This document shows positions 1-64,000 of a DNA stretch of 64,000 nt, piece by piece. The position numbers were made by a program, and so were the translations under genes. This stretch comes from an uncultured Gemmatimonadota bacterium. GTDB taxonomy: Bacteria > JAAXHH01. Under the pieces are notes generated by a model that worked only from the letters and a program-made list of their open reading frames with translations, made no database searches and was not told the DNA's origin. Position 1 is the stretch's first letter, and the number at the start of each line of letters is the position of its first letter. The DNA is taken from assembly GCA_951812955.1 (NCBI GenBank), contig OX638340.1, positions 1,408,001 to 1,472,000 on the forward strand, in the 5' to 3' direction.

Positions 1-88
1 GTCGCGGCTGTTTGCCCACGGACAGGGAGTTACGCGGGGAGTCGCGGCTGTACACGCACAGAGCGCTACGTGGGGAGTCTTTCCCGGC

Positions 89-1102
89 TCACCGGGCTGT
101 CCCTCCGGCGGCGGAGGGCCCGAATGCCCGGATGTTGAACTGGATCGTCCGGTCGCCCGGATCGGACGAGAGCGCGCTCCGGTAGGCGTCCGCGGCATCC
201 GACAGCCGGCCTGACCGTTCATACGCGACCGCCAGGTTGTTCCAGGCCGCCGCGTCGTTCGGGTCCGCGTCCACGACGCCTTCCCAGATCGCCACCGCCC
301 GGGACCAGTGCCCTTCTATTGCCGCCGAGACTGCCCGGCGGTCACCTGCAAAAACCAGTCGCCGCGTCACCTGGACCTGTTCCGGGACCAGGGCCGCCAT
401 CAGGCGGTCCACGATGCGCCTGGACAGGACCTCGGCCAGCACCGGCGAGACGATCTCGACGGAGACCGCCCCCTCCGGCGGCGATTCAACGGGATCGGGC
501 AGCACCGTGCGGTAGGATTCGGATTCCGTAATGGAATAACGGCCGATCAGTTCGTTCGATCCGACCTTGTAGGCCCTGAGCGTAACCGTCATGACCGCCG
601 TCTGATCGATATGCGGCAGGATGTAGGACTTGTTGAGAAACCGGACATCGCTTCGGCCCGGTCCCACCCCGATGGCCTCCTCCTCCCGAAAGACTTTGAC
701 CTCCCCGTATTCTTCCGTGTAGGTCCTTTCGAGATCGCCGACGAGTGTGATGTCGGCGTTGATTTCCCTTCCGACGAGCAGCGCGAGAGAATCGGAGACC
801 TGTCCGGCGTCGTGCGGATGGCGTGACAGCGTCCGAAGCACCGGTCTCATTTCAATGGCCGACAGCGTGGAATCCGACACGAGGGCACGGGCGAACAGGA
901 ACCCGGCCAGATTGTTGAGGGCCAGATCGGTACCGTTGAAACCCAGGAGGGCAATCGTCCCTTCTCCGCCGGGGAGACCAAGCAGGGGCGACCGGTAAAC
1001 GTCAAACCGGACGGAGAGCGAAGAAGCGGCGCATCCGGGAAGATGCGACAGGGTTGCCGCGGCCAGGAGCGACAGGACCGTCCTGTAGTATGAAGCGGTC
1101 AT
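89..1102 (-). CDS. hypothetical lipoprotein with C-terminal TPR-like repeats
   Basis: ORF 89..1141. Internal Met followed by a signal peptide with LPGC lipobox (MTASYYRTVLSLLAAATLSHLPGC). C-terminus AAWNNLAVAYERSGRLSDAADAYRSAL is TPR-like. Confidence 0.5.
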   Translation of the reverse strand: MTASYYRTVLSLLAAATLSHLPGCAASSLSVRFDVYRSPLLGLPGGEGTIALLGFNGTDLALNNLAGFLFARALVSDSTLSAIEMRPVLRTLSRHPHDAGQVSDSLALLVGREINADITLVGDLERTYTEEYGEVKVFREEEAIGVGPGRSDVRFLNKSYILPHIDQTAVMTVTLRAYKVGSNELIGRYSITESESYRTVLPDPVESPPEGAVSVEIVSPVLAEVLSRRIVDRLMAALVPEQVQVTRRLVFAGDRRAVSAAIEGHWSRAVAIWEGVVDADPNDAAAWNNLAVAYERSGRLSDAADAYRSALSSDPGDRTIQFNIRAFGPSAAGGTAR

Positions 1103-1279
1103 GGTCCTGAATAGGTACGCCTTTTTCTCTCGGTGTGTCAAGCCGATTTAAGGCGTGCGCGTACGGCCAAGCCGACGTACAGGTACGCGCGTTGGAACCC
1201 CCCGAAAGAGGTTGACAATCCGGCCGTCCCCCGTTAATCTGTCCATGACCAGAAACCTTGACAGAACGGGTTATCGTAT

Positions 1280-1774
1280 ATGTCCTCCACACCGAAACCA
1301 CCCGGTACCGACGTACCCCCTGGGAAACCACGAAAGTCGCCCGGCAAGACGCGGCCCGACCCTGTTCGCCGCCGCCGATTCCTGCGTAAATGCCTCGGCG
1401 CACTGGGCGGTGTCGGTTTTCTGATGGCTGTCTATCCGCTCATCCGGTACATCGAACCGCCCCCCGAAGCCGAGGGCGCCAACCGGGTCGAAATCGACAA
1501 GGCCTCCCTTCCCCCAGGCACGTCCAGGACAGTGATCTACCGGGGCCGGCCGACCATCGTGGTCAACACGTCCGATGGTTACATCGCCTACAACGCCGTA
1601 TGCCCCCACCTGGGTTGCGTCGTCAAGTGGGAGGGCGGAACGCAAAGCCTGATCTGTCCCTGTCACGGCGGTAAGTTCGGCACGGACGGCAGCGTCCAGG
1701 GCGGGCCGATTCCCGGTCCCCTGACCGCTGTCGAACTGTCCGTCAGCGACGACAAGATCATCATCGGGGCGTAA
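1280..1774 (+). CDS. Rieske [2Fe-2S] iron-sulfur subunit of a cytochrome bc-type complex
   Basis: Twin-arginine signal RRRFLRKCLGALGG. Rieske boxes CPHLGC and CPCHGG. Confidence 0.9.
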   Translation: MSSTPKPPGTDVPPGKPRKSPGKTRPDPVRRRRFLRKCLGALGGVGFLMAVYPLIRYIEPPPEAEGANRVEIDKASLPPGTSRTVIYRGRPTIVVNTSDGYIAYNAVCPHLGCVVKWEGGTQSLICPCHGGKFGTDGSVQGGPIPGPLTAVELSVSDDKIIIGA

Positions 1775-1819
1775 CCGTACCCGGGAAGTTCTTACTACGC
1801 GGAGCACAAACCTGTCACC

Positions 1820-3019
1820 ATGATAAGACGCCTGTCCAACGCGTTGTACCACTGGCTCGACGACCGCGTGGAAATATCTATCGTCATCGATTTCTGCCAC
1901 CGCCAGTTGACCAAGCCCGTGCCCCGCCATCTCAACTGGCTTTTTTCCTTCGGGACGGTCACCCTCGCCTTCTTTCTGTCCCAGGCCGTCTCGGGCGTCT
2001 TCCTGATGATCTATTACGAGGCCTCCGCCGATACGGCCTACGAAAGCGTCAGATACATCATGGAGCAAGTCCGCTTCGGCTGGCTCATGCGACAGGTGCA
2101 TTCCTACGGCGCCAACTTCATGATCGCCTTCCTGCTGCTGCACTCGGTCCGTGTTTTCTTCTACGGTGGATACAAGAAACCCAGGGAGCTTACCTGGCTC
2201 TTCGGATTCGCCCTGCTGTGCGTGACCCTGGCCTTCGGTTTTACGGGTTATCTCCTTCCCTGGGACCAGTTGTCCTACTGGGGCACCACCGTGGGTACGG
2301 AGATTGCCGCCGCGACCCCGGTCATCGGGGAGTATCTCCTGATCCTCATGCGGGGCGGCGAGATCATCTCCGACGTGACGCTCACCCGATTCTTCATGGC
2401 ACACGTGGTTCTGCTGCCCTGGGTATTCATCGGACTGGTAGCCGTACACCTGGTCCTCATCCGGTACAAGGGCATTTCGCCTCTGGAGGGCACCGACGTG
2501 CCGGAGAAGACGCCGGAAGAATTGAAGAAAGCCGGAGGCAAGCCTTTCTACCCCCAGCACGTGATGAAAGAAGCCATCGTGGTATTGCTCGTGCTTGCAT
2601 CGATGATATTCATGATCATCTACTACCCCCTGCCGCTGCACGAAAAGGCCGATCCCTTCAACACGCCCGTCGGGGTCAGGCCTGAATGGTATTTTCTCTC
2701 CTCGTACCAGGCATTGAAATACCTCCCGAAAACCATCGGCATCATCGGATCCGGCCTGGTCGTCCTGGCCATCTGCCTCCTGCCCTTCTGGGACAGGACG
2801 CCCGCCCGCAGACCGTCCCGCCGCCCGGTCGCCACCTCTCTCGGCATCATGTTCATCGTACTGAACATCGTTCTCGCGCTGCTCGGGAAGATCTCCGAAA
2901 CGGAAATGACCATCATGGGCACGAGGTATCATTTCGATATCTATGGCTGGCCCCATGCCATCGCGACGGTCGAGGAACCGGCGGCCGAACCGGACACGGG
3001 CGACGGGGGGACCGAATGA
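1820..3019 (+). CDS. cytochrome b (b6/subunit IV-like fused, 399 aa)
   Basis: Conserved cytochrome b signatures (YGANFMIAFLLLHSVRVFFYGGYKKPRELTWLFG; PEWYFL). Multiple TM helices. Stop overlaps the next start (ATGA). Confidence 0.9.
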   Translation: MIRRLSNALYHWLDDRVEISIVIDFCHRQLTKPVPRHLNWLFSFGTVTLAFFLSQAVSGVFLMIYYEASADTAYESVRYIMEQVRFGWLMRQVHSYGANFMIAFLLLHSVRVFFYGGYKKPRELTWLFGFALLCVTLAFGFTGYLLPWDQLSYWGTTVGTEIAAATPVIGEYLLILMRGGEIISDVTLTRFFMAHVVLLPWVFIGLVAVHLVLIRYKGISPLEGTDVPEKTPEELKKAGGKPFYPQHVMKEAIVVLLVLASMIFMIIYYPLPLHEKADPFNTPVGVRPEWYFLSSYQALKYLPKTIGIIGSGLVVLAICLLPFWDRTPARRPSRRPVATSLGIMFIVLNIVLALLGKISETEMTIMGTRYHFDIYGWPHAIATVEEPAAEPDTGDGGTE

Positions 3020-3906
3020 GCGAGCTGACTCACGCCGGGTATCGACCCGGTGCCGGCGCGTGGAATGCCCTGTCGGCCCGGACGGCGGAATACACTGCGC
3101 GGTCGGCCGTCATCCTGCTGCTGTTACTCGTCTGGACGCCTGCCGGTTCAGCAACGGCGCAACAGGCCGTGACGACGAACACCTGCGTCAGTTGTCACGC
3201 CGACCTGGACGATGAGGACATGAGCCTGCCTGTGGCCGAATGGCAGCGGAGCGCGCACCGCCCCGCGGACATCGCCTGCCAGGACTGCCACGGCGGGAAT
3301 CCCGCCTCAATGGTGGAGGACGAAGCGCACGACGTCGAAAGAGATTTCGTGGGCCTGCCCGACCCCTATGTCGTTCATGAACTGTGCGGCGAGTGCCACC
3401 AGGTCCAGATGGAAAACTACGTGCCCAGTCCTCATGGCCTGGAGGGTGACTTCTGGCCCAACTGCGTCGACTGTCACGAGAACCATGAAGTCGTCTTCCC
3501 ACGGGCCTCGCTGATATCCATACCCGACAACTGCGAAGACTGTCACGAACAGGAAATCATGGACGACTTCATCGCCCTTACCGACCGGGGCCTTGAACCC
3601 GTTAACGAATTCCGGCGGGCGGCGGAGGAGATCCGTTCGGCGGGCGTACCGGTCGACCTGATCCTGGCCCAGGCGTCCCTGGCGCGGGATGCATACATCC
3701 AGCAGGCCTCTCACGTATTCGTTCTCGATAAAATGACCGCCGTCGTCGATTCGCTCGAACAAGTCTATCCGCGCATACAAAAGGAAGTGAATACCGCACG
3801 CACCGAAGTCGATACCCGGCGCAGATTCGGTTGGATGTTCATCGGCCTGTTCCTCGTGCTGGCGGGCGTTATCTGGCTGTACCGCCGGGCGCTTCCGGAA
3901 GACTGA
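3016..3906 (+). CDS. membrane-anchored pentaheme c-type cytochrome
   Basis: Five CXXCH motifs (CVSCH, CQDCH, CGECH, CVDCH, CEDCH). N-terminal signal and C-terminal TM helix. ATG at 3016 overlaps the cyt b stop; the track ORF 2686 is an upstream extension in the same frame. Confidence 0.8.
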   Translation: MSELTHAGYRPGAGAWNALSARTAEYTARSAVILLLLLVWTPAGSATAQQAVTTNTCVSCHADLDDEDMSLPVAEWQRSAHRPADIACQDCHGGNPASMVEDEAHDVERDFVGLPDPYVVHELCGECHQVQMENYVPSPHGLEGDFWPNCVDCHENHEVVFPRASLISIPDNCEDCHEQEIMDDFIALTDRGLEPVNEFRRAAEEIRSAGVPVDLILAQASLARDAYIQQASHVFVLDKMTAVVDSLEQVYPRIQKEVNTARTEVDTRRRFGWMFIGLFLVLAGVIWLYRRALPED

Positions 3907-4070
3907 ACCGATTGAATTCCTCAGCCGGCCAGGGTGTCTCTGTAGCGTCGGCCTTCGCTACCTGAGCGCCTGCGCACCCACTAACAGGGGTGCCCGGCCT
4001 GTGCACTGGCCGGGGTACCGACGCACCCACTGACCTGAGCGCCTACGCACCCACTAACCGGGGGCAGACC

Positions 4071-6737
4071 ATGCAAACGCGTCTGATTCTGTGTATCCCG
4101 ATCGCCTTACTTTTGCTCGCAGTTTCTGCCACCCGCGGCGCTGCCGGACCCATCCGGCCCGTGCCCGACGGCAAGGGAACGGCCACGCTGGCGCAGTCGG
4201 TCCTCCGCCTGCCGGTCGTCGCCAGCATGCTGCACACCGGCGCCCATCCCGATGACGAGAACAGCGCCCTGGTCGCCTATGTCAGCCGCGGGCTGCATGC
4301 CCGAACTGCCTACCTTTCGCTCAATCGCGGTGAAGGTGGCCAGAACCTGATCGGACCCGAACTGTACGACGCCATCGGCGTGATCCGGTCAGAAGAACTG
4401 TTGAGCGCTCGCCGTTTCGACGGGGCGGAACAGTTTTTCACCCGGGCATACGATTTCGGGTTCTCAAAGTCCGCCGAGGAAACCCTGGACTACTGGAACG
4501 GGGATGAAATGCTCCTGTCGGACGTGGTGCGCGTCATACGCCGTTTTCGTCCCGACGTGATCGTATCCGTCTTCGCCGATTCGCCCCGCGACGGCCACGG
4601 CCATCACCAGGCATCGGGGAGAATCACACGGGAAGCATTCCACGCCGCGGCCGACCCGGATCGATTCCCGGTACAACTGCGGGAAGGATTGCGTCCCTGG
4701 CAGGCGCGAAAGCTGTATATCAACAACACCCGGGCGTCCTTCGACAGCATCGATTCCCTCGTAGTCGACGTGGGAACCTACAGCCCCGTGCTTGATCGAT
4801 CGTACCGCGAACTCGGTCTGGCGGGCCGCAGCATGCACCGCTCCCAGGACATGGGGACCCTGCAGCCCAAGGGCCCGGCGACCTCCATGATCAAGCTGGT
4901 GGCGCGCGCGGGCATGGCGGATGCGGACGGAGACGCCCACCTGTTCGATGGCCTCGACACGACGTTCATGAGGCTCTATGCCATGGCCGGTCCGGATGCC
5001 GGAAAGGTACCTGGATTCACCGGTCGGCTCGGCCGCCTGGACGCGCTGGCCCGCGAGGCCGTGGACGCGTACCGTCCGCTGGAGCCGCTCGCCCTGCTGG
5101 ATCCCGTGCTGGAAGGCCTTCGGACCATCAGGACGCTTCGGGAAGATCTTGTGGAGAGTGCTCCACCGGCCGGCGTGCTAGACGACCTCCTGTTTCTTCT
5201 CGATCGGAAGGAACAGGACTTCTCCGATGTCGCGGTCCTCGCCCTCGGCATGGCATTCGAAGTGCTGACCGGCGACGACCGGGTGGTTCCGGGCGATACG
5301 CTCGGAGTGAGCCTGGCGTTGCTGAACCGCAGCACGAAGCCCGTCCGGGTCACTCGCATCGGACTGGACGTCCCGGATGGATGGACCGCGGAATCCGGTC
5401 CGGTTTCGGCCGAACCGGGGACGGACATCGGCTACAATGAAAGCCTTAAGGGGGATTGGCGGGTTTTCGTTCCTCCCGACGCCCGTCTCACCCGGCCCTA
5501 CTGGCATCGCCGCTCCCTGAACGACCGGCGGGTCGTGGTTGACGACACGGTGTTGATCGGGCTCCCCTGGCGTCCGCAGCCCGTGACTGGACGGGCAAAT
5601 GTGCTCGTGGACGGCGTAGAGATCGAAATCCGCCAACCTGCCCAGTACCGCTATGCCGACCGGGCCTTCGGTGAGATCCGGCGAGAACTGAAGGTGGTTC
5701 CCGCGCTGACGGTCGCCCTGGAACCTCGGATCGTGGTCGCCGGGGCCGGACAGGAGAGTTCTCTGCGCTTCAGTGTATCCGTGATCAGCAACGAAAACGG
5801 CGGGGTCTCCGGCGGGCTGTCACTCGAGGTACCCAAAGGCTGGGAAGTCACGCCCCGGGAATCGGCCTTGTCGTTCTCCGGGAAGGGACAGACCGCGACG
5901 TTCAACTTCAGGATACTCCCTGCCGGCGACGCGCCGGAGGGCGCTCACGAGGTACGGGCGGTGGCAAGGGCCGGCGGGAACGAGTATCGAGAGGGATACG
6001 ATGTAATAGCCTATCCCCATACCGAACCCAGGCACCTGTACCGCCAGGCGGCGTCCACCGTACAGGTCACCCCGGTCAGGCTGACGGAAGGGCTGAAGGT
6101 TGGCTACATCATGGGCTCCGGCGACCAGGTGCCGATCGTGCTGGAGCAGATGGGCGTGCAGGTGCGACTGCTGAACCGGGAGGATCTCTCAGCGACGGAT
6201 CTGGGGGCCTACGACCTGATCATCGCCGGGATCCGCGCCTACGAAGTCCGGCCGGATCTCGTCGCCGTAAACCGGCGCCTGCTGGATTACGTGGAGGCCG
6301 GGGGCGTCTATATCGTCCAGTACAACAAATACGCCTTCAACCGGAACCAGTACGGCCCATATCCATTCCGGATAAACCGTCCCCACGACCGGGTCACACG
6401 GGAAGACGCGCCGGTAAACATCCTGGTACCGGATCATCCCGTTTTTAACTGGCCCAACCGGATAACTGAAGTGGATTTCGAGGGATGGGTGCAGGAACGC
6501 GGCCTGTATTTCCTGGGAGAATGGGATCCCCGTTACAAGCCGCTCATGGCTTCGCAGGACCCGGGAGAGACGCCCAGGGCCGGCGGTCTCGTCGAAGCCC
6601 GCTACGGCAAGGGACGCTATATCTACACAGGTTACGCCTGGTTCCGCCAATTGCCCGCGGGCGTTCCCGGAGCGGTGAGACTGTTTGCCAACCTGATCAG
6701 CCTGGCGAAGCCGACCGCCGAAAACGGGAACCCGTAA
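4071..6737 (+). CDS. large secreted PIG-L/LmbE-family deacetylase with C-terminal ThuA/class-I-GATase-like domain
   Basis: Signal peptide MQTRLILCIPIALLLLAVSA. LmbE motif HTGAHPDDENSALV. C-terminal LKVGYIMGSGDQVPIV...YDLIIAGIRAY resembles a ThuA-like fold. Confidence 0.65.
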   Translation: MQTRLILCIPIALLLLAVSATRGAAGPIRPVPDGKGTATLAQSVLRLPVVASMLHTGAHPDDENSALVAYVSRGLHARTAYLSLNRGEGGQNLIGPELYDAIGVIRSEELLSARRFDGAEQFFTRAYDFGFSKSAEETLDYWNGDEMLLSDVVRVIRRFRPDVIVSVFADSPRDGHGHHQASGRITREAFHAAADPDRFPVQLREGLRPWQARKLYINNTRASFDSIDSLVVDVGTYSPVLDRSYRELGLAGRSMHRSQDMGTLQPKGPATSMIKLVARAGMADADGDAHLFDGLDTTFMRLYAMAGPDAGKVPGFTGRLGRLDALAREAVDAYRPLEPLALLDPVLEGLRTIRTLREDLVESAPPAGVLDDLLFLLDRKEQDFSDVAVLALGMAFEVLTGDDRVVPGDTLGVSLALLNRSTKPVRVTRIGLDVPDGWTAESGPVSAEPGTDIGYNESLKGDWRVFVPPDARLTRPYWHRRSLNDRRVVVDDTVLIGLPWRPQPVTGRANVLVDGVEIEIRQPAQYRYADRAFGEIRRELKVVPALTVALEPRIVVAGAGQESSLRFSVSVISNENGGVSGGLSLEVPKGWEVTPRESALSFSGKGQTATFNFRILPAGDAPEGAHEVRAVARAGGNEYREGYDVIAYPHTEPRHLYRQAASTVQVTPVRLTEGLKVGYIMGSGDQVPIVLEQMGVQVRLLNREDLSATDLGAYDLIIAGIRAYEVRPDLVAVNRRLLDYVEAGGVYIVQYNKYAFNRNQYGPYPFRINRPHDRVTREDAPVNILVPDHPVFNWPNRITEVDFEGWVQERGLYFLGEWDPRYKPLMASQDPGETPRAGGLVEARYGKGRYIYTGYAWFRQLPAGVPGAVRLFANLISLAKPTAENGNP

Positions 6738-6746
6738 GCCGTTTTG

Positions 6747-7691
6747 CTAGATGGGTATCTCGGTGCGCCATTCGGGAAAGCGGTCGTCGTTCCCCCGGAT
6801 GAGATCGTTGTAGGCAACGCGGAACTGCTGCGTAGCCGGACCGATGGAACCGTTCCCGATGTCGTAGTTGTCGATCGAAGCCACCGGCGTAACCTCTGCG
6901 CCGGTACCGCACAGAAACACCTCGTCTGCCGTATAAAGCTCCGTACGGTCGACTTCTCTTTCCACGACCGGCATCTCGAGGATGTCACGCCCGATCTTCA
7001 AAATCGTATCCCGGGTGACGCTCACCAGGATATCGGCCGTGACCGGCGGGGTGATTAGGACGCCGTCCTGGATCATCACCAGGCAGGCCCCCGGCGCCTC
7101 GCAGACCTTGCCGCGGTTGTTTAGCATGATCGCTTCGTCGAAACCCTTGAGCGTGGCGTCCGTCCACGCGATGGCGCTGTTGCGGTAGTTGGCCCAGCAC
7201 TTGATGCGGGCCGGGAGCGTATTGTCCGAAATACGCGTCCAGGAACTTACCGAACACCGGGCGCCGTCTTTTCTGCGCAGGTTGGAACTGTAGGGAAAGG
7301 TGTGGACGTAGACGTGGGCCGGACCCGCCATCTTGTTGAGATATACGTCGGGGGAGAAATACACGGTCGGGAATATGTAGACGTCCTCCCGGTAACCGTG
7401 GACCCGGCATAGCTCGAGGGAGCCGTTCCAGACTTCCTCCAGCGTGTACGGCGTTTCCATCCGCATCAGCTTGATCGACCGGTACAGGCGTTTCAGATGA
7501 TCTTCGAATCGGAAGACGAAGAGTTTCTCGCGGTCGTCGTTCCAGTAGGCCCGAATTCCCTCGAAGATAGCGTGAGCGAAAATGTGACCCTGCGTGACGT
7601 GCACCGTACCCTGGTCCCACGGGATCTGCTCCCCATCCAACCAGATGTACTTCGAATGTTCCTCACCCCACATCGTCTTCTTCGTGCCCAT
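6747..7691 (-). CDS. ilvE: branched-chain amino acid aminotransferase
   Basis: Class IV aminotransferase-like sequence across full length (…FEGIRAY…, …LNNRGKVCEAPGACL…). Confidence 0.85.
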   Translation of the reverse strand: MGTKKTMWGEEHSKYIWLDGEQIPWDQGTVHVTQGHIFAHAIFEGIRAYWNDDREKLFVFRFEDHLKRLYRSIKLMRMETPYTLEEVWNGSLELCRVHGYREDVYIFPTVYFSPDVYLNKMAGPAHVYVHTFPYSSNLRRKDGARCSVSSWTRISDNTLPARIKCWANYRNSAIAWTDATLKGFDEAIMLNNRGKVCEAPGACLVMIQDGVLITPPVTADILVSVTRDTILKIGRDILEMPVVEREVDRTELYTADEVFLCGTGAEVTPVASIDNYDIGNGSIGPATQQFRVAYNDLIRGNDDRFPEWRTEIPI

Positions 7692-7744
7692 GCCCGCGCT
7701 CCTTCAATTGGTTGATACGTGATTACCGGTCTATCGATACTTAC

Positions 7745-7905
7745 AGTCCGGGCGATTCCGTCTACGCCAGGTCCGGTTCCCGCCAGTCCGGGCAGTCCGG
7801 GCGATTCCGTCTACGCCAGGTCCGGTTCCCGCCAATCCGGGCGGTCCGGGCGGTCCGTCTACGCCAGGTCCGGTTCCCGCCAGTCCGGGCGGTCCGGGCG
7901 GTCCA
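7745..7905. repeat. ~49-bp tandem direct repeat, ~3.2 copies (gtccgggcgattccgtctacgccaggtccggttcccgccagtccgggc)
   Basis: Direct reading: copies begin at 7745, 7794, 7843 and a partial at 7891. Third copy carries a small internal deletion. Confidence 0.9.
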
Positions 7906-8167
7906 GGACATCGTCCCTCTGCAGCTCCTCCAGACGCGCGCGCCATTCGTATGCTTCCCGACTGAGTACCTCCACCCTGCGGCACGACATGCACCACTGG
8001 AGGAACAGCGGTTCGCCATCCCTCGAAACCGTGCGTATCGCTACCCAGAACTCCACGCCGTGCGGACAGCCCGCCTGGGTCCGCTGGAACTCGGGCAGGA
8101 TGTGATGGACCTTGTCTTCCGCCGGCGTCAGGCCGACAATGGTTTCTTCATAGGGCCTGATGGGCAT
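7859..8167 (-). CDS. small hypothetical Cys-containing protein (possible zinc ribbon); 3' end runs into the tandem repeat
   Basis: ORF of 102 aa with CPHG...CMSCRR. No recognised family. C-terminal residues are encoded by repeat DNA. Confidence 0.3.
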   Translation of the reverse strand: MPIRPYEETIVGLTPAEDKVHHILPEFQRTQAGCPHGVEFWVAIRTVSRDGEPLFLQWCMSCRRVEVLSREAYEWRARLEELQRDDVLDRPDRPDWREPDLA

Positions 8168-8481
8168 ACTTTGCGATCCTGGCGAGAGACGAAGCGAACC
8201 TGGTAAGAGATCAGAAAACAGACTTGAAATCCAGTGTACTTAATAGACCGAACCCGCGTTCGTGTCAAGAGATATCCCATGAGGACCAACGGTCCCGTTC
8301 CGTGACGCATAGCACACTTTCGAGGTCTCGCTAAACCGTGGAACGACTCCGCTGCGCAACGCTTCGCCCGGCGCCGGTACCACCGGATTCGTCTTGACCG
8401 TTCGCGCCGTGCCGGGTTATTCTAACCGGCGTAAGCAAGTCCCTCTCCGTGCTTATTCAAAAATGAAATACAGGAGTGACT

Positions 8482-9450
8482 ATGGTCCACCATTTCGAAC
8501 CTACCCGATATTACACCAACATGGGTACCCATGAACCCGTCCTGCGCGTGAAGGACGGGGATACCGTCGTCACGTCGACGGTCGACGCCAGGGGAAAGGA
8601 CCGCACCGACACGCCCGTGACGCCCCCCGGCAACCCACAGACGGGACCCTTTCACGTCGACGGCGCCGAACCCGGGGACACGCTCGCCGTGCACCTGGAC
8701 ATGCTGACGCCCAACCGCCGATTCGGCTGGACGCGGCCTCTCGTGGCGCCTAATGTGCTCGATCCCGATTATGTGCGCGAGACCGCGGGGGAAATCGACA
8801 GCCGGGATGATTTGTGCCGCTGGGAAGTGGACCCGGACCATCGGACCGTCACGCTGGTCGAACCGGACGACACCCGACTCGGCCGGCTGGCCCTGCCCAT
8901 GGCGCCCATGACGGGATGCTTCGGCGTGGCACCGGATAAGGGACAGGCGATCTCAACCGCCACTTCCGCCAGCCACGGCGGCAATATGGACTACAGGGGA
9001 TTCGTGGAAGGCGTCACCGCCTATTTCCCCGTGTTTGCGTCCGGTGCGCTGTTTCACATCGGCGACGGCCACGCCGTGCAGGGAGACGGCGAGATCGTCG
9101 GCACCGGTGTCGAGATCTCCTTCGACGTACAGTTCACCTTCCGGGTGTTAAAGGGCAAGCGAAGCGCCTGGCCCCGCGGCGAAAATGCGGAGTACCTATT
9201 CACGGCGGGCAACGCCCGGCCCCTCGACCAGTGCGTTCAGCACGCGACCACCGAAATGTTGCGGTGGCTGCAGGCCGACTACGGCCTCGACCCCCGGGCC
9301 GCCCACACGCTGCTCGGTCAATGCGTCGAGTACGACATGGGCAACGTCTTCGATCCGGCATATACCATGGTGTGCAAGATCAGGAAAGACCTGCTCCGCG
9401 GACTGGGAATCGACACCCGGTCGGTGCATGACGAACTGGCGGGGACCTGA
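8482..9450 (+). CDS. acetamidase/formamidase family amidohydrolase
   Basis: FmdA/AmdA-like sequence. ATG at 8482 preceded by caggagtg. Confidence 0.8.
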   Translation: MVHHFEPTRYYTNMGTHEPVLRVKDGDTVVTSTVDARGKDRTDTPVTPPGNPQTGPFHVDGAEPGDTLAVHLDMLTPNRRFGWTRPLVAPNVLDPDYVRETAGEIDSRDDLCRWEVDPDHRTVTLVEPDDTRLGRLALPMAPMTGCFGVAPDKGQAISTATSASHGGNMDYRGFVEGVTAYFPVFASGALFHIGDGHAVQGDGEIVGTGVEISFDVQFTFRVLKGKRSAWPRGENAEYLFTAGNARPLDQCVQHATTEMLRWLQADYGLDPRAAHTLLGQCVEYDMGNVFDPAYTMVCKIRKDLLRGLGIDTRSVHDELAGT

Positions 9451-9592
9451 TCGACAGAAACACAATGGACCTGACTGGCAGATTCGAAGGAGTCCTGGCC
9501 GGCAGGTACAAAAGAAGCCGGCAGGCAGGCACAAGAGATACCTGACCGGCAGGCACAATGGGCATTCCAAATCATACAGAACGGAGCTTGTC

Positions 9593-10342
9593 ATGCATAG
9601 ACTCGAGGGACAGGTGGCCTGGGTCACCGGCGCGGGTACCGGCATCGGACGTGGAATCGCGATGGCCCTGGCGCGGGAAGGGGCGGACGTGATACTCTCC
9701 AGCAGGCGGCGCGAGCCGCTTGCAGAGGTTGCCGGACAGGTGGAGGCCGCAGGACGGCGCGCAGCCGTGGCCCCCATGGACGTGACCGACAGGGACCAGG
9801 TCCGCGAAGCGGTCGCCGCGGCGGAGGAACGGCTGGGCCCCGTGTCGGTCCTGGTGAACAACGCCGGCGTCAATACGCCCCTTCGCACCGCCACCGAGAT
9901 GGCGGTGGAGGACTGGGACCTGGTCGTGGACATCAACCTGACGGGTGCGTTTAACTGTTTTCGCGCGGTTTACGAACAGATGAAGGCCCGCGGCGAAGGC
10001 AACATAATCAACGTGGCGTCCATGGCCGGACGCCAGGTTTCCCTCCTAGGAGGAGCCGCTTACTGCGCGTCCAAGCACGGCATGGTCTCGCTGACCCATT
10101 CGATCAACCTGGAAGCCGCAGAATTCGGTCTCCGAGCCTGCGCCATCCTGCCGGGCGAAGTGAAAACACCCATCCTGAAAAACCGGCCCCAGCCCGTATC
10201 GGAAAAGCGTCTGACCTTGATGCTCACGCCCGATGACATCGCGAATACGGTCGTATTCGTCCTTTGCCAGCCCGCCCACGTGGTCATACCCGAGATGTGG
10301 GTCATGCCCGCCTACCAGGTATCGGCGCAGCCCCTTCCATGA
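9593..10342 (+). CDS. SDR family oxidoreductase
   Basis: [13 protein letters not shown] glycine motif. YCASK catalytic motif. Internal ATG at 9593 chosen; the track ORF 9185 is an upstream extension. Confidence 0.8.
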
Positions 10343-10436
10343 CACCCTTCCTAAGCGCGGCATCGGGTCTCTCCCAGGATCCTGGAAGGCCTGTTTGCGA
10401 TTGACAGCGACCCGGCGTTGGCGTAATTTCGAGAGG

Positions 10437-10545
10437 GCACTGAAGCCGTGTCCGGGCCTGAAGCCGTGTCCGGGCCTGAAGCCGTGTCCGGGCCTGAAGC
10501 CGCGGCCGGGCCTGAAGCCGCGTCCGGGCCTGAAGCCGCGTCGAC
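10437..10545. repeat. 18-bp tandem repeat x6 (ctgaagccgtgtccgggc, later copies gcggcc/gcgtcc variants)
   Basis: Direct reading. Immediately upstream of the first NtrC-like gene. Would encode (SGPEAV)n if translated from the GTG at 10448. Confidence 0.9.
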
Positions 10546-10573
10546 CTTTCCCTTGCCATCCACACCTTATACC

Positions 10574-12229
10574 ATGAACGGTCCGACAGAATCCGTCATC
10601 CTGCTGGTTGAAGGTTCCTCCCGCGGTCGGGACGAAAAACACTACGGCCTGACTCAGCGCGGTTACCAGGTGATCGCCGTGGAGAGCAGCGACCATGCGC
10701 TCAATGTCCTTGCCGCGGAATCCCCGGATGTCATCATATCGGACCTCAACGCACCGGGCATAGACGGTCTGCGCCTGATGGGCGTCGCACTCGGCAGGAA
10801 TCCGGAGGTCGGCGTAATCCTGACGACGGAACCCGGTTCCATGGGCCTGGCCGTCGCCGCCATGAAGGAGGGAGCATACGACGTACTGGAAACACCCGTG
10901 TACGTTGAAAAGCTCGCGGCCGAGATCGAAAAGATCCTGGACCGGCAGCGCATCGTTCAGGAAAACCGGAAACTTCTGCACCAGTTGGACAACCGGTATG
11001 GGTTCGAGAACATCGTGGGACGGTCCGCGTCCATGCAGCGCATACGAGAGCAGATTCTGCAGATCGCCGATACCCAGTCCACGGTGTTGATCTTCGGTGA
11101 GAGCGGCACTGGCAAGGAACTGGTGGCCCATGCCCTGCACCACGGCAGTTCCCGCCGGAACAAGTCCTTTGTGCCCGTATTCTGCAACGCCCTCTCGGAA
11201 GGGGTGATCGAAAGCGAACTGTTCGGCCACGAAAGAGGCGCTTTCACGAATGCGGTCAAGACGTACAAGGGACGGTTTGAACTGGCTGACGGCGGCTCGC
11301 TTTTTCTCGACGAGGTGGGTGAACTTGCGCCGTCCACGCAGGTGAAGCTGCTGAGGGTCCTGCAGGAACGCAAGTTCCAGCGGGTGGGCAACGGGAACTG
11401 GCTCAGGACGGACACGCGGGTCATCGCGGCGACGAACCGGGACCTGGAAGCCGAAATCGAAAACGGGCGCTTCCGGGAAGACCTCTATTACCGACTGAGA
11501 GTCGTGACCATCTCTCTCCCTCCCCTGCGAGAGCGTAAAGAAGACCTGCCCCTGCTGATCGATCACTGCATTCGACGCTTCAGCGAACGGGAGAACAAAC
11601 CTATCGAGCGTATCGACCCGCAGGCCCTGGAACTGCTGTCGACCTACCACTGGCCGGGAAACGTGCGGCAACTGGAGAACTGCATCGAGGGCATGATCGT
11701 CATGGGCACCGGGAAAACACTGACCGTGGAGGACGTCCCGGAATTCATACGGCATACACGGTCGGAATCTCCAGCGGTCCCGTTGAACGACGACCCGGAG
11801 CGCCGGGACGACATCTCGCCGGACTTCATCCGCTACCTGGCCGGTAAAATCGCCGAACAGCGCAATGTGCCCGTGCGAAGCCTCACCGACGGAGCCCTGG
11901 CCGTACTTTCCGCGATCGACTGGTCGGAGGACGGCGGATCGCTGCGCCGCTGTCTGGAAACCATGGTTTTGCTCGCCGACGGGGCCGCCCTGGACGTGGA
12001 GGACATCCCGGTGGAGTTTCTGCTCGTCCGTTCCGGCCGTCCTGATGAGGGTGGAGAGGACGCAGACGGGGTGGACATCAGGGTGGGCATGTCGATGAAG
12101 GAAAGCGAACGGCGGCTGATCGCTGCGACCCTGGCCGCATGCGGCCGGAACAAGGCGCGGACCGCGCGGGTACTGCAGATCGGCCAGCGCACCCTCTTTC
12201 GGAAAATAAAGGCCTATCACCTGGAATAG
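10574..12229 (+). CDS. sigma-54-dependent response regulator (NtrC family)
   Basis: Receiver domain (VILLVEG...[14 protein letters not shown]). AAA+ sigma-54 activator domain ([26 protein letters not shown]). C-terminal Fis-type HTH. Confidence 0.85.
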
Positions 12230-12232
12230 TGT

Positions 12233-13816
12233 TTGCCGAGGAGTCCCGCATTGGAAGGTCGGACGATACTTGTCGTCGACGGCGAAGAAGACAGCCGGCG
12301 CCACGCGGCGCGCATCCTGCGGGATGGGGGGTACGACGTGCAGGAGACCGGCGCCGCGGCCGAGGCGCTGAGCACGATGAGGAAGGACCCGCCGGATGCC
12401 GTCCTCATCGATCTCGCCTTGAGCGACGCCGATCCGGAACGATTGATACGCACCATTTCGGGGAAATACCCCGATATCGATATCGTTCTCACCACGCGGC
12501 AGCGCAAGGCGCCCGGCCAGTACCGCCGGCTCGACGTCAGCGACTATATCGAGAAACCGGCCGATGCCGGGGAACTGTTGACCAAGATGCGCATGCTGGA
12601 CCTGCGCCGTGAGTTTCACCGGCGGTTCCAGCTCGTTGGCAGGGACGAGCGCTTCATCGCTGCCATGGAATCGGTGCTCCAGGTGGCGCCCACGGGAATC
12701 CAGGTCCTGCTCACCGGAGAAAGCGGCACCGGCAAGGAGGGATTCGCCCGGGCGATACACCACTACAGCGATCGACGGGACGGGCCCTTCATTCCTATAA
12801 ACTGCGGCGCCATTGCCGAAGGCGTGTTGGAAAGCGAGCTGTTCGGCCACGAAAAAGGCGCGTTTACAGACGCCAAGGGCCAGCGTAAGGGATACTTCGA
12901 ACAGGCCGACGGCGGCACGCTGCTTCTCGACGAAATCGGCGATATGCCCCGTTCCACACAGGTGAAGCTGCTGCGCGTCCTGGAGCAGCAGGAATTCATC
13001 CGGGTCGGCGGCTCGACACCGGTGAAGACCGACGTCCGCCTGGTCGCCTCGACCAATCGGGATCTCGCGGAGGACATCAGGGACGGGACGTTTCGTCAGG
13101 ATCTATACTACCGGCTCAACGCGGTGAACATCCACTTGCCCGCGCTGCGTGAACGCCGCGAGGACATTCCCAGGCTGATTCACCACTTCATCCACGCGGC
13201 ACAGGAAAAGCACGGCGTGTCACCTCCCGTTTTCACGGAGGAAGCCCTGGCGACCCTCAAGGACTACGAATGGCCGGGCAACATCCGGGAACTGCGGCAC
13301 CTGGTCGAGTCCCTCGTGGTCACGTCGGGCAAATCCAGGATCGAAGCGGAAGACCTGCCGGATGCGATCTACACGCCGCCCATGGATAACCGCGCCCTGC
13401 CCGTCCCGCAGCACCGGAACCCGGATGACATGGACCGGGAGATGTTCTACAAGATCCTCTGGCAGATCCTGACCGCCATCCACGAGCTCCCCGCCAAGAT
13501 CTCCGCGGCCATTGGCGGCCGAGGCCCCGATGTGCTTCCCGATCGATTTCAACTGCCGCCCCCGGGAGAAGCGGAGCAGGACGACGGACCGCCCTCAGGG
13601 GAAGCTGGACCTGGCTTGGAACGGCCGGCCGTGGTGGTTTCGAGCGATGACGAACTGGACCGGCTGCGCTCGATGGAAGACTGGGAGCGGGAGGCCATCC
13701 GGCGGGCGCTAGAGCGCAATGGCGGGCACAGGGGCCGGGCCGCCCGGGAACTCGGCATCAGCGAGCGGTCAATCTACCGCAAGATCCGGGACTACGGCCT
13801 GGACGAATACGCCTGA
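12233..13816 (+). CDS. sigma-54-dependent response regulator (NtrC family), second paralog
   Basis: TTG start. Receiver domain (ILVVDGEED...DAVLIDLALSD). GESGTGKE and [12 protein letters not shown] motifs. C-terminal HTH AARELGISERSIYRKIRDYG. Confidence 0.85.
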   Translation: MPRSPALEGRTILVVDGEEDSRRHAARILRDGGYDVQETGAAAEALSTMRKDPPDAVLIDLALSDADPERLIRTISGKYPDIDIVLTTRQRKAPGQYRRLDVSDYIEKPADAGELLTKMRMLDLRREFHRRFQLVGRDERFIAAMESVLQVAPTGIQVLLTGESGTGKEGFARAIHHYSDRRDGPFIPINCGAIAEGVLESELFGHEKGAFTDAKGQRKGYFEQADGGTLLLDEIGDMPRSTQVKLLRVLEQQEFIRVGGSTPVKTDVRLVASTNRDLAEDIRDGTFRQDLYYRLNAVNIHLPALRERREDIPRLIHHFIHAAQEKHGVSPPVFTEEALATLKDYEWPGNIRELRHLVESLVVTSGKSRIEAEDLPDAIYTPPMDNRALPVPQHRNPDDMDREMFYKILWQILTAIHELPAKISAAIGGRGPDVLPDRFQLPPPGEAEQDDGPPSGEAGPGLERPAVVVSSDDELDRLRSMEDWEREAIRRALERNGGHRGRAARELGISERSIYRKIRDYGLDEYA

Positions 13817-13922
13817 TCCTTTCAGCCGATGCGCCCGGCGAAAATGCTTGACAAATCGCCCGTAAAGTACCGAATTTGGCTGGAAGCATTTTAAACTCAT
13901 TACCGCGAAAGGAGCAGCGAAA

Positions 13923-14246
13923 GTGGGAAATCCAACAGCGATCACAGACGACCAATTCGAGACCGAAGTAATCAACAGCAGCACGCCTGTACTGGTCGAT
14001 TTCTGGGCGGAATGGTGCGGGCCCTGCAAGGCCGTCGCCCCCACGCTTGTCGAGCTGGCGGGCGACTATGACGGACGCTTGAAAATCGTCAAGGTCGACG
14101 TGGACGAAAACCGGGAAGCAGCCACCCGTTTCGGTATCCGGAGTATTCCGAGCCTGTTGATATTCAAGGACGGGGCCGAAGTGGACCGGATTATCGGCGC
14201 GCTCCCCAAGCAGCAACTCGCCGAAAAGATCGACGGTCATCTGTAG
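13923..14246 (+). CDS. trxA: thioredoxin
   Basis: WAEWCGPCK active site. 107 aa. GTG start. Confidence 0.9.
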   Translation: MGNPTAITDDQFETEVINSSTPVLVDFWAEWCGPCKAVAPTLVELAGDYDGRLKIVKVDVDENREAATRFGIRSIPSLLIFKDGAEVDRIIGALPKQQLAEKIDGHL

Positions 14247-15099
14247 CAATTATGTGTCAGTAGTGTTTTTTTTGTCCTCTTGCTTTGAGATGCGTGACCA
14301 TAGGCTACTTACATAACACCCAAAGATACTAATCTATCGTAATTGATGTATCTTAGGAGTTGTGGTGTAACCAATTGATATTTTTATATTTAAGTTAAAA
14401 ACCCATTTGAGTTCTGCCTTTGCGAGAGGCTATGTATAACTTAGGTCTAGTAATCAATTTATATAAACTCCATCAGACTACTCCAAACAGTCCATCCACA
14501 CACCCCCGTAACCATACCCTCCAGTTTTTCCGTTTCTAGCCCCACGACGCAATAAACACTCCATATAAAATCTAACGACTATTCTGTCTTCGTACCGCGG
14601 CAATGTGATCTATATCCAAGTATTGGCTATATCGGTACTGTTCTATAGATCCTTACATTTGATTCAATGGCCTAAGCACTAGCTTCTACACCGTACCATA
14701 ATACCAGATGGCGTAATATTGCGCGTCAGACTGAGTTATCGATTTGCCGTTTTAAAGACAGTATGGGGTTTTACCTGTGGTGGCGAAAATAACAACCAAT
14801 GCCTACCAGCTTGTTATTTCTACTTGATTGCAATCGTTTAAATTAAGTTTGGCTATTTATGGCGAATAAAAGTGGATATTGTCTCAAAATGATATATTAG
14901 GTAAAAATAATCAACTTTAAATTATGACAGTATAAACTGTATAAATTATTGTAATTAGATTCTATTAGTGTTGTTAATTGATTTATTCTGTATGCAGGTG
15001 ATGATATTTTGATCTTGACTTAAGATTATGGATCATTTTATTTAGTGCAGTCATAGTTGGAAATATCACATTGACCGATCATCCAGGGAGGATTACATC

Positions 15100-15522
15100 A
15101 TGGAAGGGTCAGATAGGAGAAGAGATGAGGATTATGTTAATATGCAACGCTTCGTTAAACTTGAACAAAGAGTTGAGAAGCTGGAGCTGTTATTCAACGA
15201 TAAACCATCGGTGCCAATTAAGCCAAAGAAGGAAACATTGCGTGAGTTTATTAAAGGAAAACAGCCACGAAATGATGTAGAAAGAACTATATGCATCCTT
15301 TACTACCGTGAGTTGACAGAAGGCATGGGCGAAACAACTTCCACTGACTTGAAAAATGGATTTAGGCACGCGCGGGAAAAGGTGCCAGCAAATGTATCCG
15401 CTAAACTGGGATTATGCGCTAAGAGAGGGTTCATTGACAGCGTTAGGGAAGAAAAAGGAAAGATCTACTGGTCGATAACAAATACTGGTATTGATTTTGT
15501 GGATGGGCTTAAAACGGAGTGA
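15100..15522 (+). CDS. island protein A: N-terminal coiled-coil plus C-terminal winged-helix-like module (hypothetical)
   Basis: Strong SD (gggagga) before ATG at 15100. AT-rich codon usage. C-terminal KQPRNDVERTICILYYRELTEG...DL shared with ORFs B and C. Confidence 0.65.
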   Translation: MEGSDRRRDEDYVNMQRFVKLEQRVEKLELLFNDKPSVPIKPKKETLREFIKGKQPRNDVERTICILYYRELTEGMGETTSTDLKNGFRHAREKVPANVSAKLGLCAKRGFIDSVREEKGKIYWSITNTGIDFVDGLKTE

Positions 15523-15529
15523 TGAACCT

Positions 15530-16057
15530 ATGAACCTTGTAGATATTGTTAAACAATCTGAAAATGTTGTGGAAGAAAGCAAGGTTAGTGAGGAATATCG
15601 GGCCACTGCCTTTAAAACTGTATTGGAGTTTCTATTAAGTAACAATGATCCATCGATGGACGCACATTCTTCAAACAACATTATTGTAGACCGGACTCAA
15701 GTAACTGTAGTTGAAAACGGTGATTATGAGGAACTTATAGCTGTTAAACAGCCAAAAAACGATTATGAAATCGTAGCCTGCATCGTATATCACTTAACTG
15801 GTGGGATTGTATCAAATTCAGTTACTAGAGTTGAGTTGCTAGATTACATACATCAGAACCCGGGAAACCTTAAAGGTCTTAAGAATCTGAGTGGCGTTAT
15901 TAAGCATACAAGAAGTAATCCATATTATGGATACATAGAAAATGTTAAAGATGCTGAAGAATCCAGTTTTCGACTTTCTGCTCGAGGAAAACAGTTGATA
16001 GATCGATTGCCTGGTAGAGAAGATAAAAAACGTGTAAGATCTACTACTAAAAACTGA
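15530..16057 (+). CDS. island protein B: hypothetical, paralogous winged-helix-like module
   Basis: ATG 15530 with ggag upstream, overlapping the end of ORF A. KQPKNDYEIVACIVYHLTGG...VELLDYI aligns with ORF A residues 66-100. Confidence 0.6.
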   Translation: MNLVDIVKQSENVVEESKVSEEYRATAFKTVLEFLLSNNDPSMDAHSSNNIIVDRTQVTVVENGDYEELIAVKQPKNDYEIVACIVYHLTGGIVSNSVTRVELLDYIHQNPGNLKGLKNLSGVIKHTRSNPYYGYIENVKDAEESSFRLSARGKQLIDRLPGREDKKRVRSTTKN

Positions 16058-16074
16058 GTCTACTGGAGTTCTTA

Positions 16075-16863
16075 ATGGATTTAATGGTCAAAGATGTAGA
16101 AACTATACTTGTCTCGACTTTTAAGCGAAATTATGTCCATTCCGTGTTAAATCATTATACAAAAGCAGTTGAAGGTTTTGTCTGTAGAAACTGGGATTCT
16201 GCACTGACTAATGCTGGAAAATTCGTGGAAGCATCATTGAAAGTACTATGTTCATTTACAGGGAGCGAAGTACCCGGAGGTCCGAAGTTTAAAGTTGATA
16301 AGGCTATCGTTTCTCTTGAGCAAACTAATGCAGATACTGATCGATCTGTAAGACTAACTATACCACGAGCTTGTCGGTTTCTTTTTGATATAGTCAGTAA
16401 TCGTGGCGCTCGACATGACTCCGACGAATTTACCCCATCTAAAGCAGATGCAAGTGTAGTATTACCAACTATTTCATGGATTCTTGCGGAAATGTTACGT
16501 CTAGCTAGCAGGAACGTATCTGATAGTGGTAAGGTCGAAGAATTGATTGATCAAATCACAGCAAAAAAGAACCCAATCTACGAAACTATCGACGGCAGGA
16601 CGTATGTAAACCACCCTGGACTTTCTTTAAACAAAATAGCAATGTTATTACTGTATAAAGCCTATCCTAGAAGGATTCTTAGGAGAGACCTAGCAGAACA
16701 ACTCAAACTTAATAATAGCAGTTCCAAAAAACCTGCGATCAGAATGGCTTTGACACGTCTTAAAGACATTGTGGATGAAAACGATAGTGGAATGGTTATA
16801 CGTCAAAATGGCAGAGAACAAGCTGAAACATTGATCTCCTTTATAAGTACAGACGGTCATTAA
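16075..16863 (+). CDS. island protein C: hypothetical alpha-helical N-domain plus C-terminal wHTH-like module
   Basis: SD ctggag upstream. C-terminal KIAMLLLYKAYPRRILRRDLAEQL resembles the shared module. N-domain has an NRGARHDS patch with no confident family match. Confidence 0.6.
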   Translation: MDLMVKDVETILVSTFKRNYVHSVLNHYTKAVEGFVCRNWDSALTNAGKFVEASLKVLCSFTGSEVPGGPKFKVDKAIVSLEQTNADTDRSVRLTIPRACRFLFDIVSNRGARHDSDEFTPSKADASVVLPTISWILAEMLRLASRNVSDSGKVEELIDQITAKKNPIYETIDGRTYVNHPGLSLNKIAMLLLYKAYPRRILRRDLAEQLKLNNSSSKKPAIRMALTRLKDIVDENDSGMVIRQNGREQAETLISFISTDGH

Positions 16864-16997
16864 ATCGCGAAACTGCGTTAGTGGCTGTTATGTGATACGA
16901 TAATAGTCAGTTGGAGACGGGAATGTAGCTACCTGCTCTCCCGGCTTTTGTATATGATCCGGTCTGAAGGATCGAACAGCATGCGGAGACCAGGGAC

Positions 16998-17909
16998 ATG
17001 CAGGGCGTCGTACGCAGACTGAAAGACGGTTTGGCCAGAACGCGGGACGGACTGGTACGAAGGATCGACCAGGCCGTGGGACGGTATGACCGCATCGACG
17101 AAGACCTGCTGGAGGAAATCGAATCCATCCTGCTGCAGACCGACGTGGGCATGGAAACGACCATGCGGATCATCGACGGACTGCGCGACCGCGCGGTCGA
17201 CAGCCGGACCCGGAATCCCGAAGACCTCATGAGGCTGCTCCGCGAGGAAATGGCGGGTATCCTGAGCGATCCGGCACCTGCTGAATCAGACCGCAGTCCC
17301 CATGTCATCATGGTCGTGGGCGTCAACGGGTCGGGCAAAACGACGACCGCGGGGAAGATGGCGGCGCGTTATGTCCGGGAAGGGAAGAAGGTTCTGCTGG
17401 CCGCGGCGGATACTTTCCGCGCGGCGGCCATCGATCAGCTGGAAGTCTGGGCGCGCCGGGCGGAGGCGGACCTCATCCGTCACCAGCACGGTTCCGATCC
17501 GTCGGCCGTGGCCTTCGACGCGATGCAGGCCGCCCTGTCCCGGAATGCGGACGTCCTCATCATCGACACGGCGGGCAGGTTGCACACCAAGGACAACCTG
17601 ATGGAGGAACTGAAGAAGATCAAGCGTACCCTCGGCAGGCAACTGGACGGCGCCCCCCACGAGGTGCTGCTCGTTCTCGACGGCACGACGGGACAGAATG
17701 CGCTATCCCAGGCCCGCGTCTTCAGCGAAGCCCTGGGCGGACTGACTGGCATCGCGCTTACGAAGCTGGACGGGACCGCCCGAGGCGGCATCGTGTTCGC
17801 CATCGGCGAGCAACTGGCCGTTCCCGTCAAACTCATCGGCGTGGGTGAAAGCATCGAGGATCTGCAGGATTTCGACGCCCCAGCCTTCGTGGAAGCCCTC
17901 TTCGACTGA
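16998..17909 (+). CDS. ftsY: signal recognition particle receptor FtsY
   Basis: GVNGSGKTTTAGKMA P-loop. SRP GTPase motifs DTAGR and TKLDG. Confidence 0.9.
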   Translation: MQGVVRRLKDGLARTRDGLVRRIDQAVGRYDRIDEDLLEEIESILLQTDVGMETTMRIIDGLRDRAVDSRTRNPEDLMRLLREEMAGILSDPAPAESDRSPHVIMVVGVNGSGKTTTAGKMAARYVREGKKVLLAAADTFRAAAIDQLEVWARRAEADLIRHQHGSDPSAVAFDAMQAALSRNADVLIIDTAGRLHTKDNLMEELKKIKRTLGRQLDGAPHEVLLVLDGTTGQNALSQARVFSEALGGLTGIALTKLDGTARGGIVFAIGEQLAVPVKLIGVGESIEDLQDFDAPAFVEALFD

Positions 17910-17951
17910 TACCTTCGACTGACACATTCGACTGACACACTGGAGTATCAC

Positions 17952-19187
17952 ATGCCCCAGCTGGCCATAAACGGAGCGGCGCCGGTACGGACAAAACCCT
18001 TTCCCGCCTGGCCCATGAACCTCGACGAGAGCGCTCAGGCCGCCGCCGAAACCGTGCGCTCGGGCCGGTGGGGTAGCATCCAGGGCGAGCAGGTGCGCAG
18101 CTTGGAACAGCGCTTCGCAGCTTTTCAGCAGGCCGCCCACGGCATCGCCGTCAGCAACGGAACTACGGCGCTCTGCCTCGCGCTGCAGGCGGTCGGCATC
18201 GAACCCGGCGACGAAGTCATCGTATCGGCCTATACGTTTATTGCATCAGCCAGTTCGATCGTGATGTCGAACGCCGTTCCCGTGTTCGTCGACATTGATC
18301 CACATACCTACAATCTGGATCCCGACCGGGTCGAACAGGCGGTCACCTCGCGGACCCGGGCCGTGATGGCGGTGCATTTCGCGGGTCTGCCAGCGGATAT
18401 GGATCGGCTGGGCGAGATCGCCGGCCGACACGGCCTGGCTGTGATCGAAGACGCTGCCCAGGCCCACGGCGCACGTTGGGGAGGACGGAGCGTGGGCGGC
18501 ATCGGCGCGATCGGTGCCTTCAGCTTCCAGTCCTCCAAGAACCTCAACGCCGGCGAGGGGGGCATCATGCTCACCGACGACGACGATCTGGCGGAGGCGG
18601 CGCGGTCCCTAGCGGACTGCGGGCACGTCGCGCCGGGCCCCCGGTACAACCACTACCGCATGGCCGGCAACAACCGGATGACCGAGATACAGGGCGCCGT
18701 GCTCCTGGCCCAGATGGCGCACCTGGAGACCCAGACCGACCTGCGGCACGCGAACGGCGATTACCTGACCGAACGCCTCGGAGCGGTCCCCGGCATCGTC
18801 CCGGTGTCCCGGCCCGCGAAGTGCGACCGGCACGCGCGCCACATCTACATGTTCAAGTACAGCGCGAACGCCTTCGGAGGGATCTCGAAAACACGTTTCA
18901 TCGAGGCCCTGCGCGCCGAAGGGATCCCCGCCAGTCCCGGCTATTCCATTCCGCTATACAAACAGCCGGTGTTCAGGAACCGGAACTATGGTATCTACCA
19001 GAGTCCGGCGCTGTCGGACGTCGACTACGATGCGTTATATATGCCGGTAACGGAAAGGGCGTGCAGCTCTGAGGCGGTCTGGTTCACGCAGTCTGTGTTG
19101 CTGGGCAGCCGGGACGACATGGACGACATCGTCCGGGCGGTCGCGAAGATTGGGAATCACCGCGACGAATTGGGGGAAACCGGTTAG
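17952..19187 (+). CDS. DegT/DnrJ/EryC1/StrS family PLP-dependent aminotransferase
   Basis: Family-typical N-terminus, and FQSSKNL region containing the PLP-binding lysine. Confidence 0.8.
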   Translation: MPQLAINGAAPVRTKPFPAWPMNLDESAQAAAETVRSGRWGSIQGEQVRSLEQRFAAFQQAAHGIAVSNGTTALCLALQAVGIEPGDEVIVSAYTFIASASSIVMSNAVPVFVDIDPHTYNLDPDRVEQAVTSRTRAVMAVHFAGLPADMDRLGEIAGRHGLAVIEDAAQAHGARWGGRSVGGIGAIGAFSFQSSKNLNAGEGGIMLTDDDDLAEAARSLADCGHVAPGPRYNHYRMAGNNRMTEIQGAVLLAQMAHLETQTDLRHANGDYLTERLGAVPGIVPVSRPAKCDRHARHIYMFKYSANAFGGISKTRFIEALRAEGIPASPGYSIPLYKQPVFRNRNYGIYQSPALSDVDYDALYMPVTERACSSEAVWFTQSVLLGSRDDMDDIVRAVAKIGNHRDELGETG

Positions 19188-19283
19188 CACGCGGCGCTTG
19201 TTGCAGTGCGGGGCACCTGTGTCGCGGGCCTGTTTCAGAGAAGGCCGCCTGAGTCGCGAGGCGCTTGTTGCAGTGCGGCCGCT

Positions 19284-20396
19284 TTAACGGCGAAGGCCGC
19301 CGGTTCCAGCCGATTCCTTCACCGTGGAGAGCAAGTGGGCGGGCTTTCCGCCGGACCGCCGAAACTCGATCAATTCGGCCATGATGCTGACCGCGATTTC
19401 CTCCGGCGTATCGGCGCCTATTTCCATGCCGATCGGCGCATGTACCCTTTCCAGCAGGTGCCGGGGCACGCCTTTCTCTTCCAGATTCTTCCACATCAGG
19501 GCGATCTTGCGCCGGCTACCGATCATTCCGATGTACGCGGCGTCGGTCCACACCGCCTGCTCGATGACGGGCTGGTCCCACTGGTGACCGCGGGTGACCG
19601 CGACCAGGTAGGATGAACCGTCTATGGGCAGCTTGCCGACGACCTCGTCGAATGCGTCCACGACCACCTCGTCGGCCTCGGGAAACCGTTCATGGTTCGC
19701 GAAGGCCGGACGATCGTCTACCACGATGATGCGGAATCCCACGGTATCCGCCAACCGGGCTATGGCTTTGGCGACGTGGCCCCCGCCGAAAAGGAAAAGC
19801 TGCGGCGCAGGCCATATGGACTCTATGAAGACCCGGGTCTCCGCGCCTTCGTGTTCCAGCGTTACTACCCGAAGCAGGTTCTCGGTGATTTCGATGTCCG
19901 TGTCCAGCCTGATCCGGTCGTCCAGGACGGGGTCTCCCAGGGATCCGACAGTCTCGCCCCCGGCCGTAACGAGCAGTTTGCCGCCTTCGGTGCCGGCCGG
20001 TCCCGATACCAGCGTGGCCAGCAGTCCGATGCCCCGCGTTTCGTGAAGACGGCGGATCGCTTCGAAGACCTCCTGCATCGGTCCCGTCTTGACCGGCTCC
20101 GTGAATATCTCCACATTGCCGCCGCAGTTCAGACCCTCGTCACCTGCGTGCTTCTCCGTCAGAATGAAACGCTGAAGCCGGGGGGAAGCCAGCTCCATCA
20201 CCTCCCGGGCCTCGGCCCAGACATCGGCTTCCAGGCATCCTCCACCCACCGTTCCGGTGAACGTACCGTCTCGCTTGACGAGCATTTTCGCCTTCTTGCT
20301 CATCGGAAGTGATCCCTTGCTCGATACGATGGTGGAAAGGGCCGCCTTTTCACCCCGCGACAGGACTTCCACGACCTCGTCGAATACCTCTTTCAT
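19284..20396 (-). CDS. XdhC/CoxI family molybdenum cofactor insertion accessory protein
   Basis: XdhC N-domain plus Rossmann-like C-domain (FLFGGGHVAKAIARLA). Confidence 0.75.
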   Translation of the reverse strand: MKEVFDEVVEVLSRGEKAALSTIVSSKGSLPMSKKAKMLVKRDGTFTGTVGGGCLEADVWAEAREVMELASPRLQRFILTEKHAGDEGLNCGGNVEIFTEPVKTGPMQEVFEAIRRLHETRGIGLLATLVSGPAGTEGGKLLVTAGGETVGSLGDPVLDDRIRLDTDIEITENLLRVVTLEHEGAETRVFIESIWPAPQLFLFGGGHVAKAIARLADTVGFRIIVVDDRPAFANHERFPEADEVVVDAFDEVVGKLPIDGSSYLVAVTRGHQWDQPVIEQAVWTDAAYIGMIGSRRKIALMWKNLEEKGVPRHLLERVHAPIGMEIGADTPEEIAVSIMAELIEFRRSGGKPAHLLSTVKESAGTGGLRR

Positions 20397-20417
20397 AGGC
20401 CTTTCCCCGCTTGAGCG

Positions 20418-20879
20418 TCAGCCCCGTTCAACGGGCGACTCCTCGAAACCGGTCTCTTCGTCCACCCACCGGAACATCCTGATTTCGCTTACGGCGTCTC
20501 GCTTGACGGCAAGTACCAGATAGCCGGGTTCCGGGTCCATCCAGCCGGTCAGGGCTTCCATCCGGTCCTTCTCCGAGAAATACGCCGGGGCGTCCGGATG
20601 GGAATGATAGAACGCCAGGACCTGCGCGCCCGGCGGGTCGAACTTCCCAAAGAACAGCCGCTCCATGTCCGTCCGGCTGAACGCGTAGGCGGTCCGGGCG
20701 TCCCTGGGATGTTGCACCGGATCTTTCGCGTGCAACTCGTTTTGAATGTTCGTGCACCGGTGCACCCGCCAGGATTCCGGTTCGTTCGTCCCGGTCAGGA
20801 ACCCGCAGCACTCCCGGGGATACTCAGCCACGGCATGGGCGACCATATCGTCGTAGACCGGCCGGGGAACCCACAGCAT
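20418..20879 (-). CDS. JAMM/MPN+ (Mov34) family metallo-isopeptidase-like protein
   Basis: ECCGFLTG and JAMM motif HSHPDAPAYFSEKD. Start taken at MLWVPRP; the track ORF extends further upstream into mrp. Confidence 0.7.
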   Translation of the reverse strand: MLWVPRPVYDDMVAHAVAEYPRECCGFLTGTNEPESWRVHRCTNIQNELHAKDPVQHPRDARTAYAFSRTDMERLFFGKFDPPGAQVLAFYHSHPDAPAYFSEKDRMEALTGWMDPEPGYLVLAVKRDAVSEIRMFRWVDEETGFEESPVERG

Positions 20880-21703
20880 CAGGAGCGTTCCGGGACGGTG
20901 ACGGGCGCCGGCAGGCGCTCGATTTCGGCCTCCACGGCCGTCCTGATCCCGTCGAAGGCCGCTTTCTCCACAGTACCCACCGGATCGAGGAAGATCGGTT
21001 CGCCGGCGTCTCCCGCCGCGCAAACCGCCGGCGACAGGGGGATTTCGCCCAGGAGAGGAAGGCCCAGTTCTTCGCTCAGCGCCTTGCCCCCGCCCCGGCC
21101 GAAAACATAGGTCCGATCGCCCGTTCCCGGATTCGCGTAGTAACTCATGTTTTCAACAATACCCAGCACGGGAACCCGCAAGCGCTCGAACATGGTGATA
21201 GACTTGCGCACGTCCGACAGCGCGACCTGCTGGGGCGTCGTGACGATAACAGCACCGGTGAGTTGAACAGACTGGGCCAGGGTCAGCGAAGCGTCGCCGG
21301 TTCCGGGCGGCAGGTCGACCACCAGACTGTCCAGTTCGCCCCAGGCTACGTTGCCAAGAAACCCCTTCACCATCTTTCCGACCAGGGGGCCCCGATAGAT
21401 CACGGCGTCCGACGGACCCGCGACGAAGCCGACGGAGACCACCCGGATACCATGCTTCACAATAGGTTGAATTCTGCCTGAAGGATCTTTCTCGAGGGAC
21501 CCGGAGACGCCCATCATCTGGGGGACGTTCGGGCCATACACGTCCGCGTCGAGCAGACCGACCGCCTGGCCTGTTTCCACGAGAGCGAGGGCCAGATTGA
21601 CGCTTACCGTCGACTTGCCCACGCCGCCTTTGCCGCTGGCCACGGCGATAACACGGCGTATGCCGGTCAGGGGCGCACTGGGATTTTCGGATTCCGAAGC
21701 CAA
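20879..21703 (-). CDS. mrp: Mrp/ApbC/NBP35 Fe-S cluster carrier ATPase
   Basis: GKGGVGKST P-loop. CxxC near C-terminus. Confidence 0.85.
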   Translation of the reverse strand: MASESENPSAPLTGIRRVIAVASGKGGVGKSTVSVNLALALVETGQAVGLLDADVYGPNVPQMMGVSGSLEKDPSGRIQPIVKHGIRVVSVGFVAGPSDAVIYRGPLVGKMVKGFLGNVAWGELDSLVVDLPPGTGDASLTLAQSVQLTGAVIVTTPQQVALSDVRKSITMFERLRVPVLGIVENMSYYANPGTGDRTYVFGRGGGKALSEELGLPLLGEIPLSPAVCAAGDAGEPIFLDPVGTVEKAAFDGIRTAVEAEIERLPAPVTVPERS

Positions 21704-21757
21704 GGTGTTCGATCCGCGGTTACTGGATGCCTGGTTCCGTTCACTCGCCTTTCAGGC

Positions 21758-22081
21758 TTATACGTGAAAGGACTCGCCGCAACCGCAGGTACCCTTGGCA
21801 TTCGGATTACTGACCTTGAATCCCGCGCCCATCAGACCTTCTACGTAATCCAGTTCCGCACCCATCAGGTAGATGGCGCTCTTGCTGTCGACGTAAACCC
21901 TGATGCCGTTCTGCTCGATGATCTGGTCGTTCTCGGTAGACTGCTTGTCGAAGGCGAGACGGTACTGAAAACCGGAACAGCCTCCTCCGGCGATCATCAC
22001 GCGCAACCCGAGATCCGGACTGCCCTGATCCTCGATCATGGTTTTAATCTTGTCGGCGGCGATATCCGTCACGGTGACCAT
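21758..22081 (-). CDS. erpA: HesB/IscA/ErpA-family Fe-S cluster insertion protein
   Basis: Three conserved Cys (GGGCSGF...CGCGESF). Start taken at MVTVTD. Confidence 0.8.
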   Translation of the reverse strand: MVTVTDIAADKIKTMIEDQGSPDLGLRVMIAGGGCSGFQYRLAFDKQSTENDQIIEQNGIRVYVDSKSAIYLMGAELDYVEGLMGAGFKVSNPNAKGTCGCGESFHV

Positions 22082-22272
22082 GAAGACAACCCCCTTGCAG
22101 AGACCGAAAGTGGTGCGATTAGCAAAATTCTGCATCAACCGGAATACCACACTGATTGCTGTCAGGTAAAAAACCACACTCCCGCTGCAAAGTCAACCTC
22201 TTTATCGAAGGCGTTCCGGCTCCTGTTCCACCGCTTGCGAAACGACGCGAAACCACATGCCGGGGCATGCGG

Positions 22273-24357
22273 TCAAGGCGCGCCCGCGCGCAGAAGGAGC
22301 ATTTTGCCACGGTCCTCGACGGCGCCGGCGGCCATATGGTATAAATACACTCCGCTGGGCAAGGCGCGGCCACCATCGTCCATGCCGTTCCAAGTCCGGA
22401 CGTAACGGCCTGGTCCGTACATCCGATCCGTCAGAATCCGCACGCGCCTTCCGAGCAAATCGTAGATCGTCAGGGTTACCCGGGCCGGCTCCGTCAATTC
22501 GAAGCGTATATCCGTACTGTTGGCGAATGGATTCGGCGCATTCGGGTAGAGGACCGCAGCCGGTCCGCCGGACGGGCCTGGCACGTGATCGACGCGCAAC
22601 GTCGCGGGTTCCGCCGTCAGCGTCCGTCCCGGGCGGCCCATGGGCCGCAGACGGTACTCGTAGGCGCTGCCCGGTACTACGGCCGTATCATTGTAGGAAT
22701 AGGCATTCGAGGCGGGACGATCGACTCCAGACCGGTTCACCGGCACGGAGTCCAGCAATTCATACGATCCATTGGGGAAGTCTCTTCGTTCGATTCGGTA
22801 GGAAAGCAGGTTGATCTCCAACCCCGCGGTCCAGGAGAGGTACACGCCGCTCGGTCCGCTCTCGGCGGTGAACGACCGCACGGTCCCCCTCGACTCGGAC
22901 ATCAGGGCGTCGGCCGCCTGAACGATGCCGTACCCGTTGAGCGTATCCGGCGATGCGGCCTGTCCGGCCGTCTGGCGGAGAACCCTTCGCACCTTGTCCG
23001 GCGTCCAATGCGGATAAGCTTCCAGCAGCAACGCGGCTACGCCTGCCACAAGAGGCGCGGAGAAAGAGGTGCCATCGACGCGCATGTACCCGTCCATGGT
23101 GAACGGATCCACCGTGTAGACGCCTTCCCCCATGGCCATAACGTCCGGCTTGATGCGGCCGTCGTAGGTGGGGCCGATGGAGGAGAACTCGGCACGCCTG
23201 CCAGAGGCATCGACAGCTCCAACGGAAATCACCCCTTCCGCGTCGGCGGGCGCCACCATCTTTTCATAGGGGGCGCCGCCCTCGTTTCCCATGCTGTTCA
23301 CGACCACGATGCCACGGTCCGACGCCATGGAAGCCGCCCGGGTGATCATGGCGGTTTCGCCGTCCATGTCTTCATAGGAATACCAGTCGATGTATCCGAG
23401 TGAACTGCTGATCACGTCAGCGCCCAGACTGTCGGCCCATTCCATGGCGGCCACCCAGAAGTCTTCTTCGATCTCGTTCTCGAAGGCGACGACCTCCGTG
23501 CTCGCGAGGAGGTAGCGGGCGCCGAAAGCGGGACCGACCAGATGACCCGGCGCGTATCCGCCGATGGTGCCGAGTACCGACGTACCATGACTGGAGGACT
23601 CCAGTTCGGTGAACCCGGTTTCGTCCCGAAGGAAGTTGCGGTGGGCGTCCACACGGGTTCTGAGACTGTCGAAAGTCACGTGATCCAGGTTGAATCCGGT
23701 GTCGAAGAGCGCTACGAGCACGCCGCTTCCAGTAAGCCCCAGATCATGGAGTTCCGGTACGTGCAACTGGTTCAACTGAACGAAGGAAGGACCGTAATCG
23801 AGACCGGTAGTCTGGACCGCACGGGGACTGGCGTCCGTTTCAACCTGGCCGGTGATTTCTGGTGGGACGGGGCGCGGACGACCCAGTCTGGCGACCGCGT
23901 CGACGCTCAGCACGAATTGCTGGCTTGCCAGATCCTCAACGTCCCCGGCCAGGATGGACACGCTCGCCGCGTTAAACCAGCGGGACACCTGGAGGACCCT
24001 GCCTCCCAACTCCTCTATGCGCTCCAAGTAGGGCGCGTGGACGGGAATGTCCTCCCACCCCGCGAGCCGGTCGCCTCTTGTCGACAGCCGCCGGCGGGCA
24101 CGGGTTGAAAGGCGGTCTTCAGCGGCCGCCAGCGCGGCGTCGTATCCCGCCCCCGGGACTTGCCCCTTGTCCGCCAGGTAAACCCATACTTTCAGCCGCT
24201 CGTCGGACGGCCGTGTGGCGAGGTCGTTCCGAAGGCGGGTGGATATCTTGGATTCTATGCCGGAGACGGTTCCCCTTGCCGGCTGCTGATCTTGCGGTGG
24301 GTTGCCGTAGGCGTGGCACGCTATGAGGGCGAGCAGTAACGCTGCGCATCGCTTCAT
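22273..24357 (-). CDS. secreted S8 subtilase with C-terminal T9SS (Por) sorting domain
   Basis: Subtilase catalytic blocks (DTG..., HGT, GTSFSAP). Signal peptide MKRCAALLLALIACHAYG. C-terminal ~80 aa beta-rich tail (...YLYHMAAGAVEDRGKMLLLR) typical of T9SS CTD. Confidence 0.75.
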   Translation of the reverse strand: MKRCAALLLALIACHAYGNPPQDQQPARGTVSGIESKISTRLRNDLATRPSDERLKVWVYLADKGQVPGAGYDAALAAAEDRLSTRARRRLSTRGDRLAGWEDIPVHAPYLERIEELGGRVLQVSRWFNAASVSILAGDVEDLASQQFVLSVDAVARLGRPRPVPPEITGQVETDASPRAVQTTGLDYGPSFVQLNQLHVPELHDLGLTGSGVLVALFDTGFNLDHVTFDSLRTRVDAHRNFLRDETGFTELESSSHGTSVLGTIGGYAPGHLVGPAFGARYLLASTEVVAFENEIEEDFWVAAMEWADSLGADVISSSLGYIDWYSYEDMDGETAMITRAASMASDRGIVVVNSMGNEGGAPYEKMVAPADAEGVISVGAVDASGRRAEFSSIGPTYDGRIKPDVMAMGEGVYTVDPFTMDGYMRVDGTSFSAPLVAGVAALLLEAYPHWTPDKVRRVLRQTAGQAASPDTLNGYGIVQAADALMSESRGTVRSFTAESGPSGVYLSWTAGLEINLLSYRIERRDFPNGSYELLDSVPVNRSGVDRPASNAYSYNDTAVVPGSAYEYRLRPMGRPGRTLTAEPATLRVDHVPGPSGGPAAVLYPNAPNPFANSTDIRFELTEPARVTLTIYDLLGRRVRILTDRMYGPGRYVRTWNGMDDGGRALPSGVYLYHMAAGAVEDRGKMLLLRAGAP

Positions 24358-24409
24358 TGCCGGCTCTCCGGGTTGGGACGGGCAGGACAGCGGCCTTGGC
24401 CGGCCGGAT

Positions 24410-24955
24410 TCAAGGTCCGGCCGCGTCCGGGCGGCGTGTGCGGTCTCTTGCGATCCAGCGCAGCATGAAACCCAGGACGGCCAGGAAGACGACGACACCC
24501 AGCGCCAACGACAAGCTCACCCCCAGGAGGCCGGCCATCTCTCCGCCCAGATAGAAACCCAGCACACCGCCGATCCTGAACCGGACATACTCGGGGAATA
24601 TGGGGATCAGGCTTCCTGTCGCTGTACCAATGGTCATGAGGGCGAGGAGCCAGCCGGCCTGGACGAGCACGATCCCGGAATGCCGGGCCTGGATGCGGTT
24701 CCAGGCGAGCAGGCCGATGATTAACGGCAGTACAAATCCCCCGTATCCAAGGACGAGCGTCACGCCGTAGGACAACAGGGCGCCGGGGCGTCCACCCAGG
24801 TTGGCTACTTCACCGGGGCTCCGGCTCGAGTTGGGGTAGTCGGTTTCCGCGTGGGTTGCGAGGCTGAGCAGAACGAAGAGCGCGACGGGGATCAGAAGGA
24901 CCCCGATCGCGTGCATGCGGCGTTCGATGGCTCGGTTGAACGGAGGGAAGCTCAA
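24410..24955 (-). CDS. hypothetical polytopic membrane protein
   Basis: Four to five hydrophobic helices. No family assigned. Confidence 0.4.
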   Translation of the reverse strand: MSFPPFNRAIERRMHAIGVLLIPVALFVLLSLATHAETDYPNSSRSPGEVANLGGRPGALLSYGVTLVLGYGGFVLPLIIGLLAWNRIQARHSGIVLVQAGWLLALMTIGTATGSLIPIFPEYVRFRIGGVLGFYLGGEMAGLLGVSLSLALGVVVFLAVLGFMLRWIARDRTRRPDAAGP

Positions 24956-24976
24956 TCCGCGCGCTCCCTTCGGAAC

Positions 24977-25777
24977 CTACCGGATCCCTCGGGCATATTC
25001 CACGGCGTTACGGAAGATATGCAGACCGTCGGGTTCCTTGCATCCCTCCCGGGTCCACCGAGGATGGTGGGTCGGATGCGTGTAGCGTTCCGGATGTGGC
25101 ATGAGGCCGAAAATCCGACCAGTGGCGTCGCAGATCCCGGCGATGGCGTCGATCGAACCGTTCGGACTCCAGGGATACTCGGCCGCTCCACCGCCCACCC
25201 AAGGCGGATTGACATACCGCAGCGCAACGTGACCGCCCGAGCCCAGCCTCTCCCGCACGTCCTCGGACGCCAGCATGACCTTGCCTTCCCCGTTCGCGAC
25301 CGGAATGTAGATGGTCTCCGGCATGTCGCGGGTAAAGACGCAGGGGCTGTCGGGGTTCCTGCGCAGGTGGACCCACCGGCACTCGAACTTCCCGGAGTCG
25401 TTGTAGAATACCGTCGCTTCCTGCCGTCTTCCGCCCGGTTTCGTCTGGGGCAGCAGTCCCATCTTGACCAGCACCTGGAATCCATTGCAGATGCCAAGAA
25501 TCAGTTTTCCTTCCCCGATGAACGATTCCACGTCGTCCATCAACTTGCACTGCATCTCGTTGGCGAGCACCTTGCCGCCCGAGAGATCGTCGCCATAGGA
25601 GAAGCCGCCGGACAGGACCAGCACGTCGTACTCTGACAGGCTGCGGCGTCCTTGGATGAACGCATTGATGTGCACGGGATCCACCCGCGCGGCGCCGGCG
25701 AGACGGAACGCGTGGGCCGTTTCCTCGTCGCAGTTGATTCCCGCTGCGCGCAGAATCAGGACCGAGGCGGTGGACAT
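24977..25777 (-). CDS. purQ: phosphoribosylformylglycinamidine synthase subunit PurQ (glutaminase)
   Basis: Class I GATase with family-typical LILGICNGFQ nucleophile elbow. Confidence 0.85.
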   Translation of the reverse strand: MSTASVLILRAAGINCDEETAHAFRLAGAARVDPVHINAFIQGRRSLSEYDVLVLSGGFSYGDDLSGGKVLANEMQCKLMDDVESFIGEGKLILGICNGFQVLVKMGLLPQTKPGGRRQEATVFYNDSGKFECRWVHLRRNPDSPCVFTRDMPETIYIPVANGEGKVMLASEDVRERLGSGGHVALRYVNPPWVGGGAAEYPWSPNGSIDAIAGICDATGRIFGLMPHPERYTHPTHHPRWTREGCKEPDGLHIFRNAVEYARGIR

Positions 25778-25868
25778 GGATGCTCCCTGGTTGGGAAGTC
25801 TGTGTAATACGAAACGCTCGTACTGTTCGGACGGATCGTACCGTTCGGACCGACCGGGCCGCGCTGCG

Positions 25869-28298
25869 TCACCATCTCAGGGGTTGTTGCCATGCTTCTT
25901 TCAGGGTTGTCAGGTCCGTCGACACGATTTCAGCGCCCCGCAGCCCGCGCACGAGAAAACGGTCGTCCCCGCTGACGGTCCCAGCGCGTCCGAAGGGGCT
26001 TCCTTCCATCTGTGCTTCGAAGTCGGCCTCCCGGCCCACGGGAACCTCCACCACGAAGCGGCTGTTCGATTCGGAGAACAGGACGGTGTCGTCGCGGTCC
26101 GCGTCCGGGTCCCGCGGGACGGCATCGAGATCCAGGGACATGCCGAATCCGCCCGCGAAGGCCATTTCCGCCGCGGCCACGGCAAGGCCGCCCTCGGAGC
26201 AGTCGTGACAGGAGGCCACGAGTCCCCGCGATATGGCCCCGTGCAGCCGGCTCATGTTCCCGCTCCCGGCGGCCGCGTCCACGGTCGGCACGTTCCGTCC
26301 GATGAATCCGAGCATGCGGTAGTACCGGGAACCGCCCAGTTCATCGCGCGTGCGCCCGACGATGTAGACGCTGTTTCCCGGCGCCTTGGCATCCATGCTC
26401 ACCGCCCGGCGCACGTCGTCCATCACGCAGATGGCCGAAATGAGCAGCGTGGGCGGTATGGCGATGGTCCGTTCGCCGTCGGAGAATTCGTTGTAGAAGC
26501 TGTCCTTCCCCGAGATGAAAGGCGTGCCGTAGGCGACCGCGAAGTCGTAACAGGCCCGTGCCGCGCGGACCAGCGCGGCGAGCCGGTCCGGCTTGTCCGG
26601 ATTCCCCCAGCAGAAGTTGTCCAGCAGCACGGTTTGTTCGATACTGCCCCCGACGCTGGTGATCTGCCGGAGCGCTTCGTCGATGGCGGAAGCCGCCATC
26701 CAGTACGGATCGATGTCGGCATAGGAGGGATTGATGCCGTTGGCCACGGCGACGCCCTTGTCCGATGTCAGCACGGGACGCACGACCGCCGCGTCCCCTG
26801 GTCCATCGTTCCGGACGCCCTGCAGGGGCTTGAGCACGCTTCCGCCCTGTACCTCGTGGTCGTATTGCCGGACGACCCATTCCTTGCTCGCCACATTCCA
26901 GGACGACAGCAGACGGGTCAGGCTGGTCGCGGGATCGGGACGGTCCGTTTCAGATGGTTCGGGATGTGCGGACGGGTCCCAACGGGCCTGCCGGACGATG
27001 CGCGGCACCCCCCCGTGCAGGAATTCCATGTCCAGGTCTGCGACGGTGGACCGCTCCGCCTCCGGACCGGGCCTATGTGTGACGCTCAACCGCCCGTCGC
27101 CGGTGAATTTGCCGATCTCGGAGACTTCCACGTCCTCTTCGGCGCAGAGCGCGCGCAGGGCTTCCATGTGCTCGGGCGGGACGGCCAGGATCATGCGTTC
27201 CTGGGATTCCGAGAGAAAGATCTCCCACGGTTTCAACCCGCCGTATTTCAGGGGCGCCTTTTCCAGGTGCACTTCCGCGCCCGTGGCCTGTCCCATTTCA
27301 CCGATGGCCGACGAGAACCCGCCCGCGCCGCAGTCGGTGATGTTCCGGTAGAGCTTGCGGTCCCGTGCCTGCACCAGGACGTCGAGGATCTTCTTCTCCT
27401 CGATGGGGTTGCCGATTTGTACGGCCTGGGTGGCGGTGGATTCCGAGGACTCGTTCAGCTCGACGGACGAAAACGTTGCCCCGTGGATCCCGTCTCGGCC
27501 CGTCCTTCCGCCGATGGTGACGATGAAATCCCCCGGTTCGACCGATTTCTCGCACCGATCGACCGGGATCACGGCCGCCGTGCCGCAGTAAACCAGGGGA
27601 TTCCCCAGATACCGCTCGTCGAACAGGATGGCCCCGTTGACGGTCGGTATGCCCATGCGGTTGCCGTAGTCCCGGACACCGGCCACGACGCCCTTGAAGA
27701 CGCGCTTCGGATGCAATACGCCTTCTGGCAGTTCACTGTAGGGGAAGTCGGGCGGCGCGAAGCAGAATACGTCCGTATTGAAAATGGGCTTTCCGCCCAG
27801 GCCCGTCCCGAGCGGATCGCGAATGACCCCGCCGATACCCGTATTCGCGCCGCCGTAAGGGTCCAGCGCGGAAGGGTGGTTATGTGTCTCCACCTTGAAA
27901 ACGAGATGAAAATCGTCGTCGAACTCGATGATCCCCGCATTGTCGACGAACACGGACACGCACTGGTCGCGCGCGCCCTTGGCGCGGCGGATATCCTCGG
28001 TCGCCTTCCTGATGGAGCGGGCGAAGAGGTTGTCGATGCGCTCAGTCTTCCTGCCCGAGACGTAATCTATGACCCCGTTGAAGACCTTGTGCTTGCAGTG
28101 CTCGGACCAGGTCTGGGCCAGCGTCTCCAATTCGACGTCCGTCGGGTCGCGGCCGATCGCGTTGAAATGGCGCCGGATCGACCTCATCTCCTCCAGATTG
28201 AGGGCCAGCATGCCATCGCGGCTCAGCCGCATCATTTCATCGTCGGTCGCCTTCAGCAGGGGAAGAGTCTCTACCTTGTCGTCGGCCTCGAAGGTCAT
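25869..28298 (-). CDS. purL: phosphoribosylformylglycinamidine synthase subunit PurL
   Basis: FGAM synthase II sequence throughout. Start placed at MTFEADD directly after the PurS-like stop; the upstream extension in the track is likely spurious. Confidence 0.8.
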   Translation of the reverse strand: MTFEADDKVETLPLLKATDDEMMRLSRDGMLALNLEEMRSIRRHFNAIGRDPTDVELETLAQTWSEHCKHKVFNGVIDYVSGRKTERIDNLFARSIRKATEDIRRAKGARDQCVSVFVDNAGIIEFDDDFHLVFKVETHNHPSALDPYGGANTGIGGVIRDPLGTGLGGKPIFNTDVFCFAPPDFPYSELPEGVLHPKRVFKGVVAGVRDYGNRMGIPTVNGAILFDERYLGNPLVYCGTAAVIPVDRCEKSVEPGDFIVTIGGRTGRDGIHGATFSSVELNESSESTATQAVQIGNPIEEKKILDVLVQARDRKLYRNITDCGAGGFSSAIGEMGQATGAEVHLEKAPLKYGGLKPWEIFLSESQERMILAVPPEHMEALRALCAEEDVEVSEIGKFTGDGRLSVTHRPGPEAERSTVADLDMEFLHGGVPRIVRQARWDPSAHPEPSETDRPDPATSLTRLLSSWNVASKEWVVRQYDHEVQGGSVLKPLQGVRNDGPGDAAVVRPVLTSDKGVAVANGINPSYADIDPYWMAASAIDEALRQITSVGGSIEQTVLLDNFCWGNPDKPDRLAALVRAARACYDFAVAYGTPFISGKDSFYNEFSDGERTIAIPPTLLISAICVMDDVRRAVSMDAKAPGNSVYIVGRTRDELGGSRYYRMLGFIGRNVPTVDAAAGSGNMSRLHGAISRGLVASCHDCSEGGLAVAAAEMAFAGGFGMSLDLDAVPRDPDADRDDTVLFSESNSRFVVEVPVGREADFEAQMEGSPFGRAGTVSGDDRFLVRGLRGAEIVSTDLTTLKEAWQQPLRW

Positions 28299-28783
28299 TT
28301 GCCCCCTTCGTAGCATGCGTATCTTTCGATCACGTCGTTGGCCAGCAACCGCCGGCATATGGTGTCGATCTGCGACCGGACGAGCTGGCCCGCCAGGATA
28401 TACCCCCGTCCCGTTTCCACCGATTCTATCCCCGCGACGCCCAGGTCGCGGCTGCCCTTCAGGGCCGTTTCGCCCACGGCGTCGGTTACCCCCCGCCGGA
28501 ACCATACTTCCACGCCCCATTCTCCCGGGACGGCAGGAAGGCCCTCGGCGGCCATTTCAAGATGGTCCTGTGTGACTGGGTCGGCAAGCAGTCCCGTGGT
28601 GATCCGGTCCAGTTCGTCGCTTGACAACGCGCCGCGGAGCGCGTATAGCCGGACGTGCCGAACGCGCTCGATCCCGTTGATGCCCAGGTCGAGGATATCG
28701 CCGCGGAGACCTTCGCCCACCGCGTCCACCACGTCTGCCTTATTCACGACGGCAATGCGCCATGTCTTCGAGTCCGCCGCCAT
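28295..28783 (-). CDS. purS: PurS-like protein (apparent tandem PurS duplication)
   Basis: Sits immediately 5' of purL in the same orientation. Two ~80-aa PurS-like halves. Start at MAADSKTWRIAVV. Confidence 0.5.
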   Translation of the reverse strand: MAADSKTWRIAVVNKADVVDAVGEGLRGDILDLGINGIERVRHVRLYALRGALSSDELDRITTGLLADPVTQDHLEMAAEGLPAVPGEWGVEVWFRRGVTDAVGETALKGSRDLGVAGIESVETGRGYILAGQLVRSQIDTICRRLLANDVIERYACYEGGK

Positions 28784-29314
28784 CCGCTGTTTCCTTCGCG
28801 GAGAAGGATCTCCTGTCAAAGGGTCCACGTCCGATTTCGAGAGTGCCAATTTATCCACGGGGCCTTCCCCTGTCAATCCTAAAGGGAAAACACTTGACTC
28901 GACGGGCTTTTCGGTATATTTTGATTACACTGGGAACAGATACCCGGGCAGAGCCATGTCGTCGGCCCGTGCATGTTGGATTCCGGCTGGACGAGATGAT
29001 ATTCCTACCCGGTTCCCGCTGTCTCAGCAACGACGCAATTCCAGTCTTTTAGAACGCGCACCGGAATGTCCTTTCCATCTGTCCGAACGATGTTGTCTTT
29101 GCTGCTCGCACATTCTCGACAGGGTCCTGTATGGCACGCATCGTTTGGCTCACCGTTCATACCACTATGGATCGATTTGCAACGGGAACCGGATCCGCAT
29201 AGACCGGGCGGAGGGGAAATGACGCGTGTTGCGTATGGCGCGGAGGGGAGGTGAGGCAAGATCGGCACATCTTATAAAGAGTCCTATGGCAACGGGGCGA
29301 GATACGAACAGGCG

Positions 29315-30136
29315 TTGTACCGCTACCTGGCCGAGATGTCCAAGTATCCGCTGATTACGGCCGATGAGGAAGTACGGCTGGCACGCCTGATCAAGCAGGG
29401 CGACCAGGATGCCCTGGACAAGCTGGTGAAGGCCAATCTCAGGTTCGTTGTCAGCGTGGCCCGGCAGTACCAGAACTACGGCCTGCCCCTGCTGGACATG
29501 ATCAACGAAGGCAACATGGGCCTGATGCGGGCCGCCAAGAAGTTCGACGAGACCAGGGGATACAAGTTTATCTCCTATGCCGTCTGGTGGATACGCCAGG
29601 CCATCATTCAGTCCATAGCCAATCAGTCGAGGACCGTACGCGTTCCCGTCAACCGTTCCGAGGAACTACGCCGAATCAAGCAGACCTCCAAGCATTTGCA
29701 GCACGAACTCGGCCGCAAACCCGAAATCGATGAAATCGCCCAGGAAATGGATATCTCGGTCGAGGAAATCAACGAGGCCCTCAGTTCATTCAGTCACTGC
29801 GTATCCCTCGACGTTCCCTTCAATCACGACGACGACCGCAGCCTCCTCGACCTCCTGCCCGATGAAATGCAGACGGCGCCGGACGAGAACACCATGCTGC
29901 AGTTCCTGAAATCGGACGTCGGCAAGGTACTGGACACCCTTCCGGACCGCGAGTCGGAAGTAATCCGCCTGTACTTCGGCGTAGGGTCGGAAAGAGCCCA
30001 CACGCTCGAGGAAATCGGCATTCGTTTCGGCCTGACGCGGGAACGTATACGCCAGATCAAGGAACGGGCGCTGCAACGCCTGCGCCACGCGACCCGCAGC
30101 GGAAAGCTCAGTCCCTACCTTCGGGACGACGACTGA
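29315..30136 (+). CDS. RNA polymerase sigma-70 family factor (RpoD/SigA-like, compact)
   Basis: Regions 2-4 present (DMINEGNMGLMRAAKKFD; region 4 HTH). 273 aa. Confidence 0.8.
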   Translation: MYRYLAEMSKYPLITADEEVRLARLIKQGDQDALDKLVKANLRFVVSVARQYQNYGLPLLDMINEGNMGLMRAAKKFDETRGYKFISYAVWWIRQAIIQSIANQSRTVRVPVNRSEELRRIKQTSKHLQHELGRKPEIDEIAQEMDISVEEINEALSSFSHCVSLDVPFNHDDDRSLLDLLPDEMQTAPDENTMLQFLKSDVGKVLDTLPDRESEVIRLYFGVGSERAHTLEEIGIRFGLTRERIRQIKERALQRLRHATRSGKLSPYLRDDD

Positions 30137-30163
30137 GCGTGCGTTGCGCTTTGCATACAACAA

Positions 30164-30196
30164 CCCCGGTGCGCCTTCGCATGCCGGGGTTTTTTC
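30164..30196 (+). terminator. rho-independent terminator after the sigma factor gene
   Basis: ccccggtgcgccttcgcatgccgggg hairpin followed by ttttttt. Confidence 0.7.
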
Positions 30197-30335
30197 ATGA
30201 GATACGGGACCTGAACCCGGCCGTTCCGGCGCCAAGAAAAGAGTTGTTCCAGACCGGTAACGTCCTTAAGTTTCATGGTTGGAATATAACCGGAACGAGT
30301 GCGCCCCCAAGGCGCCGAACGAAGGATCAGAGACC

Positions 30336-33323
30336 ATGTTCACCCGGATCAAGAACCTGATCGCCAGTTCTTTCGGGACCAAGCACGACCGGGACGTCAA
30401 GCGGATGGAACCGGTCGTCGAGGCCGTCAATGAATGGGCCGACGAATACCGGACGCTCGACGAGGACCAATTCCCCGAGAAGACGCACGAATTCCGGTCC
30501 AGGTGGGAGGACGGCGAAACGCTGGACGAAATCCTGCCCGAAGCCTTTGGGCTGGTTAAGGAAGCCTGCAGGCGCATGATCGGCAAGTCGTGGGTCGTCC
30601 CCGGCCAGGGTGAGATGGTGTGGGACATGACGCCCTACGACGTGCAGATCATTGGCGGGATCGTGCTCCACGAGGGCAAAATCGCCGAGATGGCGACGGG
30701 AGAGGGCAAGACGCTCGTGGCCCTCTTTCCCATGTATCTCAACGGTCTGACCGGACGCGGCGCCCACCTGGTGACGCACAACGAGTTCCTTGCCAATCGC
30801 GACCGGGCCTGGATGGGACCGGTCTTCGAGTTCCTGGGGCTCACGGTCGAATGTCTCGAGAACAACGATCCCGACATGGACCGCAAGAAGTCCGGCTACC
30901 TGGCGGACGTGACTTACGGGACCACCAATGAGTTCGGTTTCGACTACCTCCGGGACAACATGAAATGGCGCATTGAGGACCGCGTGCAGCGCGGGCACTC
31001 TTACGCGATCGTGGACGAGGTGGATTCCATCCTGATCGACGAAGCGCGCACACCCCTCATCATCGCGGGCCAGGTGAGCGAATCGAACAGCGGGAAATAC
31101 GCCGAATCGCTGCCGGACGTGCAGAAGCTCATACGCGCCCAGACCCGCTTCGCGGCGAAGATCATCGCGGAGGCGGAAGCGCTGCTGGATAACGAGGAAG
31201 ACGACTACAGCGCCGGAATCAGGCTGCTGCAGGCGCAGCGTGGCATGCCGAAGAACAAGAAACTCCTGAAGCTGCAGCAGGAACCCGGCATCAAGAAGCT
31301 CATCCAGCAGGTGGAGGGGGATTATATCCGGGAAAAGCGCATGCCGCAACTGGACGACGATCTTTTCTTCACGGTCGATGAAAAGACCCGCCACACCGAG
31401 GTCAACGAGAAGGGCCGGGAGCTCCTGTCTCCGGGTGAACAGGAACTCTTCATCATACCCGATCTCAGCGAAGGCATCGTGGAAATCGATTCGGACGCGG
31501 ACCTGACCGAACAGCAGAAAATCGACAAGAAGACCGAGCTGGAGAAACTCTACTCCGAGCGCAGCGAACGCATCCACAACATGCACCAGCTGCTCCAGGC
31601 CTACGCGATCTACGAGAAAGACATCGATTACGTCATCGAGAACGGGAAGGTAGTACTGGTCGACACGTTCACAGGCCGTCTGATGTACGGAAGAAGACTG
31701 GCCGAAGGCCTTCACCAGGCTATCGAGGCCAAGGAAGGCGTGAAGATCGAGCAGGAGACGCGCACCGTCGCCTCCATCACCATCCAGAATTACTTCAGAA
31801 TGTACGAGAAGCTGGCGGGGATGACCGGAACGGCCGTCACGGAAGCGAGCGAGTTCTTCGCGATCTACAAGATGGACGTGGTGGAAATTCCGACCAACAA
31901 GCCGGTGCAGCGAACGGACTACCAGGATGTCGTCTTCCGTACCCGTCGGGAAAAGTATAACGCGGTCCTGGACGAAATCGAAGAACTGAACGAGCAACGC
32001 CGTCCTATCCTGATCGGGACGACCTCCGTCGACGCATCGGAGACGCTGAGCCGCATGCTGAAGCGGCGGGGGATAAAGCACAACGTGCTGAACGCCAAGT
32101 TCCACCAGCAGGAGGCCGAGATCATCGCGAAGGCCGGGCAACCCGGCTCCGTGACCATCGCCACGAACATGGCGGGCCGGGGAACCGACATCAAGCTCGG
32201 TACGGGTGTGGTGGATACCGGCGGGCTGCACATCGTCGGGACCGAACGCCATGAAGCCCGGCGAATCGACCGCCAGCTTCGCGGACGCTCCGGACGCCAG
32301 GGTGACCCGGGGTCCTCGCGTTTCTACCTATCGCTGGAGGATGACCTGATGCGGCTCTTCGGCTCCGAGCGCATCGCCTCGGTCATGGACCGTCTGAAGA
32401 TACCGGACGGGGAGGTGATCGAGCACTCCATGGTGACCCGGTCCATCGAACGGGCCCAGAAGCGTGTGGAGGCCCAGCACTTCGACATGCGTAAGCACGT
32501 GCTCGAGTACGACAACGTCATGAACCAGCAGCGCGAAGCCGTGTACGATCGCCGGCTGCACGCCCTGGAGCGGAAAGACCTCAGGAACGACGTGATCGAA
32601 ATGATCCGCGGGGTGGCGGAACGGAAGGTGGAAGAATACACCGATCCCAAGACGTATCCCGAGGACTGGGACCTGGACGGGTTGAGCGGCGACCTCGCCC
32701 GGAACTTCCACGTCGCCGTGGCCGTGGCCGAAGAGGAAATGGCCGATCTGAACGTGGAATCGCTGGTGGAACTGGTCAACGAGAAGATGCTCGAATCCTA
32801 CGAGCGGAAAGAAAAGGCGCTGGCGCCTTCGCCCGAGCTGATGCGCGACCTGGAGCGGTTCGCCACCCTGCACGTCATCGACAACGCCTGGCAGGAGCAC
32901 CTGTACGAAATAGACCGGATGCGGGAGGGCATCGGCCTGCGCGCGTACGGCCAGCTCGATCCCCTGATCCAGTACAAGAAGGAAGCCTACGCCATGTTCG
33001 AGGAGTTGTGGGACCGGCTGGACGAGGAGATCGTCAAGACCGTCTTCAACGCCGAACTTGCCGAGTCCCGCATGCCGCGCCAGGAAACCCCGACCAACAT
33101 GCGGACGATCCACCAGGAAGCACCGGCCATGGCCGGCATGGCCGCGGAAGATCCCGATACGGGCGGCGCCGTCCAGCGGGGTGGAAGGCGCGACGCGGCT
33201 TCGGACGGGAGCTCATCCCGGTCGCGGCCCGTCAAGGCCGAACAGAAGATCGGCCGCAACGCACCCTGTCCATGTGGGAGCGGCAAGAAGTACAAGAAGT
33301 GCTGCGGGGCGGGCATCGCCTGA
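30336..33323 (+). CDS. secA: preprotein translocase ATPase SecA
   Basis: DEAD-like motor domains. C-terminal zinc finger CPCGSGKKYKKCCG. Confidence 0.95.
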   Translation: MFTRIKNLIASSFGTKHDRDVKRMEPVVEAVNEWADEYRTLDEDQFPEKTHEFRSRWEDGETLDEILPEAFGLVKEACRRMIGKSWVVPGQGEMVWDMTPYDVQIIGGIVLHEGKIAEMATGEGKTLVALFPMYLNGLTGRGAHLVTHNEFLANRDRAWMGPVFEFLGLTVECLENNDPDMDRKKSGYLADVTYGTTNEFGFDYLRDNMKWRIEDRVQRGHSYAIVDEVDSILIDEARTPLIIAGQVSESNSGKYAESLPDVQKLIRAQTRFAAKIIAEAEALLDNEEDDYSAGIRLLQAQRGMPKNKKLLKLQQEPGIKKLIQQVEGDYIREKRMPQLDDDLFFTVDEKTRHTEVNEKGRELLSPGEQELFIIPDLSEGIVEIDSDADLTEQQKIDKKTELEKLYSERSERIHNMHQLLQAYAIYEKDIDYVIENGKVVLVDTFTGRLMYGRRLAEGLHQAIEAKEGVKIEQETRTVASITIQNYFRMYEKLAGMTGTAVTEASEFFAIYKMDVVEIPTNKPVQRTDYQDVVFRTRREKYNAVLDEIEELNEQRRPILIGTTSVDASETLSRMLKRRGIKHNVLNAKFHQQEAEIIAKAGQPGSVTIATNMAGRGTDIKLGTGVVDTGGLHIVGTERHEARRIDRQLRGRSGRQGDPGSSRFYLSLEDDLMRLFGSERIASVMDRLKIPDGEVIEHSMVTRSIERAQKRVEAQHFDMRKHVLEYDNVMNQQREAVYDRRLHALERKDLRNDVIEMIRGVAERKVEEYTDPKTYPEDWDLDGLSGDLARNFHVAVAVAEEEMADLNVESLVELVNEKMLESYERKEKALAPSPELMRDLERFATLHVIDNAWQEHLYEIDRMREGIGLRAYGQLDPLIQYKKEAYAMFEELWDRLDEEIVKTVFNAELAESRMPRQETPTNMRTIHQEAPAMAGMAAEDPDTGGAVQRGGRRDAASDGSSSRSRPVKAEQKIGRNAPCPCGSGKKYKKCCGAGIA

Positions 33324-33482
33324 GGTGCTCTGACCAAAGCCGTCCGTAGCCCAGATCGCACCTGTCAGATCGCACCTGCCCGGCCATACCTGTCGGACCA
33401 AAGCCGTCCGTAGCCCCGACTGCCACATATCCCCTCAATCGCATCTGCCCGAACGCACCTGCCGGTTTACCGGGATGCCGGC
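33324..33482. repeat. degenerate short repeat array in secA/lolD convergent spacer
   Basis: gaccaaagccgtccgtagccc occurs twice (33333.., 33397..). About five copies of a ~14-bp (g/a)atcgcacctg(t/c)c-like unit. Confidence 0.7.
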
Positions 33483-34259
33483 CTATTCCTCCTCGGCGCC
33501 GATCTGGCCCAGATCCAGGTCCAATTCCTCGCGGCGCTGGTTCTTGGTGATCCTTCCGTCCTGTACCCACAGGATACGGTCCGAGACGTCCAGCATCTTC
33601 AGATCGTGGGTAGCGGAAATGATCGTGACCTGTTTTTCCTGGTTCAGTTCCCGTAACAATTCGATGATCTCCCGGCCCGTCTTGCGATCCAGGTTCCCCG
33701 TGGGCTCGTCCGCGAGGACGATGGCCGGATCGTTGGCCAGGGCGCGGGCCACGGCAACGCGCTGCTGCTGGCCGCCTGACAGTTCCAGCGGCTTGTGCTG
33801 GACCCGTTCTCCGAGGCCCACCAGCGACAGCAGGTCGACGCCCTTGTCGATCGCCTCGTCCGTCGCCAGGCCAGCGAAAATCATCGGCAGGGTGACGTTT
33901 TCGAGGGCGGTCATGACCGGAATCAGGTTAAAGGTCTGGAAGATGTAACCGATCTTGCGGCACCGCAGCCAGGCCAGTTCATAGGCGTCCAGCTGGGCGA
34001 CGTCGACCTCGTCGATATAGACCTTGCCCTCTGTGGGCTTGTCCAGTGCGCCGATCATGTTGAACAGAGTGGACTTACCCGAACCGGACGGACCCATGAT
34101 GGAGATGTACTCCCCGCGCTGCACCTCCATATCGATGCCTTTGAGCGCTTCCAGCGAAAGCTTGCCCATTTCATACACACGCTTTACGCCCCGCGTGCGT
34201 ACGATATTCTGTGTTGCGGTGTACTGCGCGTCCACTACCGCGGTCTGCTCTTCTGTCAT
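33483..34259 (-). CDS. ABC transporter ATP-binding protein (LolD/MacB-type)
   Basis: Walker A GPSGSGKST. Signature LSGGQQQRV. Walker B ILADEPT. Confidence 0.85.
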   Translation of the reverse strand: MTEEQTAVVDAQYTATQNIVRTRGVKRVYEMGKLSLEALKGIDMEVQRGEYISIMGPSGSGKSTLFNMIGALDKPTEGKVYIDEVDVAQLDAYELAWLRCRKIGYIFQTFNLIPVMTALENVTLPMIFAGLATDEAIDKGVDLLSLVGLGERVQHKPLELSGGQQQRVAVARALANDPAIVLADEPTGNLDRKTGREIIELLRELNQEKQVTIISATHDLKMLDVSDRILWVQDGRITKNQRREELDLDLGQIGAEEE

Positions 34260-34329
34260 TTCCCGCCCCTTTCAGGTTGCTTTCAAACTGCTTACGATCC
34301 TGCATGGTATTCCGGGTGTGTTCCGAGTG

Positions 34330-34992
34330 TCAGACCTCCGTGCGCATGGCGTCGGCCGGAGGCATCTGGGATGCCCGGTACGCGGGGTACAGCGCTCCGA
34401 TGATGGCGAGACCCAGCCCGGCCCCCAACGAATACAGGCCACTCCACGCCACATCCGCCACGGGAAAGAGCACCAGAGGGTCCCATCCGTAGGAGGTCAT
34501 CATCGAAATCAGCATGAAAAGGCAACCCAGTATGACCCCGCCCACCGATCCGACCAGTCCCTGGAAGGTGGACTCCAGCACGAACAGCTGAATGATGAAC
34601 TTGTCCAGGGCCCCAAGGCATTTCATGGTCCCGATCTCACGGTATCTTTCGGTCACCGACATCAGCATGGCGTTCGTGATGCCGACGACGCACACCAGCA
34701 GCGAGAGGGAAACGAGCCATACCTGCTGAGTCGCCGAATCGCCGTCCGCACCTTTCTGTTCCAGCAGTGCGCGGACCTGGGGGGAACCGCTATCCACCAG
34801 CGCTTCATTGATGGATGCTCCAGTCAGAATGGACATGAGAAAGGCGATGCCGAAAAAGATCCCACCGATCGTGATAAGCGACCGCCAGAACCTTATCTTC
34901 AGGCTGCGGAAACTGATCTCGATCGCCTTGGACAAGGGCAGTGATATTTGTTTCTCCGTCGTTCCGGCCGTCGCGGCCGATTCCGTCGTCAT
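34330..34992 (-). CDS. FtsX-family ABC transporter permease (short form)
   Basis: Four TM helices. FtsX-like C-terminal block. Confidence 0.7.
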   Translation of the reverse strand: MTTESAATAGTTEKQISLPLSKAIEISFRSLKIRFWRSLITIGGIFFGIAFLMSILTGASINEALVDSGSPQVRALLEQKGADGDSATQQVWLVSLSLLVCVVGITNAMLMSVTERYREIGTMKCLGALDKFIIQLFVLESTFQGLVGSVGGVILGCLFMLISMMTSYGWDPLVLFPVADVAWSGLYSLGAGLGLAIIGALYPAYRASQMPPADAMRTEV

Positions 34993-35384
34993 GCGTTTCT
35001 ATCTCCTTTTCTGTTTGCCACGGCCAGTCCGATCAAGCCCTTCTCCGTGAGTTGTTTCAGGTACGTCAGCGTGGAGACTTCCGCTTCCTTGCGTTCCAGT
35101 TTGTATTCGGTCCGGATTGTAGATATGACGTGGTCCACCGTATTCTGCCCATCGCAGAGCCCCCAGAGGAAGGACCCAATGCGGTCCAACACAACCGTTC
35201 GCCGGCTCGGTACGTAAAAAAACCGGGACATGCTGTTGATCCACCAGGTCTTTCTCCTCGGGATCCCCAGTACGATTTCCCCGTCGGAGTTTTCTTCGCA
35301 GGTCAGTCTTTCGTTGCGTACCGGCTTTGCGCGCAACAAATCCCTGCGGGGCAAAGGGGACTGTTTCTTACGAAAGAACTGCAT
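34989..35384 (-). CDS. PqqD-family (RiPP recognition element-like) protein
   Basis: SFLWGLCDGQNTVDHVISTIRTEYKLERKEAEVSTLTYLKQLTEKGLIGL matches PqqD-like wHTH. Confidence 0.6.
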   Translation of the reverse strand: MQFFRKKQSPLPRRDLLRAKPVRNERLTCEENSDGEIVLGIPRRKTWWINSMSRFFYVPSRRTVVLDRIGSFLWGLCDGQNTVDHVISTIRTEYKLERKEAEVSTLTYLKQLTEKGLIGLAVANRKGDRNA

Positions 35385-35443
35385 GGTTATGACCCGTGGG
35401 AAAGATCCCGGCAATGAACTAGGGATGCGCACATCCCGTGATA

Positions 35444-36388
35444 TCAATGGCAAATCACCGTGCCAGCTATACCGTCCAGGTAATCGGGCCGGAGCTTCTC
35501 GTCCAGGTGCCGCAACACGAATATCTTATTGCCATCGATACAATGCCAGCTGCAACAACTCAATGGTTTTTTTCGGGACCGCCGCCACGGCAGCCAGGTC
35601 ATGCGAGTGTGCACCGTCTCGGGATCCACGCCTTCGCCCGTTCCCCGGATGGACGGATGGCCGTGATAGGATCCGGCTCCGTCAGTCCAGTGGTCGATCT
35701 CGTTTCCGTAAGTGGCCTGGAACCAATCCGGGAAGGTACGGTTCTCCAGATGCATTTCGGCGAGGCTCATCCTCACCAGTTCCAATCTGGCGCTACCGAG
35801 CTGGAAAGTCAACTCGATACGGCCCGTCAGAAAGGAATGCTGCACGAGTGCGTAGTCGGACGGGAGCTCTATGTGCAGCCCGTAAACCGCCCAGGTGGCG
35901 TTGTCGCCGCGCGCGTGGTCGTCCAGGGTATTCAGCAACCTCGAGGCCCGGGTCATCATGGATTCTCCCCCGCGCCCGAGGACCTGGGCGAAGACCGTGC
36001 GCCCGCAGGTTTCGCACATCCACAGGCAACCATAGGCCTGCAAGGGATCCGGCCCTTCCGTCCGCCAGTGGAACCCCTCCACCGTCCTGTCCGCCAGCGC
36101 GGACTCCGCCTTGATGAGCCCCAGGTCCCGCCGGACCTTCACGGGAGGCCCCTTCTTTCCGGCCTTTCCCGTGATGTTCTTAAGATATCTCGAGACAACC
36201 TGGTCGACGGGTTCCCGCCCCCGGGTGCGCTCCCACCTCAGTTCGAAACGCGGCATTTCCGTATCGTCGAGCCGCAGGTAACCCGATGAATGATCTCCCG
36301 TTACCGCGCCGATGCTCCAATCTTCCGGCCGCTCGAACGACAGGTGATGCCAGCCGGTGACCGCCCATTTCGATGCGACTCGATTCAT
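35444..36388 (-). CDS. hypothetical Cys-rich protein
   Basis: ~315 aa. CLWMCETCG and SCCSWHC motifs. Start taken at MNRVASKW to avoid overlap with pgsA-like gene. Confidence 0.4.
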   Translation of the reverse strand: MNRVASKWAVTGWHHLSFERPEDWSIGAVTGDHSSGYLRLDDTEMPRFELRWERTRGREPVDQVVSRYLKNITGKAGKKGPPVKVRRDLGLIKAESALADRTVEGFHWRTEGPDPLQAYGCLWMCETCGRTVFAQVLGRGGESMMTRASRLLNTLDDHARGDNATWAVYGLHIELPSDYALVQHSFLTGRIELTFQLGSARLELVRMSLAEMHLENRTFPDWFQATYGNEIDHWTDGAGSYHGHPSIRGTGEGVDPETVHTRMTWLPWRRSRKKPLSCCSWHCIDGNKIFVLRHLDEKLRPDYLDGIAGTVICH

Positions 36389-36951
36389 GTGTACGAACGC
36401 TCCCGGATGAGCCGCGCGAAACCAAGGACGTAATGGATGCCCGACCCGGCGACGCAGCAGAGGGCTGCCCAGAGCGCCCACGCTCCGTAGGGCTGCCAGT
36501 CCACGGCATAAAGAATGAGGGCGCTGCCCATGGCCAGCGTGGTCAATTTGCCGATCCGGTCGGCCGGCAGGACCACGTTGCCCGGTCTGAAGTAAAGATA
36601 CGCGCCCGCGCCCAGAATGGACAGGTCGCGGGCGATGATCAACGCGGCCGCCCACAGTGGGAAGTCCCGATACAGCACCAGGAAGACCGACAGGCTACCG
36701 ACCAGGATCTTGTCGGCCAGCGGGTCGAGGACAAGCCCCCATTTGCTTTCCCAGCGGAAGCGGCGCGCCAGGAAACCATCGGCCGCGTCCGTCAGAAAGG
36801 CGCAGCCGATGAGCGCGTAGAGAGCCAACTGCGCATCCCCTGCGAAACCCCAGTAAATGAACGGAACAGCGGCTATGCGTGAGAGGGACAGGATGTTTGG
36901 CGGCGACCAGAACCCTCGCGCCCTTCCGCTCCGTCCGGTATTCGGGCTCAT
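36385..36951 (-). CDS. CDP-alcohol phosphatidyltransferase
   Basis: DGxxAR...GxxxDxxxD motif (DAADGFLARRFRWESKWGLVLDPLADK). Confidence 0.8.
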   Translation of the reverse strand: MSPNTGRSGRARGFWSPPNILSLSRIAAVPFIYWGFAGDAQLALYALIGCAFLTDAADGFLARRFRWESKWGLVLDPLADKILVGSLSVFLVLYRDFPLWAAALIIARDLSILGAGAYLYFRPGNVVLPADRIGKLTTLAMGSALILYAVDWQPYGAWALWAALCCVAGSGIHYVLGFARLIRERSYT

Positions 36952-36970
36952 GCCGCCGTCCTTCGCGAGC

Positions 36971-38689
36971 TCACACGGCCGCCGTGCGCCGAAGCATCTC
37001 GCGTGCGTGCGAGATGGCCATGGCGTCCACTGTCTCCCCGGCCAGCATGCGCGCGATCTCCCGGATCCTGCCGTCCTCGTCCAGATGATCGACCAGCGTG
37101 ACCGACCGGCCGCGAGCCGACTGCTTGTGCACGGTAAAATGCGTACGGCCCCAGCAGGCCACCTGGTGGAGATGGGTGATGCAAAGCACCTGGTGGTCCC
37201 GGGACAGCAGCTTTAACCGGTGCCCGACCGATTCGGCGATGCGTCCACCGATGCCGATGTCCAACTCGTCGAATACCAGCGTCGGCATTCGGTCCGATTC
37301 GGCCAGAATCACCTTGAGCGCCAGCATGATGCGCGAGATCTCCCCGCCGGACGCGATGTTCGCCAACGGTTTCAGGTCCTCGCCGGAATTGGGCGATATC
37401 AGGAATTCGATCCGATCTATCCCGTGGGCGTCGACGCTGTAGCCGCGCCCGTCGATCCGCAAGGGACCTTCTTCGGCTTCCCGCCATTCGATACCGACAC
37501 GGAATCCCGTCTTCTCCATGCCCAGTTCCGCCAGTTCCGCAATCACCCTTTTCTCCAGCCTGCTCGCCACCTGTTTACGCCGGTCCGACAGGGTTTTCGC
37601 CCGTTCGGCCAGTTCTTCGCGGGCCGCTTCCACCTCCGAGCGCAAACTGCTTCGATGCTCGCCGGCCGTGTCCATCTGTTCCAGTTCTCCGGCGATACGG
37701 CCACGGTAGGCCAGGACTTCCTCGATCGTGGCGCCGTACTTGCGTTTGAGCCGACCGAGAAGGTCAAGGCGGTCCAATACCTCTTCCAGGCGCGCCGGGT
37801 TGTAGTCCACGCGGTCGCGGTAGCGCCGAAGGAAGTCGGCACAGTCGTCTAGATGGTAGCGCGCGCTCCGAATACCCTCGAGGGCCTCGCCGAGTGCGGG
37901 GTCTATGCGCTCCGCTTCCTCCAGCGAACGGATGACCCGGACCAATCCGTCGACCAGGGCGCCTTCCCCTTCAGAGAGCGCCTCGGAAGCGTCGGATGCG
38001 ATCTGGACCAACTGTTCAGCGTGCTCGAGGACGGACCGCTCCCTTTCGAGTTCTTCGTCTTCTCCCGGGGACAATTCAGCCTGGTCGAGCTCTTCCAGCT
38101 GAAAGCGGTAGAGATCTTCCCTTTCCCGGGTGGCGGCGAGACTGTCTTCCATCCGCCGCAGGGCTTCCGACCGCTCGGTGAAAAGGTGGTAGGCCTCGGC
38201 GACCCGTTGCTTCGGCGCTCGGACGTCCTCGTAACCGTCCAGAAAGTCCCGGTGCGTCCGCGGATTCAGCAGCGACTGGTGATCGTGCTGTCCGTGCAGA
38301 TCCACCAGCAGGACGCCCAGTTTCCTGAGAACGGAAACGGTGACCAGGCTGCCGTTTATCGTGCACCGGTTGCGGCCGTCGCGGGCCACCTCCCGTCGGA
38401 TGATCAGCATGCCTTCTTCCGGGTCCACGCCGATTTCCACCAGCAGGGCCTGCAACTGCGCGTCGTGCTCCCCTTCGAACAGCCCCTCGACGATGGCGGT
38501 CCGTGTGCCGCCGCGTATGGACTCGGACGCGGCCCTGTCGCCCAGAATGAGGCCCAGCGCGCCGATCAGGATGGACTTGCCGGATCCGGTTTCACCCGTG
38601 AGCACGTTCAGTCCGGAGGTGAACTCGATGTCCACCTCGTCCAGCAGCGCGTAGTTTCTGACCCTCAAGTTCGCGAGCATAGGCTGCAA
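36971..38689 (-). CDS. recN: DNA repair protein RecN
   Basis: SMC-like N-terminal Walker A GETGSGKS, coiled coil, C-terminal signature and Walker B. Confidence 0.9.
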   Translation of the reverse strand: MQPMLANLRVRNYALLDEVDIEFTSGLNVLTGETGSGKSILIGALGLILGDRAASESIRGGTRTAIVEGLFEGEHDAQLQALLVEIGVDPEEGMLIIRREVARDGRNRCTINGSLVTVSVLRKLGVLLVDLHGQHDHQSLLNPRTHRDFLDGYEDVRAPKQRVAEAYHLFTERSEALRRMEDSLAATREREDLYRFQLEELDQAELSPGEDEELERERSVLEHAEQLVQIASDASEALSEGEGALVDGLVRVIRSLEEAERIDPALGEALEGIRSARYHLDDCADFLRRYRDRVDYNPARLEEVLDRLDLLGRLKRKYGATIEEVLAYRGRIAGELEQMDTAGEHRSSLRSEVEAAREELAERAKTLSDRRKQVASRLEKRVIAELAELGMEKTGFRVGIEWREAEEGPLRIDGRGYSVDAHGIDRIEFLISPNSGEDLKPLANIASGGEISRIMLALKVILAESDRMPTLVFDELDIGIGGRIAESVGHRLKLLSRDHQVLCITHLHQVACWGRTHFTVHKQSARGRSVTLVDHLDEDGRIREIARMLAGETVDAMAISHAREMLRRTAAV

Positions 38690-38810
38690 AATGAACGGCG
38701 AGACCGGGTGGGACCGAACGGGCCGGATGGACCGTGCAGAACCGGACGGGACCAGGCGCGGCCGGGTGCCGCCGGACGCGGCCGGGAAGGCCCGCTGATT
38801 CCCGGGGTCT

Positions 38811-39698
38811 TCAGCGTTCTCCCCATTTCAGTTTCGTACGCAGGACGTCGTAAAAGGACCGATCCGAAAAACGGATCAGGTGTATGGTGTGGTCCGCCCG
38901 GTAAAGCTCGACGGTGCTGCCCGGCTGGATGACCACGTTTTCCTGGCCGTCCACGGTGAGCAGGAGATCAGGATGATCGGCCGTGACTTCGATCCGTACG
39001 CGGTCCCGCGCCGCGAGCACCATGGCCCGGTTGGACAGGGTGTGCGGACAGATGGGCGATACGACGATCGCTTCCATACCGGGCGCCAGAATCGGCCCGC
39101 CCGCCGCCAGCGAATAGGCCGTGGACCCGGTCGGCGTCGATACGATGAGCCCGTCCGCCATGACGTCGTTGACGTATTCGTCGTTGACGTAGATGCCCAG
39201 TTCGATGACCCGGCATATTGATCCCTTGTCGATCACGATATCGTTCAATGCCGAAAACACGCCGGCCGCCGCCGCGTCCCCCGGGGTTCCGTTACCGATC
39301 CGACCTTGCAGGACCAGCCGCTTGTCCAGCGAGTATTGCCCGTCGAATACCTGTTCGATGGCTTCGTCCAGTTCGCCGGGCGTCGTCTGCATCATGAAAC
39401 CGAGCTTACCGGAATTGACGCCGAGAATGGGCGTTCCGGAAGCGCCGACCAGACGGGCGGTCTTGAGCAGCGTACCGTCCCCGCCTATGGCGATGACCCA
39501 GTCGACGTCCTTCACGGCGAGTTCGTCCGAATCGACGATCACGCACGCCCGGCGGCCGGTCTCATCTCTGACCATGGCCGCAAGGCCGGCCGCGAGCGAT
39601 GGTTTTCCGGACCGTGACGAGAGCAGCCGCACAAGCTCGGGGATCAGGTGGCTGACCACGGGGCGGGCCGGATTGGCGATGATGCCCACGCGATGCAT
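38811..39698 (-). CDS. nadK: NAD kinase
   Basis: GGDGT motif. NE/D short motif. Confidence 0.85.
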   Translation of the reverse strand: MHRVGIIANPARPVVSHLIPELVRLLSSRSGKPSLAAGLAAMVRDETGRRACVIVDSDELAVKDVDWVIAIGGDGTLLKTARLVGASGTPILGVNSGKLGFMMQTTPGELDEAIEQVFDGQYSLDKRLVLQGRIGNGTPGDAAAAGVFSALNDIVIDKGSICRVIELGIYVNDEYVNDVMADGLIVSTPTGSTAYSLAAGGPILAPGMEAIVVSPICPHTLSNRAMVLAARDRVRIEVTADHPDLLLTVDGQENVVIQPGSTVELYRADHTIHLIRFSDRSFYDVLRTKLKWGER

Positions 39699-40795
39699 CA
39701 GAAGGACCTTCCGATCAGGAATTCTGCCCAGTTGACCAGGTATTCCTTGTAAGTGGAACCGGGAACGTCATCGAGATTCCGAATGGCGTCGGCCACCCGT
39801 CGCTCCATGAGCGACCGGGCGTGTTCGAGGCCGCCATGGGCCAGGATGAGGTCGCGCACCTCCGCGATCTGCTCTTCGGTCGCCCCCGGTTTTCCAACCA
39901 CGTCGAGCAGGAACCGCCTTTCGGCGGCCGAAGCCTTGTGGTACGTATGGACGAGCAGCAGGGTTCGTTTCCCTTCCCTCAAGTCGGAGCACACCGGTTT
40001 GCCCAGGGTGGCCTCGTCGGCCGTGAGACCCAGGATGTCGTCCTGCAGCTGGAAGGCCACGCCGCATTCGCCGGTGAAGGATGAAATCGCCCGAACCATG
40101 GGATGGGTCCGGTCCGGCGTATTCAGGCCGATCATCGCGCCGGCGGCACCCGCGAACGCGTAGAGCGCGCCGGTCTTGCGCCAGAACATATCGATAACGG
40201 ACGCTTCGTCCAGGCTGTCCATGGGCGCCTTGGCATACTGAATATCCAGCGCCTGCCCACCCACGAGGGCCAGGAGCACATCCGTTTCCAGGTAACGGAT
40301 CAGTTCGATTACCATCGCTCCATTGTCCGCGTCCGCATCGTACAGTTCGGACAGGAGAGCGGTGGCCCACCCGTGCTGCACCTCGCCTGTCATGATCCCG
40401 ATGCAAATGCCGTAGTGGGCGGCTTCCCTCTCGTCGAAAGCCTCCGTGGCCAGCGCGCGTCTTCGGAACGCTTCGTGGACGGTGGGCGTGCCGCGCCGCA
40501 ACGTGTCCCGGTCCATGATGTCGTCATGGACGATGGTCCAGGTGTGGAAAAGTTCCACGGCGACCGCAGCGGGCGTTGCGGCATGCTCCTCGCCGCCTAC
40601 AGCGCCGCAGGAGAAATACAGCACGCAGGGACGGAGGACTTTGCCGGATGCTCTCAGGTAGCTGAACACCCCGTCATGGATATCCGCCGGTACGAAGAGT
40701 GCTTTCCGGCGGTCCCGTTCCAGGTATTCTCGCACCCATTCCTTACGCACGGCCAGCGCTTCGAGGAAGCCCTGCTTCCCCGGGGTCTCGGTCAT
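39698..40795 (-). CDS. polyprenyl diphosphate synthase
   Basis: Two Asp-rich motifs (VHDDIMDRD; FQLQDDILG). Confidence 0.8.
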   Translation of the reverse strand: MTETPGKQGFLEALAVRKEWVREYLERDRRKALFVPADIHDGVFSYLRASGKVLRPCVLYFSCGAVGGEEHAATPAAVAVELFHTWTIVHDDIMDRDTLRRGTPTVHEAFRRRALATEAFDEREAAHYGICIGIMTGEVQHGWATALLSELYDADADNGAMVIELIRYLETDVLLALVGGQALDIQYAKAPMDSLDEASVIDMFWRKTGALYAFAGAAGAMIGLNTPDRTHPMVRAISSFTGECGVAFQLQDDILGLTADEATLGKPVCSDLREGKRTLLLVHTYHKASAAERRFLLDVVGKPGATEEQIAEVRDLILAHGGLEHARSLMERRVADAIRNLDDVPGSTYKEYLVNWAEFLIGRSF

Positions 40796-40923
40796 ATGTA
40801 ACACCAGGCTGTGACGGTTCGTCGGCAATTCTCGCGGTGTTGCCGGCATGTGGACCGCGGAGGTACGGTCCCTCGCGAGCGGGACACCCGAACCGGCGGT
40901 AACGCTCCAAGGGACGTCGGAAT

Positions 40924-41190
40924 CTAAAACGACAGATCGTCACCCTGGCTGGCCGGCGGTTCCGGCTCGAGGGGTTCGATGACGAACCGGCCGTTCTCCA
41001 CCCGGACCAGCTTGCGCACGTGCTCGTCCGCCGCATTCAGCTGGCGAGTGCAGATCCGGGAAAGTTCGATGCCCTCCTGGAAAAGAGCGAGTGATTCATC
41101 CAGCGGAAGATCGCCCTGTTCCATGCGTTCAACGATTTGCTCGAGGCGCTTAAGCGCTTCCTCGAAAGTCGGTTTTTCGTGCTCGTTCAT
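40924..41190 (-). CDS. xseB: exodeoxyribonuclease VII small subunit
   Basis: 88 aa helical, XseB-like. Adjacent to xseA. Confidence 0.8.
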   Translation of the reverse strand: MNEHEKPTFEEALKRLEQIVERMEQGDLPLDESLALFQEGIELSRICTRQLNAADEHVRKLVRVENGRFVIEPLEPEPPASQGDDLSF

Positions 41191-41207
41191 TTTAGGTATC
41201 CAAACGG

Positions 41208-42515
41208 TCAGACGGGTTCCTGGTTATCCGGGTCATCGAACAGTCCGAAAGTTGCGGGGGCTTCCTTGCGCCGATTCCCGCGGGCCGCCGCTGCTTGTTC
41301 CGCCCCGCCGCGAAGGTGCTCGACGCGGCAGAATGCCTCGCCCTTGCGCAGCCGCACTTTCACCCGGTCGTCGACGTTGAGTTCATCCGCGCCGCGGACG
41401 ATGCGACCGTCGGACGCTCGCTGGCAGACCGCGTATCCGCGTTCCAGCACCGAGAGGGGACTGAGGGCCTGCAGCCGGCCGGCCAGTCCGCCGACCCGCT
41501 GGACGCGGGTTTCGTGGACGTGGAAGCACCGTTCGGCCAGGCGGCGGGTCAATTCATCGGTGTACTGGGCGTACTGACCGACCTGGTCGACGGGCCGCCT
41601 GAGTCCGTAACTGGAGACTGCCGTGGCGATGCGCTGGCGATACCGGTCGATGTACCCCGTCATGCCCCCGCAGAGACGCCGTAATACGGCATCCGACCGG
41701 TCCTTCAGTTCCCGCATGTCGCGAACGACGATTTCGGCCGCGCCCGAAGGGGTGGGGGCCCGGTGGTCGGCCGCGAAGTCGGCCAGGGTATAGTCCGTTT
41801 CGTGTCCAACCGCGGAAACCACAGGGATTCGGGACCCGAAGACCGCGCGGACCACCGCCTCTTCATTGAATGCCCACAGGTCCTCCACCGACCCGCCTCC
41901 GCGGCCGACGATCAACACGTCCACTTCGCCGTAGTCGTTCATCTCTTCGATGGCGGCCGCGATTTCCGCCGCGGCGCCGTCACCCTGTACGGGCGTCGGA
42001 CGGAGGATGATCGAAACCCACGGCGCGCGTCGGCGCAGGACCTGTATGATGTCCCGGATCGCGGCGCCGGATCCGGAAGTGACTACACCCACGCGCTCCG
42101 GGAAGGACGGCAGCGCTTTTTTGTGTTCCTCCCGGAAAAGGCCCTCTTGCTCGAGCCGGGCCTTTAATCGTTCGAAGGCCGCCTGCAGCGCGCCCGCGCC
42201 GACGGGCTTCAGTTCCCGGGCAATCAGTTGGTATTGCCCCTGCACCTCGTAGACCGAGAGGACGCCCCGGGCCAGGACCTCCATGCCGTCTTCGGGCTCG
42301 AAGGTCAGCCTGCGGTTGGCCGTCCGCCACATGACGCAACGCAACTGGCTGCGTTCGTCCTTCAGCGAGAAGTAGGCATGGCCGGACGAGTGCCGCTTGT
42401 AGTTGGAGATTTCACCGGACACCGACACCAGGGGGAACGCCTCTTCGAGCAGCGTCTTGATCCCGGAGGTCAGTTCGGAAACGGTAAGGATACTGCGATC
42501 GCCGTCAGTCCCCAA
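41208..42515 (-). CDS. xseA: exodeoxyribonuclease VII large subunit
   Basis: OB-fold N-terminus and catalytic domain, XseA-like. Confidence 0.85.
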   Translation of the reverse strand: MGTDGDRSILTVSELTSGIKTLLEEAFPLVSVSGEISNYKRHSSGHAYFSLKDERSQLRCVMWRTANRRLTFEPEDGMEVLARGVLSVYEVQGQYQLIARELKPVGAGALQAAFERLKARLEQEGLFREEHKKALPSFPERVGVVTSGSGAAIRDIIQVLRRRAPWVSIILRPTPVQGDGAAAEIAAAIEEMNDYGEVDVLIVGRGGGSVEDLWAFNEEAVVRAVFGSRIPVVSAVGHETDYTLADFAADHRAPTPSGAAEIVVRDMRELKDRSDAVLRRLCGGMTGYIDRYRQRIATAVSSYGLRRPVDQVGQYAQYTDELTRRLAERCFHVHETRVQRVGGLAGRLQALSPLSVLERGYAVCQRASDGRIVRGADELNVDDRVKVRLRKGEAFCRVEHLRGGAEQAAAARGNRRKEAPATFGLFDDPDNQEPV

Positions 42516-42552
42516 GCCTGGCCTCCCTCTCCTGCCTGTATCGGTGACTCCG

Positions 42553-44130
42553 CTACCGTGCGAATTCGACCGCGCGGGTCTGACGGATGACCGTCACCTT
42601 GATCTGGCCGGGATATTCCATCCTGACCTGGATTTTCCGGGCGATTTCCGTGGCAAGCTGAACCGCACGGAGGTCGTCGACTTCTTCGTGATCGATCATG
42701 ACCCTGACTTCTTTTCCCGCCTTCATGACAAATGCACTGGATACGCCTTCGAAGGAATTCACCAGCCGTTCCATCTCCCGGAGCCGCCGTACGTATTTCT
42801 GCAGCGGTTCCCGCAGCGCGCCGGGTCTTGAAACGGAGAGGGCGTCGGCGGTTCTGACCACCACGGCCATGGGGCTGGCCTCATCCAGGTTCTCGTGGGT
42901 CACGGAGATGCATCCCAGCACTTCGGGCGTTTCGCCGTACTTCTCGGCAACCGATCTACCCAGTTCTCCATGCGCACCTTCCGGACCGCCGTCCACAGCC
43001 TTGCCGATGTCGTGCAGCAGTCCGCAGCGCCGGGCCAGGGTCACGTCCAGGTCCAGCTCCTGCGCCATGAGGCCTGCCAGTTCGGCCACCTCGCGGCTGT
43101 GATGCAGCGCGTTCTGTCCTCCGGTCATGCGGTATTTCAATTGCCCGAGCAGCATGGCCAACTCGGGACGGACACCGGTAACGCCCAGGTCGAAGAGCAC
43201 CTGCTCACCCGTATCCTGGATCAGATCGTTGATCTCCTCCTGGGTCTTCGAAACAACCTGCTCGATGAATCCGGGATGGATTCTTCCATCCTCGATCAGC
43301 TTCTCCATGGACAGCTTTGCGATTTCGCGTCGTATGGGATTGAACCCGGAGAGGACGACGGCATTGGGGGTGTCATCGACGATGACATCGATCCCCGTCG
43401 ACATTTCGAAAGCCTGGATATTGCGTCCGTCGCGCCCGATGATCCGTCCCTTCATTTCATTATCGGGCAGGGATATGACCGACGTCGTCGTTTCCGTCAC
43501 GTGATCCAGCGTGTACTTCTGCATCGCGTGCGTAATGATTTCCCGGGCTTCGATCTCCGCGTTCTGGCGGGCTTCTTCGATGATGCTGCGGGCCTGCTGG
43601 CCGGCTTCGGCGCGTATCCGGGCCTGGATATTGCCGAGTAGCGCCTGCCTCGCTTCTTCAGTCGTCATGCCGGCGGACTGCTCAAGCTGTTCAGTCTGCC
43701 GCTTGATCAGCTGTTCCAGCCGCTCTTCCTCTTCCGAAAGCTTCTCCTCCCGCTCCTGCATCGACTGGAGTTGTTTCTGTATGCCCTGTTCCCGCTTGGC
43801 CACGTAATCGGCCTTGCGTTCTATGTTCTGTTCCCGGATCGCGATCCGTTTTTCGGCCCGTTGGAATTCCTGGCGGGTTGTGTTACTCTCCCGTTCGAAT
43901 TTCGCCTTGGCCTGATACGATTCCTCCTCCATTTCGATCCGGGCCGTGTTTTTTATCGTTTCAGCTTCTTCCACCGCCTCTGCGAGAATGCTCTCTGCCA
44001 AGCGCTCCATACTGTCCGTCTTGCGTTTTTCGACACGCTTTCGAATGTACCATCCGAAGAGAAACATGATCAGGGCGGTGCCGGCGTAGAGACTGATCGT
44101 CACAAGCATAGTGGCAGCCACCTTCTTCAA
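42553..44130 (-). CDS. rny: ribonuclease Y
   Basis: N-terminal TM, coiled coil, KH domain, HD domain (HSREVA...HDIGK). Confidence 0.9.
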   Translation of the reverse strand: MKKVAATMLVTISLYAGTALIMFLFGWYIRKRVEKRKTDSMERLAESILAEAVEEAETIKNTARIEMEEESYQAKAKFERESNTTRQEFQRAEKRIAIREQNIERKADYVAKREQGIQKQLQSMQEREEKLSEEEERLEQLIKRQTEQLEQSAGMTTEEARQALLGNIQARIRAEAGQQARSIIEEARQNAEIEAREIITHAMQKYTLDHVTETTTSVISLPDNEMKGRIIGRDGRNIQAFEMSTGIDVIVDDTPNAVVLSGFNPIRREIAKLSMEKLIEDGRIHPGFIEQVVSKTQEEINDLIQDTGEQVLFDLGVTGVRPELAMLLGQLKYRMTGGQNALHHSREVAELAGLMAQELDLDVTLARRCGLLHDIGKAVDGGPEGAHGELGRSVAEKYGETPEVLGCISVTHENLDEASPMAVVVRTADALSVSRPGALREPLQKYVRRLREMERLVNSFEGVSSAFVMKAGKEVRVMIDHEEVDDLRAVQLATEIARKIQVRMEYPGQIKVTVIRQTRAVEFAR

Positions 44131-44162
44131 ATATTGTATTTAATCCGGACATGGTTCGTTCC

Positions 44163-44513
44163 TCAACAAGATCGGTCGTGGTTTTCCTGCCCGTCGTCCT
44201 GTTCAGGAATCAGGGTCTCCAGCAATTCATCCATGCGCCGGATCAGTTCCGTGATCCGTTCGTTCTGCATGGATTCCGATACGACCTGTTTCGTCTGTTT
44301 CTCACGTTCCTTGTGCAACTCGTCGGCAATCCTGATCGCCGTGAGGACCGCCACGCTGGTGAGGGACTGCATGGTCACGCTGACGGGTACCTCGCGCATA
44401 CGTTCGTCGACATAGGCGGCGATCCGCTGGATGTACTCGGGTTCCTCCTCCGCCTGTATCGGATATTCGGTTCCGCAGATGTTGACTCGAACCGTGGCTT
44501 TTGCGTCATCCAT
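44163..44513 (-). CDS. zapA: cell division protein ZapA
   Basis: VNICGTEYPIQAEEE... ZapA-like. Confidence 0.7.
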   Translation of the reverse strand: MDDAKATVRVNICGTEYPIQAEEEPEYIQRIAAYVDERMREVPVSVTMQSLTSVAVLTAIRIADELHKEREKQTKQVVSESMQNERITELIRRMDELLETLIPEQDDGQENHDRSC

Positions 44514-44600
44514 AGTGGGTTAATCCCAGTGAGCAACCGGCGCCTGACCGCACGCGGTACGAACGCGAATTCCGAGTCCAGTTTCTCCATGGAACTGATC

Positions 44601-44864
44601 TTATTCGATGACGTCGAGACGCGACAGCATGGTGTCTATGCGCGCCTTGATGTCGTCCTGTTTGACGCGCAGCGTCTGGTTTTCCTTTTCCAGTTCATCC
44701 TTCGAGGTAACCGACTGCTCCTGTGCACGCTGCAGTTCCTGAACCTGCGACTCCAGGTTCTGATTCTGGCCGCGGAGCTCTGCGTTTTCGTCCTTCAGCC
44801 GCTGAATCAGGTCGATCATGGTTTCAATCCGGTCCAGCAACAGCTCTATGGATTGTTCTTGCAT
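44601..44864 (-). CDS. ZapB-like coiled-coil cell division protein
   Basis: 87 aa, all coiled coil, adjacent to zapA. Confidence 0.5.
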   Translation of the reverse strand: MQEQSIELLLDRIETMIDLIQRLKDENAELRGQNQNLESQVQELQRAQEQSVTSKDELEKENQTLRVKQDDIKARIDTMLSRLDVIE

Positions 44865-44906
44865 GAATCCCTCCGATAACGTGATATCCCGCGCGCCTCG
44901 ACGGCG

Positions 44907-47327
44907 CTAGGAGCGAAGTTCCGCACGGTACCGGCCCACCAGCCGGCGCAGCACCTTGTCCTGCAGTTTCGTAACTTCGGCATCCGTCAGCGTCCGCTCG
45001 CCCGACCGGAAACGCATTGCGTAGGCCATGCTCTTACAATGGGCCGCAATCTGCTCTCCACGATACACGTCGAACAGTTCTACAGCTTCCAGGAGGTCGC
45101 CGCTACACGCGCGGATTTCTTCCAGTATGTCCCTATGAGAAACCTCTTCGGGCACGACAATAGCCAAGTCTCTTTCGACCGCAGGGTACTTGGCGGGCGC
45201 ATGATAGTTCCTTCGTTCAGACGCCTTGCCAAAGAGTACGCCGCAGTCGATCACCCCCATCCACACGGGCTCTCGTATTTCGTACCGGTCGAGAACCTGG
45301 TACGAAACCGCGCCGAATCGACCGGTCCGCACCCCGTCTGCACGCAGTTCGCCAGTCCGGTCCGCGTCGAACAGAGGGTCGTCATTATCATACGGGACGG
45401 TCTCGACCCTGTCAAGCCCTAACCGTCCGTGCAAAGCTTCCGCCAGCCCCTTCAAATCGAAGAAGTCGAAGGCCTGCGGCGGTCCGTCCCAGTGCGGGTC
45501 GTGACGCTGTCCCGTAACGGCGAAACAAAGTTGTTCGGGTTCGTCGGGAAGACCGCCGTTTTTCGGCCAGTACACCCGGCCTGCCTCGAATATCCGGATG
45601 TCCCGTACTTTGCGATTGGCATTCCAACGCACGACGTTCAACACGACGGCCGCGAGACTCGTGCGCATGGCGGAGAGTTCGGGACTCAGGGGGTTGTCGA
45701 TCATCACGCTGGGACGGGAAGGGTCTATGAGCCGGTTCAGGTCCGGATGCAGGAGACTGTGGGTGATCACTTCCGTGAAGCCGAACCCGGTCATCGTATC
45801 GCGCAGTCGCCGCCGGACGTCCTGGCGGCCGCGGAGGTCCTTCTCTCTTTCCCGGGCTTCCACCGACTCTTCGCGGGGTGGCGCGGAAGCGGCCGGTTCG
45901 ATCCGGTCGTAGCCGTAAAGCCGGGCGACCTCCTCGATCAGATCCACCTCGCGGTGGACATCCCTCCTGAACGACGGCACGCTGACCTCGAGGTCGGTTC
46001 CGGCTGGCCGTACGCCGAATCGGAGCCTGCGCAGGAAGGTGGCGATCTCGTCCAGGTCCAGGCCGGTTCCCAGCAAGCCGTTCACGCGGTCCGGCCGTAA
46101 CCGGATCTCCGGTCCGGGCCCGGCCGGGGTCCGCACGTCGATCATGCCTTCAGCCACCACACCCCCGGCCACCTCGGCAATCATGCCCGCGGCCCTGCCG
46201 ACGGCCTCTCCCTGCAGTTCCGGGTCCATGCCGCGCTCGAACCGCCGGGATGCGTCAGTCTGCAGCTGCAGCGCCTTCGATCCCCGGCGCACCCGGACCG
46301 CGTCGAAGCAGGCGCCTTCCAGAAATACCCGTTCGGTATCTTCGGTTATCTCGGTATTCAGCCCGCCCATGACGCCGCCGACCCCGATGCTCCGCTCATG
46401 GTCGGCGATCATTAACACGTCGGGACCAAGGGTCCGTTCAACGCCGTCAAGGGTGGTGAAGGCCTCCTCCGCCCGCGCGCGGCGGACGACGATACCCTGT
46501 CCGGCCAGCCGATCCAGGTCGTAGGCGTGCAGCGGTTGTCCCAATTCGAGCATGACGTAGTTCGTCACGTCGACTACGTTGCTGATGGACCGGATGCCGG
46601 CGGCTTCAATCCGCCTCTTCAACCAGTCCGGCGAAGGTCCGATCCGGACGCCGGTGATCACGCGGCCCACGAACCTGGGACAGTCGTCCGGCGCGTCGAC
46701 ACGGACGCCGGCGAGCGATTCGACGGGTGGGCCGGAATCCGCGGCGGCGCCCGAAGGAATGCGCGTTTCGCCGCCCGACAGGGCCGTAATCTCCCTGGCC
46801 AGGCCGACCAGGGACAGGCAGTCGGGCCGGTTGGTGCCCACGTCGATGCTCAGCACCGTTTCCGGTCCGCCCAGGACGTCCTTCAGAGGCCGCCCCGGTT
46901 CGGTCGCACCGTCGAGCACCATGATACCGTCGTGGTCGTCGGAGAGGTTCAGTTCGGCCTCGGAGCAGATCATCCCGAAGGACTCCACCCCACGGATCCT
47001 GGCCCTCCTGATCGCCATCCCGTCCGGCAGTGCCGCGCCGACCCGGGCAACCGGCACCATCTGGCCGGCGGCCACGTTCGGCGCCCCGCAGATGATCTGC
47101 AGGGACTCGCCGCCCACGTCCACGGTACATAGGGAGAGCCGGTCGGCGTTGGGATGGCGCTCCAGGCGCTCCACGCGGCCGGCGACAAACCCTTCGAAGT
47201 CGCTTCCGACCGTCTCTACGGCATCGACCTCCAGACCCGTCATGACCAGGCGTTCCACCAGTTCTTCGACGGACCACGGGATGTCGCAGTAAGCGCGCAG
47301 CCAAGAAAGAGGCACTTTAATCACCAT
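44907..47327 (-). CDS. pheT: phenylalanine--tRNA ligase beta subunit
   Basis: 806 aa. tRNA-binding, B3/B4, B5, catalytic-like and FDX-ACB domains recognisable. Confidence 0.9.
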   Translation of the reverse strand: MVIKVPLSWLRAYCDIPWSVEELVERLVMTGLEVDAVETVGSDFEGFVAGRVERLERHPNADRLSLCTVDVGGESLQIICGAPNVAAGQMVPVARVGAALPDGMAIRRARIRGVESFGMICSEAELNLSDDHDGIMVLDGATEPGRPLKDVLGGPETVLSIDVGTNRPDCLSLVGLAREITALSGGETRIPSGAAADSGPPVESLAGVRVDAPDDCPRFVGRVITGVRIGPSPDWLKRRIEAAGIRSISNVVDVTNYVMLELGQPLHAYDLDRLAGQGIVVRRARAEEAFTTLDGVERTLGPDVLMIADHERSIGVGGVMGGLNTEITEDTERVFLEGACFDAVRVRRGSKALQLQTDASRRFERGMDPELQGEAVGRAAGMIAEVAGGVVAEGMIDVRTPAGPGPEIRLRPDRVNGLLGTGLDLDEIATFLRRLRFGVRPAGTDLEVSVPSFRRDVHREVDLIEEVARLYGYDRIEPAASAPPREESVEAREREKDLRGRQDVRRRLRDTMTGFGFTEVITHSLLHPDLNRLIDPSRPSVMIDNPLSPELSAMRTSLAAVVLNVVRWNANRKVRDIRIFEAGRVYWPKNGGLPDEPEQLCFAVTGQRHDPHWDGPPQAFDFFDLKGLAEALHGRLGLDRVETVPYDNDDPLFDADRTGELRADGVRTGRFGAVSYQVLDRYEIREPVWMGVIDCGVLFGKASERRNYHAPAKYPAVERDLAIVVPEEVSHRDILEEIRACSGDLLEAVELFDVYRGEQIAAHCKSMAYAMRFRSGERTLTDAEVTKLQDKVLRRLVGRYRAELRS

Positions 47328-47359
47328 GGACGTTCGGCTCCTTCCCGAATGAACCGCCC

Positions 47360-48370
47360 TTAAGGCCGTTCGAGCAGACGCAGGTCGTTCTCCAGGAACA
47401 TGTGGATGCTTTCGATCCCGTACTTGAACATGGCGAGACGGTCAAGTCCCATGCCAAACGCGTAGCCGGTGTACAATTCCGGATCGTAGTCGACGAATCC
47501 GAACACGGCCGGGTCGACCATGCCGGCGCCGGAGATCTCCAGCCACCCCGTGTTCTTGCAGATCCTGCAGCCACCGCCGCCGCACGCGACGCAGGAGAAG
47601 TCATACTGCACGCTGGGTTCGGTGAAGGGGAAAAAATCGGGGAGGAAACGCACTTTGACCTTCCCGCCGAAAAGGCGCTGGGCGAAATAGGTCATGTCGC
47701 CCTTGAGCTGGGCCATCGTGACCCCCTTGTCCACGTACAGGCCCTCGCACTGATGGAAAGTGAAGGCGTGGGTGGCGTCGGGGTTCTCGTTACGGTAGGT
47801 GCGTCCCGGCACGATTACCCGCACCGGGGGCTGCTGCTGTTCCATGACCCGGACCTGCACCGGCGAGGTATGGGTCCGGAGCACGATGTCGCTGCCCAGG
47901 TAGAAGGTATCCTGCATATCGCGGGCCGGGTGATCCCGCGGGATGTTCAGCGCTTCGAAGTTGTAGTAGTCCCACTCCACCTCGGGGCCATCCACCACCG
48001 AGAAGCCCATGTCGCGGAAGATCTCGGACACTTCCTCCCGGATCAGGGTCAGTGGGTGCTTGCTGCCCAGGGGCGGGCGCCGTCCCGGCAGGGTGACGTC
48101 CAGCGGGCCGGACGCGGATTCCCGTCCCGTTTCGCACGCCGCCCGGCGCGCCTCCAGCGCTTCGCCGATGGCTTGCTTGGCCTGGTTTACCCGCTGGCCG
48201 ATTCGGGGTCTGTCTTCAGGGGCCGCCTTGCCCACGGACCGCAGGATGCGGGTCAGGTCGCCGTTTTTCCCCATGTACCTGATACGGATGTCTTCCAGGT
48301 CCGACGGGTCGTCGGCGCGTCCGATTTCTTCCAGCGCCCGTGTTTCTATGGCTTCTGCTTCCTGTAGCAT
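47360..48370 (-). CDS. pheS: phenylalanine--tRNA ligase alpha subunit
   Basis: Class II aaRS motifs. Start taken at MLQEAEAIE. Confidence 0.9.
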   Translation of the reverse strand: MLQEAEAIETRALEEIGRADDPSDLEDIRIRYMGKNGDLTRILRSVGKAAPEDRPRIGQRVNQAKQAIGEALEARRAACETGRESASGPLDVTLPGRRPPLGSKHPLTLIREEVSEIFRDMGFSVVDGPEVEWDYYNFEALNIPRDHPARDMQDTFYLGSDIVLRTHTSPVQVRVMEQQQPPVRVIVPGRTYRNENPDATHAFTFHQCEGLYVDKGVTMAQLKGDMTYFAQRLFGGKVKVRFLPDFFPFTEPSVQYDFSCVACGGGGCRICKNTGWLEISGAGMVDPAVFGFVDYDPELYTGYAFGMGLDRLAMFKYGIESIHMFLENDLRLLERP

Positions 48371-48517
48371 GGATGGTCCGGTACGGTCCTTCATCGGAAA
48401 GGAAGACGCGGCGGCAAGCCTGGACGCACCACACCCGGCGGCGAACATTCCCGATCTCCGTCGCCCGGGATCTTCAGACGGGACGGCAGGCCGTTCCGCG
48501 GTCTTCCGTGGTAATCG

Positions 48518-48874
48518 TCAGGAATTCTGCGCTTTGGCCGCGTCCGCTACCACGGTAAAGGCGGGGGGATCGTTGACGGCGAGTTCGGCAAGGAGTTTCC
48601 GGTCGATTTCGATCTGGGCCAGCTTCAAACCGTGTATGAGTTGGCCGTACGTAAGGCCGTTGAGCCTTGCCGCCGCGTTGATCCTGGTGATCCACAGCCG
48701 GCGGAAATCACGCTTGCGCCGGCGACGATCGCGGTACGCGTAGGCCAGGCCCCGGTTGACGGCTTCGCGGGCCGTCCTGTAAAGCCGGTTGCGCCGGCCC
48801 CAGTATCCCCTGGCCAGCTTGATGGTTTTCTTGCGCCGCCTGTGCGAGGCGGCGGCGTTGGTTGCACGTGGCAT
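48518..48874 (-). CDS. rplT: 50S ribosomal protein L20
   Basis: [28 protein letters not shown]... L20 signature. Confidence 0.9.
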
Positions 48875-48910
48875 GGTTCGTTCCTTCTCTGGTTCGGCGT
48901 CCCTCGCCGG

Positions 48911-49111
48911 TTAGTTCGGCATCATCCGCTTGAGGCGCGGCGTGTCGGCCTTGCTGACCATGGCGGTGCCGCGAAGACCTCTCTTGCGCTTTCCGGATTT
49001 GGACAACTTCTGGTGGGTCGCGTGGGAATGGCTGCGTTTGAACTTGCCGGAGGCGACCCGCTTGAATCGTTTCGCCGCCGCTTTCAACGTCTTGATTTTC
49101 GGCATGATCAA
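48911..49111 (-). CDS. rpmI: 50S ribosomal protein L35
   Basis: [24 protein letters not shown]... Confidence 0.9.
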
Positions 49112-49121
49112 CTCCCGGAAT

Positions 49122-49634
49122 TTACCTGGGTATGAGGACCAGCGACATGCTGCGTCCTTCCAGTCTGGGCCGCTGTTCGATGGAGCTTACGTCCTCCAGC
49201 ATTTTCGCCATGTTCTCCAGCTTGCGCTGGCCCAATTCAATGTGGGTCATCTCACGGCCCCAGAACCGCACTGACACCTTGACCTTATTACCGTGCTGCA
49301 GAAATTCGCGGGCCTGGTTGGCCCGATACTCCAGGTCGTGTTCACTGATCTTGGGCGTTTTGAAGCGGATTTCCTTCAGCTGCGTCACGTGCTGTTTCTT
49401 GCGCGATTCCTTAACCCGCTTGCTCTGCTCGTACTTGTACTTGCCAAAGTCCATGATCTTGCAAACGGGCGGGCGGGCGTCGGGCGATACTTCCACGAGG
49501 TCGAGATCGGCGCCGGACGCAAGCTGTAGGGCCTCCCCGGTTTCCATGATGCCTACCTGCTCGCCCTCTGCGCTGATCACCCGCACCTGGGGCACGCGTA
49601 TCATTCCGTTGACTCTGACGGTTCTCTTTTGAAT
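49122..49634 (-). CDS. infC: translation initiation factor IF-3, ATT start codon
   Basis: IF3 N/C domains align to E. coli IF3 from [13 protein letters not shown] codon at 49634-49632 preceded by GGGAGGA SD 5 nt upstream. No in-frame ATG/GTG at the expected N-terminus. Confidence 0.8.
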
Positions 49635-49665
49635 GGCTGTCCTCCCGGATCCTTGTGCTTTCGAT

Positions 49666-51621
49666 TCAGTTCGCCGCCCGGACGGTCCGGGCGATTTCAT
49701 CTTCCATCGCGTCGATGAGGGCGTCAACCGACATGTTCCCCTGGTCTCCCGAGCCATGGCGGCGTACGGATACGTCGCCTGCTTCCACCTCGCGAGCGCC
49801 GGCAATGGCCATGAAGGGGATCTTCTTCGTCTCCGCTTCGCGGATTTTGTACCCGACCTTCTGGTTTCTCACGTCCGTTTCGACCCGGAGCCCGGCGTCC
49901 TCGAGCCTGCTTGCCACCCGGCGGACGTACTCGGCCTGGTGTTCAGATATGGCAATTACGATCGCCTGGACCGGCGCCAGCCAGGTCGGGAACGCGCCGG
50001 CACAGTGCTCTATGTACACGCCGAGGAACCGTTCCAGGCTTCCGAGTATGGCGCGGTGGATCATGACGGGACGGGCGGGTTTGCCGGATTCGGTGACGTA
50101 TTCCAGTTCGAACAGTTCGGGCATGTTGAAATCCAGCTGGCAAGTGCCCAGTTGCCAGGGGCGCTGCAGGGCGTCTTTCACGAAGAAATCCACTTTCGGT
50201 CCGTAGAAAGCCGCCTCGCCCGGCGCCACCTCGTAGTCGACACCCAGGCTGTCCAGCACGCAGGCCAGGGTCTCCTCCGCCTGGTCCCACAATTCGTCGG
50301 AACCGGCGCGCTTTTCCGATCGGGTGGACAGGTAAATGCTGGTGTCCTCGAACCCAAGCGTGGTATAGGCCTCCCGCAACATCTTGATGAAATCGTCGAC
50401 TTCGTCCCGGATCTGATCGGGACGGCAGAAGATGTGGGCGTCGTCCTGCGAAAAGGAGCGCACCCGCATCAGGCCGGCCGTCACCCCGGATCGTTCGTGC
50501 CGGTGCAGCCGGGCGAAATCCGCGTATCGGATCGGCAGATCCCGGTAGGAATGGTGACCCGCCGCGTACATGAGGCAGTGGCTGGGACAGTTCATCGGTT
50601 TCGGCGCGTATTCCCGGTCGTCGGCATCGATGGTGAACATCTCGTCCCAGAAATGCTCATAATGCCCGGAGGTCTTCCACAGCCCTGCTTCGTAGATCAG
50701 CGGGGTGATGACTTCGTCGTAACCGTACCTTCTGTACAGATCGCGGACGTAATCAGTCAGGGAGTTATAGACCCGGGCGCCATTCGGGAAGAAGAATGGA
50801 GACGCCGGCGCGTGGGGATGAAACATGAACAACCCGAGCTGCCTGCCCAGTTTGCGGTGGTCCCGCCGCTCGGCCTCGGCGCGCCTTTCCAGGTACGCGT
50901 CCAGGTCTTTCCGCCGGGGATAGGAGACGCCGTATATCCGCTGGAGGCTCTGGTTGTTCTCGTCGCCGTGCCAGTACGCGGCCGCGACGTTGAGCAGCTT
51001 GAAAGCCTTGATCTTTCCGGTCGACGGGATGTGCGGACCCCGGCACAGGTCGATGAAATCCCCCTGCTCATAGATGCTGATCACATCGTCAGCGGCGAGG
51101 TCGTCGATCATCTCGACCTTGTAGGCCTCGCCCCGTTCGGTAAAAAGGGTTCGCGCATCCTCGCGGGAGAGTTCGCGCCGCCGGATGGGCATGTCCGCCC
51201 GGGACAGCTCGGTCATGCGGCCTTCGATTCGCTCGAGATCCTCGGCCGTGAACGGTTCCGGCGTGTCGAAGTCGTAATAGAAGCCCTCCTCGATCGGCGG
51301 ACCGATAGTCAACCGCGCTTCGGGGAACAGTTGCTTCGTAGCCTGGGCCATCAGGTGCGTGGTACTGTGCCAGTACACCTCCCGGCCCTCGGGATTGCTG
51401 AAGGTCAGCACCTCCAGGGAAACGTCTCTTTCCAGCCGGTGATCCAGGTCGACCTGGGCGCCGTCGATCTTGGCCGCGAGCGCAGCCTTACCCAGACCGG
51501 GACCGATGCGCTCCACCGCGTCCATGACCGTCGAACCCGGATCCAATTCGATGTGACCGCCGTCGGGAAGAGTGATCGTGACGCTTTTCAATGACTGACT
51601 CCTGGGCAGTTCCCCCTGCAC
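49666..51621 (-). CDS. thrS: threonine--tRNA ligase
   Basis: TGS domain, editing domain, class II core, anticodon-binding domain. True start may lie ~13 codons downstream (VTITLPDG). Confidence 0.9.
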   Translation of the reverse strand: MQGELPRSQSLKSVTITLPDGGHIELDPGSTVMDAVERIGPGLGKAALAAKIDGAQVDLDHRLERDVSLEVLTFSNPEGREVYWHSTTHLMAQATKQLFPEARLTIGPPIEEGFYYDFDTPEPFTAEDLERIEGRMTELSRADMPIRRRELSREDARTLFTERGEAYKVEMIDDLAADDVISIYEQGDFIDLCRGPHIPSTGKIKAFKLLNVAAAYWHGDENNQSLQRIYGVSYPRRKDLDAYLERRAEAERRDHRKLGRQLGLFMFHPHAPASPFFFPNGARVYNSLTDYVRDLYRRYGYDEVITPLIYEAGLWKTSGHYEHFWDEMFTIDADDREYAPKPMNCPSHCLMYAAGHHSYRDLPIRYADFARLHRHERSGVTAGLMRVRSFSQDDAHIFCRPDQIRDEVDDFIKMLREAYTTLGFEDTSIYLSTRSEKRAGSDELWDQAEETLACVLDSLGVDYEVAPGEAAFYGPKVDFFVKDALQRPWQLGTCQLDFNMPELFELEYVTESGKPARPVMIHRAILGSLERFLGVYIEHCAGAFPTWLAPVQAIVIAISEHQAEYVRRVASRLEDAGLRVETDVRNQKVGYKIREAETKKIPFMAIAGAREVEAGDVSVRRHGSGDQGNMSVDALIDAMEDEIARTVRAAN

Positions 51622-51711
51622 CGCATGGGCTTTCTACATACCGGAACAAACAGATAAAAATAACGTGCGCACCGGGTATTGTCAATAAAATTACCGCTTT
51701 ACGGAAACCCC

Positions 51712-53169
51712 TCAGCGTTCAAACAGGCTGCCCATCATATCGCTGTAGGAACGCCGGCCGGCGGCGACGTTCTTGCTGATCCTGGAATGCTGGTGAAGGC
51801 CCTCCAGCAGGAACTCCATTACAAGAGCGAGTTCCGCCCGGCTTTGCGTACCGACGTGCGCGGCGGCCAGCTTCCGCAATCCGCCGACACCGTTCAGCGC
51901 GCCGTAATAAGATTTGTCGTCCATGGTGTCCGAAATCTCGACTGTTTTTCCCTCTTCGAACCAGGCGAGGATTTCCTGGTAGCACGCGCCGCGTTCGTCG
52001 TCCTCGCCGTAAACCGCGGGGAAGTAGCTTTCGAAGACTTCTTTCACGGCCCGTCCGATCAGCGCCTCGGCCACTTTGACCTCGCCCTCCTGTTCGCCCT
52101 CGTACACGAGTTCGAGCTTGCCGGTCATCGCGGGTATCACGGCGGATAGATCGCACATGCGGGGCACGACGGACCGTTCGCCCTGCAATACACATCGTTT
52201 TTCGACCTGGCTGACCAGGTTCTCCATGGCGGCGATGGTCATGCGCGTGCTCACGCCGGAAGTCTGGTCGATGAACTCGCTGCCCCGGGCCTGGAATGCA
52301 ATCTCTTCCACCGTTTCGCGCAGAAAGTGCGGCATGTCGACGCGTACGCCGCCGGGCCGGTCGGTCCAGGCCTCGCGGTCGGTTATGGCCATGGCGTATT
52401 CGCGGTTGACCGGGTAATGGGTGAGGATCTGCGAATCGATCCGGTCCTTTAGCGGGGTGATGATGGTGCCCCGGTTGGTATAGTCCTCCGGGTTCGCCGA
52501 AAAGACGATCAACACGTCCAGTGGGATCCGTACGGGAAATCCCCGGATCTGGATGTCCTTTTCTTCCATGATATTCAGCAGGCCGACCTGGATGCGGGGC
52601 TGCAGGTCGGGCAATTCGTTCACGGCGAAAATGCCGCGGTTCATCCGCGGGATAATGCCGAAATGGATCACGCCCTCATGGGCGTAGTGAAGACGCTGGG
52701 AGGCCGCCTTGATCGGGTCGATGTCGCCGATCAAATCGGAAATGGTCACGTCCGGCGTGGCGAGTTTCTCGCCATAGCGCCGCGACCGGCCGATCCATTC
52801 GATGGGCGTGCCGTCTCCGTGCTCGGTCACTAGGTCCCGCGCGCTCCGACTGACAGGCGCGAAGGGCGAACTGTTGATTTCGCAGCCCGCGATCACCGGC
52901 ATGTATTCGTCGAGTAGCGAGACCAGGGATCTTAGGATGCGGGTCTTTGCCTGACCGCGCAGGCCGAGGAGAATGAAGTCGTGCCGGGACAGGATCGCGT
53001 TGACCAGCTCGGGGACAACGGTCTTGTCATACCCTACAATGCCGGGAAAGACCTGCTCGCCGCTGGAGAGTTTGGCCAACAGGTTGTCCCGCATCTCGTC
53101 CTTGACAGTTCGCTGCGGATAACCCATGCCGCGCAGCGCACCGATGGTCGTGGCAGCGGTGTAGTCCAT
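51712..53169 (-). CDS. AAA+ ATPase of the Mg-chelatase ChlI/BchI-like family (degenerate Walker A GLRGQAKT)
   Basis: GIVGYDKTVVPELVNAILSRHDFILLGLRGQAKTRIL...PVIAGCEINSSP pattern parallels BchI N-domain. No adjacent vWA partner. Confidence 0.55.
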   Translation of the reverse strand: MDYTAATTIGALRGMGYPQRTVKDEMRDNLLAKLSSGEQVFPGIVGYDKTVVPELVNAILSRHDFILLGLRGQAKTRILRSLVSLLDEYMPVIAGCEINSSPFAPVSRSARDLVTEHGDGTPIEWIGRSRRYGEKLATPDVTISDLIGDIDPIKAASQRLHYAHEGVIHFGIIPRMNRGIFAVNELPDLQPRIQVGLLNIMEEKDIQIRGFPVRIPLDVLIVFSANPEDYTNRGTIITPLKDRIDSQILTHYPVNREYAMAITDREAWTDRPGGVRVDMPHFLRETVEEIAFQARGSEFIDQTSGVSTRMTIAAMENLVSQVEKRCVLQGERSVVPRMCDLSAVIPAMTGKLELVYEGEQEGEVKVAEALIGRAVKEVFESYFPAVYGEDDERGACYQEILAWFEEGKTVEISDTMDDKSYYGALNGVGGLRKLAAAHVGTQSRAELALVMEFLLEGLHQHSRISKNVAAGRRSYSDMMGSLFER

Positions 53170-53357
53170 GTGCTCCCGGGAGTCCGTAAAGGGTTGGTTT
53201 CGAGGGGAGATTCCGTAGGTAGGGATATCCCATTCGACAGTCGACGGATTCTATCGCGCAAAGCCCGTTCTGTCAACAGTTTTTTGGATTCTCCCGCGCG
53301 CCGGCGCACCGTCTTTTCGTTTGACTTCACAGGGCTCCAGGGCTAAGTTGTAAGGTC

Positions 53358-54329
53358 ATGAAGAACCCGATCCACGCAGCGCTCATCGCGTTGCTGGCCG
53401 TCGCGCTGATTGCCGCGGGGCTGGTGGAAATACGCTGGCACGTCATCGAACGGTTCATCGGCGCGTACATGGACGCCCGCAACGATTCCCGCGAACGGCT
53501 GGAGCGGTTTGTCGACCAGGAAAGCCGGACCACCCAGGCGCTGGAGCACGCAAACCGGCTGATCGAAGAGCGCAGCCAGGTAGCGTCGGACGCGGTGGAG
53601 GAACCCGCACGGCGGGACACCCGGTCCGGTTCGCCGTCCGATGTAGTCCGGCTGGAACGCGGTCACAAACTGATTATGACCCGGGACCGGTTCCTCGAAA
53701 TCCCCCGATGGTTCACCGGGTTCGGTCATCCGCCCGCGGCGCAGTCCGGCACAATGTCGAGCGGCCAGCCGCATGTACCGCCTGCCTCGCAGGCTGATTT
53801 GACGTCTTCTTCGGGGGCTGACTTGACGTCTTCCGCGCGGGCTGATTTGACGTCTTCCGCGCGGGCTTCATTACTCTCCCGGTCGCCTTCGGAATCCGAC
53901 CCCGATTTCCTGGAAGACTGGACGCACACGGTCGTCATCCGGCCCGGGTGGATCCGCAAGGGCGAGGCCTACATGGTGGACGACGACAATTACATCCTGC
54001 ACCGGATGCCGATATCTGTCGAGCAATTCGATATCATTGACGCCTACGCCGCGGCGTCCGAAGGACAGATGCACGAAGGCATTGAGCACGTGTTCGGCCC
54101 CGAGGAGTTTTTCGAGACACTGCGGAGCCTGGACATGGAAATGCGTGACGAGATCATCAATCCGCTGCGTTTCAGGGACCTGGAAACCACCGCGCAGCGG
54201 GTAGGGGTATCGGAGGGTCAGCGGATCATCCAGATCGAGCGGTTGATAGACGGCCGGATCGACGTGGTCACCATTCCGGTATCCGCGGACCTGTTCGTGG
54301 AACTGTACGTGGCGCTCGGAGCGCTTTGA
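53358..54329 (+). CDS. hypothetical N-terminally membrane-anchored protein with internal ADLTSS repeats
   Basis: TM helix HAALIALLAVALIAAGLV. 27-bp DNA repeat x3 at ~53790-53870 encodes (Q/G/R)ADLTSS(S/A). Directly precedes PBP1A. Confidence 0.5.
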   Translation: MKNPIHAALIALLAVALIAAGLVEIRWHVIERFIGAYMDARNDSRERLERFVDQESRTTQALEHANRLIEERSQVASDAVEEPARRDTRSGSPSDVVRLERGHKLIMTRDRFLEIPRWFTGFGHPPAAQSGTMSSGQPHVPPASQADLTSSSGADLTSSARADLTSSARASLLSRSPSESDPDFLEDWTHTVVIRPGWIRKGEAYMVDDDNYILHRMPISVEQFDIIDAYAAASEGQMHEGIEHVFGPEEFFETLRSLDMEMRDEIINPLRFRDLETTAQRVGVSEGQRIIQIERLIDGRIDVVTIPVSADLFVELYVALGAL

Positions 54330-54361
54330 TCCGTCTGTCGTGGACGGACCGGGATTCGACG

Positions 54362-56845
54362 ATGAACTTCTTTCGAAACCTGCTTGATAGACTCGTGAAC
54401 ATAACCTGGAGGCATCGCGTCCGAACTTTCCTCGCGAAACGCCCGTTCGGATTCCTGTCGGATCGCTTCCGGGAATTCCTGGTGAAAGTGTTACGGAGCT
54501 TCCGGCGGATGCGCCTACGCAGGTCCGGGGGCGGCGGCATGCAAGGGTCCGTGGGCGGCGGCCTGCAAAGCACGGTGGAGGAACGTCGGGGAGGCCCGGG
54601 CGGGCGTTCAAGCAGATTCTTCAGGTGGACGTTTTACGGGGTTTCCGCCGCGTTGCTGACCGGCACGCTTGTGGCCGCCGTATTGTTGTTCTACTTCACT
54701 GTGCCGTCCATTCCCCGCCTTCCGAACGACCTGAACGACATCTTCGGACAGATGACCAGGATCTACGCCTACGACCGGGAAGGCAATCCCCGTCTGGTCC
54801 ATACCCTGGGCGGACATCGCCGGGTCGCCCTTGAGGAGATCGCGCCGTATTTCCGGGACGCGATCATCGCCACAGAGGATGCCGATTTCTATAATCACCG
54901 TGGCGTGGACAAACCCGGCATCGTACGGGCGTTCATAACCAATCTCACGGAAGGTCAGATCCTTGGCCAGGGCGCCAGCACGATCACCCAGCAACTGGCA
55001 CGGCACCTCTTCTTTACCCGCGAGAAGATGTGGATACGCAAGATCAGGGAAGCCCTGGCTTCGATGCAGATAGAGGAGAGATTCAGCAAGGACGAGATCC
55101 TCTCGGCCTACTGCAACAACATGTATTTCGGCGCTGACGCCTATGGCGTGGAAGAGGCCGCGCAGCGATTCTTCAGCAAGCGCGCCGGAGCGCTCACGCT
55201 GGGTGAATCCGCGCTGCTCGCCGGACTGGTCCAGCGGCCGAGCGATTACAATCCCTACTATCGCATGGACCGGGCGCTCAGCCGCAGGGAGACCGTATTC
55301 CGGCGCATGATGGAAAACGGGTACATCACGGAGGAGGAGGTCGCACGGGCCCGTGAGGAGGAGTTGGAACTCAAAGGAACGAGCATCGGTCCGGCCAGGG
55401 GGCCGTACTACCTCGATTACGTCGAGGAACTTCTTCTTCGAAGGTTCGACAGCAACCTGGTTTACAACGGTGGACTGACGGTCTACGTCGCCATGGACCT
55501 CGACCTGCAGGATCTTGCCGAGGAAGTCATCACCAACCGGATGGTTTACGTGGACTCGCTGGTCGGCGATCCGGCGTACGATATGGCTTCGGCGGAAGAG
55601 AAGAAGCGGGCCCTCGAAGCGGCGCTGGTCGCCATCGACCCGCGGACCGGTGCGGTGCGGGCCCTGGCCGGGGGCCGGGACTACACGGTGAGCGAATTCA
55701 ACCGTGCCGTCGAAAGCAACCGGCAACCGGGGTCCGGCTTCAAGCCGATCGTCTACCTGGCAGCGCTGGACCACCTGGGTTATTCCGCCAACACGGTCGT
55801 CGTGGACGAACCCGTGGCCTATACCACCGAACTGGGAGATCTCTGGGAACCGCAGAACTTCACCCGGGAGTACGAAGGCCCCGTCATCCTGAAGCGGGCC
55901 TTCATGCGTTCGATCAACGTGGTCTCCGCGAAACTGGTAAGCGAAGTCGGTCCATCGAAGGTCATCGAGTACGCCCGCCGCCTGGGCATCACCAGCACGC
56001 TGCAGCCCATACTTTCCCTGGCACTGGGCACAAACGGAGTCTCGCCGCTGGAGATGGCTTCCGCCTATTCCGTATTTGCCACAGGCGGGGTCTACCACAA
56101 GCCTTACATCATCACCCGCGTGGAGGATTCCGAGGGCAGGGTGATCGAGGAAGCCGAACCGGAATCGCGCCGCGTGATCAGCGAACAGGCAGCGTACCTG
56201 ATGCTCGACCTCCTGCGCGGGGTCATTCTTGGCGGTACGGGCTCGAGCATACGCTATCGGTACGGGTTCACCGAACCGAGTGGCGGTAAGACCGGGACGT
56301 CAAGCGAATCCAGGGACGTGTGGTTCAACGGTTTCACGAAAGATCTCGCGACTTCCGTATGGGTAGGATACGACGATGCCCGCCCCCTCCTGTCGATCGA
56401 GGAGGACGAAGAGATTACTGGCGCTTCGGGCGCCATACCCGTCTGGGCCAGATTCATGAAACAGGCCACGGTGCTGCAGGAGCAGCGTGAGGTCCGGGCA
56501 CGGTTGGCGGCGGCGGATTCCACGCACGGCCAACCTGGGGGCGGCAACGGGAACGAGACCGGACCGGATGCGGTAGAGGAGATGGCATCAGACGAAACGG
56601 CGGAAACGCTACCGGCCTTCCCCATGCCACTGGGCATCGAAAAAATCCGGGTCGATATCCGCACGGGTCAGTTGTCCCGGGATCCGGAGCACTCCCTGAC
56701 CGTGACCGTCCGTGGCACGAACCCCAGGGAAAGGCCGGACATTATTCCGCCAGGCGGTGACGAACCGGAAGAAACCAGTTCGACGGATCCGCCGGCGCAG
56801 GCAGAACCGCCGGGACAGGCCGGACGGGCGGCACAGGAGAGGTAG
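54362..56845 (+). CDS. penicillin-binding protein 1A (bifunctional glycosyltransferase/transpeptidase)
   Basis: GT51 motifs (EDADFYNHRG, GASTITQQ). Transpeptidase motifs SGFKP, SIN and KTGT. Pro/Glu-rich C-terminal tail. Confidence 0.9.
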   Translation: MNFFRNLLDRLVNITWRHRVRTFLAKRPFGFLSDRFREFLVKVLRSFRRMRLRRSGGGGMQGSVGGGLQSTVEERRGGPGGRSSRFFRWTFYGVSAALLTGTLVAAVLLFYFTVPSIPRLPNDLNDIFGQMTRIYAYDREGNPRLVHTLGGHRRVALEEIAPYFRDAIIATEDADFYNHRGVDKPGIVRAFITNLTEGQILGQGASTITQQLARHLFFTREKMWIRKIREALASMQIEERFSKDEILSAYCNNMYFGADAYGVEEAAQRFFSKRAGALTLGESALLAGLVQRPSDYNPYYRMDRALSRRETVFRRMMENGYITEEEVARAREEELELKGTSIGPARGPYYLDYVEELLLRRFDSNLVYNGGLTVYVAMDLDLQDLAEEVITNRMVYVDSLVGDPAYDMASAEEKKRALEAALVAIDPRTGAVRALAGGRDYTVSEFNRAVESNRQPGSGFKPIVYLAALDHLGYSANTVVVDEPVAYTTELGDLWEPQNFTREYEGPVILKRAFMRSINVVSAKLVSEVGPSKVIEYARRLGITSTLQPILSLALGTNGVSPLEMASAYSVFATGGVYHKPYIITRVEDSEGRVIEEAEPESRRVISEQAAYLMLDLLRGVILGGTGSSIRYRYGFTEPSGGKTGTSSESRDVWFNGFTKDLATSVWVGYDDARPLLSIEEDEEITGASGAIPVWARFMKQATVLQEQREVRARLAAADSTHGQPGGGNGNETGPDAVEEMASDETAETLPAFPMPLGIEKIRVDIRTGQLSRDPEHSLTVTVRGTNPRERPDIIPPGGDEPEETSSTDPPAQAEPPGQAGRAAQER

Positions 56846-56852
56846 CCCGGGC

Positions 56853-56900
56853 GGACCAGGCGGACCAGGCGGACCAAGCGGACCAGGCGGACCAGTTAAT
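56853..56900. repeat. 9-bp tandem repeat (ggcggacca) x5 immediately after the PBP1A stop
   Basis: Direct reading. Confidence 0.85.
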
Positions 56901-56943
56901 CGATCGGGCTAGTGTGGGATGACTGGGGAGGCTTCGAAGAGGA

Positions 56944-57219
56944 TCAGTTCCCGCGCGGAAGATCAGGCCCCGTCCGGTTGCGGTCTATCGCATCCCGGAC
57001 CGCGGGGATAAGGAACACGTTATCCAGTGGAAATTCTGCGAAAGCGCGGCCGAGGAGATTGATCCGGCTGTCCGTGTCCAGCCGCTTGTTAATCACGATA
57101 TGGTACCTGTCGCGGTAACGGCACAGCCCGCCGTCTCCATCCAGCTTGCCATAACGGACTCTGATCGACATCCGTTCCGCCAGGTCTTCAAATTCCTGCA
57201 ATAGTGTCATACTGTCCAT
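56944..57219 (-). CDS. small hypothetical protein
   Basis: ~91 aa from MDSMTLLQEF. AT-richer leader upstream. No family assigned. Confidence 0.3.
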   Translation of the reverse strand: MDSMTLLQEFEDLAERMSIRVRYGKLDGDGGLCRYRDRYHIVINKRLDTDSRINLLGRAFAEFPLDNVFLIPAVRDAIDRNRTGPDLPRGN

Positions 57220-57540
57220 GTCGCATTCGGAGGCCAGGCCAATCGTCAAAGTCCGCGGGGCTTGAGATCTCCCGGAAAACGCGGACCGGATTCCGATTCG
57301 CACGTCGCTGTTACACTTCGCTTTAATGAATTGTAACATATACCCGACGCCCCGTAGGGTCAAGTACCGATGTACCGCCGCATGAACGGGGCCATCTGCC
57401 TCAGCCCTGGCAAACGAGGGTCCGGGGAGCCTGTTCCGGCGGGCTGCGGGAATCAAAAAAAACTTGACACAGAGCGGCTGGACTCTGATATTTTCGGTGA
57501 AATTCGAGGCACTGTCCTCGAATGGTTCGCGCAGTATCAG

Positions 57541-57611
57541 CGGGAGTAGCTCAGCGGTAGAGCATCACCTTGCCAAGGTGAGGGTCGCGGGTTCAAGCCC
57601 CGTCTCCCGCC
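57541..57611 (+). tRNA. tRNA-Gly (GCC)
   Basis: GCGGGAG acceptor stem, TAGCTCAGCGGTAGAGC D-arm, anticodon loop TTGCCAA, GGTTCAAGCCC T-arm. Confidence 0.9.
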
Positions 57612-57620
57612 CTCGGACGT

Positions 57621-57691
57621 GGCGGCATAGCCAAGTGGCTAAGGCACGGGACTGCAAATCCTCGATCGCCGGTTCGAATCCGGCTGCCGCC
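57621..57691 (+). tRNA. tRNA-Cys (GCA)
   Basis: GGCGGCA acceptor stem, anticodon loop CTGCAAA, GGTTCGAATCC T-arm. Followed by T-rich tract. Confidence 0.85.
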
Positions 57692-57731
57692 TTGCTTTTT
57701 CTTTTCTCTCCTCAGAATGCGTATCGTCGGA

Positions 57732-58424
57732 TTAAAACCTCACCTGGGCGCCCAAAACAACTCTTCGGGCATTACCCTGACCATAACGAAAATCTAAGAA
57801 TGGGACGTACGATATCCCCCTGAATTGGGAAACCGGCAGGTTCTCCCAAGTTTCTGACTTAAATACCCTGCCAGCCATTGCACCGGGCAGCCCGCCGACT
57901 AGTTGGCCCAGGATTGTATAACCGATCCAGTCACCTTTTCCCCAGTCTTCATCGGCAAAAGTAAGAAATACTGCCGCAGTGCCCAAACCCGCTCCAATGA
58001 GGTATCCCTTTCCGATGTTACTTTGCTTTCCTGCACTTCGTTCAAGCCGCGTAACTTCATTGTAGTTAAATCGCTGGATACCGCTCACACCACCACGGTC
58101 AAGTTCAAATCCTTCCGGGTCGACTCGAATGACACTTCCCGTCACCCGGTTGTTTTGATGAGTCACACGAATTCGCTGCCCTGAGTAACGATTGAATGCT
58201 ACCATCGGCCCTTTGGTGATCCTGTCGATCTCTTCCATGGAAAAAACAAACAAGTTCCCGTCTCGTGTTTCCAGTTTGACGGATTCACCAGGGATCTGTT
58301 CAACGATTACCCCCTTAATGATACTCCCATTCTTCAAGTACACGATGTCATCATTCTGCTGAGCTTGCACTTCCTCGGAAACACATAACAAGGCAACGAA
58401 CGCGATAGAAATAAACCGTAACAT
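57732..58424 (-). CDS. hypothetical secreted protein (low-GC patch downstream of tRNAs)
   Basis: Signal peptide MLRFISIAFVALLCVSEEVQAQ. ~47% GC. No family assigned. Confidence 0.5.
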   Translation of the reverse strand: MLRFISIAFVALLCVSEEVQAQQNDDIVYLKNGSIIKGVIVEQIPGESVKLETRDGNLFVFSMEEIDRITKGPMVAFNRYSGQRIRVTHQNNRVTGSVIRVDPEGFELDRGGVSGIQRFNYNEVTRLERSAGKQSNIGKGYLIGAGLGTAAVFLTFADEDWGKGDWIGYTILGQLVGGLPGAMAGRVFKSETWENLPVSQFRGISYVPFLDFRYGQGNARRVVLGAQVRF

Positions 58425-58834
58425 AGTATCTCCATATTGGGATAGTCTCGCCTTGTTGCGAATGGGTTTAGACCTTATGTATTGTATTGACCTGGTTATA
58501 AAAAAGACTCCTTTCTCCTTAATTTGTTTTCAATATCGAACTATAGTACCGTTTCATTGTGGTGAAAAGCAATAACTGCGTTGTTGAAAATCTACACTCG
58601 CTTGTCGTATAATCCTGACTTGGACGAGAACGGACCAACCATTCTACCAGGAACAAACCACCCCAATACGCGTCGATAGGCGACTGCGAGACCTGCCCGA
58701 AGAGCTCGTTGACGCTTTCATACGGGCAGCAGTCGGAAGCACTCCCCAGGGCCGTCAGCCATCGGCGCAACGACGTGGAGGCCGGCATCTTTCATTTGTT
58801 TTGTGCAAGGTAGAAGCCGGGATTATCTTATAGC

Positions 58835-59842
58835 ATGGCCGAGATCGATTGGGTTCGACGAATCTACAGTGACGGCTGGCACAACGCCTTCACGGATTTC
58901 CAGCAATTCAAGGGCCGGTATTACGTTTGTTTTCGCAACGGCCTTTCCCACGTGAGCCCCGAGGGGAAGGCGGTGGTGATCGCCAGCGACGACCTGGCCG
59001 GCTGGTCGCGAGCCGGCGTACCGGTCAACACGCCGGGCGACGACCGGGATCCACACATGGTCGCGACCGAAGACAGGTTGTTTGTCTACGCCGGAAGCGT
59101 CACCCGTCCCGACCCTGGACTTACCGGCAACGACGTGGTCCGTGTTATTCGGACCCATGGTGTCTACACTCAGGACGGGGAGACCTGGTCCGATCCCGTC
59201 AAAGTCTACCGGGACGGATTCTGGTTGTGGGGTGTTGGGCGTGGAAATGACCGGTTCTACGGGCTCGCCTATGGAAACGTATCTACGGAAGGGAGTCGGA
59301 AACCGCCCGAGCTTCACCTCGTGCAGTCTACCGACGGGCTGGACTGGGAGCTTGTTTCCGTAGTCACGAAAAACGGGAGTGAGGCCACCTTCCGGATCAC
59401 CGCTAACGGCTCGATGCGCGTAGCCATCCGGGGCGGCGACGAGAATCGGTTCACCCTGGCCACCGCAAGACCCCCGTACACAGACTGGAGTCTTCAGGAC
59501 TTCGGTGAAGTGATCCCGTCACCGTTTCTTGTGGAAGTCGGCGGTGCCGAATACGTGATCGGCCGACAACACGTGCGCGGTCCAGGCGGTCCGGACGATC
59601 CAGGCGATCCGGCGGTCCGCGACCACATTGTCGACAGGCGGACGAGCATCTGGCGGGTGGAGAGCGGCGGAATCGTCCATGTCCTGGATCTGCCTTCCGG
59701 GGGCGACACCTCCTATGCGGGAGTCGTCCAGCAGGAAGACGGATCGCTGCTGATCAGCTACTATTCGCAGCACGAGGTGGAGATAGGTGAGAAACACTAT
59801 CTCTACCCAGCCAACATATATATGGTCCGGGTCAGGCTGTGA
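58835..59842 (+). CDS. BNR/sialidase-like beta-propeller protein (glycoside hydrolase-like)
   Basis: Repeated beta-strand blocks. Resembles exo-alpha-sialidase/BNR-repeat-like family proteins. No signal peptide seen. Confidence 0.45.
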   Translation: MAEIDWVRRIYSDGWHNAFTDFQQFKGRYYVCFRNGLSHVSPEGKAVVIASDDLAGWSRAGVPVNTPGDDRDPHMVATEDRLFVYAGSVTRPDPGLTGNDVVRVIRTHGVYTQDGETWSDPVKVYRDGFWLWGVGRGNDRFYGLAYGNVSTEGSRKPPELHLVQSTDGLDWELVSVVTKNGSEATFRITANGSMRVAIRGGDENRFTLATARPPYTDWSLQDFGEVIPSPFLVEVGGAEYVIGRQHVRGPGGPDDPGDPAVRDHIVDRRTSIWRVESGGIVHVLDLPSGGDTSYAGVVQQEDGSLLISYYSQHEVEIGEKHYLYPANIYMVRVRL

Positions 59843-59893
59843 GCCCGAATGAGGTGACGCCATGAACACGAACAGGGTCCTCGATCCACGTAC

Positions 59894-60754
59894 ATGGTTA
59901 TTAAGACCGGAGTTTTCATGCCCCTGAGCGCCATACGAGAAGGAGAGCGGTTCACCGACAAGGAAACCGAACGTATCCTCCGTTGCTTTCAGCGTGATGG
60001 ATACTACGCCTTCGGCAGGTTGCTGGAAGACGAGGAATTGGAAGCCCTGCGCTCCGATATGCAGCGCAAGTGGGACGACCCCCGCATGCACGAACCGGCG
60101 CGGGACCAGATCCGCGGGCACAGCCTGATGCGCATGTTCGAGTACTCCTACGCCTTTCGCGACCTGATCGTCCGCGAACCCTTCGCCAGCCTGGCGGAAG
60201 CAATACTCGGCGACGACTGTCACTGCATGTCCCAGAACGCGCTGTACACGCCGCCCAATCCCAAGGCCGTCGAGGACGGTCCCGGGGGATGGCACCTGGA
60301 CGACCTGGTCCATTTTCCGCTGCCCGATGGCGTGCCGCGTCACGACCCCGCCGTGCCCCCGCCCTGTTTCGTCATGCAGGTCTTCACGCCGCTGACCGAC
60401 GTGGAAGCGGTTCGATACGGTCCGACCCAGGTCGTTCCCGGCAGCCATTTCGCGGGACGCCAGCCGCACCTTCCGCATGAACAGGATCGTCCGGAATTCG
60501 AAGGCAGGGGCCCCCACTCCTTCCTCGTCCGGAAGGGCGACGCCTACATGTTCAATAACCAGGTCTGGCACCGTGGAGCGCCGAACGCATCCGACCGTAC
60601 CCGGCTCATGGCCGGCGTCACGTACAGCAAGCGGTTCGTCTCCCAGAAATTCCATCCCTTCATCGACTACCGCATGCCCGGCCACGTGTGGGCCGAAGCT
60701 TCGCCCCGCCTGCAGCGCATGCTGGGTCGGCACAGCAAAGGAGCCTACGGCTGA
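59894..60754 (+). CDS. phytanoyl-CoA dioxygenase (PhyH) family Fe(II)/2-oxoglutarate oxygenase
   Basis: HLDD...H pattern and overall PhyH-like sequence (WHLDDLVHFPLPDG; QVWHRGAPN). Confidence 0.65.
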   Translation: MVIKTGVFMPLSAIREGERFTDKETERILRCFQRDGYYAFGRLLEDEELEALRSDMQRKWDDPRMHEPARDQIRGHSLMRMFEYSYAFRDLIVREPFASLAEAILGDDCHCMSQNALYTPPNPKAVEDGPGGWHLDDLVHFPLPDGVPRHDPAVPPPCFVMQVFTPLTDVEAVRYGPTQVVPGSHFAGRQPHLPHEQDRPEFEGRGPHSFLVRKGDAYMFNNQVWHRGAPNASDRTRLMAGVTYSKRFVSQKFHPFIDYRMPGHVWAEASPRLQRMLGRHSKGAYG

Positions 60755-61518
60755 TGGCTGACGAGTCAACGCAGTCCGATGAGTTCGCGGGGCGCACCGC
60801 CCTGGTAACCGGCGGTTCCCGTGGAATCGGGCGATCCACGTGCGTCATGCTGGCGAAACACGGTGCCCGGGTGGCGATCAACTACACGCGCGACGAGGAA
60901 GCGGCAAAAACGGCCCTCGGCATGGTGGAGGAAACCGGCGCCGAAGGCATGATCGTCAGGGCGGACGTATCATCCGAAGGCGATGTGAACCGCATGGCTA
61001 CGGAAGTGCGATCGCGCCTGGGACCCGTCGACCTTCTGGTCAACAACGCGGGTATCGCGAAAAACCAGTCCCACGCGGAGCTCGCCTTCGCGGACTGGAA
61101 ACGCATGTTCGAGGTGAACGTGGACGGGGTGTTCCTGGCGACCTGGGCGGTGAAGGACGAGATGATCGCCCGTGGATTCGGACGCATCGTCAACGTGGCC
61201 TCGCTCGCCGGCATCATACTGAAGAAAGACATGATCCACTACGCCACCACCAAGGCGGCGGTCATTTCCATGACGCGGCACTGCGCGGAAGCCTTCGCGC
61301 CCCACAACGTCCGGGTGAACTGCGTGGCCCCCGGGCTGACCGATACCGACCTGGCCGGATCAGGCAACCCGGGTATGATCGACCGGCTCATCGCCTCCAC
61401 CCCCATGGGCCGCATGGCCCTGCCCGGAGAGATGGCTTCGGTGATCCGTTTTCTGCTCTCGGAGGATTCCAGCTTCGTGACCGGCCAGACGGTCGTGGCT
61501 TGCGGCGGCCGAAGCTGA
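60754..61518 (+). CDS. SDR family oxidoreductase (FabG-like)
   Basis: TGGSRGIGRS glycine motif, NNAG, YATTKAA catalytic motif. ATG 60754 overlaps the PhyH stop. Confidence 0.8.
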   Translation: MADESTQSDEFAGRTALVTGGSRGIGRSTCVMLAKHGARVAINYTRDEEAAKTALGMVEETGAEGMIVRADVSSEGDVNRMATEVRSRLGPVDLLVNNAGIAKNQSHAELAFADWKRMFEVNVDGVFLATWAVKDEMIARGFGRIVNVASLAGIILKKDMIHYATTKAAVISMTRHCAEAFAPHNVRVNCVAPGLTDTDLAGSGNPGMIDRLIASTPMGRMALPGEMASVIRFLLSEDSSFVTGQTVVACGGRS

Positions 61519-61563
61519 ACGGTCCGTAACCTGAAACCGAGACGGCCGGAGCTTAAGCCCTTC

Positions 61564-63531
61564 CTACCGATTTTCGATCAGCTGGTCCACCACGGCCGGG
61601 TCCGCCAGCGTCGTCGTATCGCCGATCTGGTCCAGTTCGTTGGTGGCGATCTTCCGCAGGATGCGGCGCATGATCTTTCCGGAGCGCGTCTTCGGCAGGG
61701 CCGGAGCCCAGTGGATCACGTCGGGCGTGGCGATGGGACCGATGATGGAGCGCACCTGTTTCTTCAGGTCGCCGCGCAGGTCTTCTGAGTATTCCTCGCC
61801 CACGTTAAGCGTCACGTAGGCATATATCCCCTGCCCCTTGATCTCGTGAGGGAACCCCACGACAGCCGCTTCGGCCACCGATCCGTGGGCCACCAGGGCA
61901 CTTTCCACCTCGGCGGTACCCATACGGTGGCCCGACACGTTGATGACGTCGTCCACCCGCCCCGTGATCCAGTAGTAACCGTCCTCGTCCCGCCGGCAGC
62001 CGTCCCCGGTGAAGTAATACCCCTTGTACTGTTGGAAATAGGTGTCCTCGAACCGCTGGTGGTCCCCGTATATTGTGCGCATCTGCCCGGGCCAGGGTTC
62101 CTTGATAGCCAGCACGCCCATGATCCCGTTGCCCTCCAGTTCCCTGCCGCTCTCGCCGTCGAGCAGCACGGGTTTCACCCCGAAGAAGGGCAGGGTCGCC
62201 GAACCCGGTTTGGTGGGTATGGCGCCCGGCAGCGGGGAGATCATGATCCCGCCGGTCTCCGTCTGCCACCAGGTGTCCACGATCGGGCATCGCTCCTTGC
62301 CCACGTTCACGTGGTACCATCGCCAGGCCTCGGGATTGATCGGCTCGCCCACCGTGCCCAGGAGCTTCAGGGTGGGCATGGGATGCCGGGCGGGCCATAC
62401 CTCGCCCTCCCTGGCCAGTGCTCGGATGGCGGTCGGCGCCGTGTAGAACTGGTGGACGCCGTACTTTTCGATGATCTCCCAGCAACGATCCGGCGCAGGG
62501 TAGGTCGGAATGCCTTCGAACATGATCGTCGTGGCCCCGTTGCCCAGGGGACCGTAGATGATATAGGAATGCCCCGTAACCCAGCCGATGTCCGCCCCGC
62601 AGAAGTAGATGTCGCCGTCATGATAATCGAACACGTAGCGGTGGGTGATCCCGGTGTAGACCATGTACCCGCCGACGGCGTGCTGCACGCCCTTCGGCTT
62701 GCCCGTGGACCCGGAGGTGTAAAGGATGAACAGGGGGGCCTCCGCGTCCATTTCCTCGCAGGGACAGTCTGCATCGGCATCGGCCATCTGTTCATGCCAC
62801 CAGAAATCCCGGCCTTCCCGCATGGGAAACTGAAAGTCGGGATCGTCCTTGACCCGGTCGACCACGATGCAGGTGGTGACCGGCTCCCCCATCTCCTTCT
62901 CCGCCGAGGCCATGGCTTCGTCGGCTACCGGCTTCATGAAGACCGGCTTGTCGCCGCGATGGGTCCCGTTGGTCGTGATGACGGTCCTGCAGGTCGAATC
63001 CACGATGCGATCCGATAGCGAGTCGGCCGAGAACCCGCCGAACACGATGGAATGGACCGCGCCGATGCGGGCGCAGGCCAGCATGGCGACCGCCAATTCG
63101 GGGATCATGGGCAAGTAGATGGATACCCGGTCGCCCTTCCCTACGCCCCGCTTTCTAAGCACGTTGGCAAACTTGCAGACCTGCTCGTGCAGTTCACGGT
63201 AGGTGAGCCGGGCGTCCTCGCCCGGTTCGTTTCCTTCCCAGATGATGGCCGTCTGGTCGCCCCGCGTCTCGAGATGGCGGTCGATGCAGTTGTACACGAT
63301 ATTCGTCCTGCCGCCTTCGAACCATTTGATGGATACGGGTCCCTTCCTGATATCGTAGTTGTACGACCTGATGCGGTCCCATTTCCTGAACCAGTGGAAC
63401 GATTCCGCCTGCTCGGCCCAGAAAGCCTCGGGGTCTGCGGCGGACCGTTCATACTCCCGCCGGTACTCCTCCAGGCTCTTCAGATGCGCTTTTTCGCGAA
63501 AGGATTCATTGGGCTGATACATGTCGGCCAT
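61564..63531 (-). CDS. acs: acetyl-CoA synthetase
   Basis: AMP-binding motifs ([21 protein letters not shown]). 655 aa. Confidence 0.9.
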
Positions 63532-63654
63532 GTTCGGTCTCCGGTCTGCGGGTTATGCCTATGGGTTATGCCTTGCGCAACTGTTGTCGAAAAAGCTCCG
63601 GTTTCCCGGTTCGTCTGATACGGGCCGGATCCGCGTCTTCGAATCAGATGCGGT

Positions 63655-64000
63655 TCACCGCGCCACATCCACTTCGACACGGTCCCCGGGCGCCACGCCC
63701 AGGATTTGGGCCGCGTTGCCGCCGTTGACAGCGATTTCGAGCAGTCCCGCGCTGTCCAGGATCGCCATGGCCGCGCCTTCGGCAGCCTCGTCGTAGGATG
63801 CGCTGACCCGGTCCAGCGTGAGGTTAGACAACGTGATCCTGAACCGCTTCTCCCGGGTCGTCTCCAGGAAGAGGCTATCTTCGATATCCGTTATTATATT
63901 GCCATAGTGGTCTATATGCAATACGTGACCCACGATCCCGCCTTCGCGAACCGTTGGGCCGGTTATGGACCCGCCGTGGAAATCGTCGATTTCGGGGCCG
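63655..64000 (-). CDS. partial (C-terminal part; N-terminus off window) SAM hydroxide adenosyltransferase-like (DUF62) protein
   Basis: C-terminal beta domain HIDHYGNIITDI... Partial. Confidence 0.4.
   Translation of the reverse strand, partial: GPEIDDFHGGSITGPTVREGGIVGHVLHIDHYGNIITDIEDSLFLETTREKRFRITLSNLTLDRVSASYDEAAEGAAMAILDSAGLLEIAVNGGNAAQILGVAPGDRVEVDVAR

Follow-up and report, generated by a model that had tools for sequence, protein, structure and literature searches.

The window (the whole 64-kb stretch of DNA analysed here) contains one strongly AT-rich stretch, a forward-strand island at 14247–16912 that lies between trxA and ftsY and is delimited by its GC profile and by comparison of empty sites with an identical copy of the island in relatives. 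From 14247 to about 16912 the GC content is 0.26–0.44 versus about 0.62 elsewhere; averaged over 1-kb segments, the island has 0.38–0.42 versus 0.49–0.68 in the remainder of the window. GC drops from 0.53–0.69 to 0.26–0.44 between 14200 and 16900 and is back at 0.57–0.63 by 16900–17100, in agreement with the initial annotation of this DNA, which had composition fall at the trxA stop codon and recover before ftsY. The left flank, trxA (13923–14246, forward strand; Pfam Thioredoxin, E 3e-33), ends exactly at the island junction, and members of its 90% cluster are named as Gemmatimonadota thioredoxin. The right flank is ftsY (16998–17909, forward strand; Pfam SRP54, E 4e-76, and SRP54_N). The island stands in place of a GC-rich spacer of 170–290 bp in relatives that lack it, and its right junction falls between 16913 and 16935. 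Junction comparison also brought out a terminator-like hairpin with a T-run (16916–16949, forward strand; stem read by eye), the 3' half of which is identical to the trxA terminator of the empty-site relatives; a terminator scan missed it because the loop is 16 nt long. The island itself consists of a gene-free stretch of ~850 bp and three genes on one strand, A (140 aa), B (175 aa) and C (262 aa).

Gene A (15100–15522, forward strand) encodes an N-terminal helix (aa 15–33) and a winged helix (aa 47–135), and gene B (15530–16057, forward strand) lies in the position immediately before C. All three genes point the same way, with gaps of 7 nt (A–B) and 17 nt (B–C), and each is preceded at 7–10 nt by a GGAG-type Shine-Dalgarno sequence. 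The earlier description of the three reading frames holds; the stop/start overlap that it gave A and B does not. The TGA of A ends at 15522, B starts from a conserved ATG at 15530 (MNLVD... in all orthologues), and an overlap would require an unsupported in-frame TTG at 15491. All three are under purifying selection (dN/dS 0.05–0.20) and are therefore real genes.

A related C-terminal module had been proposed for all three proteins, and for A and B this is borne out by sequence: the two are paralogues, aligning by BLASTP with an E-value of 3e-6 across a KQP[KR]ND..CI.Y motif. The B-homologue of locus L001 aligns with A at the same E-value (3e-6, 115 aa), and HMM iteration merges A, B and a '131-aa' family that neighbours C in other phyla. 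For C, where profile-profile comparison with A/B reaches only E 0.01, the relationship is suggested at the level of the fold: in the models both A and C end in winged helices, as the initial annotation had read them, with a three-helix core and a beta-hairpin wing (MarR/PadR-like).

Gene C (16075–16863, forward strand) is the predicted effector, with a HEPN domain (aa 1–162) fused to a winged helix (aa 169–260) in an AF2 model of pLDDT 92.5. HEPN catalytic motifs comprise Ex3[KR] in helix 2 and Rx4-6H at the end of helix 3 or the start of the helix-3-to-helix-4 loop (PMC3710099). The acidic helix-2 motif is recognizable as E52-x3-K56 (16228–16242), since both residues are invariant in 82 homologues and lie inside model helix 40–61; the glutamate is also invariant in the distant sequence set A5. 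The second motif, N109-R110-G-A-R113-H114-D115 (16399–16419), is placed by alignment and model at the end of helix 3 (model helix 90–112), and N109, R110, G111, R113 and H114 are invariant in the same 82 homologues, which are only 36–80% identical. On the strength of an invariant Ex3K and R/H at the positions given for the catalytic motifs in PMC3710099, C is predicted, with good support, to combine a HEPN ribonuclease with a winged helix fused at its C-terminus. The helical N-domain with an NRGARHDS patch noted earlier thus gains a predicted HEPN fold, one of those put forward for testing, with the patch at the active-site position. The window's clade has the spacing R110-x3-H114, which falls outside the published Rx4-6H range (PMC3710099), and in place of the canonical upstream arginine it has valine or alanine (V/A-S-N-R-G-A-R-H). 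The wider family (A5) has R-N-x-R-G-x-A-H, that is, Rx6H, and hhalign of A1 against A5 pairs YDIaSNRGARH with YdiRnkRGvaH. The best structural match of C is AF0298 (2hsb), a member of a HEPN group whose active site is atypical (PMC3710099).

None of the three proteins could be given a family name, as was already the case in the initial annotation. For C, no family was found in Pfam, PADLOC or NCBIfam at E <= 1, with a chance-level match (E 0.29) in PHROGs; no Pfam, NCBIfam or PADLOC model matched A or B, leaving the proposed PADLOC search of all three proteins without a match. Curated families likewise failed to match 51 distant relatives of C, no sequence relative of it was found in the PDB, and A and B gave no nucleotidyltransferase match.

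The long leader upstream of A, described initially as part of the cassette, indeed has no credible reading frame (none above 41 aa in 14247–15099), but it is not a conserved functional leader: alignment of the diverged island copies is confined to the final ~100 nt, which form a promoter-like block. The remainder (14247–15004) is a non-conserved, gene-free AT-rich spacer in which ORF, Rfam, folding and alignment analyses detected no function; it aligns weakly with the copy in L075 and not at all with that in L077. Among 56 loci measured (median 210 bp), that of the window has the longest upstream gap. A structured non-coding RNA or riboswitch was rejected for 14247–15099 on the absence of any Rfam match at E <= 1 (a chance lncRNA match lay inside gene A), a folding energy without excess (z = +0.78) and the lack of conservation with L077. 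The leader was also considered as the wreck of an operon gene, for which candidates were the N-terminal extension of a 319-aa A-homologue in L001 and the gene ('138-aa') that comes first in L002, L004 and L019; when six-frame translations of three leaders were searched with tblastn and HMMs, no trace of one emerged. The promoter-like block itself (15005–15060, forward strand), ~85 nt upstream of A, emerges from a three-way alignment of the window, L075 and L077, whose leaders are otherwise unalignable. It comprises a T-tract, a -35 element TTGACT (15015–15020), an 18-nt spacer, a -10-like TATTTA (15039–15044) and a conserved GTCATA (15052–15057), and went unlisted in a consensus scan because the scan rule demands T at position 6 of the -10 element.

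The hallmarks of an integrase-borne island (a recombinase, a tRNA or att target, flanking repeats) are all absent. A, B and C, which match no Pfam family, are the only reading frames longer than 70 aa, leaving no integrase or transposase in the island; no tRNA lies within 40 kb, and no repeat of at least 12 nt was found at the borders. These ORF/Pfam, tRNA and repeat searches confirm what had been noted from the sequence, and the compact three-gene cassette is borne out, without a recombinase of its own. The weak TTATGTG...GTCAGT motif reported at both borders fared differently: as an att site it is rejected, being missing at the right ends of the diverged copies L075 and L077, and it is most likely due to chance. 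The right junctions of these two copies also differ.

Comparison of the trxA–ftsY interval among relatives, suggested at the outset as a check, supports horizontal acquisition and shows the island to be strain-variable. In 14 of the 16 relatives' trxA loci fetched, trxA is followed directly by ftsY (these empty sites lie within L079–L086 and L088–L094), and seven of the 14 have an FtsY 97–98.7% identical to that of the window; an identical island is present in L087. The codon composition of the genes (GC3 0.26–0.41 in A, B and C versus 0.80–0.86 in flanking genes) points the same way. Vertical co-divergence with the host is rejected as the sole explanation, because A, B and C of the window differ from those of L077 by a dS of 1.3 to more than 3, versus 0.49 for ftsY and degT, and because the closest relatives lack the island. 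Strongly diverged cassette alleles (dS above 1.3 versus 0.49 for the flanks) occupy exactly the same trxA/ftsY spacer without any recombinase. A phage or plasmid origin gained no support. Phage records and viral contigs yielded no homologue, which is neutral as regards defence and says nothing about a trigger, and the sole plasmid match was one distant archaeal HEPN-only protein.

The C family comprises ~960 clusters at 50% identity spread over many phyla, and in ~70 loci a conserved operon opens with one to four small same-strand genes and ends with C; no conserved gene was found downstream of C. These loci come from Acidobacteriota, CPR/Patescibacteria, Proteobacteria, Nitrospira, Gemmatimonadota, Verrucomicrobia, Omnitrophota and Bdellovibrionales, and one family member is from a cultured isolate, Granulicella sibirica. 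The A–B–C order is preserved in three diverged copies and in L001 and L096, and one locus carries a B-like::C fusion, a single case that could be an assembly error. The small partner proteins modelled or inspected look like winged helices, as do the consensus sequences of the '115', '138' and A/B/'131' families, among which hhalign found no significant link. Several winged-helix proteins per operon are the rule in this family rather than the peculiarity that the initial annotation saw in the window. Operon GC is below that of the flanks in 58 of 69 loci and never above it, C is broken into fragments in several loci (L069–L073), and a serine recombinase lies upstream of the operon in L002 and L009.

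At least 11 of the ~70 loci abut or lie inside type I, II or III restriction-modification (R-M) operons. In L006 and L028 the operon is embedded in hsdR-hsdM-[operon]-x-hsdS; in L011, L032 and L067 it is followed by type III Mod-DUF3800-Res, and in L012 by the same Mod at a contig end; a type II Eco47II R-M system precedes it in L097; and in L001, L009 and L023 it adjoins type I genes, with a PIN gene as well in L001. Most loci, the window included, lie among housekeeping genes and not in a defence island. A literature search for a described multi-gene HEPN–winged-helix system yielded nothing that matched.

A widespread, unnamed operon family that often lies beside R-M genes most likely represents a new module of toxin or defence type, and our preferred reading, to which we assign a probability of roughly 55%, is that the island was acquired horizontally as a self-contained conflict cassette of the toxin or abortive-infection type. 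This function is an inference; the predicted HEPN domain of C and the repeated R-M adjacency lend real support to the earlier guess of a defence, abortive-infection or addiction system. In such a cassette A and B would bind C, and possibly the promoter as well, keeping the RNase latent. A trigger, which might be infection by a phage, the cassette being lost or a neighbouring R-M system failing, would release or activate C, and activated C would cleave cellular or invader RNA and arrest growth. The winged helix of C itself may target the nucleic-acid substrate or dock the partner proteins. Spread among related strains would be explained most simply by homologous recombination via the conserved flanks.

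A selfish addiction module, with C as a HEPN toxin, A and B as labile antitoxins or autorepressors, and post-segregational killing without any anti-phage role, would draw on the same HEPN evidence and would suit small, tightly linked, co-directional genes, patchy presence among strains, frequent decay of C genes and a locus alone among housekeeping genes here and in most other cases. We nevertheless consider it unlikely: to be lodged repeatedly within type I, II and III R-M operons is a trait more typical of defence-linked genes, a set of as many as four distinct small partners is unusual for a simple two-part toxin–antitoxin pair, and no plasmid copies were found except the distant archaeal HEPN-only relative. 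Somewhat more doubtful still is a regulatory nucleic-acid-binding complex, in which a non-catalytic HEPN domain of C would bind a ligand, RNA or protein (cf. nucleotidyltransferase HEPNs, MtlR and Roquin) and, together with A and B, regulate transcription or mRNA, for instance of nearby R-M genes. The presence of a winged helix in every component modelled or inspected, the absence of canonical Rx4-6H spacing from the window's clade and the existence of HEPN families with lost catalysis (PMC3710099) would fit such a complex. However, R110, R113, H114, E52 and K56 are invariant across sequences as little as 36–80% identical, which would not be expected of a purely binding domain, and the wider family retains R-N-x-R-G-x-A-H; moreover, there are mostly no R-M genes near the cassette to regulate, and it behaves as strain-variable cargo.

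The gene-free stretch brings up one further possibility, that the island is the decaying remnant of a larger prophage or integrative element, with the 850-bp spacer representing wrecked genes and the three reading frames functionless. An upstream gap that is long and non-conserved, the loss of any recombinase and the serine recombinase upstream of the operon in two other loci could be read this way. Yet this account is very improbable and already largely refuted, as the three genes are intact and subject to purifying selection, their order is the same in the diverged copies and in L001/L096, the spacer holds no trace of operon-family genes, and phage records and viral contigs contain nothing similar.

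Cas13, Csm6, many toxin–antitoxin pairs and several abortive-infection systems have HEPN RNases as their effectors; each new mode of HEPN control has proved instructive, and some have been turned into useful tools. Beyond the conflict-cassette reading we tentatively entertain a broader one, that the family is an undescribed, widespread defence system in which a HEPN RNase–winged-helix effector is governed by one to four small winged-helix sensors or inhibitors, often as a second line on type I, II or III R-M operons. The diverged alleles in the same spacer may also hint at a trans-species polymorphism for presence or absence that selection keeps AT-rich, or at targeting supplied in trans. A sizeable family, present in many phyla including the poorly understood CPR bacteria, has been missed by every curated library, and it pairs a fixed effector with a partner set that varies in number and is apparently all winged-helix. 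If these partners detect DNA or proteins of an invader and control the RNase accordingly, a HEPN effector would be governed by a new logic, and there would be a concrete case, from outside the model organisms, of back-up immunity tied to R-M systems. Nearly identical strains, some carrying the cassette and others lacking it, offer a natural experiment on its cost and benefit at the population level.

Among known HEPN proteins, the eukaryotic Roquin HEPN-ROQ, in which a non-catalytic HEPN is split around a winged helix, has no evolutionary link to C and is of use solely to illustrate, by analogy, how a winged helix can bind RNA. The stand-alone HEPNs of the AF0298/TT1696 type (PDB 2hsb, 1ufb, 1wol) are only 11–16% identical to C, lack a winged-helix fusion and show a pattern of conserved residues unlike that of C. 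The lactococcal Abi HEPNs (AbiD/F, AbiJ, AbiU2, AbiV) may offer a parallel in single-effector abortive-infection logic and in being low-GC mobile cargo, but no PADLOC or Pfam Abi model matches the cassette, and its multi-gene operon architecture differs. Type II HEPN-MNT systems (HepT-MntA) seem analogous in that a small growth-arresting HEPN RNase is checked by a co-transcribed partner. Their partner, however, is a minimal nucleotidyltransferase, absent here, where winged-helix proteins take its place; in addition, the HEPN domain of C is fused to a winged helix, and in gene order the partners come first and the effector last. Shared with the R-M-linked HEPN RNases (the PrrC/RloC anticodon nucleases, ApeA and the EC042_2821 family; Anantharaman et al. 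2013, PMC3710099) are the predicted HEPN fold, Ex3K, an R...H where helix 3 ends and, for some members of the operon family, a position inside or adjoining type I, II or III R-M operons; EC042_2821 also has a winged-helix fusion as in C. Nevertheless, C matches no Pfam HEPN family by sequence. Unlike PrrC/RloC, with their N-terminal ABC-type ATPase, it carries no ATPase domain within its 262 aa, and R-M embedding is seen in L006 and L028 but not at the window's locus; unlike EC042_2821 it has neither a REase nor a Zn-ribbon. What sets C apart from this whole group is the R-x3-H spacing of the window's clade, together with the company of one to four small, seemingly winged-helix proteins that always attend C and that the PrrC/RloC, ApeA and EC042_2821 systems do without.

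Between window positions 14200 and 16900 the GC content drops from about 0.6 to 0.26–0.44, to rise again just 5′ of ftsY; in 1-kb steps across all 64 kb this is the sole AT-rich stretch (GC 0.38–0.42, against 0.49–0.68 elsewhere). Pfam identifies the flanking genes as trxA (13923–14246) and ftsY (16998–17909), and ORF calling recovers three genes on one strand between them: A (15100–15522, 140 aa), B (15530–16057, 175 aa) and C (16075–16863, 262 aa), each with a GGAG-type ribosome-binding site legible in the sequence. Composition and gene content are thus as the initial annotation had them, as is the lack of mobility genes: no tRNA was found near the island, ORF calling and Pfam detect no recombinase in it, and its borders share no repeat of 12 nt or more. 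Two details change. A and B were said to overlap, but B orthologues share the start MNLVD..., which corresponds to the ATG at 15530, 7 nt past the stop of A; and the proposed border motif TTATGTG...GTCAGT is absent from the right ends of diverged island copies. GC3 is 0.26–0.41 in A, B and C versus 0.80–0.86 in ftsY and degT. Since dN/dS is 0.05–0.20 for each of the three, they are functional genes; this contradicts the idea that the cassette is a functionless remnant, which we consider very improbable.

The TrxA of the window shares a cluster with proteins annotated as thioredoxins of Gemmatimonadota, and we fetched 16 loci from contigs encoding it or a near-identical TrxA. The site is empty in 14 of them, with trxA followed by a GC-rich spacer of 170–290 bp and then ftsY; FtsY is 97–98.7% identical to that of the window in seven of these relatives. 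A scaffold gap interrupts the region in one locus (L080), and the same island is present in L087 alone (FtsY 99% identical). The empty spacer is made up of one to five ~40-nt GC-rich repeats and the terminator of trxA. In the window, replacement starts at the first base past the trxA stop and ends within this terminator, the 3′ half of which (CTCTCCCGGCTTTT) is kept. The repeat itself reads GGGCTCGGACAGGCGCAGCC...GGCGAGGCGCGACC in L088–L094 (~5325–5600, locus coordinates; 1–5 copies), where its copy number varies among near-identical strains; the array is absent from window 14247–16912, and it is exactly this array that the island replaces.

Three more contigs carry diverged A-B-C versions. 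L077 covers both flanks and has the island in the trxA–ftsY spacer, just like the window; L075 and L076 have window-like junctions at contig ends; all three islands are AT-rich (GC ~0.40) in GC-rich flanks. Identity to the window is 72%, 79% and 80% for A, B and C in L075, and 70%, 65% and 69% in L076 and L077, in which FtsY is 85% identical. Compared between the window and L077, the island has a synonymous divergence of 1.3 to >3 and the flanks one of 0.49, so the island alleles are older than the separation of the flanking genes of their hosts. This divergence speaks for exchange or re-acquisition at the trxA–ftsY site rather than simple vertical descent; recombination via the conserved flanks would be the simplest possibility for how the cassette moves. 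Horizontal acquisition, as originally proposed, is well supported by the empty sites, GC3 and synonymous divergence, and the cassette, with its three selected genes, is also strain-variable.

In one empty-site relative an MmeI-like type IIG restriction–modification (R-M) gene follows degT (L091:8117–10324) at the position that xdhC holds in most other relatives fetched, which makes the trxA–ftsY–degT neighbourhood a variable hotspot of this lineage. Upstream of trxA lies a sigma-54-dependent response regulator (12233–13816); L079–L094, the relatives' loci, have two such paralogues in tandem (1550–4894; 551 aa and 521–557 aa). The minus-strand 934-aa ORF opposite the response-regulator region (10046–12850) is probably spurious, an effect of high GC on ORF calling. 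Elsewhere in the window, GC dips to 0.49–0.56 at 57540–59000, right after the neighbouring genes for tRNA-Gly and tRNA-Cys (57540–57692); this stretch contains a minus-strand 230-aa ORF (57732–58424) with a signal-peptide-like N-terminus and may represent another small islet of acquired DNA.

The first ~850 bp of the island contain no ORF longer than 41 aa, in line with the earlier reading, no Rfam match and no excess of folding energy (z = +0.78). The window, L075 and L077 have leaders of similar length (806–872 bp); that of the window does not align with L077 and aligns weakly, at the ends only, with L075. Three-way alignment reveals a conserved block in the last 200 nt: a T-tract, TTGAC(T/A) (15015–15020), after 18 nt TATTTA (15039–15044), and GTCATA (15052–15057). 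We read it as a putative sigma-70-type promoter with a possible operator; in a consensus scan promoter-like sites were not in excess. No remnants of operon-family genes were detected in the other ~750 bp. The upstream gap of the window is the longest among 56 loci measured (median 210 bp), and a long leader is therefore not a feature of the operon system: what had been taken for the system's own leader reduces to the short block shared by the three.

None of the three proteins matches Pfam, PADLOC, PHROGs or NCBIfam. Homologues of C (254 in one search, ~255–265 aa; 964 clusters at 50% identity in an exhaustive profile search, 680 of them at E ≤ 1e-10) are nearly all of equal length, none of them has a Pfam domain, and no PDB sequence relative was found. 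The AlphaFold model of C (82 homologues, pLDDT 92.5) predicts a helical N-domain (aa 1–162) and a winged helix (aa 169–260). HEPN domains have, besides an Rx4–6H motif where helix 3 ends, an acidic residue that is likewise conserved, usually Ex3[KR], in helix 2 (Anantharaman et al., PMC3710099); in C, E52-x3-K56 is invariant and located in helix 40–61, while N109-R110-G-A-R113-H114 is invariant, and D115 almost so, at the end of helix 90–112. On this model C belongs in the HEPN superfamily at the level of fold and motif, with the qualification that the defining Rx4–6H spacing does not strictly hold in the window's clade, where R-x3-H lies beyond the published range. Profile–profile alignment with 51 more distant relatives sets YDIaSNRGARH opposite YdiRnkRGvaH: the wider family thus has the canonical R-N-x-R-G-x-A-H (Rx6H), and one arginine has moved in the window's clade. 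The ~160-aa helical domain with an NRGARHDS patch noted at the outset is thereby borne out, the patch being, from its position and the wider-family motif, the HEPN active-site motif. We therefore have good support for predicting C as a HEPN–winged-helix protein with conserved catalytic-type residues.

The AlphaFold model of A (26 sequences) has an N-terminal helix (aa 15–33) and a winged helix, with pLDDT ~90 across aa 47–135. A and B match in BLASTP (E 3e-6, on KQP[KR]ND..CI.Y) and detectably at the DNA level (repeat D2), and the B homologue of L001, a locus with a related operon, aligns with A across 115 aa. B is, judged by sequence, a paralogue of A, and both are predicted with good support to be winged-helix proteins. 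The A/B family aligns with the winged helix of C at a profile E-value of only 0.01; calling all three paralogous is therefore right for A and B, and for C the resemblance is one of fold only.

From species-representative genomes we collected 71 loci with C homologues, and further loci by exact look-up. The 71 are all from MAGs: Acidobacteriota (most), CPR/Patescibacteria, Proteobacteria, Nitrospira, Gemmatimonas, Verrucomicrobia, Omnitrophota, Aminicenantes, Rokubacteria and Bdellovibrionales. De novo ORF calling and HMM iteration show a conserved same-strand operon in which C is the final gene after one (12 loci), two (30), three (12) or four (4) small genes; no conserved gene lies downstream. 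The gene adjoining C usually belongs to a ~140-aa family that includes both A and B, and further upstream come members of a ~115-aa family, in one to three copies, at times joined by a ~138-aa family. The consensus sequences of all these families are winged-helix-like; hhalign found no link among them. In L001 and L096 the order is a 138-like::A fusion, B, C, L001 being 46%, 45% and 52% identical to the proteins of the window. In 58 of 69 loci the GC of the operon is below that of its flanks, and in none is it above; C is broken into fragments in several (L069–L073). One locus has a 388-aa ORF joining a B-like small protein to a HEPN–winged-helix protein (L056:7566–8732), either a genuine fusion, which would favour a physical interaction, or the product of a frameshift or a faulty assembly. 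A member of the C-adjacent small-protein family (P0162, 137 aa) occurs in a cultured acidobacterial isolate, Granulicella sibirica, which makes this species a possible experimental host.

Directly beside the operon one finds mainly unrelated housekeeping genes, and only DNA methylases, R-M subunits and serine recombinases recur. Two loci (L006, L028) read hsdR-hsdM-operon-x-hsdS on one strand, and three (L011, L032, L067) operon–type III Mod–DUF3800–Res, with the same Mod following the operon in L012 up to the contig end. Directly 3′ of the operon, the DUF3800 protein between Mod and Res is encoded at L011:4360–5037; its slot is taken in L032 and L067 by small ORFs, 136 and 107 aa long, whose family is unknown. 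An Eco47II-type R-M system lies immediately upstream in L097, type I/IIG genes and a PIN gene accompany L001, type I genes L009 and L023, and a LexA-S24-methylase fusion gene L065. At least 11 of ~70 loci show such an association, which on an informal estimate is far above random-gene expectation and gives good support to a link between the operon family and R-M systems. Near the aroA-linked cassette copy of L096 (11629–13872) are a FitA-like RHH antitoxin pair along with a gene for a reverse transcriptase (RVT_1), in place of which L001, from a related genome, has its type I/IIG R-M and PIN genes and a YopA gene. Neither phage records nor viral contigs yielded a homologue; a Natronomonas plasmid encodes one distant HEPN-only relative.

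The proposal that the cassette is a defence, abortive-infection or addiction module gains from the predicted HEPN domain of C and from the R-M association; its function itself is argued by analogy. C would be a latent RNase that A and B restrain, or whose promoter they repress, or both, until a trigger frees C and growth arrests. In this the scheme follows what has been put forward for R-M-linked HEPN proteins (PMC3710099) and what is known of HEPN toxins, and we would give it slightly better than even odds (about 0.55). The same operon, with its predicted HEPN protein and small partners, could also be a purely selfish toxin–antitoxin module, which we think unlikely; that A, B and C form a non-catalytic nucleic-acid-binding regulatory complex seems to us a little more doubtful still, next to the conserved catalytic-type residues of C.

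C is a member of none of the curated HEPN or Abi sequence families, PADLOC-DB v2, the defence catalogue consulted, has no model for the cassette, and in the literature we found no paper describing a HEPN–winged-helix effector with multiple small winged-helix partners. The cassette would be of greater interest were its partner proteins to form a new layer of sensing or gating, or should a targeting mechanism lie behind the repeated presence of highly diverged alleles in one and the same spacer. Among known systems, the cassette differs from HEPN-MNT in having no nucleotidyltransferase, and C differs from PrrC and RloC in being without an ATPase.
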